This document shows positions 1 through 64,000 of a DNA stretch of 64,000 nucleotides, piece by piece. The first letter of the stretch is position 1. Every line of letters begins with the position of its first letter. Source of the DNA: a bacterium CG_4_10_14_0_2_um_filter_33_32 (lineage in GTDB: Bacteria; Patescibacteriota; CPR2_A; CG2-30-33-46); assembly GCA_002792735.1 (NCBI GenBank), contig PFOW01000055.1, forward strand, positions 273-64,272. Reading direction: 5' to 3'. The notes under the pieces are model-generated. The model did no database searches. It had not been told where the DNA came from and worked only from the letters and a program-made list of their open reading frames with translations. Both the position numbers and the translations under genes were made by a program.

Positions 1-951
1 AATATCCGTAACTTTTGTTGGTGCTTTTCCAGAAATCCAATTTATATTTTCTGCCAATAAAGATTTTCTATATAAATCTTTTTCTTTCCCTACAACCAAT
101 ATATTATCTTTCGAATTGATATCTATAACATACAATGGCTCTTTCGCCGCAATACCAATACCCTTTCTTTGACCTACCGTATAAAAAGCTATTCCATTAT
201 GCTGTCCTAAGATTTCGCCTTTAGCATTAATGATTTTTCCTGCTTTGAATTTTTCCGGTTCAACCTGGCTCTCTAAAAACTGACGATAATCACCGAAGGG
301 AACAAAACAAATTTCCTGGCTCTCCTTCCTATTATATGAAGGAAGATTACTTTCTTTAGCGATCCTTCTTACTTCTTCTTTTCTATAACCACCTATAGGA
401 AGTAAAAAATGCTTTAATACTTTCTGTATAGCTGTATATAAAAAGTAACTCTGATCTTTATTACTATCAGTACCTTTTAAAAGCCTAAACATTTTTTCTT
501 TTTTACCATTTATTAATCTTTCATAACTGTCCACTCTTGCATAATGACCAGTTGCAAAATAATCTGCTTCAAATATATCAATGGCTTTATGGAATAAAGC
601 ACTGAATTTTATTTTTTGCCCACATACAATACATGGATTAGGTGTTCTACCAGATAAATATTCATCTATAAAATAATCAACAATATTCTTTTTGAAAAAA
701 TCCCTTAAATCCAACACATGAAAAAGAATTTTTAGTTTATTAGCAGTTTCAAGAGCAACCTGCATTGCCTCTGCAGAACAACAAAGATTTTCAAAAGCGC
801 AAAAAGGTACATTCTTCGGCTGATCCGAAGACCAAAAGCGCATAAAAACACCGATAACATCATACCCTTGCTCTTTGAGTAAAAATGCGGCCACAGATGA
901 ATCAACTCCACCGCTCATAGCTACAACCACCTTTTGTCTTTTACTTTTCAT
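1..951 (-). CDS. mnmA: tRNA-specific 2-thiouridylase MnmA (N-terminal part; C-terminus runs off window start)
   Basis: Reverse-strand translation from the ATG at 951-949 gives MKSKRQKVVVAMSGGVDSSVAAFLLKEQGYDVIGVFMRFW. This carries the PP-loop SGGxDS motif typical of MnmA/TrmU. Confidence 0.85.
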   Translation of the reverse strand, partial: MKSKRQKVVVAMSGGVDSSVAAFLLKEQGYDVIGVFMRFWSSDQPKNVPFCAFENLCCSAEAMQVALETANKLKILFHVLDLRDFFKKNIVDYFIDEYLSGRTPNPCIVCGQKIKFSALFHKAIDIFEADYFATGHYARVDSYERLINGKKEKMFRLLKGTDSNKDQSYFLYTAIQKVLKHFLLPIGGYRKEEVRRIAKESNLPSYNRKESQEICFVPFGDYRQFLESQVEPEKFKAGKIINAKGEILGQHNGIAFYTVGQRKGIGIAAKEPLYVIDINSKDNILVVGKEKDLYRKSLLAENINWISGKAPTKVTDI

Positions 952-1924
952 ACCCAACCCATCTTTCCTTTGATTGCTTATTGTAAAAATCATCAGATGA
1001 TTTTTTATAGTTTGTTTCCAAGAAAGATAATCTTTTTAATTTTTTACCATCCAACACTAAAGGATCAACAATTCTAATTTTGCTTTTAACTAAATAACTA
1101 TTAGCAATTTCATTTCCTGAAACTATTAATTTTTCTCTTTTCATATTCTTTAACAATTTTAATTTCTTAAAAATATCTTTATTATTTGATTTTTTCAATT
1201 TTTCTAAAAATTTCTTTTCGTTCAAAAATAAATCTTCATGTTGAATAATCTTTTTTTCAAACGCTATCTTTATTACATCAACCATAATAAAATATAGTAA
1301 TTCCTCAAAAGGATTTGCCCAAAATAGCTCATTGATTTTCATATAATTATCAGCAAAAGACAGTGCAATCTTCCTATTTTTAAAAACAATATTTCTATTC
1401 AAAACTATTAAATTATTTAATAAATCTTTGGTATTAAAATTTTTTGCTAAATAAGGGTCTCTTAAAAAATAATCAATCCGATCTGCACATAAATCTGGTA
1501 ACGGCTTTTCCATGATAGGAAAATTGTTGTCATTAAGAACTTTTTTTAAATCTATATGATACTTTTTCAGTATTAGAGGAATATCTGATTTGTTAATTAA
1601 TTCTCTATGATACTTTTTATCATACTCGCTATTTTCCTCTGGAAACAAAAAATCAATTGCATGAGAAAAAACCGTATGTCCTACATCGTACAACAATCCT
1701 GCAACCTGTTCTTCTACAGAAACTGAAAAACGCTTAAGCAAAAGATAAACACCTACACTATGTTCAAATCTAGTAATAATTCTTTTTGTATAATACTTAT
1801 TATAAACACTTGGACCATGCTGGCTTATATTTTTTAATCTTTGAACTGGGTTAGAATTAATTATTTCGATAATAATAGGGTCTGAAATATTAACCTTCCC
1901 ATACACATAATCCCTATAAATCAT
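941..1924 (-). CDS. HD-domain metal-dependent phosphohydrolase
   Basis: 327-aa ORF with H...HD-like signature LLYDVGHTVFSHAIDF. It overlaps the mnmA start by 11 nt. Confidence 0.55.
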   Translation of the reverse strand: MIYRDYVYGKVNISDPIIIEIINSNPVQRLKNISQHGPSVYNKYYTKRIITRFEHSVGVYLLLKRFSVSVEEQVAGLLYDVGHTVFSHAIDFLFPEENSEYDKKYHRELINKSDIPLILKKYHIDLKKVLNDNNFPIMEKPLPDLCADRIDYFLRDPYLAKNFNTKDLLNNLIVLNRNIVFKNRKIALSFADNYMKINELFWANPFEELLYFIMVDVIKIAFEKKIIQHEDLFLNEKKFLEKLKKSNNKDIFKKLKLLKNMKREKLIVSGNEIANSYLVKSKIRIVDPLVLDGKKLKRLSFLETNYKKSSDDFYNKQSKERWVGYEK

Positions 1925-2570
1925 TATTGTTTACTCTTAGTTCTAATTCTTTATTAAGTACTTCCGAAATTAATATTGGATAATCTTTTGATTCATTCTC
2001 TTTAGTATAGCTTACAATTTTTGCCGATGCTTTATCTCTAATATTTATTAGCCAAGGATCATCAGCATTAATGATCACCAGACCATTTTTAGGTACCGCT
2101 TTAATTGCTTTTTCTATTTCTTTTGCTCTTATCTCTAGTTCATCGGACGATGCTTCGAAATCTAAACTTATATTCGTACAAATAAGGTATTTAGGTTGAA
2201 CAATAGTTAAAAGATAATCCATTTCACCCGGGAAAATTGCTCCCAGCTCCAAGATTAATATTTTAGGAAATTTTTTACTAAATAAAGCAATAGATATTCC
2301 TCTTGATAAGATTTTAAACCATGCCCAAAAGGAAGAATTGCCTGATGGTAGATATAGTACGGCAAGCGGAAGGCCAATTTCAGTATTATAACTTCTGGGA
2401 TTAGCTCGACAATCAAATTTTTTAGATAATTTTTCTTTGATTGCTTCCTTGGTTTCCGTTTTTCCTAAATTGCCAACTATACCAATAATCTGCGGCTTAT
2501 GTCTCCAGATGGTTATCCTTGTTAATATTCTTAGAATCCAAGTTACGATTTTCTTAAATACTTTTTTCAT
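1914..2570 (-). CDS. Mur ligase family protein (MurF-like N-terminal/middle region, short, lacks C-terminal domain)
   Basis: IIGIVGNLGKTETKEAI matches the Mur ligase P-loop (I-G-I-T-G-T-N-GKT-T). NTEIGLPLAVL and LVIINADDP resemble MurF blocks. The ORF ends at 218 aa with no C-terminal ligase domain in any frame. Confidence 0.4.
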   Translation of the reverse strand: MKKVFKKIVTWILRILTRITIWRHKPQIIGIVGNLGKTETKEAIKEKLSKKFDCRANPRSYNTEIGLPLAVLYLPSGNSSFWAWFKILSRGISIALFSKKFPKILILELGAIFPGEMDYLLTIVQPKYLICTNISLDFEASSDELEIRAKEIEKAIKAVPKNGLVIINADDPWLINIRDKASAKIVSYTKENESKDYPILISEVLNKELELRVNNNDL

Positions 2571-3723
2571 TGCTGCTCCTTAAAGTATTGTTCTATTCTA
2601 TCGAACGCCTCATTTATTTTTTCTTCAGTTACCCCAAAAGATATTCGTATATGATTTTCACCTATCGGACCAAAAGCGATTCCAGAAACTGTTGCTACCT
2701 TGGCTTTATACAACAAATCCAAAGCAATATCCCTTGAAGAACATTCCTTTAGGATTTTTGGAAAAACAAAATAAGCCGAATTTGGTCTTTTATATGAAAA
2801 ATAATTTGATAATTTATCAAGACGCCTTAAAATCAAGTCCCTTCTTTTTATAAATTCTCTTTTAAACCTCAAGACCTCTTCCTCTGCTAACTCAAAAGCA
2901 GCTATTGCAGCGTATTGAGAAACTACTGGAGCGCAAGTGACAATAGCATCATGAACTTTAATGATTTCGGCTATATTTTCTTTTGACGAATGAACAAACC
3001 CGATTCTCCAACCAGTCATAGCAAAAGCCTTAGAAAAACTAAAAATTCGAACAACCCTATCTTTAATCTCAGGATTCTGTGCTGGTGAATAATACTCTAT
3101 ATCTTCATATATAAAATCTTTATAAACTTCGTCGGTAATGATAAATAAATTAAACTCTTTAGCTAATTCTTCTAATTCTTGAACTTCTTGTTTGCTGTAA
3201 ATTGTGGATGTTGGATTGTTTGGATTACAAAAAAATATTGCTTTTGTTCTAGGAGTTATCTTTTCTTTAAAATAATTTGTATTTATACTCCAAGACTTTT
3301 CTTCATCCAAAGGAACAGATATTGGTATCCCTCCAGCAACTTTTATAGCCTCAGAATACGATACATAAGTTGGAGAAGGAATTAAAACTTCGTCATCTCT
3401 TTCTAATATAGTAAGGAGGGTGGCAGTTATTCCTTCGATAGCTCCAGCCGTTATAATTATTCAGTGCTAGGGCCATAAATCATATTATCTTTTTTAAGCT
3501 TCTCAGAGATTATCTCTCTAAGCTCTGGCAACCCCGGGCAAAGCGAGTATTTAGAAACAAGATTATTGTCTATAGCCCTCTTAGCAAAATTTTTGATCAC
3601 TTCCGGTGTTTCGAACGATGGTATGCCTTGAGCTAATGAAATAGCATTCGGCACTTTAGAAGCTAGGAGTTCTATTTCTTTGATAATTGATAGTCTGATG
3701 TTTTTTGTTTTACTAATATCCAT
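2567..3723 (-). pseudogene. class I/II (aspartate-family) aminotransferase interrupted by a single frameshift near 3450-3462
   Basis: N-terminal ORF 3457..3723 (…LCPGLPELREIISEKLKKDNMIYGPSTE*) and C-terminal ORF 2567..3310 (NPNNPTSTIY…FSFSKAFAMTGWRIGF…). A third-frame stretch ITAGAIEGITATLLTILERDDEVLIPSPTYVSYSEAIKVAGG is continuous with the C-terminal ORF. The N frame stops at TAA 3457-3459 and the C frame opens immediately after a TGA, i.e. a -1/+2 shift. Confidence 0.6.
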
Positions 3724-3780
3724 TAAGGATATTTTACTCTTTCTAACTGATTTTAAAAAGTGCCCGAAGGGCGCTCATCC

Positions 3781-4239
3781 CTACTCTCCCATTATCTGAA
3801 ATAAAACTTCTCTATTTCTTGGCTGATCGAGTTCTAAGAAAAATATTCTCTGCCATTGTCCCAAAACGATTTTTCCATTTTCAATAATTAAGGTAACCGA
3901 TGGATAACCGATAAACATATGCTGAATATGAGAGTGCCCATTCATACATTCTTCCGTATCCGGACTACAAACAAGATTTTCAGTCCTAATCTTTAAATCA
4001 TTATGTCTATAATAATCCTTGCTTGGTGCAAATTTTTCTACAAAATCCTCAAAGTCCTTAAAAAAACAAGATTCTTTCTCATTGATAGTCAAAGTAGCAG
4101 ATGTATGAAGAGAAAAAACAACTAGGACACCGTTTTGAATATTTCCTTCTTCCACAAAATTTTCCGCATCTGAAGTAATATCTTTTATATGAAGTTGTTT
4201 CTCGGTTTTAAATTTTAATCTCGTCGTTATAATTTTCAT
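3781..4239 (-). CDS. YjbQ/UPF0047 family protein (secondary thiamine-phosphate synthase-like)
   Basis: Contains VVFSLHTSATLTINE and IGYPSVTLIIENGKIVLGQWQRIFFLELDQPRNR, characteristic of YjbQ. Confidence 0.7.
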   Translation of the reverse strand: MKIITTRLKFKTEKQLHIKDITSDAENFVEEGNIQNGVLVVFSLHTSATLTINEKESCFFKDFEDFVEKFAPSKDYYRHNDLKIRTENLVCSPDTEECMNGHSHIQHMFIGYPSVTLIIENGKIVLGQWQRIFFLELDQPRNREVLFQIMGE

Positions 4240-4251
4240 TAGACCTCTTTT

Positions 4252-4917
4252 CTAATCATTTTTCAAAGCATAATTTTTAGTAATTGCTAGATACATTACC
4301 CTTACAAATTCAGACATAGTAATATTAACACTTTTTTTATTATCCCACCATTTATCACTATTCCAATTAGAATCAGAAGAAGAATGGTTAATAATGTTAT
4401 AATCTCTTCCCAAAATAAATGAAAAATTCATATAAGCTCTTTTTTGATGATAGGGCGAGGTAACAAGAATGATTTTTTTAAAATTGTTTTTTTCTAGAAT
4501 ATTTTTTGAGAATAATGCGTTTTCATAAGTAGATGTTGATTTCTCCTCAAGTAAAATATTATTTGAAGAAACTCCTTGTTTGATAGCATAATTTTTCATG
4601 CCCTTTGCGTTGGATACGGTTCCACTTTTTGCTGCTCCAGAAAAAAGTAAATAAGAAGCATAGCCTTGTTTAAACAACTTTACGCCTTCAGCAGTTCTCT
4701 CTATTGTTTCTCCTCCTGAAATTACAATTATTACATCAGATTTATCTAAATTATCCTGGGGCGATAAAAACTTTCCAAGGAAAGCCATTGTGAAAATTGC
4801 TAACATAAAAAAGACAAAGAAAAAAATAGCTGTTATGTAAAAAAGTCTTTTTTTAGTTTTTGCTTTCATTTCTATATTCAAATTAATCGGTAAAGTTCTG
4901 AGTAAACATTTTACCAT
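4252..4917 (-). CDS. DUF218 (YdcF/ElyC/SanA-like) membrane-anchored protein
   Basis: N-terminal TM helix followed by DVIIVISGGETIERTAEGVKLFKQGYASYLLFSG. Confidence 0.6.
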   Translation of the reverse strand: MVKCLLRTLPINLNIEMKAKTKKRLFYITAIFFFVFFMLAIFTMAFLGKFLSPQDNLDKSDVIIVISGGETIERTAEGVKLFKQGYASYLLFSGAAKSGTVSNAKGMKNYAIKQGVSSNNILLEEKSTSTYENALFSKNILEKNNFKKIILVTSPYHQKRAYMNFSFILGRDYNIINHSSSDSNWNSDKWWDNKKSVNITMSEFVRVMYLAITKNYALKND

Positions 4918-5839
4918 ATACTCCTCCGTCTAGCACCCCAATGCCGACTTTTCCAAACTCAGGATTTAATATGTTAGCTTTATGCCCTGGGCTATTCATC
5001 AATCCTTTATGCGCTATTTCTACGTTTGCAGCTAAAGCTAAATTTTCTCCTGCTATTATATATTTTATACCAACAGAAGATATTCTATCAAAAGGAGTTT
5101 TACCTTCTACATTATTATGGGCAAAATATCCCCTTGCAAACATATCCTTAGAATGTTCTCTTGCAACTTTCCTAAGTTGTTCATCCATAATTAATGGTTT
5201 AAAACCATGTCTTGCTCTTTCATTATTTACAAATTCCAACATTTGTTCCTCGCTTTGCGTGTCAATACTAACTTCATTTGTCTTAAATTTAAGATCAACT
5301 GATTCTTCGGTGTCCGGTTTTATAGTTAAAAGAGTAAATGTTTCGTTTATGGCACTACCTAACGATGGCTCTAATCTTCTCTCGACATCAGAAACAACAG
5401 CTACTAGTGGCTTACCTATGCTAGATTGAAAAATCTTTTCTTTGATATTACCTGAGGTGGGTAAAGCAATCAAAATTGTTAAAATCATAGCTATCCAGAA
5501 AATACCTTTTATCAAACCAGGAAAAATACCAAAATATTTATTAATATTAAATCTTTTAATTTTATCCGGCACTTTAAGATTAATCAAATATTCGAAAACG
5601 GAAAAAATTATCTTGAAAAGCATGAGCAATATCAAAAAAGACATTACTTTTAAAAGATTTGGCGGTAAAGAAATAATAGATTGCAACAATTGCGAAAATC
5701 TTGAATTTAGTAAAAAGGAAAATAATAAAGAAAAAGATAAGAAAAAAAACTCACTAAATATTTTTATAAATCCCCCAAAATATCCAAGTACTCCGAAAGC
5801 AATTAAAATTAATATTATAAAAATATCTATGTAATTCAT
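4883..5839 (-). CDS. CvpA-like membrane protein fused to a CAP/SCP (PR-1-like) extracellular domain
   Basis: N-terminus has several TM helices (MNYIDIFIILILIAFGVLGYFGG...). C-terminus has the CAP-domain signature HKGLMNSPGHKANILNPEFGKVGIGV. Confidence 0.55.
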   Translation of the reverse strand: MNYIDIFIILILIAFGVLGYFGGFIKIFSEFFFLSFSLLFSFLLNSRFSQLLQSIISLPPNLLKVMSFLILLMLFKIIFSVFEYLINLKVPDKIKRFNINKYFGIFPGLIKGIFWIAMILTILIALPTSGNIKEKIFQSSIGKPLVAVVSDVERRLEPSLGSAINETFTLLTIKPDTEESVDLKFKTNEVSIDTQSEEQMLEFVNNERARHGFKPLIMDEQLRKVAREHSKDMFARGYFAHNNVEGKTPFDRISSVGIKYIIAGENLALAANVEIAHKGLMNSPGHKANILNPEFGKVGIGVLDGGVYGKMFTQNFTD

Positions 5840-5840
5840 A

Positions 5841-8609
5841 TTAAGAAATATTTTCCCTTTTTAATTGTGGTATTATTTTTACACGGTTAGTAAAAAAATG
5901 TTTTATCTTAACAGATATTAAAGCCGCTAATCCAACAGATAGGGCAGAAATTATTTCTATAATGCCTAATGAACGAGTTTCTAAAAAGTTTTGGAAAAAA
6001 GGTATATATAAAAAAGAACTAAGCATCACCATTGAACAAAAACAAGCCCCTATTAAGTACCAATTAGTAAATAATGATTTTAATATTGATTGACGTCCAG
6101 AATGGGTATCAAATACATTAACTATCTGAGAAAATACCAAAGATGCATATGTTACACTCGTTGCTTTAAAATACAAAGATCCTGTCCAATCTTGTCCCCA
6201 AACCCAACCGTCTCTTAAAACAGTAATCGTAAAAGCTACGGCTGCACCAACGCCCATAACTATACCTATATAGAAAAAGCCAAGAATCATTTTTTTATTT
6301 AACAGCCTTTCTTTCTGATTTCTGGGAGGTCTATTCATAACATCTTCATCTTTCTGGTCAACGGCTAAGGCAAGAGAAGGTAAAACATCTGTGCCTAAAT
6401 CTACTGCTAATATTTGAATGGCCAAAATTGGCATAGGTACTCCTAGAATAATGCCAGCAACGACAGAAAAAAGCTCTCCAACATTAGAAGAAAAAATATA
6501 ATGAACAAATTTCTTTAAATTATCATAAACAATTCTTCCTTCCTCTACTGCCGCTACAATTGTTTTAAAATTATCATCCAATAGAATAACCTCAGAAGCT
6601 TCTTTTGACACATCGGTTCCCGCAATCCCCATAGCTACCCCGATATCCGCTTTTTTCAGTGCTGGAGCATCATTAACACCATCACCAGTAACGGCCACAA
6701 TTTGGCCTTGCTCCTGCAAAACATTAACTATTCTAATTTTTTGCTCAGGAGCTGTTCTAGCAAAAACTACGTCTTTACTTTTTAATATTGTAGATAGTTC
6801 TGTATCTTCCATTTTCAAAAGCTCAGTTCCAGAAATAACTGAGTAATTATCTTTTACAATACCCACCCTGCTAGCTACAGCGCTTGCCGTTAAACCATAA
6901 TCGCCGGTAATCATTATTACTTTTATTCCTGCCTTTTGAGCAATAGAGACTGCTTCAGCCACTCCTTCTTTTGGAGGATCAATCATAGCAATAAGACCTA
7001 AAAATGTAAGATTATTTTCTATGTTCGATTCACAAAGATTATTTCGATCATTAACTGATTTATATGCTATTGCTAAAACTCTTAATCCTTTCTTAGCATA
7101 TTCATCAACATGATCCATTATTTTACGCTTATATTCATCAATAGATTTTACTTCTTTTCCAATTTGTATAGAGGGGCAACAATCTAAAACTTCATTAGGC
7201 GCTCCCTTACAATAGGCGAACAATCCTTTTTTATTTTCGACAACTACTGTCATTATTTTTCTTTCTGAAGTAAAAGGTATTTCGAATATCTCTTTATTCT
7301 TTATCTCTAAGCCCTTTTTTGAAATACCTGCTTTCTCTGCTAAAACAATGATTGATCCTTCGGTAGGATCACCTAGTATTTTCCATTGTTCTTCTTTATC
7401 TAACGGTGGAATAAGTTTAGCGTTAGTACAAAGAATGCCAGCTTCCAATAATGTGATCAATGTTTCGGGTAGAATTCTAATTTTAGCTTCTCCCTCAATA
7501 AAATCGCCGACCGGCTCATAACCAATCCCCTTTATATGAAAATGTCTAAAGTCAGCTAGAACTTCTTTGACTGTCATTTCGTTCTTAGTTATTGTTCCGG
7601 TCTTATCAGAGCAAATTACAGTTGCAGATCCCAACGTCTCAACGGCGGATAATTTTTTTACAAGAGCTTTTCTTTTTGCCATTCTTTTTACAGCTAAGGC
7701 TAAAGCAACAGATACTGTTGCCGGCAATCCTTCTGGTACCATAGCAACTGCTAAACTTAAAGCAAACACCAAGCTAAATGAAAAAGATTTCTGAAGAAAA
7801 ATATTGATCAAGAAAATAATTATTCCAATAATAATCGTAATTCTCGCCACTTTTGTTGCTGATTTTGACAGTTCTTTTTGTAGAGGACTTTTTTCATCTT
7901 CAATCTGTTGCGTGACACAAGCAATCTTACCAAATTCAGTATTCATACCAGTGGCTATCACAATAGCTTTTGCGTTACCGCTTGCCACTGAAGTACCCGC
8001 AAAAACCATATTATCTATATCAGTAAGACCGACTTCTTTCTTAATAATTTGAGAAAACTTCTCTTGAGGGACTGATTCTCCTGTTAAAGTAAAGTCATTA
8101 GTATTTAGTTCATTTTCTTCAACAATACGAGCATCGGCCGGAATATCGTCTCCTTCATCCAAAATTAATACATCCCCTGGTATGATTTCACTGGCCAAAA
8201 CTTCGCTTTCCTTACCTTCCCTTAGAACAACTGCCTTTTTAGGAAGCACTTTTTGCAATGTCTCAATAATTTTCTCAGCTCGATACTCCTGGATAAAACC
8301 AATAGTTGAGTTAAGAAAAATAATACCTAAAATTACTAAGGCGTCACGAGGACCAGTATCTCCACCAAAAACAAAAGATACCAACGCAGCACCTAACAAT
8401 AGCATCGCAAAAATATCAAAAAAATAAGATAAGAACTTTATAATAACAGGCGCTTTTTTCTCTTTACTTATAGCATTCTCACCATATTTTTCCTGTCTTC
8501 TTTTTGCTTCGTTGCCGCCTAAACCGTAAGTGATAGATGTTCTAAGTTCATCTGCAATATCTTTTGCAGTTCTTTGATAATAGTGCATAATGTGAATATT
8601 ATTTAACAA
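5841..8609 (-). CDS. cation-transporting P-type ATPase (type II, Ca2+/Mg2+-like)
   Basis: 922 aa with ICSDKTGTITKNEMTV (DKTGT phosphorylation site), TGDGVNDAPALKKADIGVAMG and 8-10 TM helices. Confidence 0.9.
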   Translation of the reverse strand: MLNNIHIMHYYQRTAKDIADELRTSITYGLGGNEAKRRQEKYGENAISKEKKAPVIIKFLSYFFDIFAMLLLGAALVSFVFGGDTGPRDALVILGIIFLNSTIGFIQEYRAEKIIETLQKVLPKKAVVLREGKESEVLASEIIPGDVLILDEGDDIPADARIVEENELNTNDFTLTGESVPQEKFSQIIKKEVGLTDIDNMVFAGTSVASGNAKAIVIATGMNTEFGKIACVTQQIEDEKSPLQKELSKSATKVARITIIIGIIIFLINIFLQKSFSFSLVFALSLAVAMVPEGLPATVSVALALAVKRMAKRKALVKKLSAVETLGSATVICSDKTGTITKNEMTVKEVLADFRHFHIKGIGYEPVGDFIEGEAKIRILPETLITLLEAGILCTNAKLIPPLDKEEQWKILGDPTEGSIIVLAEKAGISKKGLEIKNKEIFEIPFTSERKIMTVVVENKKGLFAYCKGAPNEVLDCCPSIQIGKEVKSIDEYKRKIMDHVDEYAKKGLRVLAIAYKSVNDRNNLCESNIENNLTFLGLIAMIDPPKEGVAEAVSIAQKAGIKVIMITGDYGLTASAVASRVGIVKDNYSVISGTELLKMEDTELSTILKSKDVVFARTAPEQKIRIVNVLQEQGQIVAVTGDGVNDAPALKKADIGVAMGIAGTDVSKEASEVILLDDNFKTIVAAVEEGRIVYDNLKKFVHYIFSSNVGELFSVVAGIILGVPMPILAIQILAVDLGTDVLPSLALAVDQKDEDVMNRPPRNQKERLLNKKMILGFFYIGIVMGVGAAVAFTITVLRDGWVWGQDWTGSLYFKATSVTYASLVFSQIVNVFDTHSGRQSILKSLFTNWYLIGACFCSMVMLSSFLYIPFFQNFLETRSLGIIEIISALSVGLAALISVKIKHFFTNRVKIIPQLKRENIS

Positions 8610-8658
8610 ATATATTATACAGGAAATAAAGAACTAATCTAGAAATTTAGATACTTAA

Positions 8659-8979
8659 TTATTTATCTTTTTTGAAATAATAAGCAAAAATTGCGGCAAT
8701 AATAATACTAAATAGAGGTATGATCAAAACGGATATTGCTACTAATTTTGTATCATCAATAACTATAAATTTTGAGGAAAGGATAAGAATAATAGCAAAA
8801 AATAATAATATTCCGGCAACAATCCATCTAAATAAACTATCTGAAAAAATACTTCTAGTTAAATAACCCCAATTATACCTATTAGCTAAAAAATATAACA
8901 TCATTGCTGCAGAAATAACTAAAATAACCATAACTGCTATTAATATATTCAAATCGGTTTTACTTATTAAATTTATCAT
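8659..8979 (-). CDS. hypothetical small integral membrane protein
   Basis: 106-aa ORF with three hydrophobic helices and no recognisable motif. Confidence 0.35.
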   Translation of the reverse strand: MINLISKTDLNILIAVMVILVISAAMMLYFLANRYNWGYLTRSIFSDSLFRWIVAGILLFFAIILILSSKFIVIDDTKLVAISVLIIPLFSIIIAAIFAYYFKKDK

Positions 8980-8982
8980 TTC

Positions 8983-9378
8983 TTAATTTTTCTTATTTTT
9001 ATAATCATCTATTGCTTTTTTTAAAGCATCTGCGGATAAATTTGAGCAATGTTCTTTTACGGGCGGTAAACCACCGAGCTCTCCAGAAACATCTTTTCTT
9101 TCAATATTATAAGCTTCTTTTAAGCTTTTACCTTTCGCCATTTCAGTTATCATTGAGCTTGTAGCAATGGCGGCAGCACAGCCAAAAGTTTTAAATTTTA
9201 TATCCTCAATGTATTCGTCGCTGTCTCTTTCGCCTACCTTAATTGTAAGAAGCATGATGTCCCCACAAGTCGGATTGCCTACTCTTCCTAAGCCATCGGG
9301 ATTTTTAATTTCTCCGATGTTGCGAGGATTTTGGAAATGATCCATTACTTTTTCTGAATATGGTGAAAATTCTGACAT
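8983..9378 (-). CDS. iscU: Fe-S cluster assembly scaffold protein NifU/IscU
   Basis: Contains GNPTCGDIMLLTIKV and FKTFGCAAAIATSSMITEM, the three conserved Cys of U-type scaffolds. Confidence 0.85.
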   Translation of the reverse strand: MSEFSPYSEKVMDHFQNPRNIGEIKNPDGLGRVGNPTCGDIMLLTIKVGERDSDEYIEDIKFKTFGCAAAIATSSMITEMAKGKSLKEAYNIERKDVSGELGGLPPVKEHCSNLSADALKKAIDDYKNKKN

Positions 9379-9391
9379 ATAAACTCCTTTT

Positions 9392-10594
9392 TTAGTCGTT
9401 TTCTAAAACTCCTGAACTAATACCTCGAAGATCATCAATAATATCCGGCAAAATTTTAACAAAAGCATTAACATCATCTTCGGTAGTATACTGACCCATC
9501 GATATCCTTATAGAACTATGAGTCATTTCTGGCTTTAACCCAACAGCCGTTAATACATGAGAAGGTTGTAATGAACCTGAAGCGCAAGCGGATCCAGTAG
9601 AAACATAGAATCCTTTTGTATTAAGTTTTAGAAGCAATGATTCTCCCTCAACATTCTTAAAAACAAAACTGGCAATATGAGGAAGACGTTTTTCGTTATC
9701 TCCTGTTAATACCGAACCCGGGATATTCAAAACCTGCTCTATCAATTTGTCTCTAAGTAAACGCAATCTTTCAACTTCCTTAGTCTTCTTTCCAATAGCT
9801 AATTCTAAAGCCTTTGCCATGCCAACTATGTTTGCAACATTTTCAGTGCCGGCCCTTCTATGTTTTTCTTGCCCCCCGCCATTCTGCTGAGGTAAAAAAA
9901 TTGAACCTCTTTTTACATATAATACCCCAACACCTTTGGGAGCATAAAATTTATGTCCAGTAATACTTAAAAAATTAATGCCAAGTTTATCAACTCTGGA
10001 ATCTAAATACTGCACACCCTGAACCGCATCGGTATGGAAATAAACCGGGGGTAAATTTTTAGCTTCACGAATCTTGTTTATATCTTTTATTATATAAGCT
10101 ATCTCTTCAATCGGCTCTATTGTACCTATTTCATTATTTGCATACATGATTGATACCAAAACAGTAGAATCTTTTATAGATTTTTTCACATCCTCCGGAT
10201 CAATAATTCCTGCAGTAGAAACAGGCAATTCAGTCACATCAGCATTAAAATTATCTTTTAGATATTTAATTGTATCTAAAACTGAATGATGCTCTATAGG
10301 AGAAGTAATTATATGATTACCTTGATTTTTTAAATACCGTGAAAAATAAACGCCTTTAATCGCTAGATTGTTAGATTCGGTAGCACAGGAGGTAAAAATT
10401 ATTTCAGATGTATCTGAACCTAAGATATTAGCTATTTTCTCCCGTGCTCCCTCGATTGCTAACCGTGCTTCTTGCCCCTTGTTATAGATGCTTGAAGGAT
10501 TACCATATTTATCCCTAAGATATGGTTCCATTTCCTTAAAAACTTGGCTGTCTACCGGCGTTGTAGCCGCATAATCAAAATAGTATTCTTTCAT
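9392..10594 (-). CDS. iscS: cysteine desulfurase (NifS/IscS)
   Basis: 400 aa. SITGHKFYAPKGVGVLYV carries the PLP-lysine motif and the C-terminal region has SACASGS with the active-site Cys. Confidence 0.85.
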   Translation of the reverse strand: MKEYYFDYAATTPVDSQVFKEMEPYLRDKYGNPSSIYNKGQEARLAIEGAREKIANILGSDTSEIIFTSCATESNNLAIKGVYFSRYLKNQGNHIITSPIEHHSVLDTIKYLKDNFNADVTELPVSTAGIIDPEDVKKSIKDSTVLVSIMYANNEIGTIEPIEEIAYIIKDINKIREAKNLPPVYFHTDAVQGVQYLDSRVDKLGINFLSITGHKFYAPKGVGVLYVKRGSIFLPQQNGGGQEKHRRAGTENVANIVGMAKALELAIGKKTKEVERLRLLRDKLIEQVLNIPGSVLTGDNEKRLPHIASFVFKNVEGESLLLKLNTKGFYVSTGSACASGSLQPSHVLTAVGLKPEMTHSSIRISMGQYTTEDDVNAFVKILPDIIDDLRGISSGVLEND

Positions 10595-10596
10595 AT

Positions 10597-10646
10597 TTTA
10601 GATATCAGTTATCAGTAACTAATTATCAGTAAAGATAACGACTGAC
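10597..10646. promoter_or_regulatory. clustered dyad symmetries immediately upstream of the iscS start (candidate operator)
   Basis: AGTTA-tcag-TAACT (10607-10620) and TTATC-agtaaa-GATAA (10623-10638). The motif ATCAGT(A) recurs three times within 50 nt 5' of iscS. Confidence 0.3.
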
Positions 10647-10658
10647 AAAAATTATTAA

Positions 10659-11105
10659 TTACTGCCTTTCTTTTTGATTAATAAAATTATTGTTTTTTAT
10701 TTCCTGCAATTCTTTTTTTACTCCAGGGATTAAATCGTAATTATCTAATTCATCTAGTATTATCCAAGCGTAATCTGTAAAATCTTCCTTTTGAATATTC
10801 ACTTCTCCATCTTTTGCCTCACAAAGAAATCTGGGAATGACTACATGATAACCATCAGGTCTGGTAAACTCTGAATCGCCGATAAACTTAAAAATACCCG
10901 TTGTCTCTAAGTCGGTTTCTTCCTTGATTTCTCTTTCTAGTGTTTTCAAAATAGAACATCCTTTTTCAACTTTTCCACCCGGTACTGTCCACATACATGG
11001 TTGTGCTATCTCTTTTTCGCTTCTCTTTAATATCAAAAATTTGCCATCTTTTCTATATAAGAATCCAGTAACAGCCACGATGTGCAACTGATCATTACTT
11101 ACCAC
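10659..11105 (-). CDS. NUDIX hydrolase
   Basis: Nudix box GGKVEKGCSILKTLEREIKEETDL (GX5EX7REUXEEXGU). Confidence 0.8.
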   Translation of the reverse strand: MVSNDQLHIVAVTGFLYRKDGKFLILKRSEKEIAQPCMWTVPGGKVEKGCSILKTLEREIKEETDLETTGIFKFIGDSEFTRPDGYHVVIPRFLCEAKDGEVNIQKEDFTDYAWIILDELDNYDLIPGVKKELQEIKNNNFINQKERQ

Positions 11106-11322
11106 TTTTGCCTCTCTTGATAGTATTTAGACACGCCTTACATTCGTTGACAAATTCACTCTCAAGATTCTGTAATTTCTTGTAGCTTTCATAGGATGCT
11201 AGAACGCCAACCGGATCTGAATACCTAAGCAAAACATAGTTGCTTCCCTTACCAAGATCTTTTACTATCTTGGAAGTTTTATTTTGTAATTCGTTTATGT
11301 TTATAAATTTCTCTTTTGACAT
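11095..11322 (-). CDS. Phd/YefM-like antitoxin-fold small protein (orphan, no cognate toxin evident)
   Basis: 75 aa. …GSNYVLLRYSDPVGVLASYESYKKL resembles the YefM/Phd pattern (pVvItrrGkpvAVLvsyeeYe.L). It overlaps the Nudix gene start by 11 nt. Confidence 0.35.
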   Translation of the reverse strand: MSKEKFININELQNKTSKIVKDLGKGSNYVLLRYSDPVGVLASYESYKKLQNLESEFVNECKACLNTIKRGKSGK

Positions 11323-11388
11323 AATAAAAAAGTTACCTCAAATGTATGGTAACTTCTATCAATAGATTAGTCAATAAAAAATAATAAT

Positions 11389-12027
11389 TTATTTACTTAA
11401 ACGTAATCCATTGCTAGTATCTATATTATTAGCATTTTGGTATTTACTATTATTAGGATCCTCCGCGGATTGTACCGCAGGATCCGCTCCACCAGACCAA
11501 TTGTTTTGTTTTAAAATCTTGTTGCTCCAACGACTAAAATATTCACTATATTCAAGTGCATGCATACCCGAACTACTTATTCTTACTTTAACAAGTTGCG
11601 TAGAAGGATCATTGTAACCGCTACCATCAGTTTTTATAATACCATTACCGTTAGGCTGCTCTCTTTTAACATCATAAATAAGCAATTCTCTCGTAAGATT
11701 TGTATCGTTAAGATTAATTGCTTCTGAGCCGCTAGCTAAATTCCATTGGTTTGAAGAAATAACGATATGATACGGATTACTGTCACCTTTATTTTGAGTT
11801 CCAAGAGGGCGATAAATCATATTCCAATTACTAGCCACCATTGATCTTGTAGCTTCAAGCCCTTCCTTAGCAAGAGCAGATGCCTGGGTTTGAGCACCGC
11901 CCACTTTTGTTGATTGAAGCGATGCCATAATAAGCGAAGCTATGGTGATAGCAAAAATAGACGTAATAGATATTGCGATAAGAGCTTCTGCCAAAAGTGA
12001 GCCTTGAGCTTCTTTCAAATATTTCAT
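11389..12027 (-). CDS. type IV pilin-like protein (prepilin-type N-terminus)
   Basis: MKYLKEAQG|SLLAEALIAISITSIFAITIASLI has Gly at -1 and Glu at +5 followed by a hydrophobic helix. It lies in the pilBC locus. Confidence 0.55.
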   Translation of the reverse strand: MKYLKEAQGSLLAEALIAISITSIFAITIASLIMASLQSTKVGGAQTQASALAKEGLEATRSMVASNWNMIYRPLGTQNKGDSNPYHIVISSNQWNLASGSEAINLNDTNLTRELLIYDVKREQPNGNGIIKTDGSGYNDPSTQLVKVRISSSGMHALEYSEYFSRWSNKILKQNNWSGGADPAVQSAEDPNNSKYQNANNIDTSNGLRLSK

Positions 12028-12542
12028 TGCATAGCCTCTATTCTCCCTGATTTGGTAACAACTATTTTTACAAAACCGGTTTCCTGCTTTCTGGAAATCC
12101 TAAAAGCAATACTGTTAGCACCATCCTGACTTGCTGTTCCATAATTATCCGTTTCTCCAGTTATCTTATTGAAAATTATGAATGATCCTCCACCATTTAT
12201 TGAAAAGTTATCGAATTGTAAGCTAGGCGGTAAATTATAAGATTTTTTAGAAACTGAAGTTTCCCACGGGTCCTCAAAAATTGTAAAAGTATCATTGCCC
12301 TCAATTTTAATACCCCATTTTTTTCCTAATTTCTGACTAATTGAATTTTTCTGGACCTCACGCATAAATGAAATAACTATTTTAGAATTTTCACTTAGTT
12401 CATTACTCTTTTGAAAAGATACATAACCATTTATCATAATAACGGATAATATACCCATTACTGCAACAACTATCAAAACCTCAATCAGCGTGAACCCTGA
12501 TTTATTACCGTGAATATTACTAATTATTTCCTTTATAGACAT
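12024..12542 (-). CDS. type IV pilin / pseudopilin
   Basis: …NKSG|FTLIEVLIVVAVMGILSVI is a canonical class III signal peptide with the GFTLIE motif. Confidence 0.8.
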   Translation of the reverse strand: MSIKEIISNIHGNKSGFTLIEVLIVVAVMGILSVIMINGYVSFQKSNELSENSKIVISFMREVQKNSISQKLGKKWGIKIEGNDTFTIFEDPWETSVSKKSYNLPPSLQFDNFSINGGGSFIIFNKITGETDNYGTASQDGANSIAFRISRKQETGFVKIVVTKSGRIEAMQ

Positions 12543-12552
12543 AATAATAAAA

Positions 12553-13764
12553 CTAACTTACTTTTGATATAAGCTGATATATAGGAGTAATAATAGCGAG
12601 TGCGATACCTCCTATACCAACTCCCATAATAACCATCATTATAGGCTCAATAAGTGTTGTCAGCTCTTTTAGGGTATTATCAACTTCTTCTTCATAAAAA
12701 CCTGCCATTTCAGATAATAGTTCGCTTAAATTACCGGTTTTCTCTCCTACATTGATCATACCTATTACGATATTAGGAAAAAGATCATTCCTATTTTTAA
12801 GTACGCGAGAAAGTGATATACCTTTGCTCACATCACTTAGAGAATTAAGTAGAGATTTTTTATAAACACTATTTAAAGTATCCGCCGTAAGTTCTATGGC
12901 GTCCATTATAGGAATACCGGCTGACACTGTACTGCCCAAAGTCCTGGCAAATCTAGCTAATTGGACATCCTGCACTAATTTATTAACTTTTGGAATTTTT
13001 AAGGATACAGAAGCTATAAAATTACGAACACTTTCCTGGCGAAGTGCGACAATAAAAGCAAAGATAGAAAAAATTCCAAGCACTATAAAAAGAATTAAAT
13101 TCTTACTTATGATTAAGCTGACCGCAATTATAATTTTAGTAAAAAGCGGCAACTTAACGCCTGATTGCGTAAAAAGATTAACTAACCTGGGCAAAACAAA
13201 AACTACCATTAATGCTATTACTGCGAAAGTGGATATTAAAAGTACGGCCGGATAAGTTAGCGCCCCCTTCACTTTACTGACCAAACTATAGTCTCTTCTT
13301 AAAAAATCAGTGAGTTTTTTTAAAGATTCTCCTAATTCGCCGGTCTCCTCTCCAGATTTCACCATATTTATATAATACTGAGAGAAAATCATTCGGTATC
13401 TTTTTAATACGCTCGAAATAGATTGCCCATTTTCAAGCCCAGTTTTTAAATCAGCAACCACTTTCTTTAAAATCTTATTTTTTGTATCATCAGCCAAGAC
13501 ATCAAAAGCATCATTTAAAGAAATACCGGCTTTTATCATTGTAGCTAAGTGCTCAGTAAAAATTATCTTATCTATTATTGGAACCCTGCCCAATAATCCA
13601 GCAGTTAACCTTTTGAATTTAGAAGTAGGCTTAGGTTCATTTACAGAAACTACAAAAAAATTTTGCCTTTTAAGAAAGGAGACTACCTGATCTTTTCCAC
13701 TTGCTTCCATCTCCCCCTGAGCTAATTTACCGCGGCTATCGATGGCTTGCCACTTAAATAACAT
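12553..13764 (-). CDS. pilC: type IV pilus inner-membrane platform protein PilC (GspF family)
   Basis: 403 aa, two GspF-type repeats and three TM helices, directly downstream of pilB. Confidence 0.85.
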   Translation of the reverse strand: MLFKWQAIDSRGKLAQGEMEASGKDQVVSFLKRQNFFVVSVNEPKPTSKFKRLTAGLLGRVPIIDKIIFTEHLATMIKAGISLNDAFDVLADDTKNKILKKVVADLKTGLENGQSISSVLKRYRMIFSQYYINMVKSGEETGELGESLKKLTDFLRRDYSLVSKVKGALTYPAVLLISTFAVIALMVVFVLPRLVNLFTQSGVKLPLFTKIIIAVSLIISKNLILFIVLGIFSIFAFIVALRQESVRNFIASVSLKIPKVNKLVQDVQLARFARTLGSTVSAGIPIMDAIELTADTLNSVYKKSLLNSLSDVSKGISLSRVLKNRNDLFPNIVIGMINVGEKTGNLSELLSEMAGFYEEEVDNTLKELTTLIEPIMMVIMGVGIGGIALAIITPIYQLISKVS

Positions 13765-13765
13765 T

Positions 13766-15472
13766 TTAATCCCTTATAACTCTCATTATTTCTTCATATG
13801 TTGTTATTCCTGATTCTGCTTTCTCTAAGCCGTCTTCTAGCATTCTCCTCATACCATCTTTAATGGCCTGGGCTTCTATTCTAGACTCAGGAGCTTTTTG
13901 AAGTACCAGTTCTCTAATTTCATTATTGACTCTTAATATTTCAAAAATACCTACCATACCTCTGTAACCAGAATTATGACATTCCTTACAACCCTTGCCT
14001 GCAAAAACTGTTTTGGGCAATTTATATTTTTTTATATCCTTACCAGATATCCCTAATTGATAAAATATACGCGATGCTTCTTCCTTTGTAATAGGTTTTG
14101 GTGTAATACAACCTGGGCAAACTCTTCTTACAAGACGCTGAGCAATAATTAAATTAACAGTTGATGCCAAAAGGAAAGGCTGAACACCTATATCAACTAA
14201 CCTAGGAATAGCGCCGGCAGCATTATTTGTATGTAGAGTTGAAAGAACCAAATGACCAGTTAAAGCTGCATGCACAGCTAGTTCGGCAGTATCGCTATCT
14301 CTAATTTCACCTACCATAATTATATCTGGGTCTTGTCTTAGTAAGCTCCTTAATCCATCGGCAAACGTTAACCCGGTTTTAACGTTAACCTGAATTTGAT
14401 TAACTCTTCGGATGTCATATTCAACGGGATCTTCTATCGTAGATATATTAACTTCCGGTTTATTGATTAAATGAAGAATAGTATAAAGACTTGTTGTTTT
14501 ACCAGAACCGGTAGGTCCAGTTGAAAGAACCATGCCATGTGTTTTTTTTATCGCATCCCTTATTACTGCCATGTCTTGCTGTTCTAGGCCAAGGCTTTCT
14601 AAATTCATCGGCCTTGCAGATTCCATAAGAAGTCTTAAAACTATTTTCTCACCATATATGGTTGGTATAACCGAAACACGAATAGCCATTGATGTTTCAT
14701 CCAGTTTATATCTAAATCTTCCATCCTGCGGAAGCCTATGCTCATCTATTTTTAAATCCGAAATAAGCTTCACTCTTGCGGCTAAAGCAGAATGCACTAT
14801 ATATGGCAGATTAATAACATCCTGCAATATGCCATCAATTCTAAATCTAACCAGCACTTCATCGTCTAAAGGTTCTATGTGAATATCAGAAGATTCCTGA
14901 GCAGCTGCATATTCAATTAAGGTATCCAGTATTTTAGTAACAGGAATATCTTGGGCCATTTTTTCAGCATCATTGACTCCGGTTGACATTGCCTTATCAA
15001 CATTTTCATTAATTATCTTGTCAAACTCCTGCGTAATCGATTTTTTATAACCAGAGAGCGCTTCCTTAAGATTTTTATGAGTAACTAAAACAGGATTTAT
15101 CTTTTTACCAATTTTTCTTTCCATAAACTGAATTGTTTTTAAATCCCCGGGATCTTCCATTGCTAAAGTAATATCCTTTTTGCTTGCTCCTACCGCTATC
15201 ACTTTATGAGTCTTGGCTATATTCTCAGGAACTAAAGAAAGCAATTCTGGTGTCATTTCAAAGCCCGAAAAATCAAAGAAAGGAACTTTAAAATAATCAG
15301 CGAGTATTTTAGTAAAATATTCCTCAGAAATTAAACCCTGCTCAATTAAAAGAGACTCAATATCCTGCGCTGTTCTTTTTGCCTCTTCTATTACAGAATC
15401 GAATTCTTTTTCACTAATAAACCCTGAAGATACTAAGGTATCTTTAAGTTCTTTTTCTGGAATATGTAGCAT
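13766..15472 (-). CDS. pilB: type IV pilus assembly ATPase PilB (GspE family)
   Basis: Walker A LSTGPTGSGKTTSLY, the Asp box, a His box and tetra-Cys CPGC…CKEC, as in GspE/PilB. Confidence 0.9.
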   Translation of the reverse strand: MLHIPEKELKDTLVSSGFISEKEFDSVIEEAKRTAQDIESLLIEQGLISEEYFTKILADYFKVPFFDFSGFEMTPELLSLVPENIAKTHKVIAVGASKKDITLAMEDPGDLKTIQFMERKIGKKINPVLVTHKNLKEALSGYKKSITQEFDKIINENVDKAMSTGVNDAEKMAQDIPVTKILDTLIEYAAAQESSDIHIEPLDDEVLVRFRIDGILQDVINLPYIVHSALAARVKLISDLKIDEHRLPQDGRFRYKLDETSMAIRVSVIPTIYGEKIVLRLLMESARPMNLESLGLEQQDMAVIRDAIKKTHGMVLSTGPTGSGKTTSLYTILHLINKPEVNISTIEDPVEYDIRRVNQIQVNVKTGLTFADGLRSLLRQDPDIIMVGEIRDSDTAELAVHAALTGHLVLSTLHTNNAAGAIPRLVDIGVQPFLLASTVNLIIAQRLVRRVCPGCITPKPITKEEASRIFYQLGISGKDIKKYKLPKTVFAGKGCKECHNSGYRGMVGIFEILRVNNEIRELVLQKAPESRIEAQAIKDGMRRMLEDGLEKAESGITTYEEIMRVIRD

Positions 15473-15494
15473 TTATCCTCCTAAAAATTAGAAA

Positions 15495-16094
15495 TTATGC
15501 CGGAACCAAAAAATAAATATTGTATATAAAAATAGGTAATGAAGAAATCAAAAGATATGGATATACGGATAATCTTTCTATGGCTTTACCTTTAATTTTA
15601 TAAAATATATGTGTTATAACCATCATAAAAAGAGCTATCACTATCAATACTATACCTCTATCCCATCCCATCAAAAAAGCAAGTACGAAATAAAACCAAA
15701 TTTCATAAATAGAAATAATTTGTGAATTTCTTTTATAAAGTTTGTATAAAACTAAAGAAAAAACAGTTGCTGAAATAAATGACCAGATAAAATATTCTCC
15801 GAGGTTAAATAAAAAAAGTGATGCTGTGTACTTTGAATCTATAGCTTTAGCCATAAAACTACCAGGTAATTTATAAATCATGATTTGTAAAGTTGTCCAA
15901 TATATCACAAAGCAAAAAGATATAATTAACGAACCATAAGCTAATCGTCTAATCACCCGGGCATCAACAACTTCTCTTCTAAAGAAAAAATGATAACCTA
16001 ATGACAGAATAATAGATAACACCAGTACGGGTTTCCACCAAATAAAAACAGGTGATAAATAAGAAAGAATACCAACGATTTTTTCTAAACTCAT
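15495..16094 (-). CDS. polytopic membrane protein, possibly a short (TadV-like) A24 prepilin peptidase
   Basis: 199 aa with 5-6 TM helices. It sits between the major pilin gene and pilB, the classic pilD position. It has an Asp in the first cytoplasmic loop (EVVDARV) and a G-W-D-R-G segment that might correspond to the GGGD motif. This is weak. Confidence 0.3.
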   Translation of the reverse strand: MSLEKIVGILSYLSPVFIWWKPVLVLSIILSLGYHFFFRREVVDARVIRRLAYGSLIISFCFVIYWTTLQIMIYKLPGSFMAKAIDSKYTASLFLFNLGEYFIWSFISATVFSLVLYKLYKRNSQIISIYEIWFYFVLAFLMGWDRGIVLIVIALFMMVITHIFYKIKGKAIERLSVYPYLLISSLPIFIYNIYFLVPA

Positions 16095-16164
16095 ATTATA
16101 ATTTTAAGCCAAAAGTTTAATTTATTCAATCAGAAACAATAATTTTTATATAAATAATCAGCAT

Positions 16165-16192
16165 TATGAAAACCCCGATCAATATCGGGGTT
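16165..16192 (-). terminator. intrinsic terminator downstream of the major pilin gene
   Basis: 9-bp perfect stem AACCCCGAT/ATCGGGGTT with a 4-nt loop. On the minus sense it is followed by UUUUCAU. Confidence 0.55.
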
Positions 16193-16219
16193 TAAATTCA
16201 GTTTAAGCTATAATGTAGA

Positions 16220-16768
16220 TTAACCCGTGGCAACAGCTAAGTCATTACCTACTTCGTAACGATTTGCGTTATTACCGCCGTCTTTACCGTCTTTATCTTG
16301 AGTTGTTGTGTATTCGGTCGATTCAAAAGCACAGTCAATTTTGTAATGCCCGGCACCATCATGTATAAATCTGTAAAAGCTGGTGACGCTATTCTGTGGG
16401 TCTAATGGCAGGGCGGAAATAGGCGCGCCGGATGATACCGTTGAGAAATCTAACGGTACCCAACCGGTACCTGTATTACTCTGTACAGCCGTACCCGTAG
16501 TTGCCGGGGTAGCAGTTGTAGCATAAACAGTAGTTGTTGCCGCTGTAGCGTAAGTTTCATTCTCAGTAAATGCAGTAAAGGATTTCCCGTCGGTTAAGGC
16601 TAAATTTATGGCTGTTTGGATAGTGCCCATATCCGATATTCTTTGCGAATCACGGCTTTTTTTCATCATTTCAACAGGATTAATAACTAACACAATAACC
16701 GCGGCTAAAATACCGATGATTGCGATAACAACCAAAAGCTCAATTAATGTAAACCCTTTCTTTCCAAT
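16220..16768 (-). CDS. pilA: major type IV pilin (PilA-like); true start upstream of the first canonical start codon
   Basis: An in-frame stop TAA (16783-16781) is followed by ATA CAA AGA AAA ATT GGA AAG AAA GGG TTT ACA TTA ATT GAG, giving (M)QRKIGKKG|FTLIELLVVIAIIGILAAVIV. The first ATG/GTG/TTG (TTG at 16735) lies after the conserved GFTLIE. AGGAGG sits 4 nt before the ATA. The C-terminal half is Thr/Ala-rich. Confidence 0.8.
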   Translation of the reverse strand: MGKKGFTLIELLVVIAIIGILAAVIVLVINPVEMMKKSRDSQRISDMGTIQTAINLALTDGKSFTAFTENETYATAATTTVYATTATPATTGTAVQSNTGTGWVPLDFSTVSSGAPISALPLDPQNSVTSFYRFIHDGAGHYKIDCAFESTEYTTTQDKDGKDGGNNANRYEVGNDLAVATG

Positions 16769-16810
16769 TTTTCTTTGTATTTATCCTCCTAGAAAAATTT
16801 GTTATAAAAA

Positions 16811-17209
16811 TTATTTAGAATGCTCTTTTTTGCATTTTCGAACAGCCTCTACCACATCATTAGGCTGAAGCCGAGATTTAACCATAAATCCGACAGCTCC
16901 TAATTTATAGGCTTTCTGTTCATCATTACCATTACTCATACTAAGATTGGTAAGTAGCAACACAGGTATATTAGCAATATTCTTAATTTTACCACGAGCT
17001 TCTAAGAATTCAAAACCATTCATTTCAGGCATCATAATGTCCAATAAGATAACGTCAAATTTGTTATCTTTTTTTAATAAATCCAAAGCTTCTTTACCGT
17101 TATATTTTATAACAATATCAAGACCTTCGAATTTGAATTTTCGTTCGTACATTCTTGTCATTAATTGGTCGTCATCTACCAACAAAATGCGCACTCTTGC
17201 CTCAAACAT
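16811..17209 (-). CDS. stand-alone response-regulator receiver domain (CheY/PilH-like)
   Basis: 132 aa with ILLVDDDQLMTRMY, FDVILLDIMMPEMNGFEFL and KLGAVGFMVK. There is no output domain. Confidence 0.8.
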   Translation of the reverse strand: MFEARVRILLVDDDQLMTRMYERKFKFEGLDIVIKYNGKEALDLLKKDNKFDVILLDIMMPEMNGFEFLEARGKIKNIANIPVLLLTNLSMSNGNDEQKAYKLGAVGFMVKSRLQPNDVVEAVRKCKKEHSK

Positions 17210-17275
17210 TATACTTTTATTATATTTTACCAGAAATACGGTTCAATTGCAATCATTTATACGCTCCGCTATCAC

Positions 17276-19474
17276 CTAAATCATGATTTTTTTACGGGTC
17301 GATGAATCTTCTTGTTCTTTTGTTTTCTTTTTTGCGATTGGCAGAGAAAAAGCAAAAGTTGTTCCTTTGCCAAAAACAGATTTCTCTATCCAAATATCCC
17401 CACCCATGGCTTTCATATATTGTCTGCATATATATAATCCTAAACCTGTTCCGCCCTTTTGGTTAGTAAGAGTAAGATTAACCTGAAAAAATTTCTGGAA
17501 GAGTTTTGATCTGTCTTCTTTCTTTAAACCTGCTCCGGTGTCACTTATATAAGTAACCAGATATTTACCCTTAACTTTTTGGTTGATAGTAATCCCGCCT
17601 TTCTCTGTAAATTTCAATGAGTTTCCCATTAAATTAGTAAGGACTTCCGATACCTTCCCTTCATCGCCTAATAGGAGCATACTCTGCTTTTTGGGAGAAT
17701 ATTTGATATAAAGACCTTTTCCTTTGGCAATATTTTTTAAATACTCTATTACTCTATGAGCAGATTCGACAATATTGAAATTGGACATATGATATACCAT
17801 TCTACCCTGTTCAATCCTTGAGACATTAAGCATATCTTCTACTAAGATTAACAATCGCTGACTTCCTGAATAAGCATCCTCAAGAAACTCTCTTGTATAA
17901 TTATCTATTTTACCGGCCTCTCCATCTAAAACCATTCTTAAATTGCCGGAAATAGCTGTCATTGGAGTTCTAAGTTCATGAGAGGTTACCGATAAAAATA
18001 CATCCTTAGCTTTATTCATTGTGATTTCTTTTGTTATATCAGTTATTATTAATACTTGCCCTATTATAATTCCATTATCATTATCGTTATCCTTATCACT
18101 AATAATAGGAGAAATTATAGCCGAATAAGTAAGCCCGGTGGTCTTCTCGAAAGTTAAATTCATTACCTTTTGGATAGCTGTTCTTAATAATTTATCATTA
18201 GGAAATTTTATTTTTGCCTTACTATCTTTCATACATAAATATTTCCCATCCTTGAAAAGACAGCTTATCCTTTCTCCCTTGAGTATGAAATCTTTATGAT
18301 TTACTGGCGCTACAAAATTAGTAAGAGTTTTTTCTAGATTTTCAAAACCTAATATACCCTGAACACTTTTATGCAAAATATTTTCTCTTTTTACACCAAA
18401 ATTTTCTTCGGCAGTTTTATTCATTTCTAAAACGAAACCTTTATCATCAACCACTAAAAGACCGCTACCAATGCTTTTCAATATTGCCTGTTCTTCGTTC
18501 TCTTTAACCTGAATCTTATTAAGAAGAGTGGCATTACTTATTACAACACTTATAACCTTACAAAGCTTTTCATAAAAATTTATAGTTTTTTCATTATTGA
18601 TATCTTTCTTAGAATCTAAGCAGCAAACAGTACCCATGACATTCTTACCGTCAATAATAGGACTAATTATTACAGTATCTGCACTTAATACCGGAGTCCG
18701 ATAAATCCTCTGATCAGACTGTGCATGATCAGATATCATAATCTTTTTTTCTGAAAATGCTATGCCATTAAGTGATTTATTTATATCAATTTTCAGTGTA
18801 TCTGTTTGCTTATTATTTAAGCCAGAACTTCCATTCTGTGCTTCTAATCTATTCGTTTCTTTATTGTATATAAAAAGTATGACTCTTCTGGCCTCCATGC
18901 TTTGAACAACTATTCTTGTAACCACAGCTACCAACTTAGAAAATTCTTTTGCCCATACCACAGACTGAGAAACTTTTGTTAAAGATTCAGATTGAACAAG
19001 AGCAACTTCAAGTTCTTCCTCGGATATATTCATATCCTCAAGAATATTAAGCATAGCCTTTTTTGAATCAGTTAATTCTGCAATCATCTTCTCTAAATCT
19101 GTGTTTTTAAACTGTAAATCAACAGCTTTTTTCTGAAACATTTCTTCCAATTTTTCCGCATATTCCTGGGTAGTTCTTTGAAGTATTGCATCCTCTTCTA
19201 AGGTTTTGTAAATTAAATCAACCGTCATCAATACATAAATAGATCCGGCGGCAAAAATGATTATAGTAAGAAAATCAGTATTTACTTTTATTTCTTTAAA
19301 ATGGATGAATGTAAATGCAACATAGCCGAAGAAAAAAGCGATAATTAATACAAACATCAAGCGCCAAAGATTTTTATAACTGCTTAGTCTTACATATTTA
19401 AAAACCTTCAGACACCTAAGTGCCGAATAGATAATCATCAAAATTCCGAAAAATAAAAGAAAAAATCCTAACAT
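17276..19474 (-). CDS. membrane sensor histidine kinase (TM - coiled coil - GAF/PAS - HisKA - HATPase_c)
   Basis: H-box SHELRTPMTAISG, N-box LMGNSLKFT and G-boxes DTGAGL / GGTGLGLYICRQ. Three N-terminal TM helices. Confidence 0.85.
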   Translation of the reverse strand: MLGFFLLFFGILMIIYSALRCLKVFKYVRLSSYKNLWRLMFVLIIAFFFGYVAFTFIHFKEIKVNTDFLTIIIFAAGSIYVLMTVDLIYKTLEEDAILQRTTQEYAEKLEEMFQKKAVDLQFKNTDLEKMIAELTDSKKAMLNILEDMNISEEELEVALVQSESLTKVSQSVVWAKEFSKLVAVVTRIVVQSMEARRVILFIYNKETNRLEAQNGSSGLNNKQTDTLKIDINKSLNGIAFSEKKIMISDHAQSDQRIYRTPVLSADTVIISPIIDGKNVMGTVCCLDSKKDINNEKTINFYEKLCKVISVVISNATLLNKIQVKENEEQAILKSIGSGLLVVDDKGFVLEMNKTAEENFGVKRENILHKSVQGILGFENLEKTLTNFVAPVNHKDFILKGERISCLFKDGKYLCMKDSKAKIKFPNDKLLRTAIQKVMNLTFEKTTGLTYSAIISPIISDKDNDNDNGIIIGQVLIITDITKEITMNKAKDVFLSVTSHELRTPMTAISGNLRMVLDGEAGKIDNYTREFLEDAYSGSQRLLILVEDMLNVSRIEQGRMVYHMSNFNIVESAHRVIEYLKNIAKGKGLYIKYSPKKQSMLLLGDEGKVSEVLTNLMGNSLKFTEKGGITINQKVKGKYLVTYISDTGAGLKKEDRSKLFQKFFQVNLTLTNQKGGTGLGLYICRQYMKAMGGDIWIEKSVFGKGTTFAFSLPIAKKKTKEQEDSSTRKKIMI

Positions 19475-19494
19475 ACAATTTTAAAATAAAACTA

Positions 19495-21531
19495 TTATTT
19501 GCCTTGTTTAAATTTATTAATTTCTTTTTTTAGCTCAATCATTTTCAATTCCCTCGATACAACAATTTTCTCCAGAGTATTCAACTCTTTATTTTTTTGC
19601 TCCAATATCTCTAGATGCTCATTTAAGCTATGCTCCTGTTTTTTAATGTCAGAAATATCTCTAACAAATGTTGATACTGCTATAGGTTTATCGCTTGAAT
19701 CTTCAATCAAATATGCAAATACTGACACGGGTATTCTTTTTTTGTTTTTGGTTATTCGTTCGCTTTCAAATACATGAAATTCGTTAGCCATAATCTGATT
19801 AAAACAAGATTTAGTTTCTTCTACTCTGCTTTGGGGAATAATTGTAAATACAGATTTCCCTATCATCTCTTCTCTCTTATAACCAAGCAGCTCTTCTGCG
19901 CCATGATTCCACTCTAATATTTTCATATTAAAATCAATTACTATGATTGTCTCTAAGGAATCACGAATTATATTTGCCAAAAAGAGATTTTTCTCTTTAA
20001 ATAACTGCTCCTCGGTAACATCTCTGGAATATTCTATAATATTATCGATATTCCCTGCATTATCTAACACGGGGTATTGCCAAACATCAAAAATTCTTGC
20101 GCCATATTTCATAGAAAAATTTATAGGTTTTTTTGTCTTAATTAGCTCCTTTACCTGACATCCCGGGCAACGATCCGTAAGTTTTTGTGTTATCTCGAAA
20201 CACTTTTGAGTCTTTATACTGTTAAAATTTTTAATCTTCAAATCTTCCCTAGCTTTTTTGTTAGCATTAATAATATGAAGATCCTTATCTAATAAAATAA
20301 TATAATCAGACAAGGAATCAAAAATCAATTCCCATTCTTGCTTTGATTTTTCGTAATGATTTTTCTCTTTTATCAGCTGCACTTCTTTTTCTTTAAGATC
20401 GGATATATCCCTCATAAAAGAAGCGACTCCGCTTGGATTACCCTTATCATCCTCTAATACAAAAGAGCTACATAAAATAGGTATTAATGTTTTATCCTTT
20501 TTTAGTCTTACGCTTTCGTATACATGATTTTTATCTTTTAATATTTTTTCGAATATACGCTTTGTTTCAACGTGTTTATCTTCTGGAATAATCCTTATAA
20601 ATGATTCCCCTACAATCTCATTAACTTTGTAACCAAACACCTTTTCGGCACCCTTATTCCAATTTACTATAGAACCATTCAAGCTAACTATCAGAATGGG
20701 GTCTATGGCTTTGTCCATAGCATCTACTAAAACACTATTTTCTTTCTTTACTCTTTCTTCTAATGTAACATCTTTACCGTATTCAATCACCTGTTGTATT
20801 TTTCCGTCTTCATCAAGAATCGGATAAAACCATAAATGATATTTTCTGTTGCCAAAAATATCTATTAAAATATCACGAGGTTTTTTATCCCTTAAAACAT
20901 TGCGAACAACGCACCCTTCACAAATACCCTTATTGCCTTGAAAAAAATTAAAACATTTTATCGACTTATTAGGATCAAATTTTTTTCCTGAGAGCTCAGC
21001 TGCTTTCTTGTTCGCACGGATGACATTAAGATCTTTATCAAGTATAGCGACAAGATCATTTATAGAGTTGAATGTCTGCTCCCAATCATCTGTAGTTTTT
21101 TTAAATTTTTCTTCTTTTCTTTCTAGATCTTCCTTTGTCTTATTATCACTAGTTTTATCAACACCTATAGAAAGAATCAAATCAGCCCCAGCGGCCTTAA
21201 AATAAATATTTCTCCAAGAAACAAAAAGTCTTGATCCATTTTTCTTCAAGATATCGTTCTCGTAGATTTGAAAGGTTTTTTTCTTGGATATTAAACTACT
21301 AAAAATTATCTTTAACCTTTTTCTTATTTCTTTTCTGATAAATAAATCAAAGAAATTTTTCCCAATAACCTCTTCTTCCTTATAACCAAGTTTCTTCAGG
21401 GTTACTTTACTTAAGTAGACAATTTTCCCTTGAAAATCCAAAACAACAACTATATCCTGAAAATTTTCAAACAGTTCATGTATATACGAATCAATACTTA
21501 TTTTCTTTAAAGAAGAGGATTTTACAAACAT
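19495..21531 (-). CDS. cytoplasmic multi-PAS domain sensor protein lacking a kinase domain
   Basis: 678 aa with at least four PAS-like blocks and a C-terminal coiled coil. Two paralogous Cys clusters: KCFNFFQGNKGICEGCVV and KCFEITQKLTDRCPGCQV. It ends 20 nt before the HK gene. Confidence 0.7.
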   Translation of the reverse strand: MFVKSSSLKKISIDSYIHELFENFQDIVVVLDFQGKIVYLSKVTLKKLGYKEEEVIGKNFFDLFIRKEIRKRLKIIFSSLISKKKTFQIYENDILKKNGSRLFVSWRNIYFKAAGADLILSIGVDKTSDNKTKEDLERKEEKFKKTTDDWEQTFNSINDLVAILDKDLNVIRANKKAAELSGKKFDPNKSIKCFNFFQGNKGICEGCVVRNVLRDKKPRDILIDIFGNRKYHLWFYPILDEDGKIQQVIEYGKDVTLEERVKKENSVLVDAMDKAIDPILIVSLNGSIVNWNKGAEKVFGYKVNEIVGESFIRIIPEDKHVETKRIFEKILKDKNHVYESVRLKKDKTLIPILCSSFVLEDDKGNPSGVASFMRDISDLKEKEVQLIKEKNHYEKSKQEWELIFDSLSDYIILLDKDLHIINANKKAREDLKIKNFNSIKTQKCFEITQKLTDRCPGCQVKELIKTKKPINFSMKYGARIFDVWQYPVLDNAGNIDNIIEYSRDVTEEQLFKEKNLFLANIIRDSLETIIVIDFNMKILEWNHGAEELLGYKREEMIGKSVFTIIPQSRVEETKSCFNQIMANEFHVFESERITKNKKRIPVSVFAYLIEDSSDKPIAVSTFVRDISDIKKQEHSLNEHLEILEQKNKELNTLEKIVVSRELKMIELKKEINKFKQGK

Positions 21532-21595
21532 GTAACCGTCCTTTTTACTCCTTATATTATAAACAATATTTTAAGTATGACCAATGAGCTAAATC

Positions 21596-21790
21596 TTATT
21601 TCTTTTGCAAAGACTCATAACCTTCAATATCAAAGTGTGCCGGCTGAGATTGATAATCTGTTTTATTGCTAGTAATTAATCTTAATTCTTTAGCAACGAA
21701 AAATATCGAAAAAGAAACAAGACCTATCATAAAAAATATTGTTGTTGATAAAAATATAATTCTAAATTTTCGATTTCCTAAACGATTCAT
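21596..21790 (-). CDS. hypothetical small single-TM protein
   Basis: 64-aa ORF between the PilO-like gene and the PAS gene. One hydrophobic helix. It may be spurious. Confidence 0.25.
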   Translation of the reverse strand: MNRLGNRKFRIIFLSTTIFFMIGLVSFSIFFVAKELRLITSNKTDYQSQPAHFDIEGYESLQKK

Positions 21791-22335
21791 TAATCCCTCG
21801 TATAAACTCTAAACTTAATTATTGCAATAGCTGATAAATCTAATGACCCCTCCGAAGAAGCTGTAATATTTATTGATTCTATGGTTGTATAATATTTAAG
21901 ATTTTCTAAACCGGATAAATACTGATTTATAGCGTTAAGCTTTCCCTTTAAATTAACCTCTAACGCTACATTATTTGTGTCGCTTACTATTTTACTCTTA
22001 GAAGCTTCCTTACCTTCTGTAAAACTAATTGTCTGGGTATTATTGGTTTGGGAAGCTAAAGACTCTAAAGAATCCAAAAACGGACTAAGCTTATCTTTTA
22101 ATGGGAATATTTCGGAAAAAGATATCCAACCCGGTTCCAACTGCTTGTATTCTTTCTCTAAAGCACTTTGAGTTGTTGATTGATGATTTAATGCCTCTTT
22201 AAGCGCCTGTTTTTGTTTTATTTCATTTATATCTCTCTTTACAGCTGAATTAAAATAAAACACAACTAACAAAGAAACTGTTATTGCAAATATTATCTTG
22301 ATTAAAGCAAAATTTAAAGATTTATTTTTTCTCAT
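21790..22335 (-). CDS. PilO-like type IV pilus assembly protein
   Basis: 181 aa with an N-terminal TM helix, a coiled-coil segment and a periplasmic C-terminal domain. It overlaps the PilM/N gene end. The call rests on position and architecture. Confidence 0.4.
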   Translation of the reverse strand: MRKNKSLNFALIKIIFAITVSLLVVFYFNSAVKRDINEIKQKQALKEALNHQSTTQSALEKEYKQLEPGWISFSEIFPLKDKLSPFLDSLESLASQTNNTQTISFTEGKEASKSKIVSDTNNVALEVNLKGKLNAINQYLSGLENLKYYTTIESINITASSEGSLDLSAIAIIKFRVYTRD

Positions 22336-23755
22336 TTTTTCCTGTCTTCAAGGTAATCTTAAAAATTGTATTCTCTTTCTGTGAAATAGATGATAGAGGC
22401 AAATCAATCTCAGAAAAATAAGAAGCTTTTTCAAGATTATCCTTATATTCTAAAACACCCTCTCTTTTGGCTGATATTCCTTCAATAATCAGATTGCTTT
22501 TTGCTGCATCAAATGAAATCTTGGTTAGTCTAACACTGCCTGGTAAATTTCCTAAAGCCACTGAGAATTTTTTTTCAATCTCCTGCTTTGAAGATTCTAA
22601 TTCTTTCATTCTTTTTACTTGATTATTAAAATCCTTTGATTTTTCTTCTAGGCCCTTATAGGCAGGGTTTGTCTTTGTTGCGTTTATTGAAATTCTATTA
22701 TCTAAATCTGCCCTGAATTGATTGAGAAAAAATGCAAAACCTAAAAAAAGCAATAAAATAATAATTACTAAAACGCTAAAAATATTACCAATGGCGTTAT
22801 AAATAAGGAAGCTTTTTTCTTTCTCATACTCCTCTTTAACACCTAAGGGCAAAAGACTAATCTCCGTATCATCTTGCCTGGCCTTAATCCCCCTAAGAGA
22901 AGCTCCTGATAAGCTGAGATTATCAATATCCTTAAGTTCTGGTTTTCTTTCAACTATCTTGATCTTTGCAGACAACTTATTTTCTAATAAACTAATAATT
23001 TTTTTAGCTTCGGAACTACTATCAATATCAAAATGAAAAGAATCCAATATTAACCCCTTTTTATCGGATGTATAAAAATTTAATACTTTAATAATTTCCA
23101 AAACTATATCTTGCAAATAGTTATTAGATTTAATAATCTTACTGCTTTCTACAAATCTTAAGCCTTTCTTTTCATAAACATACAAAGCAAGCTCGCAGTC
23201 ACGGTATATCACTCCTACAAAAGTCTCCTGCTTATCAAGGGCTGTTCTTAAATGAGAAGAAGTGTAAGTCTCAAAAGCATAGGAAATGACTTTTGCTTTT
23301 GTAAATATCCCAACTAATTTGTTTATTAAAAATTTGGAAGAAGTGGATATTAAATATTCTTTTTTATTTCTTTCTCCTCTAACATTCGGTATCTCTTGCC
23401 AATGGATGAGGCTATCCGACTTATCAAAAGGAACATCTAACTCCACGTTTAATTCAATAGCTGATGAAAGTTCTTCCTGCGGAGTGTTTATAGGCACATA
23501 TTCACTGCTGATATAAGATAAATTATCAGGAAAAGTTACAATAATTTCTGATTTTTTAAAAAATGATCTATTTTTCTTATATATAATATTAAGGTTTTTC
23601 TCTAAATTGCTTATGTCTTCATCGTTATTAAAATCATTTATTTTGCATGGATATTTTAAAACATTAGAAAAAATAATAGATTTTTTTCTATTTTCTTTAA
23701 TATTTTGTACGTAAATATTTTCGCCGGTTATTTGTATACCAGTAGCGTACTTCAA
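22322..23755 (-). CDS. PilM-PilN fusion (actin-like PilM domain, TM helix, PilN-like C-terminus)
   Basis: 477 aa. The N-terminal ~320 aa resemble PilM/FtsA-like actin-fold proteins. A TM helix (FSVLVIIILLLFLGFAFFL) is followed by a coiled-coil and periplasmic tail, as in PilN. Confidence 0.55.
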   Translation of the reverse strand: MKYATGIQITGENIYVQNIKENRKKSIIFSNVLKYPCKINDFNNDEDISNLEKNLNIIYKKNRSFFKKSEIIVTFPDNLSYISSEYVPINTPQEELSSAIELNVELDVPFDKSDSLIHWQEIPNVRGERNKKEYLISTSSKFLINKLVGIFTKAKVISYAFETYTSSHLRTALDKQETFVGVIYRDCELALYVYEKKGLRFVESSKIIKSNNYLQDIVLEIIKVLNFYTSDKKGLILDSFHFDIDSSSEAKKIISLLENKLSAKIKIVERKPELKDIDNLSLSGASLRGIKARQDDTEISLLPLGVKEEYEKEKSFLIYNAIGNIFSVLVIIILLLFLGFAFFLNQFRADLDNRISINATKTNPAYKGLEEKSKDFNNQVKRMKELESSKQEIEKKFSVALGNLPGSVRLTKISFDAAKSNLIIEGISAKREGVLEYKDNLEKASYFSEIDLPLSSISQKENTIFKITLKTGKNEKK

Positions 23756-23756
23756 A

Positions 23757-24158
23757 TTATGGAACCTCCTCTTCTTGCCAACTGTCTTGAACTACCTTTC
23801 CATCATTATCAACTGAAACTATAACTTTTATTCTTTTTTTTACGTCATCAACTTGGCTTGAAGAAATTATGGTTGTTTTCCCTGATATTGGCTGATTGCG
23901 CTCAACTGTAATTGTAGCAGAACCTCCAGAAAGCTGCAAAACATAACCAGAGCTCTGAAAGTTCTTATTTCTGGTTACCATTACTAAACCATCTCTCGCC
24001 CCTGCTTCTGCCATAGAAAGAGCTTGTCTGGCCTTTCTATCATTATTGCTTATATTCAGCTCACCAAAAGAAACTGCACCCAAGGTTAAACCTATAACTA
24101 ATAATATACTAGTAACCACTATCGTTGTTATAAGCAATGCTGACCCTTTATTATCCAT
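23757..24158 (-). CDS. PilX-like minor pilin/pilus assembly protein
   Basis: N-terminus MDNKGSALLITTIVVTSILLVIGLTLGAVSFGE resembles PilX-type N-termini (GSALIvaLi.l.vLtllgvs). Confidence 0.35.
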   Translation of the reverse strand: MDNKGSALLITTIVVTSILLVIGLTLGAVSFGELNISNNDRKARQALSMAEAGARDGLVMVTRNKNFQSSGYVLQLSGGSATITVERNQPISGKTTIISSSQVDDVKKRIKVIVSVDNDGKVVQDSWQEEEVP

Positions 24159-24168
24159 AAATCTATTC

Positions 24169-24708
24169 CTATTTAAGAGAAACTGTTGTTTGGTAATCCT
24201 GAAAAAGAATAATTTCTGTTCCTTTTTTATACTCTATACGAAAATTGATTTGAACTGTGGGCTTTGAACCGGTATTTTTTACCAATCTAAAGTAAGGAAA
24301 ATCACTACCTGTGTTTCTTTTTTTAAAAGATACCGCTTTTGTTGTTAGCTCAGTAGTCTCTAATAAATTGGCGCCTTCATAAATCTTAATAGTGAGAACA
24401 CCCGAATTTATCTCATAAACAGTATCTTTGCCATCGCTCATATGAAGCGATAAAGAATCTGATGTAGGAGAACCTTCGGTGGGCTGATTAACGCTTTCTG
24501 CCTTACCTATGTCCTGATTTAATTTTTCCAGAATAAAACGGCCATTCTGCTGAATTTCAGTAGAAGCAGAGCTTCTATTAGATGCCTTTAGAACCGGATA
24601 AACCATACTCACAACAGCGATTGTAACAAAACCCAAAATAGCTACGTATATTACAAGCTCAATTAAAGTTACCCCTCGTTCCATTGTTTCATTGTTCCAT
24701 TGTTTCAT
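24169..24708 (-). CDS. type IV pseudopilin (PilV/PilW-like)
   Basis: …MERG|VTLIELVIYVAILGFVTIAVV is a canonical prepilin cleavage/methylation motif. Confidence 0.75.
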   Translation of the reverse strand: MKQWNNETMERGVTLIELVIYVAILGFVTIAVVSMVYPVLKASNRSSASTEIQQNGRFILEKLNQDIGKAESVNQPTEGSPTSDSLSLHMSDGKDTVYEINSGVLTIKIYEGANLLETTELTTKAVSFKKRNTGSDFPYFRLVKNTGSKPTVQINFRIEYKKGTEIILFQDYQTTVSLK

Positions 24709-24715
24709 TGTTCCC
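24678..24715. repeat. short tandem duplication (2 x 16 nt AACAATGAAACAATGG) covering the pseudopilin start/leader
   Basis: Plus strand CCATTGTTTCATTGTTCCATTGTTTCATTGTTCC. It encodes the leader MKQWNNETME and creates two in-frame ATGs. Confidence 0.5.
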
Positions 24716-24760
24716 TAACTCATTATTACATCATTATATTGTTAAATTGTTATCTCTACC

Positions 24761-24788
24761 CGTCATTCCCGCGCAAGCGGGAATCCAG
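24761..24788. repeat. left inverted repeat / hairpin flanking the GIY-YIG gene
   Basis: CGTCATTCCCGCGCAAGCGGGAATCCAG has an 8-bp stem ATTCCCGC/GCGGGAAT with a GCAA loop. Confidence 0.7.
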
Positions 24789-24791
24789 ATC

Positions 24792-25082
24792 TTACTTTGT
24801 TATTTCTTCGTATAAATCTTCCCAGGCTAGATTTTTCTTTTCAATAAGCCTTAACTTCCAATTCCTTCTCCACTTCTTAATTTGCTTTTCTCTTATAATA
24901 GCTTGTTCAATATTCCCATGTTCTTCAAAATAAACCAATATATGTGTTTGATACTTTTTGGAAAACCCTTCAACTAAATTATTTTTATGTTGATAAACTC
25001 TTCCTATTAAATCGGAAGTTACTCCGGTATATAAAGTCCCATTTCTTTTATTTGCCATTATATAAATGTAAGACTTTTTCAT
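24792..25082 (-). CDS. GIY-YIG nuclease superfamily small protein (YhbQ/UPF0213-like)
   Basis: 96 aa. SYIYIMANKRNGTLYTGVTSDLIGRVYQH carries the GIY…YIG motifs and a conserved Arg and Glu downstream. Confidence 0.75.
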   Translation of the reverse strand: MKKSYIYIMANKRNGTLYTGVTSDLIGRVYQHKNNLVEGFSKKYQTHILVYFEEHGNIEQAIIREKQIKKWRRNWKLRLIEKKNLAWEDLYEEITK

Positions 25083-25094
25083 AATGTTATTTTG

Positions 25095-25122
25095 CTGGAT
25101 TCCTGCCTTCGCAGGAATGACG
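25095..25122. repeat. right inverted repeat / hairpin flanking the GIY-YIG gene
   Basis: CTGGATTCCTGCCTTCGCAGGAATGACG is the reverse complement of the left repeat. The stem changes C·G to T·A compensatorily (ATTCCTGC/GCAGGAAT) and the loop is CTTC. GAATGAC-like direct repeats follow at 25111-25160. Confidence 0.7.
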
Positions 25123-25189
25123 AAAGTTCAGGAATGACAGAAGGAAGACAGAAATGACTATGGGGCACTGTATCAATCTAATAATTGAT

Positions 25190-26032
25190 TCATGGTGAAT
25201 AATTTATTATTACTTTTCCAACAACTGGAGTGCTGTTAGGGTCAGAAGTACTTAAAAGCACTTTATATTTTATATACCTTTCATTATTATGAGTAACGCT
25301 AATTGCTTCTCCTGGCACAGTATAATAGGTAGAAGCAGTTCCGTCTGAACCGACAAAATTCCATGGACCCGAAGAGTTATCAGAAGAAGCAAGCTGTAAT
25401 CTTATATTAGTATTTTCAGGTTTTGAAATAACTTCCCACCATATTGAATTATAAGCAACGCTTACCCCTGTATCATAAACAGAGGAGAAAATCTCTCCAT
25501 TTTCTGCATAATTACCGCTAGGTAATGAATATTTATAAGTTAATATGCATTTGGCGCCAATCAAAGAAACACTGGCTCCGTTGAGATTATAATCAAGCTT
25601 ATATCTATATTGACCGGGATTTGTAAGCATTGGTGGTGAAAATGCGGTTTTGGCATCATAAAGAATAGAAAAATGGGAAGAGTTAGAGTTGGTTTTAACA
25701 TTAAAACTTTTGACATAACTTGCAGAATTAGGATCAACAGTAGGATTGATTTGATAGGCGGTTAAAGTGATAGATAATTGATTTTCGTTTGTCTCCCTAC
25801 TAACACCCGAGAATTCAATAAAAGCACTTTTCATCTCCGGATCTCTTTCGGAAATAAAAACCTCAAATTCAAAAGAACCGCTATCCACTGAATTAGTAAC
25901 ATTTTCCCTCTGCCCAACAAAAAACTTGGTAGTTTTAAGAAGATTAACAGATGAAGCGTTAACCTGAAATGGGAAAAATGTAGTAACAATAAGCACTACA
26001 ATAATAAAATTATTAAATATTTTCTTAAACAA
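25190..26032 (-). CDS. secreted protein paralogous to the C-terminal domain of the adjacent giant protein
   Basis: Signal peptide MFKKIFNNFIIVVLIVTTFFPFQVNA. LKTTKFFVGQRE…EMKSAFIEFSGVS aligns with LKTVELFIGQDT…TIKSAFFEITGVS of the 2404-aa protein. Both end …YSP*. Confidence 0.7.
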   Translation of the reverse strand: MFKKIFNNFIIVVLIVTTFFPFQVNASSVNLLKTTKFFVGQRENVTNSVDSGSFEFEVFISERDPEMKSAFIEFSGVSRETNENQLSITLTAYQINPTVDPNSASYVKSFNVKTNSNSSHFSILYDAKTAFSPPMLTNPGQYRYKLDYNLNGASVSLIGAKCILTYKYSLPSGNYAENGEIFSSVYDTGVSVAYNSIWWEVISKPENTNIRLQLASSDNSSGPWNFVGSDGTASTYYTVPGEAISVTHNNERYIKYKVLLSTSDPNSTPVVGKVIINYSP

Positions 26033-26056
26033 TATATACCTTTTAATAACTAATCT

Positions 26057-29000
26057 TTATGGCGAATAAGTATATGTTAATGTAAGCTTTGCTCCCCAAA
26101 GAGATACATCACCACCATTTCCAACGATGTTAAGATGATAAGCATCTGTTGCCGGATATGTTCCACTATCATTTATAATCCCATAAAAATAAGAAGTAGC
26201 ATCATAATAAGTCTTAAGATAAGAATTGTTTCCAGTGCTTAGATTAAATACTTTTTGATTTGCACTATCTATATCAGTTGTTATTACTAAGGGGTTTGCA
26301 GTTCCTGAAACGCCAGTGATTTCGAAAAAGGCTGATTTAATGGTCGGGTTGCCTTCTGGTATATAGATATTAAATGCAAACCCGCCCGGTACGCCGTTCC
26401 CGCTTGTTCTAGTGTCTGTATCTTGTCCAATAAATAACTCTACTGTTTTTAACGGCCTAGTTGCCAAAGTTACAAAAGAACCATTTTCAGCACAATGTGT
26501 TGGACTATCAACGCTGTTACCACAAATTGCTTCATTTCCTGCCTTATCGATTGCTTTTACTCTGAAATAATATGTTGTTGAGGGTGACAAACCTGTTATA
26601 GTAACAGCTTGCGCCCCAACGCTATAACCACTAGTTGGGTTAGGCTGCAAGGTTCCAGGCCAACTACCTGTTGTATTGTATTCTACTTGTTTTGTAGCGT
26701 CTTCATTAACACTCCAATTAATAGTTGCGGAAACATCAGAAACACCGGATGTAGAAATACCGGTTATAGTAGGAGCTACTGTATCACAATAAAAGTCTTT
26801 GGAATTTACAGGATCACCGCCAAAATTAACCCATGCGCTATCGCCGTTTGCGTTTTTAACTCTAATCCGCCAATGATATTCATTACCATTGACTACCGTA
26901 GCCTGCACCCAGCCATCAACTGTAGTTTTTGGTGTAGGATAACTCACTGACGAACCTAGAATAAGACCATTACCATCAAAAGGAACTCCGTTAGGCTTAA
27001 GCTCAACTTCTGGCGTTAAATTTCCTGCTACCGCAGAATACATATCTGTGTGAAACCAAATATTGGTCTGGTTAATTCCAGATTCAGGTGATAAAGCTGC
27101 GCCACCTTGAGTTTTAGATTGAATAAGATCAGATGGATCAGCCGGAACATTGCTTAAAATAGTAAACCCATTTGATAAAGTACCAACACCCGCTTGGTTC
27201 TTAACATTTACACTATACTGACCTGTTGGCTTACCAGAAAGATTAACCACACATCTTATCTGTATTGCGCTATCCTCATATACTGTATCAGCATTGATCT
27301 GGGTGGGACCTGATAAATAACACTTTGGACTAGATAAATTTACAAAATTATCTCCTGTAATAGTTAGTTGCAAAGCTGTGTCATTTTGTGTTCCTTCTGC
27401 TGGATCTACTCCAGTTACGGTTGGGACAGATGCTGTTATAAAGAAACCAGATGTGCTACCGTCACCCCATTCTGCAACATAACCTTCTGGATTAGTAACA
27501 GTTAATTTCCAATAGCCTATTGTTTTATACACAATATTATAAGCAGCTGACATTGATGTTGCCGATGAAACAGTTATATCGCCATTTGCAGCTACAATAT
27601 CTGACTGACCGGTTTTCACTAACCTTGAATCTGTACTAGCTGTTTTTGGCTGGAAACCTTTACCTGTTATAGTCACCGTAACAGGATTGCTATTTTCAGC
27701 AGTATTAGGATTAATGCCTGTTATTTTTGGTTTAATATCAAAACGAGTATGTGACGCATCTAAGTTGCTTGTTTTACTGTTGGCTGTTACCTGAATTCTG
27801 GCAGCATAATTCACAGGACCACTAGAAGCACCGCTTGGTATATATACCCCTATCTGATTTTCTGCCCAACCATTAAAATCGCCATTTGGGGTTAATAATG
27901 GATTGCCATTAAAATCATTAAACTTAATATTATAAGAAGCAGACGATCTATTCCCAGCTCCTGGATCAGGCCTAAAATGATCACCATCAATAGCTACTAA
28001 GGTTCCGCCTCCAGCGAATCCGCCGGCAACCCCTGTTGTACATCCACTACCACTGCATGTAAATCCTGTTACTCTAGGTAAATAATCAAAAGAATAATTA
28101 TTACTGTTGACTGAATCACTATGCCTTCTTGCGATCAAAGAAACTGAATAACCTGGATCATTTGGCGCTGTTGTTTCAATGGTAGTTGTTAACCAACTTC
28201 CTATTGATGCAACAGTTGATCCAAACATAATTCTGCTGTTTGCTCCTTGTGTACCAAAATGATTACCGTTAATCCTTAAAGTATCCTCATATCTAGCGCC
28301 AGTTACTCCATTCTCAACAGTAATACCATAACCGGATGCTGTAACATCAACTGAAGTTATTTTAGGTAAACAAGTAAAAGACCAATTATTAGTATTTTTA
28401 TCTGGTGCAGGATTTGTTCTTGTAACAACAATGTTGCCAGCCTCATTACCGTCAGGTATAACAGGAACTGCAACGTTTGTAATTTGAGTTCCGCCGGATG
28501 CTCCATAAGATCCGTTTATAGTTGCCGATTCTCCATTTATTACTACACTTCCATTACTGCCAAAATGATCTCCTATTATAGTAATAATATCGCCTTGATA
28601 CGAAGAATTTTGAGTTACGGCATTATTCAAGCTTGTTATTCTTGGAAGTATTAATAGGGTTTTATCATTATTAGATGTTTTAGTATCATTCCTAGTCACA
28701 ACAATCGCGACTGTAATGCCTGAATCATTTGGTAAAGCAAATGATATTGAAGTGGCTCCCCATGTCAAACCGGCTGTAACATCAGTGGTGCCTACAGTAA
28801 CTTTTCCTCCACCTTGAACAGCGCCGAAATGATCACCGGAAATTGTTATAGAATCCCCTACACGTGCTTCTGAAGTTACGGATGTAACCTTAGGAAGAAT
28901 TATCAAAGTGTAATTATTATTACTTGTTTTTGCATCATCTCTAGTAACAACAACTGCCACAGTAATACCCGAATCATTAGGTAAATTTAAAGAAACAGAA

Positions 29001-32000
29001 GTAGTAGACCACGTTAGACCAGAGCTTACATCAGTTGTGCCTATTGTAACTTTACCTGCCCCCTGGGTGGCGCCAAAGTGATTTCCTGAAATTGTTATAG
29101 AATCTCCTACGCGCGCTTCTGAATTTACAGAAGTAATCTGTGGTAAAATCAAAATTGTTTTATCGGTATTTGATGTTTTAGTATCATCCCTGGTTACTTT
29201 AACAGCAACCGTATAACCTGCATCATTTTGGATTTTAACTTGGATAGAATTAGCTCCCCACGATACATAATCACCAGAAGGAACATCAGTTGTGCCAAAG
29301 GTAACTTTACCTGTACCACGAACGGCACCAAAGTGATTACCTGTTAATGTGATCGTATCACCTACCCTTCCTTCTGTTACACTTATACTGGAAAGTTGAG
29401 GAAGAATAAGTAACGTCACATCATTATTACTTGTTTTTAAATCACTATGTCTTGTTGCAACAACTGCTACAGTTGTTCCTGAATCATTGGGAACAGTGGC
29501 AGTAATAGAAGTTTCTGACCATGTACCAATAGTGCCGTCTGTAGAACCGAAAGTTATTTTACTACTAGCACCCTGATTGCCAAAATGATCTCCGGATACT
29601 GTTACAGAACCGCCTACACGAGATTCAGAAGTAACAGAAGTGACTCTTGGTAAAATTAACATTGTCTTATCATTATTAGAATCTTTTAAATCACTATGCC
29701 GTCTTGCAACAACAGCTACGGTATAACTAGGATCATTAGGAACAGTAGCAGTTATAGACCCTTCATTCCAAGTACCTATACCTGCAACAGTAGAGCCTAC
29801 CGTTACCTGGCTTGAAGCACCCTGAGTGCCAAAGTGGTCTCCGGTTAAAGTAATAGTACCTCCTACGCGAGCCTCAGCAGTAACACTGGCAATTCGAGGC
29901 AAAAGGAGAATACTCTTGTCAGTGTTGGATGATTTAGTATCATCTCTGGTTACTTTCACTGCTACCGTATAACCAGAGTCATTTTGAACTTTTACTTGTA
30001 TAGAAGAATCGCCCCAAGAAACATGATCTCCTGCAGGCGCATTAGTTGAACCAAAAGTTACATAACCTGCACCACGAACTGCGCCAAAATGATTTCCAGA
30101 AATAGTTATAGTATCACCAACTCTAGCTTCTGTTACGGATATGCCGGTAACTTGAGGCATAATACTTACGGTTTTATCATTATTAGAAGTTTTTAAGTCT
30201 CCATCTCTTGTTGTTACAACAGCTATTGTTCCGCCTGAATCATTGGGAACTTTTACCTGAAGAGAATTATCTCCCCAAGATACATAATCGCCTCCTGCAA
30301 CATCAGTTGTCCCCATAGTTACTTTTCCATTAGTTCCTTTAGCTGCGCCAAAGTGATTACCTGCAATAGTTACAGTATCACCAACTAGAACATCAGTTGG
30401 AACAATAGACGTTATCTGGGGAAGTATAAGTATCGTTTTATCTGTATTAGATATCTTTGTATCATCCCTGGTTACTTTAATAGCTAGATTGTAAGAAGAA
30501 TCATTTTGAATTTTAACTTGAATAGTTCCGGCATTCCAAGATACATAATCGCCGGATGGAGCAATTATAGAACCAAAAGTAACCGTACCTGCGCCCCGCA
30601 CTGCGCCAAAGTGATTTCCGTTAACTGTAATAGTATCACCCACCCTTCCTTCAGTCTGAGTAATAGAAGTGATTTGGGGCAAAATAGTAAATGTTATATT
30701 GTTATTTGAGGTATCACCACCATTTCTAGTTACTTGAACAGCAACTGTTGTAGCAGCATCATTCGGTACTGTAACTGTTATTGAAGTATCTCCCCATAAG
30801 GTTACTGGTGCTGAAGTTGAGCCGAGCATAACGCTTCCTGTTCCTTGGACTCCCCCAAAATGATCTCCCTGAATAGTAAGCAAATCACCCACCCTGCCTT
30901 CTGTAGGCGATAGTGAAGTGGTAACTCTTGGCAAAATCTTAAAAGCATAACTGTTTGAAGTTTTGGAATCAGAAGACCTTGTTACAACAAAATTTAAAGA
31001 CTGTCCAGAACTTATGGTAGCCGGAATAGTAAAGTTTGAGATCGAAGTATCAGCATAAGTAACCCCCGTAGATGAATTCTGTCCATCTAGTGTTATTGCC
31101 CCGGCAGGACCAAAGTGATCGCCGTTTATAACAACAACATCTCCAATTCTAGCACCTGTGCCTGTTACCGGATTAGTTGAAGTAATCCTTGGCAATATCT
31201 TAAACGTGATACCGTTTGATGTTTTAGTGCCATAAGTCGCATTAGTGGTTATAGTTACTGACCCATCTATTGTTCCAGTAAGAGGTATTGCAACTCCTGT
31301 TATTGAAGTATCGCCCCATGTTCCAGTGGCTGACGCGCCGTTTATGGAGATTGTTCCGGCAGATACACCTAAATGATTACCGTTAATTGTAATAGTATCA
31401 CCCACTCTTGCTTCTGTTACTGACAGAGAAGTGATCTGCGGCAAAACAGTAAAACCATAAACCGGCGAATTTTGAACTGCCCCAACCGTAATAGACATCC
31501 CGCCGGTATTTATAGTGGCATCAGAAGGAACCGATACTCCAGAGATTGAAGTGTTTGTCCAAGTAACACCAGGGGTAGATTCAGTAATTGCAGTTCCGTT
31601 ATTATTAATGTAAAGGGTTCCTGCTGTTCCAAAACCATATCCGGAAATTGTTATAGTTGCTCCCTGAAGAGCCTCTGTTGGTGTTGGCGCAATGATTTTA
31701 GGCCGCACAGTAAATGAACTTGCATAAGTAATTGCTGTTGCTCCAAATATAGCGTCTGTAATTGTTAAATTAACATTCCAGACTCCCCCGTAAGCAGCTG
31801 TTGGACCAGGCGTTGCATTATTTAAATTAAATGAACCGCCAGTAATGCTATTTTTATTAGATAAAGAAAAACTAGATCCCGTAACTGTTTGAGTGCCTAA
31901 AGTTAAGGTTACAGAAGAAACAGATTGGAAACCTGATCCGGTTAATGAAATACCTGAATATGTTGACCCTGAATCTCCGCTTGTAGTTGAAATTGCCGTA

Positions 32001-33271
32001 ACTTTTGGCAAAATTTGGAAGTTTTGGTTATTATTGGAAGTTTTGGTTATGGGAGCTGTTATTGAGACGATAACTGTTCCAGAAATTGTATCCGGCACTG
32101 TAAAGGTAACTGAAGTTTCAGTGCTGCCTCCTCCAATTGTTGCTGATACTCCATTAATTGTCATAGTCCTTGTTGTGCCTAAATGATCTCCTGTGATTGT
32201 GGCTGTAACATCCCCCACTGTTTTACCAGCACCAACCCCTGTTATATTTGGATAAACATAAAAAGTCAGAAGCGAGGTATCTGCTACACCTCCAGCCGTT
32301 ACTAAAAGACCATTATTAGTTACACCACCATAAGACATACAAGCAGCCGGTATAGTAAAAACAATTTGTGTATCACTCCAAGAACTTATATCTGCATCCG
32401 GTATTTGATACCCACCAGAACCTCCGATTTTTATATTATCAGTAACCGTTGATCGATTTCCTGCCCCAGGATCAGCACCAAAACCAGTTCCTGTAATTGT
32501 TATTTGCTGTAAGGAACGACCTCCGTCGGTTATTGTCCCATCAGTATTATTTGTAAAAGATGTTGCATCTGGATTAGCAACTGCCAAAGTATAATCAATA
32601 GCAAAAACAAGGGTATCCATTCTTACTTCGGTTGATGCAGAATTGTTATTCCCAGAATTAACATCAGAGCGCATCCTTATAGTTACGTTTATATTAGAAG
32701 CCTGATAAGCAGAACTTACTGTTTTTGCTCCATCAACATCTCTAGTAACCCAAGAACTTGAAGTCGGATCAAATTCTGTTTCTAAGTCAACTAAGCCATC
32801 AAACACACCTGTTGTATCGACACCATCATAAATTTTCAGGCCTACTGATTGAGTTGATGCATGTGTTTCTTGAAAAAGCTTAACATCAAAGCTTCCATTA
32901 ACATTATTTACAGTAGCACCTGCGGGTACTCCCATATCTTCCCATGTAAGAGTCTTTTTAAAATAACCTAAATTCTTTTTATTCCTAGCAGTAACTTTAG
33001 CAAAAAGAGAACCAGAAGGATTACCGTCTGTTCCTAAATAGCCTTGTGTACAAGTACCCGTACATGATTCATCAACATAAGTAAAACCTTCGATGCTAGT
33101 AGCAAAGTTAACCGTATAATTTTGAACTGCTGCACGAACAGGTGTTACTGATTGTCTAAACAAAAATGGTACAAAAAAAGAACCTAAAAATCCAAAAATA
33201 ATTAATAAAATCGATATTTTGGTAAAATATCTTAAAAAATGCTTTTTATTTTTCTTTATAAACAAAACCAT
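26057..33271 (-). CDS. giant (2404 aa) secreted/cell-surface protein with ~19 tandem IPT/TIG-like Ig-fold repeats, an FN3 domain and a distinct C-terminal domain
   Basis: N-terminal signal-anchor. The repeated ~85-aa unit is ILPQITSI…EGRVGDTITxNGNHFGAxRGxGxVTFG…VKVxNDxxxxVAVKVTRDDTKxSN. It has FN3-like INWSVNE…YYFRVKAIDKAGNE. It is a single uninterrupted ORF. Confidence 0.85.
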   Translation of the reverse strand: MVLFIKKNKKHFLRYFTKISILLIIFGFLGSFFVPFLFRQSVTPVRAAVQNYTVNFATSIEGFTYVDESCTGTCTQGYLGTDGNPSGSLFAKVTARNKKNLGYFKKTLTWEDMGVPAGATVNNVNGSFDVKLFQETHASTQSVGLKIYDGVDTTGVFDGLVDLETEFDPTSSSWVTRDVDGAKTVSSAYQASNINVTIRMRSDVNSGNNNSASTEVRMDTLVFAIDYTLAVANPDATSFTNNTDGTITDGGRSLQQITITGTGFGADPGAGNRSTVTDNIKIGGSGGYQIPDADISSWSDTQIVFTIPAACMSYGGVTNNGLLVTAGGVADTSLLTFYVYPNITGVGAGKTVGDVTATITGDHLGTTRTMTINGVSATIGGGSTETSVTFTVPDTISGTVIVSITAPITKTSNNNQNFQILPKVTAISTTSGDSGSTYSGISLTGSGFQSVSSVTLTLGTQTVTGSSFSLSNKNSITGGSFNLNNATPGPTAAYGGVWNVNLTITDAIFGATAITYASSFTVRPKIIAPTPTEALQGATITISGYGFGTAGTLYINNNGTAITESTPGVTWTNTSISGVSVPSDATINTGGMSITVGAVQNSPVYGFTVLPQITSLSVTEARVGDTITINGNHLGVSAGTISINGASATGTWGDTSITGVAIPLTGTIDGSVTITTNATYGTKTSNGITFKILPRITSTNPVTGTGARIGDVVVINGDHFGPAGAITLDGQNSSTGVTYADTSISNFTIPATISSGQSLNFVVTRSSDSKTSNSYAFKILPRVTTSLSPTEGRVGDLLTIQGDHFGGVQGTGSVMLGSTSAPVTLWGDTSITVTVPNDAATTVAVQVTRNGGDTSNNNITFTILPQITSITQTEGRVGDTITVNGNHFGAVRGAGTVTFGSIIAPSGDYVSWNAGTIQVKIQNDSSYNLAIKVTRDDTKISNTDKTILILPQITSIVPTDVLVGDTVTIAGNHFGAAKGTNGKVTMGTTDVAGGDYVSWGDNSLQVKVPNDSGGTIAVVTTRDGDLKTSNNDKTVSIMPQVTGISVTEARVGDTITISGNHFGAVRGAGYVTFGSTNAPAGDHVSWGDSSIQVKVQNDSGYTVAVKVTRDDTKSSNTDKSILLLPRIASVTAEARVGGTITLTGDHFGTQGASSQVTVGSTVAGIGTWNEGSITATVPNDPSYTVAVVARRHSDLKDSNNDKTMLILPRVTSVTSESRVGGSVTVSGDHFGNQGASSKITFGSTDGTIGTWSETSITATVPNDSGTTVAVVATRHSDLKTSNNDVTLLILPQLSSISVTEGRVGDTITLTGNHFGAVRGTGKVTFGTTDVPSGDYVSWGANSIQVKIQNDAGYTVAVKVTRDDTKTSNTDKTILILPQITSVNSEARVGDSITISGNHFGATQGAGKVTIGTTDVSSGLTWSTTSVSLNLPNDSGITVAVVVTRDDAKTSNNNYTLIILPKVTSVTSEARVGDSITISGDHFGAVQGGGKVTVGTTDVTAGLTWGATSISFALPNDSGITVAIVVTRNDTKTSNNDKTLLILPRITSLNNAVTQNSSYQGDIITIIGDHFGSNGSVVINGESATINGSYGASGGTQITNVAVPVIPDGNEAGNIVVTRTNPAPDKNTNNWSFTCLPKITSVDVTASGYGITVENGVTGARYEDTLRINGNHFGTQGANSRIMFGSTVASIGSWLTTTIETTAPNDPGYSVSLIARRHSDSVNSNNYSFDYLPRVTGFTCSGSGCTTGVAGGFAGGGTLVAIDGDHFRPDPGAGNRSSASYNIKFNDFNGNPLLTPNGDFNGWAENQIGVYIPSGASSGPVNYAARIQVTANSKTSNLDASHTRFDIKPKITGINPNTAENSNPVTVTITGKGFQPKTASTDSRLVKTGQSDIVAANGDITVSSATSMSAAYNIVYKTIGYWKLTVTNPEGYVAEWGDGSTSGFFITASVPTVTGVDPAEGTQNDTALQLTITGDNFVNLSSPKCYLSGPTQINADTVYEDSAIQIRCVVNLSGKPTGQYSVNVKNQAGVGTLSNGFTILSNVPADPSDLIQSKTQGGAALSPESGINQTNIWFHTDMYSAVAGNLTPEVELKPNGVPFDGNGLILGSSVSYPTPKTTVDGWVQATVVNGNEYHWRIRVKNANGDSAWVNFGGDPVNSKDFYCDTVAPTITGISTSGVSDVSATINWSVNEDATKQVEYNTTGSWPGTLQPNPTSGYSVGAQAVTITGLSPSTTYYFRVKAIDKAGNEAICGNSVDSPTHCAENGSFVTLATRPLKTVELFIGQDTDTRTSGNGVPGGFAFNIYIPEGNPTIKSAFFEITGVSGTANPLVITTDIDSANQKVFNLSTGNNSYLKTYYDATSYFYGIINDSGTYPATDAYHLNIVGNGGDVSLWGAKLTLTYTYSP

Positions 33272-33335
33272 AATTTAGTTACCAACTATTGATTATTGTC
33301 ATATTTTCGTTGAATAACTCGTGACTTGTTATTAA

Positions 33336-33968
33336 TCATTTTTCTGCATTGACGGTCATACCGCCTTTATTATAGGAAATTGTCCAGAGCCATTTTTTTG
33401 CGTTGGAATCAAAACTTAAATCCATTGATTCAATTTTAAAATCTTTTTTCTCGCCAACTACAGACTCCACGCTTTTGTATACTTCCGCACTGTTTTTCCA
33501 CTCACCTTTTAACATATCTTTTATTATTGGCTTATCTTCTTCAGCTGATCTTATTTCGCCGTCTTTTACATAAATTTCATATGATTTGTCTTTATTCTTA
33601 GAATAAAACGTTAAGCCCCAGCCGGTTGCTTTCCCTTCCTTATTCACTTCACTTACCTTAGATGTAATTCTTTGGAGTTCTGCATCGGCAGACCAGACAC
33701 GTGCCTTTGTAAAGGATAAATCATATGCTTCCTTGGCTGTTGAGTCTGGGGTTATTTTTGTGAGACGGTTTTCAACCGAGTTTTTCCCTGATCTAAAACC
33801 CGAATAAAAACCAATAGTACAAGAAATAATCAAAACAATAATTAATGCAAAAATTGAAAATATATTAAATTTTGAAGTAATAATCTGTATATAGTCCGTT
33901 TTTACCATACCAGAATCTTTTTGTACTAAGTCTATTTTTTTACTTCTTCTAATTTTAATATCTTCCAT
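33336..33968 (-). CDS. membrane-anchored hypothetical protein (tandem paralog A)
   Basis: 210 aa with an N-terminal TM helix and an extracytoplasmic domain: WGLTFYSKNKDKSYEIYVKDGEI…KKWLWTISYNKGGMTVNAEK. Confidence 0.55.
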   Translation of the reverse strand: MEDIKIRRSKKIDLVQKDSGMVKTDYIQIITSKFNIFSIFALIIVLIISCTIGFYSGFRSGKNSVENRLTKITPDSTAKEAYDLSFTKARVWSADAELQRITSKVSEVNKEGKATGWGLTFYSKNKDKSYEIYVKDGEIRSAEEDKPIIKDMLKGEWKNSAEVYKSVESVVGEKKDFKIESMDLSFDSNAKKWLWTISYNKGGMTVNAEK

Positions 33969-33969
33969 C

Positions 33970-34572
33970 TTATTTCTCCGCTATTACGGTTATATTTCCT
34001 TTTTTATAATTTACAGACCAAATCCATTTATGTTCGTTTTTGAAATAACTAAGATTCAGATCTTTTATATCAGGTGATTCATCCCCTGAAGAATTTAAAA
34101 CTCTTTCTAAAACTATGGGAGAATCTAGCCATGCTCCCTTTAAAGTGTCAGTAACCGCTAGAGCGATACCTTGCGAACTTGCAATATTGCCGTCTTTAAT
34201 CAAAACCTTATATCCGCTTTTTGATTTTACTGAATAAAAAGCCATTTCCCAGCTTGAGGATTTACCGTCATTATCAACACTTGGGGCAATAAGCCTAATT
34301 GAAGCTAAGCCGGCATCATCCTGCCAAGCCTTTGCCTTTACCATGGCTACTTTATAAGCTTCATTGGCCGTTAAAAGAGTATCCGAGATATCAAATATTT
34401 TTTTTACGTCACCTTGGCCTTTTTGCAAACCGAAACTATAACCGGCTAATAATCCGGAAGTAATGCCCAAGAAAACAATGGCAACCGTATAAATTATCAG
34501 CACTTTTTTGTTAATAGAAAAAGCCTTGTCTTGGTTATTTAAACCCTGATTTTGATTATTTTTAGTTACCAC
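33970..34572 (-). CDS. membrane-anchored hypothetical protein (tandem paralog B)
   Basis: 200 aa with the same architecture as 33336..33968: WEMAFYSVKSKSGYKVLIKDGNI…HKWIWSVNYKKGNITVIAEK. Confidence 0.55.
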   Translation of the reverse strand: MVTKNNQNQGLNNQDKAFSINKKVLIIYTVAIVFLGITSGLLAGYSFGLQKGQGDVKKIFDISDTLLTANEAYKVAMVKAKAWQDDAGLASIRLIAPSVDNDGKSSSWEMAFYSVKSKSGYKVLIKDGNIASSQGIALAVTDTLKGAWLDSPIVLERVLNSSGDESPDIKDLNLSYFKNEHKWIWSVNYKKGNITVIAEK

Positions 34573-34662
34573 CTGCCGCCCTATTTTATCTTTATTATTA
34601 TACCACGATTATTGCTTTACAAGCAATAATAATAATCCAATAAACCCACCCCCACTCAATCC

Positions 34663-34700
34663 CACCCCAGGGGTGGACACGTTTACCACCCCTGGGGTGG
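34663..34700. repeat. REP-like palindrome upstream of the Y1 transposase gene
   Basis: CCACCCCAGGGGTGG-acacgttta-CCACCCCTGGGGTGG, 15-nt inverted arms. Confidence 0.7.
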
Positions 34701-34737
34701 GATTGACGAAACACGCTACTTGCACTATTCTAAGAAT

Positions 34738-35406
34738 ATGCCGCGTAGAAAAACCATCTTTATAAATAACGGGATTTATCATGTTCTAAATAAAGGCGTA
34801 AATAGCGCACCTATATTTTTGAATAATAATGACCATCAAAGATTCTTAGATATAGTCAATCTATGTAGATATAATCCCCAAATAAAATTTTCACTATATA
34901 ATCGTCTACATAAACAAGAAAAAAACGAATTTTTGGATAATTTAAAAAAGAAACACGAACCTATTATAGATATTTTAGCTTTTAGCCTAATGCCTAATCA
35001 CTTTCATCTCTTATTAAAACAACTCCAAGACAAAGGTATACAGATTTTTTTAGGAAACCTTCAAAATAGCTATGCCAAGTATTTTAATATAAAAAATAAA
35101 AGAACAGGACCTCTTTTCCAATCTGCTTTTAAATCAATAGATATAGAAACAGACGAACAACTTATCCATGTCTCAAGATATATACACTTAAACCCTGTAT
35201 CCTCTTACATAATAGATATTGAAAACTTAGAAAATTACAAATGGTCTTCTTTCGGCAATTATTTAAATGATAAAAAATATGAGTTCGTAGCCTCTGCAAC
35301 AATTCTAGGATACTTCAAGACGCAGAGTAAATACAGAAAATTTGTCTTTGACCAAGCTGATTACCAAAGAGAACTAGAAGAAATAAAACACTTAGCAATA
35401 GAATAA
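34738..35406 (+). CDS. IS200/IS605-family Y1 (HuH) transposase, REP-associated (RAYT-like)
   Basis: MPRRKTIFINNGIYHVLNKGVN…, HuH motif MPNHFHLLL and catalytic-Tyr region SRYIHLNPV. The ORF track extends it to a TTG at 34720, but the ATG at 34738 is more likely. Confidence 0.7.
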   Translation: MPRRKTIFINNGIYHVLNKGVNSAPIFLNNNDHQRFLDIVNLCRYNPQIKFSLYNRLHKQEKNEFLDNLKKKHEPIIDILAFSLMPNHFHLLLKQLQDKGIQIFLGNLQNSYAKYFNIKNKRTGPLFQSAFKSIDIETDEQLIHVSRYIHLNPVSSYIIDIENLENYKWSSFGNYLNDKKYEFVASATILGYFKTQSKYRKFVFDQADYQRELEEIKHLAIE

Positions 35407-35421
35407 ACGTTATACCGTGTA

Positions 35422-35458
35422 CACCCCAGGGGTGAACACGTTCACCACCCCTGGGGTG
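35422..35458. repeat. REP-like palindrome downstream of the Y1 transposase gene
   Basis: CACCCCAGGGGTGAACacGTTCACCACCCCTGGGGTG is a near-perfect 37-nt hairpin in the same orientation as the left copy. Confidence 0.7.
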
Positions 35459-35461
35459 GAA

Positions 35462-36262
35462 TTATATATTGAAAAGTTTTTTAGCGTTTTTGGTGGTTAT
35501 GTTAGCTACTTCCTCAAAAGAAATATTTTTGATACTGGCTATTTCTTTTGCTATCTCTTTTACATAAATCGGCTCATTTCTTTGCCCCCGACATGCCTGA
35601 GGCGCTAAAAACGGTGCATCTGTTTCAATCAGAATTTTATCCAACGGAATTTTTTTTACTACTTTTTGTAGATCATCAGTTTTAGAATAAGTAATAATGC
35701 CTGTAAACCCTATATAAAATCCTAACTCAATTACTTTTTGGGCAAATTTTAAGCTTCCGGTAAAACAGTGAACTACCCCTTTTTTAGATAATTTTTTACT
35801 GTATTCCGTTAATATTGCAGCAGTCTCTTTGTCTGCTTCACGAGAATGAATTATTACAGGTAAATCAACGCTACAAGCAAAACTCAAAAATGACTTAAAA
35901 ATTTCTTGAGCCTTATTTCTGTTTTCTTTAGTATCAGGATTTATTCCGGTTCTAAAATAATAATTGTCCAAGCCTATTTCTCCAATAGCTGCTACCTTTG
36001 GATTATCGGCTAAGGTTTCAAATTTTTTGACTTCTTCTTGAATGTTTTCTATCTCAGTTAAATGATCCGGATGAAAACCAATTGCCGCATAAACCCCCTT
36101 AAATTTTTCTGCAATATTTAAAGCTTCTTTAGAATTATCAAATCTAGAACCAATATTAATTATTGCTTCGATCTCGTTTTGAAAGCTCTTTTCTATTACA
36201 TCCGAATAATCTTTCTTGAATGCCTCAAAATTAAGATGCGCATGTGTGTCGATAAATTTCAT
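35462..36262 (-). CDS. tatD: TatD family metal-dependent DNase/hydrolase
   Basis: MKFIDTHAHLNFEAF…, GEIGLD and the conserved His/Asp/Glu pattern of TatD. Confidence 0.85.
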   Translation of the reverse strand: MKFIDTHAHLNFEAFKKDYSDVIEKSFQNEIEAIINIGSRFDNSKEALNIAEKFKGVYAAIGFHPDHLTEIENIQEEVKKFETLADNPKVAAIGEIGLDNYYFRTGINPDTKENRNKAQEIFKSFLSFACSVDLPVIIHSREADKETAAILTEYSKKLSKKGVVHCFTGSLKFAQKVIELGFYIGFTGIITYSKTDDLQKVVKKIPLDKILIETDAPFLAPQACRGQRNEPIYVKEIAKEIASIKNISFEEVANITTKNAKKLFNI

Positions 36263-36264
36263 AT

Positions 36265-37059
36265 TTAATAACTATACTCGGATTGATTCCGTTTCTCTAG
36301 ATATTCGAATATTCTATATAAAATAGACAGCGACTTGTCTCTTATAAAGGCGAGAATTTCATTTTCATTAAAAGGAGTGTAGCCAAAGCGCATATCGCTT
36401 AATACAGGGCTTTCGTTTTTGTCATTACTTTGAAAAATAATTTCTACCATCATATATTTACTTTTTATTTTGGGAATCCCTGAATTATCTACCTGATCGC
36501 ATCTTATGGGATAATATTCAGACCAAGGTATTTCCTCCCATGATTTTGGATTATCATCATTAGAAACTTTAATTCTATATACAATCGATGCTCCCTTTGG
36601 AACTTTAGCCCGCCATTCAACATTTTTCCAGGATACCAAACCTCCTAAGAACGCCTTTTTACCAATCAATCCAATCGGCCTTTCTTTATCTTCTATTTCC
36701 AAACTACCTTTATTAGAAATTTTTATATTAGATATACTGTCTAGATTAGATTTTGTGTTACCTTCTACATCATTACCTATTATTGTTAATTCATTTTTTA
36801 GGATTCTATCAATATCTTTTGAAGCTTTGTAAATCAAAAATGAAGAATAGGATAGAAAAAACAATAAACCTATCAAAATTATCCAATGCATGATAGAAGC
36901 AACTGGCAACATATGCCAATAATAATACCATTTATATTTTTCTCGATATTTAAAGTGAAGGGGCTCTAATCTCTTTATTGATGTTTTAGTGCTTCTATGA
37001 ATATCTTCAGCTTGCCTATCCAGTTTTTTTCTATTTTTTTTTAGATCTTCATCGTTCAT
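36265..37059 (-). CDS. hypothetical membrane-anchored protein
   Basis: 264 aa with one TM helix (MLPVASIMHWIILIGLLFFLSYSSFLIY) and an extracytoplasmic domain of unknown function. Confidence 0.45.
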   Translation of the reverse strand: MNDEDLKKNRKKLDRQAEDIHRSTKTSIKRLEPLHFKYREKYKWYYYWHMLPVASIMHWIILIGLLFFLSYSSFLIYKASKDIDRILKNELTIIGNDVEGNTKSNLDSISNIKISNKGSLEIEDKERPIGLIGKKAFLGGLVSWKNVEWRAKVPKGASIVYRIKVSNDDNPKSWEEIPWSEYYPIRCDQVDNSGIPKIKSKYMMVEIIFQSNDKNESPVLSDMRFGYTPFNENEILAFIRDKSLSILYRIFEYLEKRNQSEYSY

Positions 37060-37142
37060 ATTCTTAATATAAATTATTTAGTAAAAAAAGACAGATTTTT
37101 GTTATCCACTTTATCCACAGTAATTTTCATTTTCTACTGCTG

Positions 37143-38342
37143 TCAAGCACTTTTGCTTTTACCGATAATTTCTATCGACGCAGGAGGCATTAAGGCAATA
37201 AAAAATATAGACAAACCGCAAATAACCAACCCAACTGCTAACAATTGTTTAAGCTCTAAAAAGAAACTTAAGAAATATAAAATAGCAAAAAATAAAACTC
37301 GAGCTATATCAGTGCTTAGTTCCATAATAAAAATGTACTCGGTCAGGCCATCCTCGTCGGCATGCAGATAATATTCAGCAATCCAGGTCGATACAAACAT
37401 AGAATGAGCAACACTTGTAATAATATTCAAAAACACTATGTGAAAACCGGAACTTGCTAAAGCTTTTGCTGTGTGAGTAATTCCAGCCATTATACTACCG
37501 CTTTTTATGTATCTTATTTTTTCCTCATGATCCGCTTTTTTACCAACATAATATAAGGCAACTACTGCGACAATTAAAGAAAGAGAAGTTACAAACCCAA
37601 CATTTTTATAACTTTCTAAAATAAGAAAGATAAAAAAAGGCCATATAACAATACTTGCTACATTTTCTACACCATAACCTCCGTAAGAAATCAATTGCCT
37701 TGTAAGTTTTTTAAAATTAATACGGCTAAAATCGATGTTGCCTCTTACGTAAGGCTCACCTGTTTCAAAAAGCGGCATAGCGGATACTATAAGTCCCATC
37801 ACGGTTATAATATATAAGATATTCATACCTAAATATGAAGCTACTAAACCACCGATAAACGGCGCTGCCGCTCCAAGTAAAGAAGCAAAAATGTATAACT
37901 TGCTAATTTCCTCAGCAACCTCGTGGGAGTGCTTTGCTTTAGAAAAATCAAAGTGGTAGCCTTGCCAAAATAATGACATTGAAGAAGCCCCAACGACCGC
38001 AATAATCCATAACGACCATTGATATAATGGTAGTGATAGAAGCAATATAAAATATAAAACCAAGACTGGCAAACTGAAAAGTATATTATGTTTGGGACCA
38101 AACTTAACTAACAGATTAAGCGCGATATATTCAAATAAAGACTCAGAAATATAAAGAATGAGGTAAAAAAACATTATATTATTAGCTGAGTAGCCTAGCT
38201 TGTAAAGATATATCGGTATAAAAATGACTGTTAGAGAAAGAAAAAAAGACCTAAGACACATTGACCAAAATATTTCATTAAGCTCAGTGTGCTTCATTCT
38301 AAAAAATTGATGCTTGTGCAAAAAGTCTAAACTAACTTTCAT
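37143..38342 (-). CDS. polytopic membrane transporter (MFS-like)
   Basis: 399 aa with about 12 predicted TM helices in a 6+6 arrangement and a central loop. Confidence 0.45.
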   Translation of the reverse strand: MKVSLDFLHKHQFFRMKHTELNEIFWSMCLRSFFLSLTVIFIPIYLYKLGYSANNIMFFYLILYISESLFEYIALNLLVKFGPKHNILFSLPVLVLYFILLLSLPLYQWSLWIIAVVGASSMSLFWQGYHFDFSKAKHSHEVAEEISKLYIFASLLGAAAPFIGGLVASYLGMNILYIITVMGLIVSAMPLFETGEPYVRGNIDFSRINFKKLTRQLISYGGYGVENVASIVIWPFFIFLILESYKNVGFVTSLSLIVAVVALYYVGKKADHEEKIRYIKSGSIMAGITHTAKALASSGFHIVFLNIITSVAHSMFVSTWIAEYYLHADEDGLTEYIFIMELSTDIARVLFFAILYFLSFFLELKQLLAVGLVICGLSIFFIALMPPASIEIIGKSKSA

Positions 38343-38352
38343 ATACTATCTC

Positions 38353-39921
38353 TTATTTTTCTTCAATTCTTGGGAAAAGCGATTCCTTGTTTTTAATTTT
38401 ATTACCATATTTAATATTAGTAAAAGAATCTTTGTCTAAAGGATGACTTTTTAACAACCTCTCAATACTTAAAGCTTTAGCAATCTTTAAAGAAGTTTCT
38501 GGCATAAACGGATAAATCTGCCAAGCTAATTGGTGGATACTATCAAGCAAGCCATACAATATCCATGCTAATTCTTCAGTCTTCCCTTCCTTAGCAACAA
38601 CCCATGGCTTGGTATCGTCTATATATTTATCTGCTGTCTTTACAAATTTATTAACAGCCAGCAAAGCTTCGTTTAATTTAAATTTTTTGAAGGAGCTATT
38701 TATATCTTGATAAGCATCTTTCCATGTATATATATTTTTATCTATTCTTAAAGGATGGGTTTCCGGATCTTTTTTCAGCTCCGGTATAATTCCATCAAAA
38801 TATTTTTCTACCATTGCTAAAACTCGTGAGACCAAATTACCTAATCCGCCAGCTAGATCTGCATTGTATACTTCTTTAAAATGTTCGAAAGTAAAATCGC
38901 CGTCCCCCGTAGAAGGTATTTCTTTTAAAAGATAGTAACGAGTTGCATCTTGACCATATCTTTTAATAATCTCAAAAGGATCAATAACATTGCCTAAAGA
39001 TTTGGAAATTTTCTGGCCGGCAACAGTGACATAACCGTGAACAAAAATTTGTTTTGGAAGAGGTAGTTTTGCAGATAAAAGCATGGCTGGCCAATAAACC
39101 GCATGGAATTTAAGAATGCCTTTACCAATAACATGCAGAATATTTTTATTATCTAGCCAATATTTTTTAAAGAGTTCTCCGTTCTCTCCATAACCTAAGG
39201 CTGTTATGTAATTAGCTAAAGCATCAAACCAAACATACATAACCTGGCTTGAATCTCCTGGAACTGGCACGCCCCATCCTTTTGCTCTTTCTTTAGTTCT
39301 TGAAATGCTAAAATCCTGCAATCCGGATTTTATAAAACTTAAAGCTTCGTTCTTTCGTGATTTTGGAATTATTTCTATGACATCGTTTGCAACCATTTCT
39401 TCTAACTGTTTCTGGTGATTTGATAGTTTGAAAAAATAATTTTCTTCTTCAATAGTTTCAAGTTTAGAATTAGAATGCTCTGAACAACAACCATCCACCA
39501 AATCACTTTCTTTTTTAAATTCTTCGCACCCTACACAATAAAGACCTTTATATGATTTCTTGTAGATATCCTTTTCGCAAGCTTTCCATAATTTTTCTGC
39601 TCCTTTAAAATGTTCGGGGCTTGAAGTTTTTATAAAATCATCATTTGATATATTCAAATCTTTATTTAAATCAATAAAAGCATCGGTATTGAAAGCGACG
39701 AAATCCTGAATATCCATGCCTGCTTTCTTAGCACCTAAAACATTTTTTAAACTATTCTCATCAGCACCCATTAAAAAATAAGTATCATCACCACTAAGAC
39801 GATGATATCTTGCAATAGCGTCACTTTGGCAAATTTCTAACGCAAAACCAATATGCGGTCTGGCATTAACATAAGGAATAGCATTCGTAATATAAAACCT
39901 TTTCATAGAATTATTATACAT
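38353..39921 (-). CDS. metG: methionine--tRNA ligase
   Basis: FYITNAIPYVNARPHIGF (HIGH), zinc-knuckle CxxC…C, and KISKSLGN (KMSKS). Confidence 0.9.
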   Translation of the reverse strand: MYNNSMKRFYITNAIPYVNARPHIGFALEICQSDAIARYHRLSGDDTYFLMGADENSLKNVLGAKKAGMDIQDFVAFNTDAFIDLNKDLNISNDDFIKTSSPEHFKGAEKLWKACEKDIYKKSYKGLYCVGCEEFKKESDLVDGCCSEHSNSKLETIEEENYFFKLSNHQKQLEEMVANDVIEIIPKSRKNEALSFIKSGLQDFSISRTKERAKGWGVPVPGDSSQVMYVWFDALANYITALGYGENGELFKKYWLDNKNILHVIGKGILKFHAVYWPAMLLSAKLPLPKQIFVHGYVTVAGQKISKSLGNVIDPFEIIKRYGQDATRYYLLKEIPSTGDGDFTFEHFKEVYNADLAGGLGNLVSRVLAMVEKYFDGIIPELKKDPETHPLRIDKNIYTWKDAYQDINSSFKKFKLNEALLAVNKFVKTADKYIDDTKPWVVAKEGKTEELAWILYGLLDSIHQLAWQIYPFMPETSLKIAKALSIERLLKSHPLDKDSFTNIKYGNKIKNKESLFPRIEEK

Positions 39922-39927
39922 GAAAAT

Positions 39928-40587
39928 CTAATAATTACTCTTGATGATAACCGTAAATTCGCCCTTTTCTTTAATTGCATCTATTATCTCTGATACCTTG
40001 CCTCTATATATGTCTTCAAATTTCTTAGTTAATTCTCGAGTCACTACAACTTCTCTATCCCCTAAAAATTCTAATATTTCTCTAAGGAGCTTTTTAATTC
40101 GAAAAGGGGATTCAAATAAAATAATAGCTCTATTTTCTTGACTCATTTGCTTAAGCTTTGTTTGTCTGCCCTTCTTGGTTGGTAAAAATCCGTAAAAGGC
40201 AGATTCATCCGTTTTAAAGCCTGATATAGATATCGCAGCAGTTAAAGAAGACGGTCCAGGAATAGGTATTATATTTATATTATTTTTTACTGCTTCTTCA
40301 ATAAACACCCCGCCGGGATCTGCAACTCCTGGGGTGCCTGCATCAGTTACAATAGCTACATTCTTGCCGTTCTCAATTTCTCTAATTAACGCTTCAATCT
40401 TTTCTCTTTTTGTATGCTGATGGTAAGAGGTTAAGGGTGTTTTAATCTTATAATAATCAGTTAATATTCTAGTCTTCCTAGTATCTTCACAAGCAATTAA
40501 ATCAACTTCCTTAAGAATTCTGATTGCTCTTAAGGTTATATCTTCCAAATTGCCAATTGGCGTTGCAACTATGTATACATTACCCAT
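39928..40587 (-). CDS. rsmI: 16S rRNA (cytidine1402-2'-O)-methyltransferase RsmI
   Basis: MGNVYIVATPIGNLEDITLRAIRILKEVDLIACEDTR, tetrapyrrole-methylase fold. Confidence 0.85.
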   Translation of the reverse strand: MGNVYIVATPIGNLEDITLRAIRILKEVDLIACEDTRKTRILTDYYKIKTPLTSYHQHTKREKIEALIREIENGKNVAIVTDAGTPGVADPGGVFIEEAVKNNINIIPIPGPSSLTAAISISGFKTDESAFYGFLPTKKGRQTKLKQMSQENRAIILFESPFRIKKLLREILEFLGDREVVVTRELTKKFEDIYRGKVSEIIDAIKEKGEFTVIIKSNY

Positions 40588-40612
40588 AATATAAAACTTA
40601 TTTATTACTTAA

Positions 40613-40861
40613 TTATTTTCTCTTTTCAACAACTATCTTACATTTCGTAAGCAAGGCTGTTGCTGCGCCAATAGCTGCTAACGGCGGAGCTAAAACCGCT
40701 CCCACTGCAGCCCACGTTAAAGGAACTTCCATTAATGTTTGATCCTTTTCATTCTTTATAATTATTCTTCTGACATTTCCTTCTTTAACAAGCTGCTTAA
40801 CTTTCTTTAATACCTCGGAACCATCTAGTATAAATTCTTCTTTTTTATTTTTGCTAACCAT
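40613..40861 (-). CDS. DUF4342 domain protein
   Basis: 82 aa ending …TWAAVGAVLAPPLAAIGAATALLTKCKIVVEKR, the typical DUF4342 tail. Confidence 0.55.
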   Translation of the reverse strand: MVSKNKKEEFILDGSEVLKKVKQLVKEGNVRRIIIKNEKDQTLMEVPLTWAAVGAVLAPPLAAIGAATALLTKCKIVVEKRK

Positions 40862-40870
40862 AATTTTCTC

Positions 40871-41803
40871 CTATTTTAATAATTTATTATCCCTAAAAAC
40901 ATTATACATTCTTTTCCAATCTTCTAAGAAGAGATCCTGTGGTCTTTTATTCGAATCAACCCCTGATTTAATGATTAATTTTGCTGTTTCTTCTTTATTC
41001 AGCAAAAAGCCAGCAGCTAAGTTATTAACCAATTTTTTTCTCGGGCTGGAAAATCCTATTTTTATAAGTCTGAAAAATAATTTTTCAGCTATTCTTTTTT
41101 CTGGGGTCTGTTTACTGCCTACCCTAAGTAAAGTCGAAGGGTTTACTGTTATCTTGATAATGGCTGAATCTACTTTTGGTTTTGGCCAAAATGAATCTTT
41201 TGGCACAAAAGATATAATTTCTGGTTTTGCAAAAAATTGAACAGAAACAGCTAAAATGTTCATATTCGGGGGTTTGGCAATAATTCTTTCTGCCACTTCC
41301 TTTTGCACCATTATAATTAAGCTAGAAGGACGGTTCTTGACTTCTAAGAATTTTCTAATTACAGGGGAAGTAATATAGTAAGGAATATTAGAAACAACTT
41401 GATAATGACCCTGTATCTCTTTGTCTATATCAAAACTTAGAATATCTTTATTTTGGATAATCAGATTATCAAAATCCTTTGTTGTCTTTTTAAGAATGTT
41501 TAATAGAGCAGCATCTTTTTCAACAGCAATAACCTTATCGGCTTTCTTCAAAAGCTCTATAGTCAAAATGCCTATACCAGACCCGATTTCTAAAACCTTA
41601 TCGTCCTTACTTATATTTGAAGCATTGATGATTTCATTAAGTACATGCCTTGATACTAAAAAATGCTGACCAAGCTTCTTGCTTAACCAAAGCTTATTAT
41701 TCGAAAGCAGATTTTTTATTGTTGGAATATTAGTAAGATCCACAACTCCATAGTAAACAGTTAGCAGTAAGCAGTAAACAGGAAAACTAGAAAGAGCTGT
41801 CAT
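40871..41803 (-). CDS. rsmA: 16S rRNA (adenine1518/1519-N6)-dimethyltransferase RsmA/KsgA
   Basis: LGQHFLVSRHVLNEIINASN…VLEIGSGIGILTIELL and NIPYYITSPVI. The N-terminal extension suggests the true start may be internal. Confidence 0.85.
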   Translation of the reverse strand: MTALSSFPVYCLLLTVYYGVVDLTNIPTIKNLLSNNKLWLSKKLGQHFLVSRHVLNEIINASNISKDDKVLEIGSGIGILTIELLKKADKVIAVEKDAALLNILKKTTKDFDNLIIQNKDILSFDIDKEIQGHYQVVSNIPYYITSPVIRKFLEVKNRPSSLIIMVQKEVAERIIAKPPNMNILAVSVQFFAKPEIISFVPKDSFWPKPKVDSAIIKITVNPSTLLRVGSKQTPEKRIAEKLFFRLIKIGFSSPRKKLVNNLAAGFLLNKEETAKLIIKSGVDSNKRPQDLFLEDWKRMYNVFRDNKLLK

Positions 41804-41826
41804 GTTTTGTTAACTGTTACCTGCTT

Positions 41827-42954
41827 CTATTTTCTACCGCAAACCGGCCAAGCGCCATATCCTTGTATAGAAATTTTCCAAGCTGTTGTATAAATCTGAG
41901 CTTTTGCATCATAAATACTTGCACCGGCATAACCTGCGCCGGCAGATGCGCCTGCCCAAGTAGAGGGAAGGTATTGAAATAAACCATAGAATCTTCCACC
42001 GCCTCCAACAGAATTTGGATTGCCTCCACTTTCACAAGTCATCATTCTTTGCATTTTACCCGCATCAACTCCGTATTTTAATGCGGCATCATTTATCCAT
42101 TCACCAAATGCGCCATCGGCATAAGTGAATTTCGGTTTTCTGCCCTTAATGACAATTTGTGATACAGGTTCCTTTATAATTTCTGTTGAAAGTATTTCTT
42201 TGCTTTTTTCAGTTCCGTTTTCAATTACTTTCTTAAAAGTGATTTTCTTTTTACCAACCTCGCCTCTTCTCTCTATCTTTGATTCGCCCTCTAAAAAATT
42301 AGCGTCATCTTTATACTGTATAGCAAAAGGAATTTCGTAAGTTTCCGAAGATTCATCTTTTGAAATTCTTATAATATTTATCTCTAAACCTTCTGTAAGC
42401 GGCGTATTAAGAGCCGGCTCAACTCTATCAAACTCTCCTAAGGCAATATTTTCCGAATAAATTAAATCCGAAACTTTTTTAAGTCTTGTATGAATCTCTC
42501 TTAATTTACCGTCTACTTGAATATTTATCGTATTAGCTCTATTTATATATATTTTTAACCCAGGCACAACATCATCCAAAGGATCAGCGATTGAAACCTC
42601 ATCATTAGCGTATAAATTAATAGATAGATCTTTTAAAATTTCAAAAACCGATAAGTAAGCACTTCTGCCAATTATTATTTTATCGCCATCAATAATAGTC
42701 ACTGGTCTTGCTTTATAGATAAAAACCTCGGTTGTACCTTCATTAAGATTAGTATCTAGGCCAGGATCTACTAAATCATTCTTTTCAAAAGAAATACCCT
42801 GAGATTCCAATGCCTCTTTTAAAGTATTTTTGGTGGTAGTAAATTTGGCTTGATCGTTTTCTGTAGTTAAACTTATGACTTTGACTGGCTCTAAAGAACC
42901 AGATGCAAATGCAGTAATATTCGGTAGAATATATGCATTTGATGCAAAAGACAA
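41827..42954 (-). CDS. RpfB-like secreted protein: DUF348 - G5 - resuscitation-promoting-factor (lysozyme-like transglycosylase) domain; N-terminus probably extends upstream to a non-canonical start (to ~43065)
   Basis: C-terminal MTCESGGNPNSVGGGGRFYGLFQYLPSTWAG…AWPVCGRK (Rpf domain) with DUF348/G5-like middle. From the TTG start the protein lacks a signal peptide. The in-frame upstream sequence encodes …KKVRNLKNRISSKIKAVILVFSILSFASNA, an open frame back to ATA 43065-43063 preceded by GGAGG + 5 nt. Confidence 0.75.
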   Translation of the reverse strand: MSFASNAYILPNITAFASGSLEPVKVISLTTENDQAKFTTTKNTLKEALESQGISFEKNDLVDPGLDTNLNEGTTEVFIYKARPVTIIDGDKIIIGRSAYLSVFEILKDLSINLYANDEVSIADPLDDVVPGLKIYINRANTINIQVDGKLREIHTRLKKVSDLIYSENIALGEFDRVEPALNTPLTEGLEINIIRISKDESSETYEIPFAIQYKDDANFLEGESKIERRGEVGKKKITFKKVIENGTEKSKEILSTEIIKEPVSQIVIKGRKPKFTYADGAFGEWINDAALKYGVDAGKMQRMMTCESGGNPNSVGGGGRFYGLFQYLPSTWAGASAGAGYAGASIYDAKAQIYTTAWKISIQGYGAWPVCGRK

Positions 42955-43187
42955 AATGCTAAAAACTAATATAACTGCCTTTATTTTTGAAGATATTCTG
43001 TTTTTTAAATTTCTTACTTTTTTGCCAAAAGAATTAACTTTTGGCCCTAACTGGTGCGTTTCTATAAAAACCTCCGGGTTAAATCGATGTAGAATTTTTG
43101 ATTATCAAGACTTTTGTTTTCGCCCTTTGGTTTTGTTTTTGTTTTTAAAATTTATGTTTTTTGTTTTATTTGAAATTATAGAAAAGC

Positions 43188-43215
43188 ATTATACAGACCT
43201 CCAAAACGTTGTCAA
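43188..43215 (-). promoter_or_regulatory. near-consensus sigma70-type promoter upstream of the Rpf-like gene
   Basis: Minus sense TTGACA-acgttttggaggtctg-TATAAT with a 16-nt spacer. It is followed by a >110-nt A/CA-rich leader. Confidence 0.5.
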
Positions 43216-43271
43216 GTATTCTTAAGATTAGCTCTATAGAGTAAATATTATCTACTTGATGATTTACAAAT

Positions 43272-43305
43272 AAAAAACCGAGCTGAAATTAAAAATCGCC
43301 GGGAT
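43272..43305 (-). terminator. intrinsic terminator downstream of the CBS-domain gene
   Basis: Minus-sense RNA UCGCUGG-auaauc-CCGGCGA forms a 7-bp stem with one G·U, followed by UUUUUAAUUU. Confidence 0.5.
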
Positions 43306-43358
43306 TATCCAGCGACATCGATTTATAAGACTTAATTTTTTCTTTTTGAATATTTATC

Positions 43359-43841
43359 TTAAGTATTATTAGGTATTTTTAATTTCATTTTGAGATATTC
43401 ATCAATATCATTAATACTTATTGTTCCCATAAATCTCCGTTCTTTTAATACTGGCAACTTTGACAGGCTATTTTCATTCATGATATCAAATACTTTAGTC
43501 ATCGAGTCTTGCGGATCTACTGAGGATTTTATAAGATCTATCTTGGTCATAACATCTTTCACTTCTAAATCCTTAATGCGCTCCTCATTTATTCCGCTTA
43601 GCTGATTTGAGTTTATACTGCCTATAATATTATTACCGTTATCAATAACCAAGAAATTACTTTTGTGATGCTGCAAAAACCTTAAAAACAAATCAGATAT
43701 CTTTAAATGCAAAGGTATAAAATCTTCTTCATGATTCATTAAGTCCCTTACTTTTATTTTTGAAAGCAACTCTCTAAAAATCATTTGCCTATAGCTTATG
43801 CCGGCAGCCTGATAGAAAAAAATCCAACTAACACAAGCCAA
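43359..43841 (-). CDS. CBS-domain pair protein (probably the C-terminal half of the upstream M50 protease gene)
   Basis: Two CBS motifs (VRDLMNHEEDFIPL…, VKDVMTKIDLI…). It overlaps the M50 ORF by 46 nt in another frame. Confidence 0.6.
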   Translation of the reverse strand: MACVSWIFFYQAAGISYRQMIFRELLSKIKVRDLMNHEEDFIPLHLKISDLFLRFLQHHKSNFLVIDNGNNIIGSINSNQLSGINEERIKDLEVKDVMTKIDLIKSSVDPQDSMTKVFDIMNENSLSKLPVLKERRFMGTISINDIDEYLKMKLKIPNNT

Positions 43842-44494
43842 ATACCACCGAGGCTACGGATTATAAACGTTTCCAATATTCCGCCCACAATAAGTAAAGA
43901 AGCTATAAATTTACCTCCGATAGAAGCATAATAAGTTGCCTTTTTCAATGAATGATTAATAGCCCAAATAACGGATCTTAAAACTCTTCCTCCGTCTAAA
44001 GGAAAGCCAGGCAATAGATTAAAAATTGCTAAAGTAAAATTCAGAAAAGCCAATGTTTGAAATATAGGCATAAGTTCTAGAATAGCAGTATATGTTATAA
44101 AAAAATAATAAAGCAAATAGAATGTAACTGCTAAAATTAGACTAGAGAGGGGACCAGCGATAGCCATCTTAAACTCAATACCTGCTGTCTTTGGTTCTTC
44201 GGAAATATGTGCGACACCTCCAAAAATAAAAAAAGAAATTTTCTTAACATCTAAACCGTTTCTTTTTGCAATAACGGAATGGCTTAATTCATGGATTAAT
44301 GCGGAGGCAAAAAATAAAACAGATGTAAAAATACCTAGAATAATATTTGTATTATTGCTAAATTCACTGTACACAGACGGAAAATAGCCAAAAGACAAAG
44401 ACCATGTAACGATAAAAAAGATTATAAACCAAGAATAATCAACCGTAATCTCAATACCTAAAATCTTACCTAAAGTAAAACCTCCACGTGACAT
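43796..44494 (-). CDS. site-2 protease family (M50) zinc metalloprotease
   Basis: HExxH as ALIHELSHSVIAKRNG, multiple TM helices and the LDGG motif (GFPLDGGRVL). Confidence 0.75.
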   Translation of the reverse strand: MSRGGFTLGKILGIEITVDYSWFIIFFIVTWSLSFGYFPSVYSEFSNNTNIILGIFTSVLFFASALIHELSHSVIAKRNGLDVKKISFFIFGGVAHISEEPKTAGIEFKMAIAGPLSSLILAVTFYLLYYFFITYTAILELMPIFQTLAFLNFTLAIFNLLPGFPLDGGRVLRSVIWAINHSLKKATYYASIGGKFIASLLIVGGILETFIIRSLGGIWLVLVGFFSIRLPA

Positions 44495-44561
44495 AAATTC
44501 CCCCTTAAATAAATATTAAATTAAAAAATTTTGTAAGTCTTTGTAGTTTATTTAAAAAATA

Positions 44562-46661
44562 TTATGTATTTTCTAAAACTTTCACCTTATAACCGCTAGT
44601 ATTTTTATTAACTTTAAAATCATAACCCTCTCCGACTCTTAAAAGAGTAAAATTCAAAATGCCATTACCAATGTGCAGATTTTCAATTTCTAAATTATTA
44701 ATCCACGTTGGTAGCCTCTTGAATAAATATACTTTCTTTTCTATGGCATTTACTTCAAGGTCTATCAGGCTCTGAATAATTAAAAATAGGGCGCCAGACG
44801 ACCAAGCTTGAGGAGTATTGCTAACAGGATATTCAATCGGGAAAGGGTAATCTTTTTTACTTAAACCAACAAATAGTTCAGGCAAGCGGTTCAAAAGAAA
44901 ATATTTTGATGCCTCTATTAAGTCCTCGGAGACTTTCATAGCTTCATTGTAAAATCCGTATTTTACAAAACCATTTATAATTAAAGAGTTATCAAATGGC
45001 CAAATACTGCCATTGTGATAACTTATGGGATTATAAAGACTAGAATCACTTGAAAGAGTTCTAATGCCCCAACCGCTATACATGGAATTATCCATAAGTT
45101 TTTTTACTATGATGTCCGCATAATTATCGTAGGCTATACCAGACCAAAGAGTATGACCAACATTAGAAGTTAAAGAATCAACAAGATTTTTATCTTTATC
45201 TAAAGCCATTGCATAATATTGAAGATTTTTGAGCCAAAATACTTCATTAAATTTAATTTTTAGATCCTGAGCCTTTTTTTCTAATTCTAAACTTAATTTC
45301 AAATCCTTATATATTTCTTTTACTATTGGCGCAATCTCCTTTAATGCCCTATATAAATAACCCTGTACTTCAACTAAAGCAACAGGTGCTTTTGCCAATT
45401 TACCATTTTTAAAATTAATTGCATTATAGGAATCTTTCCATCCCTTATTTCGCAAACCATGCTGGTTGCTTTTGTACTCAATAAACGTATCGCTATCAAT
45501 ATCCCCGTACTCATACAACCAAGCGATGACTTTATAAATATTTTCTTTAATTTCCAATAAAAAGTTGCGGTCGTTAGTGAAATGGAAATATTGAGAGGCT
45601 AATATTAAATAAAGAAGCGTTGCATCAATAGTTCCGTAATAACTGGCAAATGGCTCTTTTAAAAAAGCGGCTGTTTCTTCTGATCTAACCTCATGGATTA
45701 TTTTACCAGGCTCTTCGTCCTTTATTTCTTCAACCTCCCTTCCTTGAAACAAGGATAAGTATTTTAAAACCGATTTAGCATATAAAGGACTTAATATCAA
45801 GGTTTGCAAAGAAGCTATGATACTATCTCTTCCGAATATTGCCAAGTACCAAGGGATTCCAGCGCCTGGAATAATACCATCCCATACATCAAGATGGAGA
45901 GCTGAAAGATCACTTATTGATTGATTTATTAACTTATTGATAAACCCATTATCAGTCTTTATTTCAGCGAGACTTTGGTGCCATTCCTTAAAAGCTTTTG
46001 ATGATTTCTCTGTTCTTAGACCAAAAGAGCCGCAATCATACTTAAGAGCCAGCTCATGATTGTTATGAACAAGCCTGCAAGTAAGGCAGGCAGACCATTC
46101 TTCGTGAGGCTTAAGATTAACCCTGAAAGTAAATTTATCTTTATCTAAAATCTCAGGTTTCTTATTAGTACTTATTTTAATACCTGTTCTGTTTTCTAAG
46201 TAAGAATAGTCATAGAGGATGAAGTTATTTTTTTTATCTACAGCACAAACTGTTTTCCCTCTTTTTTTAGGATCCATACTTCTTACGGAAAAAATATCGG
46301 CAAAATCAGTCTCAAACTTAATTGTAACTGGAAATGATACATCTTGATTTGTAAAATTAGTTATCTTTATATCTTCATGAAAACCATTACCAACGAATCT
46401 GGCACGATATATACCAAGAGATGCTTCCTTTATATTATTAATAGATGAGTTAGTAAGAAAATGAATGGCTGAATAATTATCAATTTGTTTTGAAGTTAAT
46501 GCAATTATCTTTTTACCGCCGACTCTAAGCTGAAGGCTGCTAATAAAGCGCGTATCAAAATCATAATAACCTTGATGAGTACCGGCGCTGATATTGCCCC
46601 CATAAGAAGAAATTAAGAATGATCTTCCGTCACTTATTGTAATATCCTGCTGAGATCGCAT
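44562..46661 (-). CDS. amylo-alpha-1,6-glucosidase / glycogen-debranching-enzyme-like six-hairpin glycosidase
   Basis: 699 aa with GIPWYLAIFGRDSIIAS and a C-terminal (alpha/alpha)6-like region. The call is by motif resemblance only. Confidence 0.45.
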   Translation of the reverse strand: MRSQQDITISDGRSFLISSYGGNISAGTHQGYYDFDTRFISSLQLRVGGKKIIALTSKQIDNYSAIHFLTNSSINNIKEASLGIYRARFVGNGFHEDIKITNFTNQDVSFPVTIKFETDFADIFSVRSMDPKKRGKTVCAVDKKNNFILYDYSYLENRTGIKISTNKKPEILDKDKFTFRVNLKPHEEWSACLTCRLVHNNHELALKYDCGSFGLRTEKSSKAFKEWHQSLAEIKTDNGFINKLINQSISDLSALHLDVWDGIIPGAGIPWYLAIFGRDSIIASLQTLILSPLYAKSVLKYLSLFQGREVEEIKDEEPGKIIHEVRSEETAAFLKEPFASYYGTIDATLLYLILASQYFHFTNDRNFLLEIKENIYKVIAWLYEYGDIDSDTFIEYKSNQHGLRNKGWKDSYNAINFKNGKLAKAPVALVEVQGYLYRALKEIAPIVKEIYKDLKLSLELEKKAQDLKIKFNEVFWLKNLQYYAMALDKDKNLVDSLTSNVGHTLWSGIAYDNYADIIVKKLMDNSMYSGWGIRTLSSDSSLYNPISYHNGSIWPFDNSLIINGFVKYGFYNEAMKVSEDLIEASKYFLLNRLPELFVGLSKKDYPFPIEYPVSNTPQAWSSGALFLIIQSLIDLEVNAIEKKVYLFKRLPTWINNLEIENLHIGNGILNFTLLRVGEGYDFKVNKNTSGYKVKVLENT

Positions 46662-46817
46662 TTTAACCTTTTTAAAATGTATAAATAATTATAAACTAGT
46701 AACGCTTTTATGTAATTAGCAGTAAGTATCAAAGTATCAATTATTTTACAGAAAAATTGATGCTAACTATAAAAAAGATCCATAAAAGAACCTAAAATAA
46801 AAAATGAGTACTTAAAA

Positions 46818-47492
46818 TTAAAAATATAATAACAGCATGATTGTACCTAGGCTAATCATTAAACCTGCAAGGATAAGATGCATTTTTCTACCCTGTCTTT
46901 CCTGCCAATTAATCATTTTTTCAGTTACAACTCGATTTGTTGCAAACACAAAGATTAGAACCAAAGGCAGTACAAACATAATATTATATAAAAGAAGATA
47001 TAATGCCCCTGTAAGATAAGTAACTTTTGAGGCAAGAAGACTAACTATTGCAAAATACACAGACCCCGAACACGGGAATTCAAATATACCAACCAGAATA
47101 CCCATCACAACCGTTGCTGGAATAGATGCTTTATACGCCCATTCAGATATTTTAAACCTGGCATCATGAGTCATTCTAAGTTTTATGGGAGCATGGGGAA
47201 AATAATATTCTTTAATATTCAATAATCCGAAAATAATTGTAACTATAGCGGCAATTTTGGTTATAAAATGTGTGGCGCCAAAAAGGCTAAATGCCTTAAG
47301 TAACCCCAATCCAATAAGATAGTAGATGAGATAAACAGAAATAATATAAAAAAAACCAATTTTTAATATAAAGGGGCGGTCTTTTTTAAGAATAAATAAT
47401 AAAGCAATAAATAATAATGCGACTGAAATAGCACATGGATTAAGACTATCAAACAGTCCAGCGGTTATTACTGTCGGTAAAATTACATTCAT
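46818..47492 (-). CDS. polytopic membrane protein (DsbD/CcdA-like thiol-disulfide transporter fold?)
   Basis: 224 aa with about 6 TM helices and Cys in the first and fourth helices (LNPCAISVALL, FEFPCSGSVYF). Confidence 0.3.
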   Translation of the reverse strand: MNVILPTVITAGLFDSLNPCAISVALLFIALLFILKKDRPFILKIGFFYIISVYLIYYLIGLGLLKAFSLFGATHFITKIAAIVTIIFGLLNIKEYYFPHAPIKLRMTHDARFKISEWAYKASIPATVVMGILVGIFEFPCSGSVYFAIVSLLASKVTYLTGALYLLLYNIMFVLPLVLIFVFATNRVVTEKMINWQERQGRKMHLILAGLMISLGTIMLLLYF

Positions 47493-47614
47493 ATTTTTTA
47501 CAATAAATATAAATTTATTGTATAGGTTATTAATACCTTAAACAATGTCTTAATTAGAAAATAAAACAAATAAAGGCTCCTTAAGGAGCCTTTATTTGTT
47601 AATCTTATAATTGA

Positions 47615-48668
47615 CTAATTCGGAATATAATATCCACCTGCCCAACTCTCGTTTCCTGCCGTAATAAGAGTATTATAGTAATAATTATTTGCCCAGCCCT
47701 CAGTTACAGCCTTACTCCAGAATCTGTCTGTGTAAAAATTATCGGCAACACCTAATGGAATCATATAAGTCCAAAACGTCCATTTATATAAGTATGAATT
47801 ACCTATAGGAGGACCAGCTTCTCCAGACCAGTCTTCAGGCACTGCCTTATTCCACAAATAATACTCGTAATGATTTGCCCAAGTATATTGTTTGTTCACC
47901 TTGTCTTTGCTTTCAGTAAATATATCTTTAGGAGAAGCTGACTGCGGCCCAAATCCGGCCGGTACCATAGTTTCCCAAAAAACAGTCCTATAAGGATTCG
48001 ATGAATTAGCCATCCAGTTCTCCTGAATTGCCTTATCCCAAAGTTTTTTATAATAAAAACTATTAGCTGTAAATTCTGGGACTAAGTTATTCCAAAACTT
48101 ATTATAATAATAACTTTGAGCCGTCTGCTCAGGAACAGCTGTATTGAAAAAATATTGATAATAATGCTGATTTGCCCATAATTCCGGGATAGCTTTATTC
48201 CATAAATAATTTTTATAATGTTGCGTCCAATCGGGTAACTGAGCTGTACTTATATCTGTAAAAATTTTTACGTTTTTATCTGAAGCTGCTGCTGGCACTA
48301 AAGGAAAAAGAATAACTGATTGCCATCCCTGTTGGTACTGCCGTTGTAAAGAAATAATTATAATAGTACTGATTTGACCATAATTCCGGTACTGCCTTAT
48401 CCCAAAGCATTGAATAAACAGCATTATCGCTGGTAACAATATTTTCCCAGAACCAGGCTTGATAAGTTGGATTATTAGGCACTTCTTGATCCCACCAATA
48501 ATTCCAGCCTGTTGCGCCATATGGATTTGTTGCCGGATTAAGTTTAGCTTTTAATTCATTAGCGCTTTGAGGTGCCTGATTATTAACCTCCTTCGCGTAC
48601 ACTGGTTATATTTGAAGGAAAAAGAACACAAAAAAAAACACTAATAGCAAAAAATAGTGTTTTTCTCA
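47615..48668 (-). pseudogene. secreted Trp/Tyr-rich repeat protein disrupted by two +1 frameshifts
   Basis: Signal-peptide ORF MRKTLFFAISVFFCVLFPSNIT… (from ATG 48668) runs into a stop. The body continues in ORF 48276..48602 and then ORF 47615..48520 (from about residue 80). The ~20-aa repeats run W-N/D-K-A-V/I-P-E-x-W-A/S-N-Q-x-Y-Y-x-x-F. Shifts lie near 48595 and 48300-48320 (a T5 run). Confidence 0.55.
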
Positions 48669-48952
48669 TTTCGCCTCATTAATTACTTAGTTATTAAATT
48701 ATAGCATAAAATAAAAATCAGCAATAATGAAAAAATTCTTTATAGATTTCTTTTAAAATAATTTCTGGTAGCCACAATGCGCCACTCTTTAAACAATGTC
48801 GTCAAAATGCTTGAGCAGTTAAAAAATAATAAGCAAATAATGAAGGACTGAAATTCAGGATTTATTCGAAACCTGGAAAAATTAACACTTAATACTTAAA
48901 TATTTGTAAGTATTGAACTTATCTTTGTAAATGAATCCCCTATAATAAGAAT

Positions 48953-49207
48953 ATGTGCCCTTTTTGTCCTCACAATTTTGGTTTTGGATTTGGTTCAACA
49001 ACCTTCTGGATTGGAACTATCCTTAGTATTCTTTTTTGGATTGCCCTCATTTATTTTGTTTACTGGTTAATAAGACGCGCTGGTTGGCTTCAACGGCCAG
49101 AAGAAAAAAGCAAGGATAGAGCAATACAAATTCTTAATGAAAGATTTGCAAAAGGCGAAATTGATCGAAAAGAATATGAGGAACGCAAAAAAGAGCTTTT
49201 AAAATAA
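48953..49207 (+). CDS. SHOCT-domain small membrane protein
   Basis: N-terminal TM helix and C-terminal ILNERFAKGEIDRKEYEERKKELLK (SHOCT motif). Confidence 0.6.
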   Translation: MCPFCPHNFGFGFGSTTFWIGTILSILFWIALIYFVYWLIRRAGWLQRPEEKSKDRAIQILNERFAKGEIDRKEYEERKKELLK

Positions 49208-49270
49208 CCCTAGGGAATAAAACAAGTCTATATTTTATTTGTCTTTAACTTTTTTAGGCCTGTTTTATAA

Positions 49271-51496
49271 TTGAATTATAAAATGGAAAGCGAAATGAAT
49301 CACAAAGAACATGGTAAAAACCATAACCACTCGCAAAAGTCTAACCAGCACATGATGCCAAATGGAAAAATGATGGATAATAATAAAATGTCAGAAGAAG
49401 AACATCAACATCATCAAACACATGAAACAACAGCCCAGCAAGAACATAAACTCGACCATAAATCTAAAACAGCAGAAGAAGCAAACTCCCATGCACACTT
49501 AAACCATGGTCAACACATTAACAACTCTTCTGCTCCTTCGCACGGTAGACATACCGGACATACCGTAGAAGCTTTCAAAAAACGCTTTGTGATTTCGTTA
49601 ATTATCACTTTACCTGTTCTTATCTTAACGCCAGAAATTCAGAATTTTTTAGGCGTTAAAGATTTTATTATTTTCCCGAGTCAAAATCTTATAGCTTTTG
49701 TTTTTTCATCGATCATCTACTTTTACGGCGGTTATCCATTCCTCCATGGTCTTTATCGAGAACTAAAAGAAAAACTTCCTGGAATGATGACCCTTATTGG
49801 TGTAGCCATTACCACCGCCTATATTTATAGCACTGCTACCGTTTTTGGCCTTTCAGGCATGCCTTTCTTTTAGGAACTGGCTACCTTAATTGATATTATG
49901 CTACTTGGCCATTGGCTAGAAATGAAATCCATTCTTGGTGCCTCGAAAGCTTTAGAAGAATTAGCAAGGCTTATGCCTTCCGAAGCTCATAGAATCCAAC
50001 CTAACGGAAATATTACAGATATCCCTTTAGACCAATTAATTGTCGGAAATATGGTTTTGATCAAACCAGGAGAAAAGATCCCGACTGACGGCATTATCAT
50101 TGAAGGTAAGTCTTCAATAAACGAAGCCATGCTTACAGGAGAGTCAAAACCAGTCTTTAAAATTTCAGGAAACAAAGTTATTGGCGGTTCCATTAACAAC
50201 GAAGGCTCTTTAAAGGTTGAGGTCAAAAAAATGGGCAAAGACTCATTTTTATCCCAAGTAATAAATTTAGTACGTCAAGCTCAAGAAAGTAAATCCAAAA
50301 CCCAAGATATTTCTAATAAAGTGGCTTTTTGGCTAACAATCATTGCTCTTTCAGTTGGTGCTTTAACTTTCATAATTTGGAGTTTAATTTTAGGACAAAA
50401 TATTGCCTTTTCCTTAGAGAGAGCTGTTACTGTCATGGTTATCGCCTGCCCTCATGCTTTGGGCTTAGCTGTACCTTTAGTAGTAGCTATTTCAACTACT
50501 ATTGCGGCAAGAAACGGACTTTTAATCAGAGATAGAGTGGCTTTTGAGAATGCCCGCAATATCAACGCGATTATTTTTGACAAAACAGGTACGCTTACTC
50601 AAGGTAAGTTTGGCATTACCGATATTTTGGCCTTTAATGAAAACTTTAGTAAAGATGAGATATTAAAATATGCTGCCTCAGTTGAAACCCATTCTGAACA
50701 TCCAATCGCTAAAGGAATAACATTATCCGCAAAAGAAGTTTGGAAAGTAAAAAACTTTAAAAACATCCCGGGTGAAGGTGCCGAGAGTGTAGTGGAAAAC
50801 AAAGAAGTTAAAATTGTAAGCCCGGCTTATGCCAAAAAACAAAATTTTTCTTTTTCAGCTGATGAAATTGAAGAACTTGCTAGCCAAGGAAAAACTGTGG
50901 TTGCTTTAATAATCGAAAATAAAGTAGTTGGCGCTATTGCTCTGGCTGATATTGTAAGGCCTGAATCTAAAAAAGCCATCAAAGAACTAAAAAGCATGGG
51001 CATTAAAAGCATTATGCTAACTGGTGACAACAAACAAGTTGCTGAGTGGGTTTCCAAAGAATTGGGGTTAGATGATTATTTCGCGGAAGTTTTACCCGGG
51101 GAAAAAGCAGACAAGGTAAAAGAAGTCCAATCACGCGATATAACCGTTGCCATGACCGGCGATGGTGTAAATGATGCTCCGGCTCTAGCCCAAGCTGATG
51201 TTGGCATAGCTATTGGCTCAGGCACGGATGTGGCTGTTGAAACAGCCGATATTATTTTGGTCAGAAGTAATCCTCAAGATGTGGTGAATATCATTAAGCT
51301 TGCAAGGTCTACTTATTCTAAGATGGTTCAAAACCTAATTTGGGCTACCGGCTACAATACTTTTGCAATTCCCTTAGCTGCCGGTGTTTTATATGGTTAT
51401 GGAATTCTCTTAAGCCCGGCTTTAGGCGCGGTTTTTATGTCAGCAAGTACTATTATTGTGGCCATTAATGCCCGATTCCTTAGGCTTGGAAAATAA
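49271..51496 (+). pseudogene. copB: CopB-like heavy-metal (Cu) P1B-type ATPase with His-rich N-terminus, interrupted by an in-frame TAG at 49871-49873
   Basis: The two ORFs are in the same frame, separated only by TAG: …GMPFF*ELATLIDIMLLGHWLEMKS. The downstream part has CPH (CPHALGLAVP), DKTGTLT and GDGVNDAPAL. The N-terminus is His-rich (HKEHGKNHNHSQ…HQHHQTHE). Confidence 0.65.
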
Positions 51497-51593
51497 TCAG
51501 ATATAACCAATATTTATAATTCGACTCCTACTAGCAGTTCTTGTTCAAAATATAAAAAATGCCTTTGTACAGACATTTCACAATCTCACAAAT

Positions 51594-51668
51594 TGGTAGG
51601 GCTACGGGGAGTCGAACCCCGGTTGCCAGGATGAAAACCTGGTGTCCTAACCACTAGACGATAGCCCC
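51594..51668 (-). tRNA. tRNA-Glu (anticodon UUC), CCA encoded
   Basis: Minus strand GGGGCTATCGTCTAGTGGTTAGGACACCAGGTTTTCATCCTGGCAACCGGGGTTCGACTCCCCGTAGCCCTACCA. 7-bp acceptor stem (one G·U), anticodon loop TTTTCAT, TψC arm GGTTCGACTCC. Confidence 0.9.
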
Positions 51669-51707
51669 AAAATATACCTATTTATTTTAGCAGAATAAAA
51701 TTAATTT

Positions 51708-53525
51708 TCAAGACTTAAAGAAAACATCATAATAATCAAAGACAATTCTTCTCGCAGCTTCTGCTGACCAAAGCTGAATTTTATTCATATGTCCCTCAAC
51801 AACAAATCGTCTCTCACTATATAAAACAGGAGATTCTTTATAATCCACAAAAAGTTCAGGGAAAAGATTCAAATACCCAAATGAATACACTAAACTATCA
51901 AAAAGATATTTAATAGTCTTTTTGATTAATTCATTTGTTTCTTCTGAAAAGCCTTCTTTTCTATATTGATTTTTAAACCCCATACTGCATAAACCCATTT
52001 GCTTTAACCATATTACCTCTCCATGATACTGATTATGATTGTATCCCTCATTTTTACCGACGATTAAAGGCCCGATTTTGGTATAAAAATAATCATTGCT
52101 TAATATTCTTTCTGCTAAACTTTTAATATCCTCCTCATTAGAATTGTTGAAAATTAAATCATATGCTTCATCAGTGTGATTAATCTCCAGTTTTTTATAA
52201 TTATTTTTATTTTTAAAATCATAGATAGCTAAGGCATAAGCCGGCTTTCCGTCTTTATTTTTAAACTTGAATAATTCTTTTTTATTTTGCCAATCAGAAA
52301 CAATCTTTTTCAAATCTTTATCTTTGATATGCAAATTGTCAGCAAATTGCTCAATAATACGCAAAGCAGCCGGATAAAAAACAGCATTAGTGTCATAAGG
52401 AATAATATGGCTAGAAACCCCTAGATAAGCAGCTGATGAATCTCGCCAATTGCCTGCTTTAAAATTTCTAAAATGAGGGTTTTCTTCAAATTGTATTAAA
52501 TAATTTTCTCTGGCTTGGGTAATTATAAAAGAAGCTACTCTCTTTATTTTCTTAAACAAGGTTTCATTATTCAAAAAAATATCCGGATTTTGTCCAAAGA
52601 GAAGCATATACCGAGGTTCAATATCTACCATATCTCTATCGATATTAGGCACGTGACTTAAATTACATTTATAAGCAAACTCACCAACGCATCTTTCATG
52701 CCAACCTTCCCCTTCAACAGAAACATATTTTAATGATTGTTTAGCAATATAAAATAGCGCTTCTTTGCTAAAATCATTTAATCCTAAGAAAGCAGCCTCA
52801 GTCCAATCCCTTGGAAAAACCGTACCATAATCATAGCCGGAAGTTTTTTTATATTTTAATAAATGATCAACTTCTGCTTCTGCTCTATGCAAAATTGTTC
52901 TTGCTATGTCTCCCTCTATTCCAAATTTTTCAAAAAATATTTGCTTCCTTAAAAACGGATCAGCGAAAAATTCCTGTTTAAAAAATCTGCTGTCATAAAC
53001 TTTTATTTCAAAAGGTATCACAGGTTCGCTGCTAGATAGTATGAAATAATTATCTTTTCTTTCTACTTTTACTGTTGCACTTAAACGAAGCTCGCTTCCA
53101 TAAAACTCTTTTCCGAAATGTCTTTCAAAGTTTAAACGTTTTGTACCATCAATAACACTTTCATGAAATTTATTTGGAATAAGAACATCGGGAAATGCTT
53201 CTCTAATCTCAAAAAAGGTCTTGGCTTTTTCATCTTTTTTATAAACATATGTTCTTAAAGTCCTTATATCTCCCATAACAGGATAAAAAAACTGAACCTT
53301 AGAATCATAAAAATAGCCTTTGATAAAAAGTTCATTATTTCTGTAATAAACTTTTGTTATTTCATAATCACGGCTTTCCCCATTGATCATCCCAAAATAT
53401 AAATGATCACCGGGGCCAACCACTCTAATTTGACCCATGTGATCTACATCTATATAAAACTCTTTTTCTAGCCAAAGATTAGACGATAGTCTCATAAGGT
53501 TTATGAATAACCAAATTGGCTGCAC
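51708..53525 (-). CDS. hypothetical protein, possibly a six-hairpin glycoside hydrolase (GH15/GDE-like)
   Basis: 605 aa. YDYGTVFPRDWTEAAFLGL resembles the x-W-x-RD block of glucoamylase/GDE catalytic domains. It is next to a ROK glucokinase. Confidence 0.3.
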   Translation of the reverse strand: MQPIWLFINLMRLSSNLWLEKEFYIDVDHMGQIRVVGPGDHLYFGMINGESRDYEITKVYYRNNELFIKGYFYDSKVQFFYPVMGDIRTLRTYVYKKDEKAKTFFEIREAFPDVLIPNKFHESVIDGTKRLNFERHFGKEFYGSELRLSATVKVERKDNYFILSSSEPVIPFEIKVYDSRFFKQEFFADPFLRKQIFFEKFGIEGDIARTILHRAEAEVDHLLKYKKTSGYDYGTVFPRDWTEAAFLGLNDFSKEALFYIAKQSLKYVSVEGEGWHERCVGEFAYKCNLSHVPNIDRDMVDIEPRYMLLFGQNPDIFLNNETLFKKIKRVASFIITQARENYLIQFEENPHFRNFKAGNWRDSSAAYLGVSSHIIPYDTNAVFYPAALRIIEQFADNLHIKDKDLKKIVSDWQNKKELFKFKNKDGKPAYALAIYDFKNKNNYKKLEINHTDEAYDLIFNNSNEEDIKSLAERILSNDYFYTKIGPLIVGKNEGYNHNQYHGEVIWLKQMGLCSMGFKNQYRKEGFSEETNELIKKTIKYLFDSLVYSFGYLNLFPELFVDYKESPVLYSERRFVVEGHMNKIQLWSAEAARRIVFDYYDVFFKS

Positions 53526-54411
53526 CTATTAAACTTCCGTTATCGCCAAATTTGGTCCTTTTAAATTTTATACTAGGATTAAATGATCTTTTTTGAATTA
53601 TTTTAAGTACATCTTTTTTAAATAAAGGCCAGCTATTTAGAAAAAAGTTGCCATACATTACTATAACTTCTGGATCTAAAATATTTATAATATTAGATAA
53701 ACCTAAACCAAACCAAAATGATATATCTTTTAAAACAGATAGAGCTTTTTTATTGCCTTTTTGGGCTAATTTAATAATTTCTTTAGCACTAATCTGTTTT
53801 TTATATTTTTTGTAATATCTTTGTTCGGTCGATTTTGCAGAAGCAAAAGCCTCCCAACACCCAAAGTCACCCCTATTGCAAACCAACTCTTTATCATTGT
53901 CATTGATAAACATATGACCGATTTCTCCTGCTGTATAATTACTACCCCTCAATAAAAAGCCGTTTGATATAATACCGGCGCCTATACCGGTACTAACTGT
54001 TATAACAAGTCCATTTTTCTTTCCTTGCAAATTACCTACGTAAAGCTCGGCTAGAGCAGCGGAATTCAAATCATTCTCGATAAATACAGGCTTTTTAAAT
54101 TCTTTTCTAAATTCATTCAAAATATTGAAGTTTTTTGGAAAAGTAAAAGTTAACTTATTCCAGTTAACTTTACCCGTAGCTGGATTTACGCCTGGAGATG
54201 CAATAGCTATACCGATACCATCAACATCTCTATTTATATCAATAGCTAGATTGTTTGATTGAGCTCTAATACTATCTTTTATCTTTTTTATATCGACAAT
54301 ACTATGGGAATTATGAAAACTCTCCAAAGATAATATCCTGCTATCTTTATCAAAAATCGCAGTTCTTATATGTGTGCCGCCCATATCGATTGCAATGATA
54401 TATTTTTTCAT
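53479..54411 (-). CDS. ROK family sugar kinase (glucokinase-like)
   Basis: IIAIDMGGTHIRTAIF (N-terminal ATP-binding), GIGAGIISNG, and the ROK Cys/His motif (CNRGDFGCWE). Confidence 0.75.
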   Translation of the reverse strand: MKKYIIAIDMGGTHIRTAIFDKDSRILSLESFHNSHSIVDIKKIKDSIRAQSNNLAIDINRDVDGIGIAIASPGVNPATGKVNWNKLTFTFPKNFNILNEFRKEFKKPVFIENDLNSAALAELYVGNLQGKKNGLVITVSTGIGAGIISNGFLLRGSNYTAGEIGHMFINDNDKELVCNRGDFGCWEAFASAKSTEQRYYKKYKKQISAKEIIKLAQKGNKKALSVLKDISFWFGLGLSNIINILDPEVIVMYGNFFLNSWPLFKKDVLKIIQKRSFNPSIKFKRTKFGDNGSLIGAANLVIHKPYETIV

Positions 54412-54430
54412 TTTTTACTTCTTTGTCTTA

Positions 54431-54709
54431 TTACTTTTTTGATATATTATTATTTTCTTTCAATAAATTATTTTTCCTTCTCATTCTAATAAAATAGATA
54501 ATAAAACCAAACATAGCAACACTTCCAAATCCAACCAAATAATACATCACAAATATTCCATACTCAAAAACTTTACCATAAAAATTCATATTACTACCTA
54601 GTAATATAGCAAAAAAACTAATAGCTATAATGCCAAAAATAAAAAAACCGATACTCATTATAATCAGCAATTTTTTAAATAATTCTTGAAATTTTTGCTT
54701 AGGATCCAT
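54431..54709 (-). CDS. hypothetical small membrane protein
   Basis: 92 aa with two TM helices. Confidence 0.3.
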   Translation of the reverse strand: MDPKQKFQELFKKLLIIMSIGFFIFGIIAISFFAILLGSNMNFYGKVFEYGIFVMYYLVGFGSVAMFGFIIYFIRMRRKNNLLKENNNISKK

Positions 54710-54720
54710 AGTTAGCTAGA

Positions 54721-55680
54721 TTATTTTTTACCTTTATTGAGAAGATTTTTCCATCTTATATCTATATCCTTCTGAATATTATCTATAGTGCTTTGAGCAT
54801 CTTTATTTGAAAGATGGGAAAACCTTTTTTGAAGTTTAAGCCAATCGCTTATTGGTTTTCTATTTTGCGGTTTATAATTTACTTTATATTTACCGTTCTC
54901 AACTTCGTATAAAGGCCAAAAATTTGTCTCTACTGCTAACCTACCCATTTCTGGTGCTAAATCCGCAGGAAAACCCCAACCAAGTTGGCATGGCATTAAA
55001 ACATTCAAAAATTTCGGACCGGAAATCTCTGAAGCTTTTTCAACTTTAGAGATTAAATCCTCCGGAAATCCAACAGATGATTGAGCAACATATGGTATGT
55101 TATGCGCTACCATTATCTCAGTCAAATCTTTTGGAAATTGCTTCTTGCCTAATATTTTTTTACCGGCCGGACTAGTTGTAGTAGCACCGCCATAAGGTGT
55201 GGCGCTGGATCTTTGAATGCCGGTATTCATATAAGCTTCATTATTATAACAAACATATAGAAAGTCATGTCCTCGTTCTGCTGCACCGGAAAGAGACTGA
55301 AGACCGATATCATAAGTCCCGCCATCTCCTGCAAATACAATAAATTTTATTTTATCTTTTTTGCTGATCTTCCCATTTTTAAGCATTGTCTTATAAGCTG
55401 CTTCAACGCCGGAAATCGTAGCTGCTGCATTTTCAAAGGCATTATGAATCCATGGAGTCTTCCAAGAAGAATAAGGAAATATAGAAGTAGCAACTTCTAA
55501 ACATCCCGTAGCGTTAGCAATTATTACCTTATATTTTGAAGCAGCCATCATGACTTGCCGTGCAACAATAGCTGCCCCGCATCCAGCACAAAGCCTATGT
55601 CCACCTATAAATAACGAATCTCTTTTTGCGTATTCTTTAAAACTGAATTTTTTTAGTTTTTTCTTTTCAATTGTTTTCAT
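54721..55680 (-). CDS. porB: pyruvate:ferredoxin (2-oxoacid) oxidoreductase beta subunit
   Basis: TPP-binding GHRLCAGCGAAIVARQ and GDGGTYDIGLQSLSGA. Confidence 0.9.
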   Translation of the reverse strand: MKTIEKKKLKKFSFKEYAKRDSLFIGGHRLCAGCGAAIVARQVMMAASKYKVIIANATGCLEVATSIFPYSSWKTPWIHNAFENAAATISGVEAAYKTMLKNGKISKKDKIKFIVFAGDGGTYDIGLQSLSGAAERGHDFLYVCYNNEAYMNTGIQRSSATPYGGATTTSPAGKKILGKKQFPKDLTEIMVAHNIPYVAQSSVGFPEDLISKVEKASEISGPKFLNVLMPCQLGWGFPADLAPEMGRLAVETNFWPLYEVENGKYKVNYKPQNRKPISDWLKLQKRFSHLSNKDAQSTIDNIQKDIDIRWKNLLNKGKK

Positions 55681-55692
55681 TATAAATAATAT

Positions 55693-56862
55693 TTATTCCC
55701 TAACTCCTAAATAATTTATTTCATTTTCATTATTTTTTAATTGACTGAACGCTTGCTCTAATTGTTCAATTCTTGTATCCCTGCCACCCAATCCGTAAAT
55801 ATAATTTAAAACCTTTCCTCGACAATTTCCGTATAATGCGGCCTTAACTTCAGAATACACTGGTCCGCCTATGCCGGAAACCGCATCAGCTTTATCAAAA
55901 ACAGCGACGACTTTAAGATGCTTTATGGCATTCATTATTTCTTTGTCTGGAAATGGTCTAAAAAGCCTAATTCTTAAAAGACCAATTTTATAGCCTTTTT
56001 TTCTTAAGTTATCTATGGCTGTTTTAGCAGTTTCTGCTGTGGAGCCTAAAACTACAATTCCATAATCTGCATCTTTTAATTTATATTCCTCAACAAGATC
56101 ATATTTCCTACCGGATAAATTAAAAAATTCCTTTTGAACTTTTTTAAGCTCAAAATTAGCTTCTCTCATAGCCTCTATTTGCTGTCTTTTATGCTCATAA
56201 AAGAAATCTGGCAAATCAAGAGAGCCAATAGTTTTAGGATTTTCAAAATCGAAAAGAGAATATTCCGGTTTGCGCTGGCCAATAAATTTTTTTATTCTAT
56301 CATCTGAAATAGAATAAAATGCCTCCATACAGTGACTTAGAATAAAACCATCCGTAGTTACCATTGCAGGTAAGTTTACTTTTTCTGCTAGCTTAAGGGC
56401 TATAAACATAGAATCATAAGCTTCCTGAACAGTTGATGTAAAAATTTGAATCCAGCCTGTGTCTCTTGCGCCCATTGTATCTGACTGGTCGCCATGTATA
56501 TTTAACGGAGCAGATAAAGCACGATTTACTTCTGCCATCACAATGGGGAATCTTAACCCCGAAGCAATATTCAAAATCTCTTGCATCAAAACTAAACCTT
56601 GTGAAGATGTTGCAGTCATAACCCTAGCACCTGCTGCCGATGCGCCAATGCAGGCACTCATTGCTGAATGCTCACTCTCTACTGGAATAAATTCTGTTTT
56701 AACCTCTCCGTCTGCAACATATTGAGAAAAAATCTCAACAACTTGGGTTGCCGGAGTAATAGGATAGGCCGCAACAACATCAGGCTCGATTTGTTTCATT
56801 GCTAAAGCCTGAGCTTCATTGGCTGTTAATGCTTTTAAATTTTTATCTTTTATAATACTCAT
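55693..56862 (-). CDS. porA: pyruvate:ferredoxin oxidoreductase alpha subunit
   Basis: 389 aa matching the PorA N-terminal pyrimidine-binding region, upstream of porB. Confidence 0.85.
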   Translation of the reverse strand: MSIIKDKNLKALTANEAQALAMKQIEPDVVAAYPITPATQVVEIFSQYVADGEVKTEFIPVESEHSAMSACIGASAAGARVMTATSSQGLVLMQEILNIASGLRFPIVMAEVNRALSAPLNIHGDQSDTMGARDTGWIQIFTSTVQEAYDSMFIALKLAEKVNLPAMVTTDGFILSHCMEAFYSISDDRIKKFIGQRKPEYSLFDFENPKTIGSLDLPDFFYEHKRQQIEAMREANFELKKVQKEFFNLSGRKYDLVEEYKLKDADYGIVVLGSTAETAKTAIDNLRKKGYKIGLLRIRLFRPFPDKEIMNAIKHLKVVAVFDKADAVSGIGGPVYSEVKAALYGNCRGKVLNYIYGLGGRDTRIEQLEQAFSQLKNNENEINYLGVRE

Positions 56863-57161
56863 TATTTTATTTCTTTAACCATATCAATGGCTTTATTGGG
56901 ACATTCTTTAGCACAAATGCCACAGCCTTTGCAATGCAGATAATTAATCCCGATGATTTTGTTATTTTTTGTGATAAAGGCCGCTTCCGGACAATAGCCC
57001 CAACAAGTAAAACACTGTTTACATTTTTTAGAATTAATTACTGGCCTTTCTTGTCTCCAGTCGCCGGTTAAAAAATCTTTTGCAGAACCGCCTTCTGAAA
57101 CCCCGCCTATTTTTAATTCTTTCCAGCCTGGAATATTATTTTTTTGTTTTTTGATTGTCAT
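56862..57161 (-). CDS. porD: pyruvate:ferredoxin oxidoreductase delta subunit (2x[4Fe-4S] ferredoxin)
   Basis: CKQCFTCWGYCPE and CKGCGICAKECP cluster motifs. Confidence 0.85.
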   Translation of the reverse strand: MTIKKQKNNIPGWKELKIGGVSEGGSAKDFLTGDWRQERPVINSKKCKQCFTCWGYCPEAAFITKNNKIIGINYLHCKGCGICAKECPNKAIDMVKEIK

Positions 57162-57165
57162 ATTT

Positions 57166-57729
57166 TTAACTTAATTTATATGCTTGCTCAATTGCTTTTA
57201 AATTTTTTTTAATATATTCGGACTTTTTTCTAAATTTTATCAAAAGCCTTGTCTTTAATCCTTTTTGAAGTTCTTTAAATTCTAAATCTAAAGCTTTAAC
57301 AAGCGCTCCGAGCATTACAGTGTTTGGAATATTTTTGCCTAATATATCTAATGAAATCTTAGAGGCCGGAACAGTTATTATCTTATTGTTAACCCCTAAA
57401 TTACTTTTAATTTCCTGTACTTTTTTTTCGGTATTAATAATAATAACTCCATCTTCCTTTATACCAACAATTGTATTTGGATTTTTTAATAAAGTGGGAT
57501 CTAAAACAATAACCATATCAGGGCTTGTAACCGCAGAATAATTTCTTATGGGTTTATTTGAAATACGATTATAAGCTCTTATTGGCGCGCCTGTTCTTTC
57601 CGGACCATAATCAGGAAAGGCTTGTATATATTTTCCCAACTCAAGCATTGCTTCTGCAAAAAGAAGAGAAGCAGTCTTTGCTCCTTGTCCACCTCTTGCA
57701 TGCCATCTGATTTCAATTGTATTTTTCAT
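57166..57729 (-). CDS. porG: pyruvate:ferredoxin oxidoreductase gamma subunit
   Basis: 187 aa. IEIRWHARGGQGAKTASLLFAEA is the typical PorG N-terminus. Confidence 0.85.
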   Translation of the reverse strand: MKNTIEIRWHARGGQGAKTASLLFAEAMLELGKYIQAFPDYGPERTGAPIRAYNRISNKPIRNYSAVTSPDMVIVLDPTLLKNPNTIVGIKEDGVIIINTEKKVQEIKSNLGVNNKIITVPASKISLDILGKNIPNTVMLGALVKALDLEFKELQKGLKTRLLIKFRKKSEYIKKNLKAIEQAYKLS

Positions 57730-57734
57730 TAAAT

Positions 57735-59822
57735 TTATTTTAACACAATTTTAGTATCTAATGTAATAAGATTTTTTGACTCGGCTTTTAAAGGATTGAT
57801 GTCTAGTTCTTGTATTTCCGGAAAGGCCAGCATTAGATCAGATATCTTTATTATTATATTTTTTAATCCTTTGATATCTATGGGCTTTTGACCTCTAAAT
57901 CCGGTCAATAAATCATATCCTTTAATTTTGAAAATCATTTCTCCTGCTTCATTTTTAGAAATAGGAGCAACACAAAAAGAAGTGTCTTTCAAAATTTGAA
58001 CATAAATCCCGCCTAACCCAAACATTATAACCGGTCCAAATAACGAATCTCTTTTTGCACCTATAATAAGCTCTGTACCGCTCTTTACAGTTTGATAAAC
58101 CATCAACCCGCTAAATTTGATTTTTAATTTTTTGGCATTTTTGATTATTTGTTCAAATGATTTTTTAACTTCATCACCGTTAACTAAATTAGTTTTAACT
58201 AATCCATATTCCGTCTTATGAAGAACATCAGAAGAAACTATTTTTAAAACAACAGGGAAACCAATTTTAGAAGCGGTTTTAATCGCCTCTTTCGAAGTCT
58301 TAACAAAGCTAGATTCAGCAGTTTTAATCTTTAAATTATTAAAAATAATTTTTGATTCTAAATCGTTTAGATTTTTTCTATTTTCTAGCCCTGCTTTTTC
58401 AAGAATTTTTTCTATATTTTTATTCCGCTGTAAATTAACATGATTCTTTTTTTGGCTAATTAATTTTCTAGAATTTTTATATTTAATAAGCTCCGAGAGA
58501 ACTCTTACCGCTCTTTCGGGAAATTCAAAATTAGGAATACCGCCTTTTTCCAATATTTGTACTCCTTTTTCAATAGCTTTACCTCCTATAAAAGAAGCTA
58601 CAATCGACTTATTGAATTTTTTCTTTAGTCTAACAATAGACTTGGCAGTTTTTTCAACCTCAGTGGATGTTTGGGGTGTTAAAATAACAATTAGATTAGA
58701 TAGATTTTTATCTTTAAGTATTATGTCAGCTGCTATCTTGAATCTTTTTGCATCGGCATCGCCTACTATATCAACTGGATTTGAAATAGACGCAGAGGAT
58801 GGCATCTTGGATTTTAAATTTTTAATTGTATTTTGTGTAAATTTCGCTAAAGTTAAATTTGACTGCGAAATTGCATCAGCTGCTATAACAGATGGACCTC
58901 CGGCATTAGCTAATACGGCAACTTTATTATCCTTAGGCATAGGTAAAACAGAAAAAGCTTCAGAAAAATCAAAAAGCTCCTCTATATCAGAAACCTGAAT
59001 TATTCCAGATTTATTAAAAACTGCTTTAATAACTTCGGCGTTAGAAGCTAAGGCTCCTGTATGAGAAGAAGCCGCCTTAGCTCCTTCTTTAGATAAACCG
59101 GCTTTTATAACAATAATTGGTTTTTTAAAAGATAGTCTAGATGCTGCATCAATAAATTCTGTGCCTCTTTTAATACTTTCGAAATATCCAAGAATAACTT
59201 TAGAGTTTTTATCTTTTTCTAAAGCACGGAATAAATCTACTTCATCAATATCTATTTTATTACCCAAGCTAATAAATTTAGAAAAACCAATATTATTTTT
59301 AGAGGCCCAGTCCAATATAGCTGAACACATAGCGCCTGATTGACTAATAACAGCTAAATTTTTTTTAATCGGCACACCTGCGGCGAATGAAGCATTCAGG
59401 GGTAGAAATGTATCAATAACTCCTAGACAATTCGGACCGATTATTCGAATCTTGTTTTTTCTAGCAATCTCCAAAATATTATCTTCAATTGATTTGCCTT
59501 CCTCGCCTGTTTCCCCAAAGCCGGCACTGATAATAATTACTGCTTTAACTCCCTTTTTACCAAGATCTTCCATAATCGATGGAATAATAATATTAGGCAC
59601 AATAATAACTGCAAGATCAATCTTGCTAGGAATTTTTAAAACAGATTCATAAGAATCTTTACCAAGTATTATACTAGCTTTTGGGTTTACCGGAAAAATC
59701 CTGCCTTTAAAACCTGAGTAAATAATATTCTTTAGTATTTGGTAACCAAGCTTATTTCTATCCCGAGAAGCTCCAATGATAGCAATTGATTTTGGATTGA
59801 AAAAATTATCTAGCTTTAACAT
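57735..59822 (-). CDS. acetate--CoA ligase (ADP-forming), fused alpha/beta subunits
   Basis: N-terminal CoA-binding (IAIIGASRDRNKLG), succinyl-CoA-synthetase-like ligase domain and C-terminal ATP-grasp. It sits immediately downstream of porGDAB. Confidence 0.8.
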   Translation of the reverse strand: MLKLDNFFNPKSIAIIGASRDRNKLGYQILKNIIYSGFKGRIFPVNPKASIILGKDSYESVLKIPSKIDLAVIIVPNIIIPSIMEDLGKKGVKAVIIISAGFGETGEEGKSIEDNILEIARKNKIRIIGPNCLGVIDTFLPLNASFAAGVPIKKNLAVISQSGAMCSAILDWASKNNIGFSKFISLGNKIDIDEVDLFRALEKDKNSKVILGYFESIKRGTEFIDAASRLSFKKPIIVIKAGLSKEGAKAASSHTGALASNAEVIKAVFNKSGIIQVSDIEELFDFSEAFSVLPMPKDNKVAVLANAGGPSVIAADAISQSNLTLAKFTQNTIKNLKSKMPSSASISNPVDIVGDADAKRFKIAADIILKDKNLSNLIVILTPQTSTEVEKTAKSIVRLKKKFNKSIVASFIGGKAIEKGVQILEKGGIPNFEFPERAVRVLSELIKYKNSRKLISQKKNHVNLQRNKNIEKILEKAGLENRKNLNDLESKIIFNNLKIKTAESSFVKTSKEAIKTASKIGFPVVLKIVSSDVLHKTEYGLVKTNLVNGDEVKKSFEQIIKNAKKLKIKFSGLMVYQTVKSGTELIIGAKRDSLFGPVIMFGLGGIYVQILKDTSFCVAPISKNEAGEMIFKIKGYDLLTGFRGQKPIDIKGLKNIIIKISDLMLAFPEIQELDINPLKAESKNLITLDTKIVLK

Positions 59823-60837
59823 ATTTTACTTTTTTATTTAGGTTAATTTTTAAAACTTTAATTTTATTTTGCAAAAATTTTAATCTCTTAATTTTAAGTA
59901 AGCCATTTTGAGAACCATAATGAGAAACTACTGATGCAGAATTTACTGATGCCATCTTAAGTGCTTTTCTTATATCGTTATGCAGAATCATGCCAGCTAA
60001 AAAAGATGAACCAAATGCATCCCCGGCACCGGTAGTATCAACGGGTCGAGCCGGTAAAATCGAGGAATGATACATTTCTTTCCCATCAAACGCAAATGAA
60101 CCATTGGCAGCATCGGTAACGATTGCAATTTTAGGACCCATTTTTTTAAGCCTTACTGCGATTTCCTTAGAATCATTTAATATAAATTTTTTATCTTTAG
60201 AAATAATTAATTCTTTTGCTTCATCTTTATTGAGAATAAGGATATTTGTTTTTTTAATAATTTCTTTAAGTTTTTCATATCCTTTTTTTAATTGTTCGGA
60301 ACCTGGATTCCATGCTAATTTTATTTTATTCTTCGTTAACTCATTTTTTAGTCGATTCAAAATCAATCCCGACTTACCTGTTAATGAAGTCAAATAAATC
60401 CATTTGGTATCTTTAACCCAATTCCAATTTTTAATTTTAAGCAGATTATTTGTACCCCTATAAAGAATCGCGGTATGTTCGCTGCTCTCGTCAACTATAA
60501 TCAAAGAAATTCCTGTTTTTGAAACACCAGGGTGACGGATAAGTAAACTATTATCTATACCTTCGGTTTTTAAGTAGCCAGAAATGGCATCAGCTATTTC
60601 GTCATTACCTATACTGGCGATAGTAGATATGCTTAAACCTAATCTTTTTAGGCTTACGGCACTATTTAACGCTCCTCCACCAAAAGAAAAAAAGGCAATT
60701 TTGGGAATAACTTTAGCCGCATACTCAAAACACATTAATTGTTGCCTAATGGGATCACAATTTTTTACAATCCAATCTTTATCAGTTTTAAAAAATATAT
60801 CTCTCGTAGCCCCGCCAATTGTAATTACATCATACAT
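59806..60837 (-). CDS. PfkB-family carbohydrate kinase (ribokinase-like)
   Basis: DVITIGGATRDIFF and DTTGAGDAFGSSFLAGM (PfkB signature 2). Confidence 0.7.
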   Translation of the reverse strand: MYDVITIGGATRDIFFKTDKDWIVKNCDPIRQQLMCFEYAAKVIPKIAFFSFGGGALNSAVSLKRLGLSISTIASIGNDEIADAISGYLKTEGIDNSLLIRHPGVSKTGISLIIVDESSEHTAILYRGTNNLLKIKNWNWVKDTKWIYLTSLTGKSGLILNRLKNELTKNKIKLAWNPGSEQLKKGYEKLKEIIKKTNILILNKDEAKELIISKDKKFILNDSKEIAVRLKKMGPKIAIVTDAANGSFAFDGKEMYHSSILPARPVDTTGAGDAFGSSFLAGMILHNDIRKALKMASVNSASVVSHYGSQNGLLKIKRLKFLQNKIKVLKINLNKKVKYVKAR

Positions 60838-60845
60838 AGAATCTC

Positions 60846-61679
60846 CTATTGAAGTACTTTAAATTTAATGGTCCAAACTAAAATATCAAATACATCTCCA
60901 AAATCTTCTCCATCGGCCGGACCTTCAATTCTTATAAGCTTTCCGTCTCTTTCTAAAAGTAGAACATCTGTGGTGTAGACAATTTTGGAATCTTTAGTTT
61001 TTTGCAGAACAATTCGTTCCCCTTTTGCTCCGTCTACAAATATGGCAGATTTGGCAGCAATTGTATGGTTAGCGTCAACAAGAGTTTCCTTCTCTTTCCC
61101 AAGTGTCTGTTCTTTAAATGCAATCGAAATCTCAACTCCTCCAACATCCTTTGGAATTATTTCAAAATCATAACCGTCACTAGCTAAAGTTTTTTTTCGC
61201 CAATCTGAAGGAAATTTTAACGAGTAACCAGAATTTGGGCTTTCAAATCCTTGCCAATCTGCAGTTGGATCTTCTATTTCTTCTTTTTGGGCATAATCAA
61301 TACTAAACCAACCGGTCGCATCCTCAAAAGTGCCTTTGTACCATTTATTGTCTGCTGACTTTTTAGCTAATTTAACTTTTGCCCTATAAGGAAGAGTGTA
61401 AATAATATCCGAGACCGTAGTAGCATCTTCTCTTAAATTGAGACCAGATTTTGAAGTTATATAAACAAATTCATCGCTTTTATTACTTGTGGAAACATCT
61501 TTGCTTGTTAAATTAGAATTATTTTTTGGGCTAGACTCTGCTGATTGAAATCTTTCTTTTGTTAAAAAATAAGTAACCGTTACCGCAATCAAAACTATAA
61601 GTAAAACAGCTAAAATTATTAAAATTATTTTTAACGATTTTTTTGCTGGTTTTTTTTGTGGAGGTATAATATCTTGCAT
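60846..61679 (-). CDS. membrane-anchored protein with bacterial SH3-like domain
   Basis: N-terminal TM helix. YTLPYRAKVKLAKKSADNKWYKGTFEDATGWFSIDY resembles SH3b. Confidence 0.4.
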   Translation of the reverse strand: MQDIIPPQKKPAKKSLKIILIILAVLLIVLIAVTVTYFLTKERFQSAESSPKNNSNLTSKDVSTSNKSDEFVYITSKSGLNLREDATTVSDIIYTLPYRAKVKLAKKSADNKWYKGTFEDATGWFSIDYAQKEEIEDPTADWQGFESPNSGYSLKFPSDWRKKTLASDGYDFEIIPKDVGGVEISIAFKEQTLGKEKETLVDANHTIAAKSAIFVDGAKGERIVLQKTKDSKIVYTTDVLLLERDGKLIRIEGPADGEDFGDVFDILVWTIKFKVLQ

Positions 61680-61684
61680 AATAT

Positions 61685-62311
61685 TTAAGCAGCTAATAAT
61701 CTTTGGCTGTTAACTTCTTTTATTATACATTCAATTTTGTACTCTACATAATTTATACAATTGTTTTCTTGTTCCATCATTTCTTTAACTGTTAATTTTT
61801 CAAAATAACGCCTTAGAGCTCTCATTGAATTATTGCCACAAACAATTGCAACATTTATTCCTTCTTTTTTTATGAATTTTTCTAAATCACGGCAAAAAGA
61901 AAAAACTCTTTTTTCTACCATCTTTATACTCTCTCCTCCGGGAGGCGAGGTACTATATGAGCGGTGATAAATTTGATATTTTTTTGAATCTGTTGCTTCT
62001 AGCTTAGATTTGCTTGTGCCCTGTAAGTCTCCATAACATCTTTCAATTATCCGATCATCAATAATTGTAAGTACTTTTTTGTGATACTTTAACGCCTCGG
62101 CCAAAGTACGTTTCATTCTAAATAAATGGGAGGTGAATCCAATGTCAATTTTTTTATCTTTTAACTTCTTCGCCAATATCTTAGCATCAGACACGCCCTT
62201 CTTAGTTAATTTTGAATTTCTAAATCCGGAAAATATTTTTCTATAATTATCGTAAGATTGACCATGTCTAAAAACATAAACTCTTCCCATAATTTTATTT
62301 GCACTTTTCAA
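61685..62311 (-). CDS. histidine phosphatase family protein (phosphoglycerate-mutase-like)
   Basis: RVYVFRHGQSYDN (RHG motif). It is adjacent to enolase. Confidence 0.7.
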   Translation of the reverse strand: MKSANKIMGRVYVFRHGQSYDNYRKIFSGFRNSKLTKKGVSDAKILAKKLKDKKIDIGFTSHLFRMKRTLAEALKYHKKVLTIIDDRIIERCYGDLQGTSKSKLEATDSKKYQIYHRSYSTSPPGGESIKMVEKRVFSFCRDLEKFIKKEGINVAIVCGNNSMRALRRYFEKLTVKEMMEQENNCINYVEYKIECIIKEVNSQRLLAA

Positions 62312-63549
62312 TTCTGGATTTCCTTTTCAATTTCTAGCAATCTATTGTACTTTTCAACCCGTTCCCCGCGAGAAGGAGCACCTGTTTTAATAAAAGAAGC
62401 ACCTGAAGATACGGCTAAATCAGAAATAAAAGTGTCGCAAGTTTCACCCGATCTATGAGATATAATATAAGTCCAATCAGCTTTCCGAGCTAATTTTATA
62501 GCCGCAATAGTTTCTGACAAAGTACCTATTTGATTAAGCTTTATAATTAATCCGGTAGCTGCTTTTTGCCTAATACCTTTTTTTATTCTTTCAGGATTTG
62601 TAACAAACAAATCGTCACCAATTATTTTTACATCTTTTGAAAATCTTTCTGTAAGTTCAATCCAGCCATCCCAATCTTCCTGCTCTAAACCATCTTCCAT
62701 TGATATAATTGGATAATTAGAAATCCAATCACTATACAACCCCAAAAGCTGCTGCTTTTTAAGAGTGATCTCTTCAGATTTAAGATAATAATTACCATCA
62801 TTGTCTGGTTGATATAACTCGGAAGCAGCAATATCTAATGCCAAATTTACCTTTCCTGAGTAACCGGCTTTTTCTATGGCTTCAACTATTAAGCTCATAG
62901 CTTCTGTATTAGATTTAAGGCTAGGACCAAAGGCACCTTCCAAACCTACATTTACCTCCTTTAGAATACTACCTAGACTATAATAAATTTCCGATATAGC
63001 TCTTATTTTATCCGGAAAATTATTAATTCCATTTGGAACTATAATAAATTCCTGAATATCCAGATTGCCGGAAGAATGCTTTCCGCCTTCTATAACAACC
63101 GAAAATGGAGTTGGCATACTAATATTGATATTGGATAAAAATGCATTGTTTAAATACTTATAAAGAGGCAATTTATTTAATTTTGATGCTAATCTGGCAA
63201 CAGCTAAGGAAACAGAAAGAATAGCATTAGCACCAATTTTCTTTTTCTGGGCAGTACCATCTAATTTAATCATCTTCTCATCAATTTCTTTTTGGTACTC
63301 CGGGTTTAACCCCTTCAAGGCTGGAGCTATGATTTTATTTACATTAGAAACCGCTTGTAATACGCCTTTGCCAAAATATCTTTCATCATTGTCTCTTAAT
63401 TCAAAAGCTTCAAATTTTCCAGTTGAGGATCCTGAAGGAACAGATGCATCAGCAATAATACCACTATCACTTTTTACAATCGTTCTTATGGTGGGTATAC
63501 CGCGTGAATCTAATATCTCTAATGATTCTATTTTTTTTATCTTTGTCAT
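62308..63549 (-). CDS. eno: enolase (phosphopyruvate hydratase)
   Basis: KIESLEILDSRGIPTIRTIV N-terminus, plus SHRSGETCDTFISDLAV and IKTGAPSRGERVEKYNRLLEIE. Confidence 0.95.
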   Translation of the reverse strand: MTKIKKIESLEILDSRGIPTIRTIVKSDSGIIADASVPSGSSTGKFEAFELRDNDERYFGKGVLQAVSNVNKIIAPALKGLNPEYQKEIDEKMIKLDGTAQKKKIGANAILSVSLAVARLASKLNKLPLYKYLNNAFLSNINISMPTPFSVVIEGGKHSSGNLDIQEFIIVPNGINNFPDKIRAISEIYYSLGSILKEVNVGLEGAFGPSLKSNTEAMSLIVEAIEKAGYSGKVNLALDIAASELYQPDNDGNYYLKSEEITLKKQQLLGLYSDWISNYPIISMEDGLEQEDWDGWIELTERFSKDVKIIGDDLFVTNPERIKKGIRQKAATGLIIKLNQIGTLSETIAAIKLARKADWTYIISHRSGETCDTFISDLAVSSGASFIKTGAPSRGERVEKYNRLLEIEKEIQN

Positions 63550-64000
63550 TATCTAATAAATAAAAAGTACGTTATTTCTAATATTATTAGTACGTTTAGA
63601 ATAATAATTACTGTTAAAAGTATTTTAAATTGATAAGATTTTTTCACACCATGCAATTGTTGGTCTATTTTTTCTACTGATTTTGGTAAAGCACGATTTA
63701 CAGCAGCTTGGCCAGAAACACTTGGTCCTTCTGAAGAGATACTATTTAAGTGCTGTATTGAAATAGGCGCTTGGTGTTCAATTGGTTTTGGTGAAACTCT
63801 TGTTGCTGATTGATCTACTGGTATCTGAACAGAAGATGGTTTCTTTTCTTCTTGTTGAGTTTGTTTATCTTCTCCCTGATATACAACTCCACTTTTTGCC
63901 TTTTCGACTACCATTTTTTGTTCAAGATGTTGTTTTAATTCTTCTAAGCTAATCTTTTCACCACATTGGGAACAGTAGTAACCGTCCTTTATAGAAATTA
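63549..64000 (-). CDS. hypothetical protein (5' end beyond window)
   Basis: The ORF continues to the window edge (…IKDGYYCSQCGEKISLEELKQHLEQKMVVEKAKSG…). It has a Cys-x2-Cys element, a low-complexity middle and a C-terminal TM helix. Confidence 0.4.
   Translation of the reverse strand, partial: ISIKDGYYCSQCGEKISLEELKQHLEQKMVVEKAKSGVVYQGEDKQTQQEEKKPSSVQIPVDQSATRVSPKPIEHQAPISIQHLNSISSEGPSVSGQAAVNRALPKSVEKIDQQLHGVKKSYQFKILLTVIIILNVLIILEITYFLFIR

What the first reader, a model, noticed from the sequence alone, without database searches (positions are those of the whole stretch)
25190..33271. 2404-aa IPT/TIG-repeat surface protein plus a paralog of its C-terminal domain, encoded inside/upstream of the type IV pilus operon
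A single 7.2-kb ORF has a signal-anchor, about 19 tandem Ig-like repeats of ~85 aa, an FN3 domain and a ~200-aa C-terminal domain. The next gene (25190..26032) is a secreted 280-aa protein homologous to that C-terminal domain, and both polypeptides end in YSP. Both are co-oriented and contiguous with pilMNO/pseudopilin genes. This suggests a pilus-associated or cell-surface adhesin module, plausibly for attachment by a reduced-genome symbiont. The shared C-terminal domain could be an anchoring or partner-recognition module.
Basis: partly seen in the sequence, partly recalled or inferred. Interest (0 to 1): 0.7.

Follow-up and report, generated by a model that had tools for sequence, protein, structure and literature searches.

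The report
Giant adhesin module of CPR pili
A 2,404-residue surface protein and its small neighbour belong to a three-gene set I found no description of, which sits inside the type IV pilus gene clusters of many ultra-small (Patescibacteria/CPR) bacteria and probably attaches interchangeable adhesins to the pilus, so it is a concrete candidate for how these symbionts grip their hosts.

Summary
The 2,404-aa ORF (26057-33271, minus strand) has a leader, an unknown 190-aa head domain, 20 IPT/TIG repeats, an Ig-like domain, an FN3 and a 137-aa terminal domain ("CTD"). The 280-aa neighbour shares that CTD (38% identity, E=2e-16), but only in its N-terminal half. Its C-terminal half is a second, unrelated jelly-roll domain ("NWSP").

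Neither domain has a Pfam or PDB relative. A CTD profile finds 235 cluster representatives. In 80 Patescibacteria genomes the NWSP gene lies in a type IV pilus cluster (78/80). It usually sits directly upstream of minor-pilin genes (60/80). In at least 8 species NWSP is fused to the full-length minor pilin x212.

Where CTD occurs, three genes travel together:
- a large protein with a variable N-terminus and a conserved Ig-FN3-CTD foot; the window's giant is one of these
- a single-pass membrane protein; the window has two copies
- CTD-(CTD)-NWSP

Best reading: a pilus-borne adhesin system analogous to PilY1 but not homologous to it. The 280-aa protein would act as adaptor and the giant as a variable adhesin. 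Pilus linkage is well supported. The adaptor mechanism is inferred. This is a new variant of a known kind.

The parts
26057..33271 (-). Giant 2404-aa secreted protein ('X-CTD' type): leader, head domain, 20 TIG repeats, Ig-like domain, FN3, CTD
   Evidence: ORF and translation. Pfam TIG and fn3 hits. Annotated 'hypothetical protein' in NCBI records for bacterium CG2_30_33_46.
33131..33271 (-). N-terminal leader (residues 1-47): basic stretch, long hydrophobic segment, then ...PVRAA/VQ. It is Sec-type or a signal anchor, with no prepilin motif.
   Evidence: Read directly from the sequence. X-CTD proteins of other loci carry similar long leaders ending in A-x-A-A.
32567..33136 (-). Head domain (residues 46-235) of unknown family, shared only with CPR2-type orthologues and a few other proteins
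   Evidence: Aligns to P0006, P0011, P0012, P0027-P0029 and P0082. No Pfam or PDB sequence relative. Absent from the X-CTD proteins of the other lineages.
27155..32572 (-). Array of 20 IPT/TIG-like Ig repeats of about 83-96 aa each (residues 234-2039), read as a stalk
   Evidence: Pfam TIG E=3.8e-100. Repeat boundaries and self-profile count. The CPR2 GW2011_GWC1_41_48 orthologue of 449 aa has no such array.
26060..27178 (-). Conserved C-terminal cassette (residues 2032-2404): Ig-like 'YHWR' domain, FN3 (26531-26764) and CTD (26060-26470)
   Evidence: Aligns contiguously to the last ~370 aa of the large proteins in at least 20 other Patescibacteria T4P loci, E 1e-20 to 1e-35. An FN3-like Pfam hit lies just before the CTD in 6 of 6 tested.
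25190..26032 (-). 280-aa secreted protein: signal peptide (25955-26032), CTD-like domain (25523-25957, residues 26-170) and NWSP domain (25193-25528, residues 169-280)
   Evidence: BLASTP to the giant's CTD. Domain profiles. AF2 model with pLDDT 88.5 shows two all-beta jelly-roll domains. No Pfam family.
33970..34572 (-). TM200: single-pass membrane protein with a ~140-aa outside domain. Members of its family co-occur strictly with CTD.
   Evidence: Translation. 23-member alignment. Present in 20 of 22 CTD-positive loci and 0 of 33 CTD-negative loci. No Pfam or PDB relative.
33336..33968 (-). TM210: paralogue of TM200, about 30% identical
24169..24708 (-). Minor prepilin pp179 (N_methyl motif RGVTLIELV)
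   Evidence: Pfam N_methyl. Follows the CTD-NWSP gene in relatives. Present in 22 of 22 CTD-positive loci and 12 of 33 CTD-negative loci.
23757..24158 (-). PilX_N-type minor pilin (133 aa)
   Evidence: Pfam PF14341, 27.2 bits.
21790..23755 (-). PilM-PilN fusion (22322-23755) and PilO (21790-22335), pilus alignment proteins
   Evidence: Weak Pfam hits to PilM_2, PilN and PilO. The same genes are conserved in relatives.
11389..12027 (-). x212: minor pilin (class III signal QG/SLLAEAL). In at least 8 other species its full length is fused to the NWSP domain.
   Evidence: Translation. Fusion proteins align to x212 positions ~6-205 and then carry NWSP.
12024..16735 (-). Rest of the pilus cluster: prepilin (12024-12542), PilC (12553-13764), PilB (13766-15472), membrane protein x199 (15495-16094), probable major pilin (16220-16735)
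   Evidence: Pfam T2SSF, T2SSE and N_methyl hits. Translations. N_methyl is called on the longer form of the pilin gene.

Best explanation
The giant protein, the 280-aa protein and the two TM200-like membrane proteins form an accessory module of the type IV pilus (T4P) of Patescibacteria.

Proposed roles:
- **Giant.** It is a fibrillar adhesin. It has a lineage-specific head (residues 46-235) and a length-variable stalk (20 TIG repeats). Its conserved Ig-FN3-CTD foot is the attachment end.
- **280-aa protein.** It is an adaptor. Its NWSP jelly-roll associates with the minor-pilin complex that primes and caps the pilus, most likely next to minor pilin x212. Its CTD-like domain pairs with the giant's CTD.
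- **TM200-like proteins.** They hold these non-pilin subunits at the membrane until they are loaded. A single-membrane cell with no periplasm would need such a tether.

Functionally this parallels PilY1/PilC with minor pilins, but uses unrelated domains.

What is shown:
- domain architecture
- reality and spread of the two domain families
- conserved position inside T4P clusters
- x212-NWSP fusions
- co-occurrence of the three genes

What is inferred:
- physical presence on the pilus
- the CTD-CTD contact
- the tether role
- adhesion to a host
For: 1. **Synteny.** The two closest relatives keep [X-CTD]-[CTD-NWSP]-prepilin-PilX_N-PilMN-PilO. Of 80 genome loci with NWSP, 78 carry pilin-like genes and 66 carry core T4P genes. 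In 60 the NWSP gene is directly followed by a minor pilin.
2. **Fusion evidence.** In at least 8 species the full-length minor pilin x212 is fused to NWSP. In four more, NWSP sits in a long prepilin. NWSP is therefore carried by pilins elsewhere.
3. **A constant foot with variable remainder.**
   - The giant's residues 2032-2404 align to the C-terminus of large proteins in at least 20 T4P loci.
   - The heads differ between lineages.
   - The closest CPR2 orthologue is only 449 aa, with the same head and CTD and no TIG array. Length is therefore free, as expected for a stalk.
4. **The genes travel together.** 19 of 23 CTD-NWSP loci also hold a separate X-CTD protein over 300 aa, and 19 hold a TM200-like gene. 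L036, scored as lacking X-CTD, proved to have an 1835-aa one below my threshold. The other three are cut near the contig end. TM200-like genes occur in 20 of 22 CTD-positive loci and 0 of 33 CTD-negative loci.
5. **The two CTD paralogues are old and kept distinct.** The nearest neighbour of an X-type CTD is X-type in 22 of 24 cases. For the NWSP-adjacent type it is the same type in 21 of 25. This fits heterotypic partners.
6. **CTDs occur head-to-tail in one chain.** Examples are CTD-CTD-NWSP and CTDx4, so CTD-CTD juxtaposition is a natural state.
7. **Both proteins are exported non-pilins.** They have signal peptides and no prepilin motif.
8. **Literature.** T4P mediate host binding in cultured Saccharibacteria, where modular PilX1 (jelly-roll) and PilX2 (propeller) were proposed as PilY1-like adhesins (PMC12206443). 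T4P genes are essential in Southlakia (PMC10633639).
Against: - There is no experimental or structural evidence for any contact. I could not run a complex prediction.
- CTD is not exclusive to T4P loci. CTDx4 proteins sit in a different conserved neighbourhood with no T4P gene detected. CTD may therefore be a general stacking module rather than a pilus dock.
- In this window x212 lies 13 kb from the 280-aa gene, and a GIY-YIG gene interrupts the operon.
- The 80 loci were retrieved through an NWSP motif, so their statistics bear on NWSP first and on CTD second. The species are related, so the counts are not independent events.
- Promoter and terminator scans were uninformative.
Confidence: 0.5

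Rival explanations
1. A cell-surface fibril, not a pilus-borne one. The TM200-like proteins are the permanent membrane anchors. They bind the CTDs, so the giant and the 280-aa protein stand on the cell surface. They are encoded with T4P only because the two systems act in sequence: pili tether and retract, then the surface adhesin locks on.
For: TM200-like proteins co-occur strictly with CTD, 20 of 22 loci against 0 of 33, and usually lie between the two CTD genes. The window has two TM200 paralogues and two CTD proteins. CTD also occurs outside T4P loci. A two-step 'tether then close-range adhesin' model has been proposed for Saccharibacteria (PMC12206443).
Against: NWSP, the partner domain of CTD in the 280-aa protein, is fused to genuine full-length minor pilins in other species. 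The gene always sits between minor-pilin genes rather than at the cluster edge.
Confidence: 0.27
2. Two independent tip modules. CTD itself is the domain that docks onto minor pilins, with the X-type and the NWSP-adjacent type each binding a different pilin. NWSP would be a lectin-like binding head rather than a dock. The giant and the 280-aa protein would then be two separate adhesins on the same tip, with no adaptor relationship.
Against: NWSP is one of the most conserved sequences in the cluster across hosts and habitats. That fits an internal partner better than a host ligand. NWSP is always C-terminal behind variable N-terminal parts such as Kelch, NHL and WAWND repeats, which is the pattern of a dock.
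Confidence: 0.18
3. A structural part of the pilus machine. The CTD and NWSP proteins would build a passage or collar through the wall or S-layer, standing in for the secretin that a single-membrane cell lacks. They would not be adhesins.
For: The genes are conserved within T4P clusters of many Patescibacteria. CTD arrays of fixed copy number such as CTDx4 could form rings or stacks.
Against: The large protein varies from 449 to 2404 aa between close relatives and changes its whole N-terminal part between lineages. That is unlike a machine part of fixed geometry. About a third of pilus clusters with NWSP have no CTD at all.
Confidence: 0.05

Closest known systems
PilY1 (Pseudomonas, Myxococcus) and PilC (Neisseria), non-pilin tip adhesins of type IVa pili
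   Same: A large exported non-pilin encoded among minor-pilin genes. The N-terminal part is variable and the C-terminal domain is conserved, and that domain is thought to dock on the minor-pilin priming or tip complex. (Properties of PilY1 are from established knowledge and from PMC12206443, citing Treuner-Lange 2020.) The gene position and the variable-N, conserved-C pattern are shown here.
   Different: There is no PilY1/PilC beta-propeller. No such Pfam hit was found, and the conserved domain is a ~137-aa jelly-roll. The system needs a second protein sharing the same domain, plus a dedicated single-pass membrane protein. The organism is probably single-membraned, which is my inference from knowledge of CPR.
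Modular minor pilins carrying extra domains: TM7x PilX1 (jelly-roll) and PilX2 (beta-propeller), Streptococcus sanguinis PilB and PilC
   Same: An extra binding domain is displayed through the minor-pilin set. In other Patescibacteria the NWSP domain is literally the C-terminal module of minor pilin x212 or of a long prepilin. PilX2 is needed for host binding in TM7x (PMC12206443).
   Different: In this window NWSP is not on a pilin. It sits on a signal-peptide protein behind a CTD. I could not test whether TM7x PilX1's jelly-roll is the NWSP domain, because no TM7x sequence was at hand.
Giant Ig-repeat fibrillar adhesins (Bap, SiiE and LapA types, and IPT/TIG-rich surface proteins)
   Same: A long array of Ig-like repeats acts as a stalk between an anchoring end and a distal binding domain. 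TIG and fn3 membership was tested and met.
   Different: There is no LPXTG, RTX/T1SS or SLH anchoring signal. The anchoring end is a new domain shared with the neighbouring gene, and the gene is embedded in a pilus cluster.
Adaptor subunits of chaperone-usher pili (for example PapF and PapK linking the adhesin to the rod). This is an analogy only.
   Same: The logic is the same: a small subunit sharing a fold with its partner joins the adhesin to the fibre.
   Different: The machinery is unrelated, with no homology and no donor-strand evidence here. The analogy comes from general knowledge and was not tested.

Membership tests
IPT/TIG repeat proteins (Pfam PF01833) | Match to the TIG profile above the gathering score | tested here: met
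   328.5 bits against a cutoff of 20.9, in 13 stretches. A self-profile finds 20 repeats.
Fibronectin type III (PF00041) | Match above the gathering score | tested here: met
   32.7 bits against a cutoff of 25, residues 2170-2247. The same position before the CTD is occupied in 6 of 6 other X-CTD proteins.
PilY1/PilC tip adhesins | C-terminal PilY1/PilC beta-propeller domain | tested here: not met
   No such Pfam hit in the giant or the 280-aa protein at E<=0.01. The shared domain is modelled as a jelly-roll sandwich.
PilY1/PilC tip adhesins | Exported non-pilin encoded within the minor-pilin gene set, with a variable N-terminus and a conserved C-terminus | tested here: met
   Gene order. Conserved last ~370 aa with differing heads.
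PilY1/PilC tip adhesins | Physical association with the minor pilins at the pilus tip | not testable with these tools
   Needs pilus preparations, imaging or complex prediction.
Type IV (minor) pilins | Class III signal peptide (G/[FS]xLxE) followed by a hydrophobic alpha-1 helix | tested here: not met
   The giant and the 280-aa protein have ordinary leaders, and the prepilin regex did not flag them. x212, pp179 and the 172-aa prepilin do carry the motif.
Sortase-anchored (LPXTG) adhesins | C-terminal LPXTG, hydrophobic segment and basic tail | tested here: not met
   The giant ends ...KLTLTYTYSP and the 280-aa protein ends ...VIINYSP.
TM7x PilX1-type modular minor pilin (PMC12206443) | Pilin 'lollipop' N-terminal helix plus a C-terminal beta-jelly-roll | tested here: inconclusive
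   The 280-aa protein has jelly-rolls but no pilin domain. x212-NWSP fusions in other species do fit the description. A direct comparison with the TM7x PilX1 sequence was not possible.
CTD family (defined here; no Pfam model) | ~130-140-aa domain with K-T-x-x-F-x-x-G-Q near its start, S-A-F-x-E-x-x-G-V in the middle and A-K-L-x-L-T-Y-x-Y at its end | tested here: met
   Alignments A1 and A2. 235 representatives match. Giant residues 2268-2404 and 280-aa protein residues 26-170 both score. No Pfam family matches in 50 members, and there is no PDB relative.
NWSP family (defined here; no Pfam model) | ~110-125-aa C-terminal domain with F-D-T-G, G-P-W-x-F-x-G, H-N-N-x-R-Y-F-R-Y-K and a terminal N-W/Y-S/A-P | tested here: met
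   Alignment A6. Residues 169-280 of the 280-aa protein. No Pfam or PDB relative.

The most novel reading that the evidence does not exclude
CTD, NWSP and the TM200-like protein together define a pilus-tip docking system that is widespread in Patescibacteria and that I found no description of. A non-pilin adaptor (CTD-NWSP) plugs into minor pilin x212. It recruits interchangeable, lineage-specific giant adhesins through a heterotypic CTD-CTD handshake. A dedicated membrane tether stands in for the periplasm that diderm bacteria use to stage PilY1. The variable heads would then be the host-range determinants of these episymbionts.
Probability: 0.3. Interest if true: 0.8.

Novelty: new variant of a known kind. 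Interest (0 to 1): 0.62.

Why it matters
How ultra-small Patescibacteria recognise and hold their hosts is an open question. [quoted passage not shown] T4P are known to be required, but the adhesive parts are only guessed at for a few Saccharibacteria.

This finding gives three things:
- a conserved three-gene accessory module inside the pilus clusters of many lineages
- two unmodelled domain families that can be turned into profiles for annotation
- a clear prediction that the variable heads of the large X-CTD proteins are the specificity determinants and the CTD/NWSP pair is the attachment device

All of this can be tested with recombinant domains, complex prediction and pilus proteomics. 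It would allow host-range candidates to be read directly from metagenomes.

Tried and rejected
- **Profile search.** A word-index search with the CTD alignment returned nothing and wasted one search. The exhaustive profile search worked.
- I used an NWSP-rich alignment instead, so those loci are selected on NWSP, not on CTD.
- **afdb50 unavailable.**
- **Fold searches.** They gave only generic jelly-roll and double-jelly-roll matches. I draw no functional conclusion from them.
- **First AF2 run.** With 9 sequences it reached only pLDDT 60.8. I replaced it with a 50-sequence run.
- **CTD and NWSP as diverged copies of one domain.** Rejected: hhalign probability 0.3%.
- **TM200-like outer domain as PepSY-like.** This was my impression from the sequence. 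No Pfam or PDB match supports it, so I do not claim it.
- **Head domain as a known carbohydrate-binding module.** There is no Pfam hit and only chance PDB hits.
- **Recent repeat expansion.** There is no DNA-level tandem repeat.
- **Promoter and terminator scan.** Counts equal the shuffled expectation, so it says nothing about operon structure.
- **CTD copy number fixed per locus.** Rejected: loci hold 2, 3 or 5 copies.
- **Giant and 280-aa gene as one split ORF.** Rejected: the giant ends with the family-typical terminal Pro, and the 280-aa protein has its own signal peptide and a weak AAGG upstream of its TTG start.


Full report
**Source.** The window is contig MNYB01000050.1 of assembly GCA_001872935.1. 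The same sequence recurs in many ENA, JGI and Logan assemblies. NCBI names the organism 'bacterium CG2_30_33_46' and calls both proteins 'hypothetical protein'. The nearest relatives of the two proteins are from candidate division CPR2. GC content is about 0.29-0.40.

**Checking the observation.** The two ORFs are exactly where stated: 26057-33271(-) encodes 2404 aa and 25190-26032(-) encodes 280 aa.

The giant reads as follows.
- Pfam finds IPT/TIG at E=3.8e-100 and fn3 at residues 2170-2247.
- A profile built from eleven clear repeats finds 20 TIG-like units between residues 234 and 2039.
- The repeats are diverged (35-77% identity) and leave no DNA-level tandem repeat.

The giant's last 130 residues align with residues 32-169 of the 280-aa protein at 38% identity, E=2e-16. 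The similarity is real.

It needs four corrections.
- The shared domain ('CTD') is about 137 aa, not about 200.
- It covers only the N-terminal half of the small protein.
- The small protein's C-terminal half (residues 169-280, 'NWSP') is a different domain (hhalign probability 0.3%).
- A GIY-YIG gene separates the small gene from the pilin genes.

**The neighbourhood.** In order of transcription on the minus strand:

| Gene | Coordinates | Note |
|---|---|---|
| TM200 | 33970-34572 | single-pass membrane protein |
| TM210 | 33336-33968 | paralogue of TM200 |
| giant | 26057-33271 | |
| 280-aa protein | 25190-26032 | |
| GIY-YIG | 24792-25082 | |
| pp179 | 24169-24708 | prepilin |
| PilX_N pilin | 23757-24158 | |
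| PilM-PilN fusion | 22322-23755 | |
| PilO | 21790-22335 | |
| PAS / histidine kinase / response regulator | 16811-21531 | three genes |
| probable major pilin | 16220-16735 | |
| x199 | 15495-16094 | membrane protein |
| PilB | 13766-15472 | |
| PilC | 12553-13764 | |
| 172-aa prepilin | 12024-12542 | |
| x212 | 11389-12027 | minor pilin |

These assignments rest. x212 has a clear class III signal (QG/SLLAEAL) and is therefore a fourth minor pilin.

**Close relatives.**
- In CPR2 GW2011_GWC1_41_48 the order [X-CTD]-[CTD-NWSP]-prepilin-PilX_N-PilMN-PilO-PAS-HK-RR-pilin-PilB-PilC is kept. The 'giant' there has only 449 aa, with the same head domain, one Ig-like domain and the same CTD.
- A second relative, 60% identical in the small protein, has a TIG-rich orthologue.
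- The TIG array is therefore a dispensable spacer. The GIY-YIG gene is an insertion peculiar to this genome.

**The two domain families.**
- *CTD.* A profile searched against 1.84 billion cluster representatives finds 235 proteins at E<=1e-3 and 113 at E<=1e-10.
- *Recurrent architectures*:
  - signal peptide-CTD-NWSP (about 280 aa)
  - signal peptide-CTD-CTD-NWSP (about 430 aa)
  - four tandem CTDs, with or without very long tails
  - a CTD at the extreme C-terminus of proteins of 900-2200 aa, which is the giant's type
  - stand-alone CTDs
- *No known relatives.* None of 50 family members matches a Pfam family through either domain. Neither profile finds a solved structure.
- *Predicted structure.* An AlphaFold2 model of the 280-aa protein built on a 50-sequence alignment has mean pLDDT 88.5 and shows two all-beta domains.

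**Wider synteny.** Using the NWSP motif [NH]N[KQ]R[YF][FL][RK]YK, 80 loci were retrieved from a one-genome-per-species collection. Nearly all carry Patescibacteria or CPR-lineage titles. A few are labelled Gammaproteobacteria or Ignavibacteriaceae, or simply 'bacterium'. I called ORFs and labelled them with profiles and with the window's own pilus proteins.

- 78 of 80 loci carry pilin-like genes.
- 66 carry PilB, PilC, PilMN or PilO.
- In 60 the NWSP gene is directly followed by pp179, PilX_N or another prepilin.
- The common order is pilin-PilB-PilC-prepilin-x212-[X-CTD]-[TM200-like]-[CTD-(CTD)-NWSP]-pp179-PilX_N-PilMN-PilO.
- The window is a rearranged copy of this order.
- Of 23 loci with CTD-NWSP, 19 also hold a separate large X-CTD protein and 19 hold a TM200-like gene.
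  - L036, scored as lacking X-CTD, has an 1835-aa one that fell below my threshold.
  - The other three are cut near the contig end.
- Among 55 loci that include PilX_N, TM200-like genes occur in 20 of 22 CTD-positive loci and in 0 of 33 CTD-negative loci.
- In the same set, pp179 occurs in 22 of 22 CTD-positive loci and 12 of 33 CTD-negative loci.

**What is constant and what varies.**
- The giant's residues 2032-2404 (Ig-like 'YHWR' domain, FN3, CTD) align in one piece to the C-terminal ~370 residues of the large proteins in at least 20 of these loci.
- Six such proteins from different lineages have no Pfam hit other than the FN3-like domain just before the CTD.
- The giant's head domain is found only in CPR2-type orthologues and a few others and has no known relative.
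- This is the pattern of an adhesin family: a fixed attachment end and an exchangeable working end.

**Link to the pilus fibre.**
- In at least 8 species the full length of minor pilin x212 (positions ~6-205 of 212) is fused to NWSP. The fusion is direct in some and runs through an inserted domain, such as NHL repeats, in others.
- In four other loci NWSP lies within a ~600-aa prepilin.
- In many loci the gene after x212 encodes a signal peptide, then WAWND repeats, then NWSP.
- NWSP is thus always the C-terminal module behind variable parts, and it is sometimes physically part of a pilin.
- This is the strongest argument that the 280-aa protein associates with the minor-pilin complex.

**The two CTD copies.** CTDs sort by position rather than by genome.
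- The nearest neighbour of an X-type CTD in another locus is X-type in 22 of 24 cases.
- For the NWSP-adjacent type it is the same type in 21 of 25 cases.
- The median score of an X-type CTD is 32 bits against CTDs of its own locus and 150 bits against the best X-type elsewhere.
- The duplication is old and both copies have been kept. This fits two different, complementary roles, and CTDs do lie head-to-tail in single chains.

**Proposed mechanism.**
- *Shown:* everything above.
- *Inferred:*
  - The minor pilins (172-aa prepilin, x212, pp179, PilX_N) prime the pilus.
  - NWSP of the 280-aa protein binds this complex near x212.
  - The protein's CTD pairs with the giant's CTD, so the giant's stalk and head project from the tip.
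  - TM200 and TM210 keep the two non-pilin proteins at the membrane until loading. A single-membrane cell has no periplasm to hold them.
  - The PAS-kinase-regulator block inside the cluster may regulate the system.
- *Confidence:* I put about 0.75 on 'pilus-associated surface or adhesin module' and about 0.4-0.5 on the adaptor mechanism as stated.

**Rivals.**
- *Surface fibril held by the TM200-like anchors.* This explains the strict TM200-CTD co-occurrence and the presence of CTD outside pilus loci, but not the pilin-NWSP fusions.
- *Two independent tip modules, with CTD as the pilin dock and NWSP as a lectin-like head.* This fits the pp179 co-occurrence and the aromatic and polar invariant residues of NWSP. 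It fits less well with NWSP's extreme conservation and its fixed C-terminal position.
- *A structural collar.* This is unlikely given the 449-to-2404-aa length range.

**Comparison with known systems.**
- Functionally the closest is PilY1/PilC with the minor pilins.
- Membership fails on the defining beta-propeller.
- The modular minor pilins PilX1 and PilX2 of Saccharibacterium TM7x (PMC12206443) are the closest precedent within the phylum. PilX1's jelly-roll may be NWSP, but I could not test this.
- My literature searches found no paper describing the CTD domain, the TM200-like protein or the three-gene module.

**Verdict.** I rate it a new variant of a known kind: a pilus-associated adhesin system built from unmodelled domains. 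Interest is 0.62.

Noticed in passing
window 24792-25082 (-), flanks about 24765-24790 and 25100-25125: A 96-aa GIY-YIG gene sits between the 280-aa gene and the first prepilin gene and is absent from that spot in both relatives. GC-rich hairpins flank it (cattcctgcgaaggcaggaatcc upstream, ggattcccgcttgcgcgggaatg downstream). It looks like a small mobile insertion inside the operon.
   Followed up: partly
window 34720-35406 (+): An IS200-like Y1 transposase gene (Pfam Y1_Tnp, 33.8 bits) lies on the opposite strand just upstream of the module. A GC-rich hairpin sits at 35445-35459.
   Followed up: no
window 16811-21531 (-); L007, L010: A PAS sensor, a histidine kinase and a response regulator are embedded in the pilus cluster, and both CPR2-type relatives keep them there. 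In one ENA sample (L001) the PAS gene is split into 330-aa and 306-aa pieces.
   Followed up: no
L096, L099, L100, L102-L104 (metagenome loci); proteins P0030, P0036, P0039, P0040, P0044: Proteins with four tandem, position-specific CTDs sit in a different conserved neighbourhood. It holds an 808-aa CarboxypepD_reg/TIG/Big protein, a 264-aa ParA/MinD-like ATPase, the CTDx4 protein (some with 2000-aa tails) and a 411-aa NPCBM_assoc protein. No T4P genes were detected. CTD is therefore not exclusive to pilus loci.
   Followed up: partly
window 25190-25198 and 26057-26068; family-wide: Both domain families end at the very C-terminus in x-Pro. Proteins ending in NWSP finish SP or AP in 42 of 48 representatives and 63 of 75 loci. 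X-CTD proteins of T4P loci finish x-P in 22 of 23. The two domains are not detectably homologous, and I have no explanation.
   Followed up: partly
window 15495-16094 (-): A 199-aa polytopic membrane protein lies between the pilin gene and PilB and has no Pfam hit. No Peptidase_A24 prepilin peptidase turned up among the ORFs I scanned with Pfam (window 941-44494). This could be a divergent one.
   Followed up: no
L012, L017, L018, L026, L030, L033, L035, L044, L059 (N-termini of X-CTD proteins): The large X-CTD proteins share an unusually long leader of 60-90 aa. It runs: hydrophobic helix, FSNLP(F/Y), NIVDKFW...NVVD, then K(I)KEAQAA. The window's giant has a shorter version ending PVRAA.
   Followed up: no
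L019, L021, L025, L032, L037, L039, L043: In many loci the gene after minor pilin x212 encodes a signal peptide, three or four WAWNDxIGWIxF repeats and then NWSP (about 290 aa), in place of CTD-NWSP. These loci lack CTD, TM200-like and mostly pp179.
   Followed up: partly
window 21531-21790 region; L001 14243-14437, L007 13723-13914, L010 7097-7288: A 63-64-aa ORF directly after PilO is called in all three CPR2-type genomes. I did not examine it.
   Followed up: no

Follow-up and report, generated by a model that had tools for sequence, protein, structure and literature searches.

The window, that is, the whole 64-kb stretch of DNA that was analyzed, contains an intact gene for a Y1 HUH ssDNA endonuclease/transposase that is bracketed by two hairpin repeats (Table 1). 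The neighbours of this gene encode a 200-aa membrane protein and TatD, no tnpB gene lies beside it, and the downstream repeat falls between the convergent stop codons of the transposase gene (35404-35406) and tatD (35462-35464).

Table 1. Features of the transposase locus, in positions of the window.
Feature	Position	Strand	Remark
Degenerate extra half-site AAACCCACCCCCA	34642..34654	.	just outside the left hairpin
Left REPIN-like doublet TCAATCC-CACCCCAGGGGTG-GACACGTTTAC-CACCCCTGGGGTG-GGATTGA	34656..34706	.	perfect hairpin, 21-bp arms, 9-nt loop
Sigma-70-like promoter TTGACG-17-TATTCT (predicted)	34703..34731	+	-35 box overlaps the 3' arm of the left hairpin
Y1 HUH ssDNA endonuclease/transposase gene, 222 aa, intact	34738..35406	+	COX95_03450, PIR67531.1
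Right REPIN-like doublet CCGTGTA-CACCCCAGGGGTG-AACACGTTCAC-CACCCCTGGGGTG-GA	35414..35460	.	13-bp perfect arms, 11-nt loop
Whole cassette repeat-gene-repeat, ~0.82 kb	34642..35460	+	absent from the collinear L101 interval

The first-pass annotation had recognized an IS200-like HuH Y1 transposase from the strings HFHLL and RYIHLNPV, and the identification as a Y1 HUH protein is borne out by the motifs and by a Pfam match to Y1_Tnp (PF01797) at 33.8 bits, which is above the gathering threshold of 23. The open reading frame encodes MPNHFHLLL, with the HUH motif, and SRYIHLNPV, with the Tyr motif. In protein numbering, NHFH occupies residues 87-90 (H88 and H90), followed by L126-F127-Q128 (FQ at 127-128), by Tyr148 in Y148-I-H-L-N152-P153 and by W169-S170-S171. 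Across an alignment of 38 homologues H88, H90, Y148 and N152 are invariant, with P153 conserved at 90% or above. The Tyr motif of the protein has the form Y-x3-NP, which characterizes class 2 TnpA-Y1 proteins, whereas Y-x3-Q is that of IS200 (Quentin et al., 2018; PMC6006769). REP_Tyr_transpos (NF047646) is the sole NCBIfam match, at 46.4 bits, and does not reach the equivalog cut-off of 80. A Pfam search at E <= 0.1 returned Y1_Tnp only, and no distal C-terminal domain of the Bac_DnaA_C, HTH_23 or HTH_28 type was detected in it. Judged by its motifs and predicted fold, the enzyme is a RAYT-like, class 2 member of the Y1 HUH superfamily. Its motif set (NHFH, FQ, YIHLNP and the WSS tail) fits TnpA-Y1 subclass 2.1, which is the same as RAYT Group 1 of Bertels et al. 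(2017; PMC5581495) and TIRYT of Di Nocera et al. (2013; PMC3733652), and does not fit the RAYT groups of E. coli and Pseudomonas; this placement comes from motifs (Table 1 of PMC6006769) and not from a tree with reference sequences.

Searches of the PDB by sequence alone gave weak matches (ISDra2 TnpA at E 5e-4 with a profile, and 4ER8 at E 0.16), so a fold comparison was needed. The AF2 model of the 222-aa protein has a pLDDT of 92.5, and its best PDB match by Foldseek is 4ER8_A (E 2e-6, TM 0.69), the structure of E. coli TnpA_REP bound to a REP hairpin. The TnpA proteins of ISDra2 and IS608 rank behind it (TM ~0.6), and the best 25 matches are TnpA_REP, IS608, ISDra2 or IS200 transposases throughout. 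A TnpA_REP-like fold is therefore predicted with confidence, and the C-terminal tail (residues 155-222) is helical in the model.

Both flanking repeats are doublets built from the palindrome CACCCCWGGGGTG. The exact core occurs four times in the 64 kb, always at the transposase gene; when up to two mismatches are allowed, five matches are found against 0.24 expected, and none of 100 shuffles reaches five. Beyond the two flanks, no doublet copy was found anywhere in the window. At the centre of the left hairpin stand CCACCCCAGGGGTGG (34662-34676) and CCACCCCTGGGGTGG (34686-34700), and each 13-mer core within the left doublet is itself palindromic. Folded as DNA, the left hairpin gives -28.4 kcal/mol (z = -9) and the 37-nt right hairpin (35422-35458) gives -17.2 kcal/mol (z = -3.8). 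GC-rich palindromes on both sides, with a 37-nt hairpin on the right sharing the core of the left, had been proposed in the first-pass annotation and are indeed present: the two flanks form a 42-nt direct repeat of 93% identity in a window of 29-40% GC. The positions first assigned are those of the cores; the left hairpin as a whole is longer (Table 1). The repeats also contain motifs resembling GGGGWSAS (GGGGTGAA and GGGGTGGA, each at 7/8 positions). The feet of the hairpins read TCAATCC|CACCCC and GTGTA|CACCCC; 5' of the stem, a GT[AG]G tag is missing. An asymmetry of G-T versus A-C pairing, which would indicate one active strand, was looked for in the hairpins and none was seen. A search of the hairpin against Rfam returned only sub-threshold look-alikes of microRNA precursors.

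Copies of the palindrome elsewhere in the genome, on which the REP interpretation of the first-pass annotation depended, exist as at least two doublets that lack the transposase gene. One (L096) sits in the gap separating dgk from thyA; the products of these two genes match PIR67184.1 and PIR67183.1 of the source metagenome-assembled genome (MAG; bacterium CG_4_10_14_0_2_um_filter_33_32) at 100% identity. The other (L102-L105) lies 180 nt downstream of the gene for a protein identical to COX95_01745 of the same MAG. Both are intergenic, with no RAYT gene within 5-10 kb on either side. As these contigs carry proteins identical to those of the source MAG, the source genome has at least four doublet copies, a lower bound in which L096 and L102 are assigned through identical proteins and not through one assembled chromosome. 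The four copies have both cores and an 11-nt spacer length in common, and their outer arms vary yet stay complementary (TCAATCC/GGATTGA versus AGAATCC/GGATTCT). The lead-in CCCCACT(A/C)AAT(T)CCC is shared by the left flank of the gene (34642-34654) and the gene-less L096 copy. The exact transposase protein was found at the same single locus with the same neighbours in 10/10 places listed (23 contigs read; NCBI, JGI and ENA), unlike multi-copy IS200, and the cassette is invariant across the 10 assemblies, with no insertion or excision polymorphism seen among them. A classical IS200 is ruled out by the Tyr motif, by the length of the protein and by the number of gene copies in these places.

A search for homologues of the transposase found 5,181; of the 120 best matches, those that carry a name belong to Patescibacteria. 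Nine other homologue loci were examined, each with its own inner flanking palindrome, and from one lineage to the next this palindrome and the gene change in step. Conserved outer arms are common to most loci of the closest clade (L001, L004, L007, L055 and L097-L100), in which gene-proximal inverted arms (TTGACAC-N4-GGGA ... TCCC-N4-GTGTCAA) are also seen. These gene-proximal arms are degenerate in the window and could not be discerned in the distant loci L030, L082, L087 and L089. A clostridial locus (L027) has the same 13-mer doublets beside a 42%-identical homologue; Group 1 also occurs in Clostridia. Gene-less doublets are present on other contigs of Curtissbacteria (MFCA01, n=10), Patescibacteria (JBMNVW01, n=6), Gottesmanbacteria (JACREK01, n=4) and Roizmanbacteria (LBQC01, n=3). 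The four Gottesmanbacteria copies are identical over 43 nt and lie with conserved flanks on separate contigs, which indicates recent copying. Some of the Curtissbacteria copies fall inside ORFs, and the Curtissbacteria copies carry GGGGTGAG, an exact fit to GGGGWSAS. The core was also found in genomes of other CPR bacteria, Clostridium, Omnitrophota and Planctomycetes in a scan of species representatives, among which the source genome is not included. In metagenome contigs the doublet scan gave seven stretches; it missed contigs that bear the pattern (e.g., Ga0210016_1000082), so the collection is a subsample and its counts are lower bounds.

Upstream of the transposase gene, the -10 box of the putative promoter ends 6 nt ahead of the ATG, so that the mRNA is predicted to be leaderless. 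The same promoter layout was recognized by eye in seven of the eight other loci of the closest clade (L001, L004, L007 and L097-L100), and is poor in L055.

The explanation that we favour, with a probability of about 0.7, is a cassette of the REPtron/TIRtron type: a class 2 Y1 HUH gene kept at a single locus and bracketed by cognate hairpin doublets of CACCCCWGGGGTG. In its favour are the complete catalytic motifs and the TnpA_REP-like predicted fold, the gene-less doublets elsewhere in the genome, the presence or absence of the entire cassette between syntenic genomes, and the lineage-specific palindromes beside every Patescibacteria homologue examined. By analogy with the TnpA proteins of IS608 and ISDra2 and with E. 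coli TnpA_REP, the enzyme would bind the hairpin when it is extruded on ssDNA (e.g., the lagging-strand template) and would cut next to it through Tyr148 with an HUH-bound metal, after which the ends would be rejoined. The same analogy suggests that gene-less doublets may occasionally be excised and reinserted in trans at a low rate. More speculatively, since the upstream doublet overlaps the gene's own -35 box, binding of the enzyme there would allow it to repress its own expression. A literature search found no mention of RAYT/REPIN together with Patescibacteria/CPR and nothing relevant on the 13-mer. Systems of this kind are known, but none had been described in this phylum or for this enzyme subclass.

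The alternative that survives best, although unlikely, is an autonomous insertion sequence (IS) of the IS200/IS605 type, in which the hairpins would be the left and right ends, the 0.82-kb unit would move as a whole, and the gene-less doublets would be solo ends or MITE-like derivatives. In the related genome L101, the gene order 264aa-tatD-200aa-210aa-giant protein is kept at 44-67% amino acid identity, and the interval between tatD and the 200-aa gene is a 55-nt AT-rich spacer without the transposase gene or the palindrome. This empty site in a syntenic relative shows that the ~0.82-kb cassette is an indel, which speaks for an IS. The occurrence of homologues in different neighbourhoods in different genomes likewise favours an IS, although the partial synteny of L097 and L099 (NTP_transferase, RtcB, CAP) suggests vertical inheritance. 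In being direct repeats, the flanks resemble top-strand LE/RE, but the same symmetric doublet stands at both ends instead of a distinct LE and RE. Even though few RAYT groups are as IS-like as Group 1 (Bertels et al., 2017; PMC5581495), the Tyr motif is that of class 2 and not of IS200 (PMC6006769), the protein has 222 aa with a C-terminal tail compared with a core of ~150 aa, and tnpB does not adjoin the gene. Finally, every place listed has one locus; a second copy or a near-identical paralogue was not found among the homologues listed, the next relative being 61-62% identical.

Less probable still is a domesticated host protein whose hairpins serve as regulatory or structural sites (operator, bidirectional terminator or mRNA stabilizer), with extra copies that are functional and not transposed. 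The upstream hairpin does adjoin or overlap the -35 box in the window and at all eight loci of the closest clade, and the downstream hairpin is terminator-like between its convergent stops; conversely, the genes on either side of the L096 copy share a strand, and ORFs contain some of the Curtissbacteria copies. Domestication would also suit an intact, single-copy gene that is conserved across more than 5,000 relatives, and the literature gives no function for Group 1/subclass 2.1. Against domestication stand the identical Gottesmanbacteria copies, with their sign of recent copying, the co-variation of the inner palindrome with the gene between lineages, and the behaviour of the cassette as an indel. 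A CRISPR array or a terminator-only role was also considered and ruled out, as the repeats stand on both sides of the gene, vary with it from lineage to lineage and include an upstream copy that terminates nothing. Coincidental palindromes or a chimeric join are next to inconceivable, for the sole point in their favour is the low copy number within the window, and chance is ruled out by the core statistics (four exact cores versus ~0 expected) and by the identical cassette in 10 independent assemblies (NCBI, JGI and ENA), with the architecture recurring at the other homologue loci examined.

Some observations also weigh against the cassette of REPtron/TIRtron type, namely the lack of polymorphism in the 10 assemblies, the low copy number, the missing GT[AG]G tag, the sub-cut-off REP_Tyr_transpos score, the lack of strand asymmetry in the hairpins, and the report of subclass 2.1 as REP-less (PMC6006769).

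RAYT/REPIN systems are the best-studied mobile DNA persisting by vertical inheritance and are known mainly from Proteobacteria. That an ultra-small CPR genome has an intact enzyme along with cognate hairpins at dispersed sites indicates that streamlined, episymbiotic-type genomes keep such replicators too. Subclass 2.1/Group 1/TIRYT, the largest and least understood group of these enzymes, gains a concrete, short and testable candidate DNA substrate, and the Crystal Geyser time series, with many assemblies of the same organism, would allow repeat gain and loss to be followed directly. A wider reading is put forward tentatively: the enzyme may belong to a Patescibacteria-wide, mostly single-copy branch of subclass 2.1 (more than 5,000 members) that co-evolves with nested hairpins, in which conserved outer arms (ATCCC-n-AGGTGTC-n-ACCTA / TAGGTTGACAC-n-GGGAT) would surround a lineage-specific GC-rich inner palindrome and the upstream repeat would act as promoter/operator of a leaderless mRNA. 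If this wider reading is true, a persistent, self-regulated symbiosis similar to RAYT/REPIN would exist in the most streamlined bacterial genomes, the 'REP-less' Group 1/subclass 2.1 enzymes would have hairpin substrates after all, and the GGGGTG motif, which is shared with Clostridia, Omnitrophota and Planctomycetes, would be their ancestral recognition element.

Compared with known systems, the cassette shares with IS200/IS605 elements (IS608 and ISDra2; subclass 1.1) the HUH/Y1 fold, an indel of the size of the cassette and hairpins flanking the gene on either side. It differs from them in having Y-x3-NP in place of Y-x3-Q, a protein that is 70 aa longer and the same symmetric doublet at both ends, and in being neither multi-copy nor accompanied by tnpB. 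E. coli TnpA_REP (RayT/YafM, 4ER8) with REP/BIME is the best structural match and also has Y-x3-NP; however, the two proteins are 14% identical in sequence, F stands in place of the conserved W, and the enzyme of the window carries ~55 additional helical residues inserted between strands 1 and 2, and its tail is longer. As in the E. coli TnpA_REP and Pseudomonas RAYT-REPIN systems (subclasses 2.2/2.5, Groups 2/3), a single-copy gene lies between cognate inverted doublets (REPINs), gene-less intergenic copies occur elsewhere, and the repeat sequence is lineage-specific. In contrast to canonical RAYT systems, the NF047646 score is 46 bits (<80), the repeats are without a 5' GT[AG]G tag, and doublet copies number at least 4 versus tens to hundreds (typically 57-140). 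The first-pass annotation had seen here the canonical REP-associated tyrosine transposase arrangement. Its RAYT/REP affiliation largely holds, given Y-x3-NP, 4ER8 as best fold match, REP_Tyr_transpos as sole NCBIfam match and the gene's own hairpin flanks. The word canonical does not, given a score of 46 bits under the 80-bit cut-off, the motif set of subclass 2.1, the missing tag and the low copy number, and because the cassette is also a whole-cassette indel with an empty site.

The closest counterpart by motifs is TnpA-Y1 subclass 2.1, described as not REP-associated (Quentin et al., 2018; PMC6006769) or as TIR-flanked, in TIRtrons (Di Nocera et al., 2013; PMC3733652). With this subclass the enzyme shares the HuH motif NH[YF]H (here NHFH), FQ replacing the conserved W, Y[IV]HLNP (here YIHLNP), an SS-containing tail (here WSS) and a low gene copy number, at a length of 222 aa versus a median of 238, although, unlike subgroup 2.1.2, it has no distal C-terminal HTH domain detected by Pfam. 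No REP-like structures were seen with subclass 2.1 in the analysis of Quentin et al. (2018; PMC6006769), whereas strong hairpin flanks, nested in relatives, and gene-less copies are present here. The inverted sequences on the two flanks carry a motif of GGGG(T)(G)A type, which may correspond to the TIR consensus GGGGWSAS of TIRYTs, and 'moderately abundant' repeat families organized as dimers have been described with TIRYTs (Di Nocera et al., 2013; PMC3733652).

The enzyme is read from an intact gene (table below) and carries the HUH motif MPNHFHLLL and the motif SRYIHLNPV with the catalytic Tyr148, its catalytic residues being invariant among the homologues compared. It matches Pfam Y1_Tnp (PF01797; 33.8 bits, cut-off 23), and its sole NCBIfam match, REP_Tyr_transpos (NF047646), scores 46.4 bits and falls short of the 80-bit equivalog cut-off. 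Comparison with the PDB by sequence alone was weak. The best fold match of the AlphaFold2 model (pLDDT 92.5) is E. coli TnpA_REP with a bound REP hairpin (4ER8_A; E 2e-6, TM 0.69), with the TnpA proteins of ISDra2, IS608 and IS200 ranking below it (TM ~0.6).

On either side of the gene lies a doublet, a REPIN-like hairpin built from two 13-mer palindromic cores. Folded as DNA, the left hairpin reaches -28.4 kcal/mol (z = -9) and the right one -17.2 kcal/mol (z = -3.8); the two repeats form a 42-nt direct repeat with 93% identity, and 2 nt separate the end of the right one from the stop codon of tatD. The exact core occurs four times in the 64 kb, always at the enzyme gene, and allowing up to two mismatches gives five matches versus 0.24 expected. 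A scan of the 64-kb window, whose GC content is 29-40%, for GC-rich hairpins found nothing resembling the doublet beyond the enzyme gene. The ORF, domain score, flanking doublets, core counts and GC content thus confirm the hairpin-flanked Y1 transposase described in the first-pass annotation. Just two more perfect hairpins rich in GC lie in the window; they are unrelated to the doublet repeat and may be terminators.

Features of the window and of the other DNA stretches (L numbers)
Feature	Stretch	Position	Strand	Details
Y1 HUH transposase gene	window	34738-35406	+	intact ORF, 222 codons
Left doublet hairpin	window	34656-34706		perfect, 21-bp arms; TCAATCC-CACCCCAGGGGTG-GACACGTTTAC-CACCCCTGGGGTG-GGATTGA
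Right doublet hairpin	window	35422-35458		13-bp perfect arms; same doublet, downstream of gene
Predicted promoter	window	34703-34731		TTGACG-17-TATTCT; promoter scanner, run on window only
Repeat-gene-repeat cassette	window	~34642-35460
2404-aa protein	window	26057-33271	-	repeated TIG/fn3-like modules
210-aa protein	window	33336-33968	-	N-terminal hydrophobic stretch
200-aa protein	window	33970-34572	-	N-terminal hydrophobic stretch; adjacent paralogue of 210-aa protein
GC-rich hairpin	window	16170-16193		AAACCCCGATCAATATCGGGGTTT
GC-rich hairpin	window	24765-24784		ATTCCCGCGCAAGCGGGAAT
Gene-less doublet	L096			CCCCACTAATTCCCTC-CACCCCAGGGGTG-AACACGTTTCC-CACCCCTGGGGTG-GGC; spacer between two same-strand genes
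Gene-less doublet	L091/L092			GAATCC-CACCCCAGGGGTG-TACAAGTGTAC-CACCCCTGGGGTG-GGATTC
Type-IV-secretion-like genes	L102	3029-5607; 11849-15979		six T4SS_pilin genes, PrgI, TraC-like, AAA_10/TraG-like, around fourth doublet
Doublets inside MFCA01 ORFs	L013; L028; L043; L044; L078	222-255; 3503-3548; 745-782; 5315-5360; 658-703
Tannerella tandem arrays of 13-mer	L057; L070	13-235; 6759-6897		42-nt period

The enzyme and the adjacent 200-aa protein are identical to COX95_03450 (PIR67531.1) and COX95_03445 of the Crystal Geyser MAG CG_4_10_14_0_2_um_filter_33_32, the source genome, and both are also identical in the Crystal Geyser MAG 'bacterium CG2_30_33_46'. In public assemblies (23 contigs read; NCBI, JGI, ENA), the exact enzyme has the same neighbours in all ten places shown: the 2404-aa TIG/fn3 protein, the 210-aa and 200-aa proteins, the enzyme, tatD and a 264-aa protein. 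Gene and both flanks are identical base for base in these ten places, with no polymorphism of the cassette seen. Neither the 23 contigs nor the protein search showed a second location or a near-identical paralogue, the nearest relative after the exact matches having 61-62% identity. The GC content of the gene for the 2404-aa protein (0.38-0.40) is above that of its surroundings (~0.33).

Among 5.8 billion proteins, the 200-aa protein matches only itself and one relative (46% identity), encoded on L101. This stretch is collinear with the window across the 264-aa protein (44%), tatD (67%), the 200-aa (46%) and 210-aa (59%) proteins and the giant protein, represented there by a collinear homologue of at least 989 aa. 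Between tatD and the 200-aa gene, L101 has only 55 AT-rich bases, with neither enzyme gene nor palindrome. Gain or loss therefore affected the cassette as a whole, and it is an insertion relative to this syntenic relative.

The first-pass annotation had made further palindromes elsewhere in the genome a test of its reading, and two gene-less places carry them, with none elsewhere in the window. The species-representative genome collection does not include the source genome; both places come from a metagenome scan for the window-type doublet. The L096 copy lies between the genes for diacylglycerol kinase and thymidylate synthase, whose products match PIR67184.1 and PIR67183.1 of the source MAG at 100% identity. 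The L091/L092 copy recurs on four more contigs (L102-L105), where it follows the gene for the exact protein COX95_01745 at a distance of 180 nt and is embedded in a T4SS-pilin/PrgI/TraC/TraG-like cluster; as read on L102, this part of the CPR genome is a locus of the type-IV-secretion or conjugation-like kind. No transposase homologue lies within the 5-10 kb examined on each side of either copy. Together with the two flanks, these places give the source genome at least four doublets, a lower bound since some contigs on which the pattern is known to occur, Ga0210016_1000082 and Ga0210031_1000044 among them, were not returned by the scan; the metagenome collection is therefore a subsample and its low or negative counts are minima. 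Both cores and the 11-nt spacer are common to all four doublets, and the outer arms differ yet stay complementary (TCAATCC/GGATTGA versus AGAATCC/GGATTCT).

Scanning the genome collection for the 13-mer doublet revealed multi-contig families in CPR MAGs: ten doublets on seven contigs with one homologue gene in Curtissbacteria MFCA01; six on four contigs, all intergenic, two of them flanking the one gene, in Patescibacteria JBMNVW01; four identical 43-nt copies with conserved flanks in Gottesmanbacteria JACREK01; and three doublets in Roizmanbacteria LBQC01. The JACREK01 copies lie on short contigs of 2.5-7.7 kb (L014, L019, L036, L042), and this arrangement of identical sequences points to copying in the recent past and to assemblies broken by the repeat; their shared flanks include CCG(A/C)GGTGTC, resembling the outer arm of other lineages. 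About half of the MFCA01 doublets fall within ORFs that are 100 aa or longer, in some cases 370-965 aa. These may represent in-frame insertions into genes, comparable to the intragenic REPs that other bacteria are reported to carry. Several Clostridium species, Omnitrophota and Planctomycetes have the same doublets too, sometimes adjoining a homologue. The 13-mer also forms tandem arrays in Tannerella and, as back-to-back 14-nt units, in Omnitrophota (L009, L025, L066, L084), with no enzyme homologue beside them in 8-kb blocks.

The protein search returned 5,181 relatives; among the best 120, all those with a named source are Patescibacteria (Howlett-, Shapiro-, Davies- and Levybacteria). Nine homologue loci were read (L001, L004, L007, L030, L055, L097-L100) and three more briefly (L082, L087, L089). 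Every homologue gene inspected has a lineage-specific palindrome on both sides (CACATCGGATGTG; ACACACCSGGTGTGT; AAACACCGGGKGTTT; TCAACTCCGGGAGTTGA; CACCCCWGGGGTG), and the gene neighbourhoods vary, with partial synteny between L097 and L099. The CACCCCWGGGGTG core accompanies enzymes 37-47% identical to that of the window (L030, L055, L082, L087, L089; CPR, Omnitrophota, Planctomycetia) and, as a 13-mer, forms doublet families in several Clostridium species, whereas closer homologues (54-61%; L001, L004, L007, L097-L100) have other inner palindromes. This distribution points to an ancient recognition motif of the GGGGTG type that has changed locally time and again; the shared CACCCCWGGGGTG may be ancestral or convergent.

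In most loci of the closest clade (L001, L004, L007, L055 and L097-L100, counted together with the window, whose own gene-proximal arms are degenerate), the inner palindrome sits inside conserved outer arms, ATCCC-n-AGGTGTC-n-ACCTA ... TAGGTTGACAC-n-GGGAT, giving a nested hairpin of ~55-60 nt, and the gene-proximal arms are inverted repeats around the gene. The right arm of the upstream repeat provides a TTGACA -35 box. In the window and seven of the eight other loci, inspection by eye places a -10 box 16-17 nt further on, with its end 6-7 nt upstream of the ATG. A Shine-Dalgarno sequence is absent from these eight of the nine loci, the window included (in L055 the layout is poor). With the -10 box so close to the ATG, a conserved leaderless mRNA is therefore predicted, and the enzyme family appears to be expressed from it with the -35 box as part of the repeat. 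This family-wide architecture of nested hairpin and leaderless promoter is the most interesting lead.

The proposed mechanism starts from an intact enzyme bracketed by its cognate hairpins, from doublets without the gene, from a single locus and from a cassette-sized indel. By analogy with IS608 and ISDra2 TnpA and with TnpA_REP biochemistry, the enzyme would recognise the extruded hairpin on single-stranded DNA, cleave next to it through Tyr148 and an HUH-bound metal, and rejoin the ends; doublets would thereby be moved in trans at a low rate, and the cassette itself probably arrived through the same chemistry. Gene-less doublets exist both in the source genome and in relatives, and from lineage to lineage the inner palindrome changes along with the gene. 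Since the upstream doublet overlaps the -35 box, the enzyme may repress its own gene. An autonomous IS200-like element, which the empty site, direct-repeat ends and non-syntenic homologues favour, is unlikely given the single gene locus, the class-2 motif, the lack of tnpB and ends that are both identical and symmetric. That the protein is domesticated and its hairpins purely regulatory would fit the promoter overlap and a terminator-like position, but identical recent copies in Gottesmanbacteria and the cassette indel make it quite improbable. Chance or artefact is refuted.

The RAYT/REP reading of the first-pass annotation is thus essentially right, except that the type is not the canonical one, the repeat family is small and the cassette is an insertion. 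The Tyr motif separates class 2 TnpA-Y1 proteins, which are TnpA_REP-like (Y-x3-NP), from IS200 (Y-x3-Q) (Quentin et al., 2018, PMC6006769, Table 1). Subclass 2.1 corresponds to Bertels Group 1 and to the majority of the TIRYTs of Di Nocera; one variant of it combines NH[YF]H, FQ and Y[IV]HLNP with an SS motif in the tail and has a median of 238 aa (PMC6006769); the enzyme has NHFH, L-F-Q, YIHLNP, W-S-S and 222 aa. Judged by these motifs, it is of the Group 1/subclass 2.1/TIRYT type and not of the canonical GTAG-REP type. Subclass 2.1 is reported to have no association with REPs (Quentin, PMC6006769); TIRYT genes are reported to have TIRs on their flanks, some of which build moderately abundant families organised as dimers (Di Nocera, PMC3733652), and Group 1 flanking 16-mers occur on average 12 times per genome (Bertels, PMC5581495). 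The literature search found no paper describing such systems in CPR/Patescibacteria. Unlike canonical RAYT/REP repeats, those of the window lack the GT[AG]G tag. The suggested old GGGGTG-type motif recalls the GGGGWSAS consensus of TIRs at TIRYT genes (PMC3733652). With YIHLNP in place of the Y-x3-Q of IS200, the enzyme shares the class-2 motif of E. coli TnpA_REP, its closest fold.

Follow-up and report, generated by a model that had tools for sequence, protein, structure and literature searches.

The rpf Locus

The window, i.e., the whole stretch of 64,000 nucleotides that was analysed, derives from what is described as a Saccharibacteria-type bacterium. It carries on the minus strand a gene for an RpfB/YabE-like protein (here called rpf) followed by ksgA, and the features of this locus are listed below in plain order along the minus strand.

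43295..43316, minus strand: terminator-like hairpin with T-run at the end of the upstream CBS-domain gene, from sequence
43188..43215, minus strand: promoter, TTGACA (43215-43210), 16-nt spacer, TATAAT (43193-43188), score 12/12
43076..43181, minus strand: A-rich 5' leader, about 116 nt, with a putative transcription start about 7 nt past the -10 box
43107-43102, minus strand: tandem in-frame stops TGA and TAA, closing the frame upstream of the ATA, from sequence
43075-43071, minus strand: GGAGG Shine-Dalgarno (SD), read in the sequence and invariant in 12 orthologs
43070-43066, minus strand: T5 spacer from GGAGG to ATA; T4 to T7, or TGTTT, in orthologs
43065-43063, minus strand: proposed start codon ATA, which as AUA is near-cognate to the initiator tRNA, from sequence and orthologs
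43065..42934, minus strand: predicted signal peptide or signal anchor, 44 codons, M/I-ETHQLGPKVNSFGKKVRNLKNRISSKIK, AVILVFSILSF, ASNA/Y
42954-42952, minus strand: TTG taken as start by gene callers, an internal Leu of the hydrophobic core, without SD
43065..41827, minus strand: full CDS, RpfB/YabE-like protein, 412 aa plus TAG stop, from the ORF and domain matches
40871..41803, minus strand: ksgA/rsmA (RrnaAD), 23 nt downstream of rpf on the same strand, from domain match

The protein is composed of DUF348 repeats (PF03990, E=6e-18, two stretches), a G5 domain (PF07501, E=1.8e-18), and an Rpf-type lysozyme-like transglycosylase domain (CESGG...GLFQY...GAWPVCG; PF06737, E=9e-9, above its cutoff), in that order. 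Among solved structures RpfB (5e27, E=6e-15) is the closest relative, with further matches to RpfC and RpfE. The catalytic CESGG motif, with the catalytic Glu within C-E-S, is invariant in at least 19 aligned sequences. The protein is of the RpfB/YabE type, for which muralytic or resuscitation activity would be predicted. The order rpf-ksgA is conserved in seven orthologous loci, including L164, L165, and L167-L170.

The TTG at 42954 was chosen as the rpf start by gene callers in all assemblies. It lies 111 nt, or 37 codons, downstream of ATA 43065 and in the same frame, and a scan of this frame on the minus strand from the stops at 43107-43102 down to TTG 42954 contained no ATG, GTG, or TTG, in agreement with the initial annotation. 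Among the start-type codons of the extension only ATA 43065 is preceded by an SD; several further ATH codons (ATA, ATT, or ATC) occur between 43065 and 42954, none of them with an SD. The 37 codons that follow the ATA are free of stops (P=0.02, by shuffling). Two other assemblies carry the same sequence, so the ATA, identical in all three, is no assembly artefact.

Predicted Export Signal

It had been claimed that the DUF348-G5-Rpf protein made from TTG 42954 has no signal peptide and that the open frame upstream of this codon encodes one, and both claims were borne out. By a hydrophobicity and charge heuristic an N-terminal export signal is obtained only with the ATA-start extension. The N-, H-, and C-regions are all present only in the extended protein, i.e., a basic N-region of 29 aa with a net charge of +7, the core AVILVFSILSF with a mean Kyte-Doolittle value of 2.8, and then ASNA/Y, and a PL(V/I)SNA motif is kept in orthologs. 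The first 44 residues are thus predicted to be a Sec-type signal peptide or anchor. Proteins of the RpfB family are extracytoplasmic.

One alternative takes the annotated start, TTG 42954, at face value, with an upstream frame that is open by chance and a protein that has no signal peptide. This start is the first canonical codon and the gene callers' choice throughout, yet we consider it highly improbable, as the TTG has no SD before it and gives an N-terminus without a hydrophobic core, and as an Rpf domain left in the cytoplasm would lack its substrate. The codon is also not conserved as a start, the equivalent position in orthologs being Leu, Val, Met, or Pro, while all orthologs conserve an open frame upstream of it. 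No ortholog was found that clearly starts at the TTG equivalent.

Conservation of the Probable ATH Start

A scan of metagenomes yielded few close orthologs, and most came from individual Logan assemblies. The close set consists of the window and 12 orthologs at 37-64% identity. Within this set the codon homologous to ATA 43065 is ATA in four, ATT in seven, ATC in one, and ATG in one, and GGAGG-N4-7-ATH is found in frame in 12 of 13, with a spacer that is mostly T. That the ATA behind GGAGG and TTTTT is the start, as proposed initially, agrees well with the presence of GGAGG-N4-7-AT[A/T/C] at exactly the same place in orthologs. The codons for Ile are exactly ATA, ATT, and ATC. An internal Ile could thus show the same interchange, and it is only the upstream stops and frame shifts that speak against one. 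The spacer is 4, 5, 6, or 7 nt long among orthologs and its indels are not multiples of three; the GGAGG is non-coding because these changes in length move it out of the frame of the ORF. In-frame stops precede the ATH by 1-18 codons (by 1-12 except in L163), and in one ortholog (L004) such a stop overlaps the SD. The shifts of frame in the spacer together with the close upstream stops place the boundary between coding and non-coding sequence at the ATH. A coding GGAGG (read as P-E-V-F) was first suggested by the database proteins P0010 (MEVFIKTH) and P0015 (KEVFIKPH), and was ruled out by the frame-shifting indels in the spacer, by the intervening stops, and by the finding that the M of P0010 corresponds to a TTG overlapping the SD.

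Downstream of the boundary the sequence behaves as protein. The extension is kept as an open, basic-then-hydrophobic peptide, and the 28-41 codons past the ATH are free of stops in 10 orthologs (P 0.02-0.17 each). The peptide directly after the ATH, (E/K)(T/P)(H/Y)..L.(L/P)K, is conserved with changes at wobble positions. A canonical codon that would preserve the hydrophobic core is absent in 10 of the 12 orthologs; in L003 and L005 a downstream TTG could still yield a workable signal peptide. In a few loci (L006, L011, and L084) the arrangement is GAGG-cag-GTG-ttt-ATT and the start is ambiguous between GTG and ATT. At the matching place the ortholog L170 reads ATG-TTA-AGC, as against ATT-TTA-AGC in L007 and in the high-GC orthologs. 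A different conserved motif, TAACG(C)GAGAGAC, stands before an invariant ATT in 13 high-GC Saccharimonadia orthologs. The Leu codon after this ATT varies (TTA, TTG, or CTG), and several of the 13 have no canonical alternative. Altogether, the ATH start is conserved in at least 25 loci and the start architecture is kept down to about 28% identity.

Three further explanations for the missing canonical start bear on these data. First, initiation may take place at another near-cognate codon within the extension, i.e., at one of the ATH codons between 43065 and 42954 that lie nearer to the core, and the shorter N-region would still make a signal peptide. This is unlikely, as these candidates lack an SD and none of them is conserved in position, while it is the peptide directly after the conserved ATH that is maintained through wobble changes. 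Second, rpf may have lost its start codon and be decaying or silent in this lineage. A missing canonical start commonly marks pseudogenes, and the window does hold disrupted M50/CBS and aminotransferase genes. The ORF of 412 codons is however intact with all its domains and the invariant CESGG, and retention of the start architecture in distant orthologs is incompatible with decay, so we give this explanation very little credence. Third, an upstream ORF with a canonical start in another frame could be joined to rpf by a frameshift on the T-run, as in prfB or dnaX, where the SD-like element and the homopolymeric T-run would resemble frameshift stimulators. In the window and six orthologs no canonical start reads into the T-run in either alternative frame, and in most orthologs the other frames hold no canonical ORF upstream. 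As the T-run moreover varies from 4 to 7 in length and is TGTTT in L007, a programmed frameshift was rejected as extremely unlikely.

Candidate ATA Starts Elsewhere in the Window

The initial annotation drew attention to a second gene with GGAGG-(4-5 nt)-ATA ahead of a required N-terminus, and this gene was recovered:

16778..16790, minus strand: prepilin-like start, AGGAGG (16790-16785), ataa, ATA (16780-16778), with an in-frame TAA directly before the ATA
16780-16220, minus strand: type IV prepilin-like gene, leader IQRKIGKKG/FTLIEL

The prepilin motif, a short basic leader ending in G (IQRKIGKKG/FTLIELLVVIAIIGILAA), exists only when translation is read from ATA 16780, and the homologs of this pilin (PF07963, N_methyl) begin M..(K/R)GFTLIEL. 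The start is ATG in a strain that is 99% identical as well as in an ortholog that is 67% identical, and the ATA allele was found in three further assemblies. Because the 99% identical strain has ATG at this place, the pilin ATA is a recent ATG-to-ATA allele. The polymorphism shows that natural populations of the organism at least tolerate AUA after a perfect SD.

From the two genes a systematic use of AUA starts had been proposed. Both cases are real, but the genome-wide rule found no support, as only these two among 57 long ORFs need such a start; a start scan of the 64-kb window found ATG, GTG, or TTG available in the remaining 55. A third apparent case, ORF 2567-3460 with GGAGG-N7-ATA, proved to be the 3' half of a frameshifted aminotransferase. 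The M50/CBS gene is likewise disrupted in the window. Systematic AUA use, or a reassignment of the codon as in mitochondrial or Mollicutes-like codes, would account for two genes with (A)GGAGG-N4-5-ATA before required N-terminal sequence in one 64-kb window and for the persistence of the pilin ATA allele, with its ORF intact, in many samples. We nevertheless consider it quite unlikely. Besides the scan, the Rpf orthologs show no preference for ATA over ATT and ATC, the pilin has ATG in both relatives, and of the 252 alignment cells opposite internal ATA codons 200 hold Ile or Val and only one holds Met, which rules out a reassignment to Met. The rpf and pilin starts do not follow one genome-wide rule because the rpf codon is AUA, AUU, or AUC and old, whereas the pilin ATA is recent.

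Promoter and Leader

The near-consensus promoter that had been noted, TTGACA-16-TATAAT, scores 12 of 12. All 11 close orthologs with at least 48% identity have the form TTGACA-N14-TnTGTATAAT, 87-199 nt ahead of the start; in L007, a more distant ortholog, the sequence is TTGACA-N16-TAAAAT. The hairpin ahead of the promoter, which has an equivalent in orthologs, closes the upstream CBS-domain gene, and the rpf promoter therefore drives its own transcript.

In the leader AAAACC (43134-43129) and GGG (43125-43123) may form base pairs around the SD, with GGUUUU and CCC (43078-43076). Ortholog leaders contain a conserved AAAAACCUC that is complementary to GAGGUUUUU, i.e., the SD and the U spacer, and the two are paired in the minimum-free-energy folds of 9 of 11 leaders. 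In the window leader six of the nine pairs form. The loop differs among leaders and shows no conserved aptamer, and neither the pairing probability of the SD nor the 9-mer complementarity was above that of shuffled A-rich leaders. A leader helix that would sequester the SD is consequently to be taken as a lead only. With the Rfam covariance models at gathering score the window gave tRNA-Glu alone and nothing in the 5' leader, and the leaders gave only chance-level matches on the wrong strand with E of 0.3 or more; no riboswitch or leader family of Rfam was recognised. No terminator was found within the rpf leader.

Interpretation

We consider it probable that rpf is translated from AUA 43065-43063 into a pre-protein of 412 aa in which TTG 42954 is an internal Leu codon, and that this start is an old and gene-specific feature. 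Judged by comparison of sequences, the position of the start, its conservation, and the need for the extension to gain an export signal are established, and the non-AUG start appears both old and specific to this gene, the Saccharimonadia orthologs keeping AUA, AUU, or AUC behind a strong SD. Initiation would take place with fMet at the AUA.

There may be a functional reason for keeping such a codon. The consensus promoter, the long A-rich leader, and the maximal SD would recruit 30S subunits efficiently, while the AUA would mismatch the initiator anticodon at the third position and so lead to inefficient initiation and IF3 proofreading. The weak start would in this way throttle a potentially self-lytic peptidoglycan hydrolase, and perhaps the downstream ksgA as well, so that output stays low and responds to how the initiation machinery stands (IF3, ppGpp, and nutrient status), as with AUU in infC and pcnB. 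By analogy with these genes, a throttling role with IF3 dependence would be the most likely mechanism. Actinobacteria leave dormancy under the control of Rpf-type enzymes, and start-codon-level control in ultra-small episymbionts could link wall remodelling to translational status.

It is tempting, although doubtful, to speculate further that the AUH codon does more than throttle and, together with a leader whose AAAAACCUC is the complement of the SD and U spacer, acts throughout the lineage as a translational sensor in front of the rpf-ksgA operon. Such a sensor would allow more initiation at low fidelity, e.g., at a low ratio of IF3 to ribosomes or on 30S subunits that KsgA has yet to methylate, and less under ppGpp or starvation. 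If so, wall remodelling, growth resumption, and the supply of KsgA would be coupled to the ribosome pool in episymbionts with reduced genomes.

The start also matters for annotation. Standard gene callers accept ATG, GTG, and TTG only, and because of this the database protein is cut inside the signal peptide, within the hydrophobic core, in 10 of 16 close orthologs; the alternative error in orthologs is an extension from spurious leader codons. Predictions of the secretome and cell envelope of Saccharibacteria would thereby miss an Rpf-like enzyme. Our literature search found no paper that deals with AUH starts, or with Rpf, in the Saccharibacteria or the Patescibacteria. The rpf gene could become a natural system in which to ask why weak start codons persist for dangerous enzymes.

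Comparison with Known Systems

The rpf leader resembles fourU and ROSE thermometers and translational riboswitches in that AAAAACCUC is complementary to GAGGUUUUU in ortholog leaders, and differs from them in a pairing that is not significant relative to shuffles, in its variable loop, and in the lack of a conserved aptamer.

Bacillus subtilis YabE is a DUF348-G5-3D protein whose gene lies upstream of rnmV-ksgA. The two proteins share an N-terminal anchor followed by DUF348 and G5, and both genes adjoin ksgA, but YabE has a 3D/RlpA-like C-terminal domain in place of the Rpf-type transglycosylase domain. As far as we know, YabE has not been reported to begin at a non-canonical codon.

In Mycobacterium tuberculosis, rpfB (Rv1009) starts at a TTG, has a 5' UTR switch, and forms an operon with ksgA and ispE; Rpf expression is tightly limited, the start was once mis-annotated, and the SD was shown to be essential (PMC6009663). 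Common to both genes are the DUF348-G5-Rpf architecture, the synteny with ksgA, a long 5' leader, and a sub-optimal and mis-annotated start, which is a canonical TTG there and AUA here. The mycobacterial leader is a transcription-attenuating switch of pathogenic mycobacteria only, whereas the leader described here has no terminator or Rfam element.

The closest parallels for the start codon itself are infC and pcnB. The E. coli pcnB gene is said to start at AUU, as described by Binns and Masters in 2002. The IF3 gene infC has an AUU, AUC, or AUA start and initiation that is inefficient and sensitive to IF3 (PMC5499595), and discrimination by IF3 against the three codons is described in the earlier IF3 work cited there. 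More generally, translation can begin at AUA and AUU when the initiation region is good, and nutrient limitation and ppGpp selectively depress all non-AUG mRNAs tested, including those with the canonical GUG and UUG (PMC5499595). Like infC and pcnB, rpf has a conserved AUH on a specific gene behind an SD, here 5 nt (4-7 nt in orthologs) past it, and no canonical start for its conserved N-terminus; the sensitivity to IF3 is theirs and for rpf would follow by analogy. In contrast to these two genes, rpf encodes a secreted muralytic enzyme and not a factor of translation or RNA metabolism, and it has no autoregulatory logic of the infC kind as its product is not IF3. With all three AUH codons present among its orthologs, rpf would join the very short list of conserved bacterial AUH starts as a member of a different functional class.

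Layout of the rpf gene and its probable start

The window has a GC content of 32% and carries almost all of its genes on the minus strand, among them rpf, whose product has DUF348, G5 and Rpf transglycosylase domains, as expected of an RpfB/YabE-type enzyme, and finds its closest structure match in RpfB (5e27, E = 6e-15). ksgA lies 23 nt downstream. The initial annotation had proposed that rpf requires an N-terminal extension beginning at an ATA codon; its description of the GGAGG-T5-ATA site is exact to the base, and the promoter with a long A-rich leader that it placed upstream is also borne out by the features below.

43215-43188, minus strand: sigma-70 promoter TTGACA-16-TATAAT, score 12/12
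Upstream of rpf, minus strand: A-rich leader of about 116 nt
43107-43102, minus strand: tandem in-frame stops TGA and TAA
43075-43071, minus strand: GGAGG, followed by TTTTT and then by ATA 43065-43063

From ATA 43065 the frame runs through 412 codons to a TAG stop at 41829-41827 (minus strand), and the first ATG, GTG or TTG in it is TTG 42954, 37 codons past the ATA. Charge and hydropathy analysis of the two forms agrees with the earlier statement that a signal peptide is present only in the extended protein. Starting at ATA, the N-region has 29 residues and a net charge of +7, and the hydrophobic segment AVILVFSILSF (mean Kyte-Doolittle 2.8) is followed by ASNA/Y (slash, cleavage), in agreement with the -3/-1 cleavage rule. 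Translation from TTG 42954, the start chosen by the gene caller, is improbable: no Shine-Dalgarno (SD) sequence was found before this codon, the codon is not conserved, and the product, opening with MSFASNAY, has neither N-region nor H-region and so loses the signal peptide. Misassembly does not account for the ATA, as the surrounding region is identical in Logan SRR5487657 and ENA ERZ22298166, both separate assemblies.

Start region of close orthologs

Ten of 16 database proteins (47-64% identity) start within the hydrophobic core, e.g., MPLISNA.. or MVLSIAPFAAN.., as expected of a gene caller that finds no canonical codon upstream. The DNA of 12 orthologous loci was compared with the window at the start region.

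Start region of rpf in the window and at 12 orthologous loci
Window: GGAGG-T5-ATA
L163: GGAGG-T6-ATA
L164: GGAGG-T7-ATC
L165: GGAGG-T4-ATA
L003: GGAGG-T6-ATA
L166, L167, L168, L169, L004, L005: GGAGG-T5-ATT
L007 (37% identity): GGAGG-TGTTT-ATT
L170: ATG, without GGAGG

An in-frame ATH (ATA, ATT or ATC) thus stands behind GGAGG at 11 of the 12 loci, the other being L170 with ATG. ATH is in frame with the rpf ORF in every case while the frame of GGAGG varies, and since the spacer length differs by single nucleotides GGAGG is non-coding; a peptide 'PEVF' read over GGAGG was rejected as an artefact, as these spacer changes break its frame. In-frame stops lie 1-18 codons 5' of ATH (1-12 everywhere except L163), and the L004 stop shares bases with the SD (cTAGGAGG). 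No canonical codon that keeps the hydrophobic core is available in 10 of the 12 orthologs, the sole upstream ones being a TTG (L166) and a GTG (L007) that overlap the SD, or lying within the A-rich leader (L168). A programmed frameshift on the T-run is unlikely, as most orthologs lack an upstream canonical ORF to shift from and the length of the run is variable.

Downstream of ATH there are wobble changes at codons 3-4 while the peptide (E/K)(T/P)(H/Y)..L.(L/P)K is conserved, and in each of 10 orthologs 28-41 codons follow without a stop (P = 0.02-0.17 each, by shuffling of these AT-rich sequences). Judged from such patterns, the sequence past ATH behaves as coding. Use of another internal ATH is a poor alternative, because none has an SD or is conserved, and a pseudogene is hardly to be expected where the domains are intact and conserved together with the start architecture. 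L170 has ATG-TTA-AGC where L007 and the high-GC orthologs described below have ATT-TTA-AGC, and this exception confirms the start position. This locus (1073-1132) is the only close ortholog with ATG, and upstream of it there is just an A-rich leader and no SD, which suggests a trade-off between start-codon and SD strength in the rpf family. With an export signal found only in the extended form and the start conserved in orthologs, the proposed extension holds, and AUA 43065 is very probably the rpf start and a conserved feature.

How far the start is conserved

Among Saccharimonadia, 13 orthologs of high GC (54-63%) and 28-32% identity (L013-L017, L019, L020, L023, L028, L031, L040, L078, and L094) carry another conserved block upstream, ..TAACG(C)GAGAGAC-N4; the ATT that comes next is invariant, and after it stands a Leu codon (TTA, TTG or CTG). 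The block falls in differing reading frames between genomes, contains an in-frame TAA in L015 and L031, and in L016 and L019 there is no canonical codon from the upstream stop to the membrane segment. The strongly conserved stretch directly 5' of this ATT (about 30 nt upstream), AAACGTC(C/G)CTTGTATTAACG(C)GAGAGAC-N4-ATT, is not a classical GGAGG SD; the block may have a lineage-specific role in ribosome binding or regulation. Farther Patescibacteria orthologs (L008, L009, L012, L018, and L087) start with ATG. Given the conservation in the high-GC orthologs, the AUH (AUA, AUU or AUC) start is, at the level of sequence, a property of rpf across the Saccharimonadia-type lineage, in at least 25 species-level loci.

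Possible AUA starts elsewhere in the window

Together with a prepilin gene, rpf had been taken as a sign of systematic AUA start use, and this did not hold up.

16220-16780, minus strand: type IV prepilin gene, AGGAGG-ataa-ATA at 16790-16778, right behind an in-frame TAA

Only 2 of 57 long ORFs needed a non-canonical start when the codon following the best SD was looked up for each, and the five GGAGG sites at ORF heads stand before ATG twice, TTG once and ATA twice. The prepilin ATA start gives IQRKIGKKG/FTLIELLVV, the first canonical codon (TTG 16735) lying past the cleavage site. A strain of 99% identity (JGI 3300008086) and an ortholog of 67% identity both carry ATG instead, so the ATA is a recent ATG-to-ATA transition. 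Three more assemblies have the identical allele, and its truncated call is indexed in 81 collection blocks; it is real and widespread, though not a conserved feature, and its persistence with an intact ORF suggests that a perfect SD still lets AUA serve as a start. Internal ATA codons of rpf align to Ile (125 cells), Val (75) and Met (1), which argues against reassignment. Systematic use or reassignment of AUA is therefore improbable.

The 5' leader

Leaders of the window (43076-43181, minus strand), L163-L169 and L003-L005 were compared. Common to the ortholog leaders are an A/C-rich tract, the motif AAAAACCUC and, where transcription is inferred to begin, a 5' hairpin. In minimum-free-energy folds of 11 leaders, 9 had AAAAACCUC paired to GAGGUUUUU (SD and U spacer); such pairing would account for the pure U-run spacer. 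The helix has an inner GGG/CCC pairing, and the motif is degenerate in the window, where only AAAACC is present (6/9 pairs, P = 1.0). SD pairing probability was not higher than in shuffled leaders, complementarity of 8-9/9 was also frequent in shuffled A-rich leaders (P 0.06-0.83), and an Rfam search of the leader matched no family. The putative SD-pairing helix is a lead, not a finding.

Other features of the window

3457-3774 and 2567-3460, minus strand: class I/II aminotransferase (2567-3774) in two ORFs, frameshift near 3457-3460
26057-33271, minus strand: giant ORF of 2404 aa, within the sole part of raised GC (0.36-0.40 vs. about 0.32)
34720-35406, plus strand: one of few genes on this strand; by eye, its HFHLLL-type motif recalls REP-associated/IS200-like tyrosine transposases
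43796-44494 and 43359-43841, minus strand: M50 peptidase-CBS gene split by a T-run frameshift at about 43823

A GGAGG-N7-ATA at 3334-3320 was rejected as a start, being an internal Ile codon of the split aminotransferase. The M50-CBS run is T7 in the window and L001 and T8 in L002, which has a fused gene of 378 aa; L165 is also fused. Either the assembly is wrong in this homopolymer, or the variant is real and phase-like. Contigs near-identical to the window are present in many ENA and Logan samples.

Comparison with known systems

Conserved AUH starts are already known for infC and pcnB, weak rpfB starts are known in mycobacteria, and Table 11 formally permits ATA, ATT, and ATC. What is new is a gene family with a conserved AUH start, the depth of its conservation, seen in sequences of orthologs down to about 28% identity, the three interchangeable codons, and the systematic mis-annotation of rpf that follows from such a start. 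A literature search, limited in coverage, found no paper describing AUH starts of rpf.

What the sequences show is the position of the rpf start and its conservation, along with a maximal SD and a consensus promoter. Initiator tRNA would, from E. coli work, mismatch AUA, AUU, and AUC at the third position, and these codons are discriminated against by IF3, according to IF3 work cited in PMC5499595. For every non-AUG mRNA tested (GUG, UUG, AUU, and AUA) the yield was context-dependent, and it was selectively lowered by nutrient limitation and ppGpp (PMC5499595). A weak, fidelity-gated start would plausibly serve as a throttle on a peptidoglycan hydrolase able to kill its producer, a rationale that we consider about evenly balanced between right and wrong. 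The rpf-ksgA order of the window is like that in Actinobacteria, and M. tuberculosis rpfB, in an operon with ksgA, is independently limited by a TTG start, an essential SD and a 5' UTR switch (PMC6009663).
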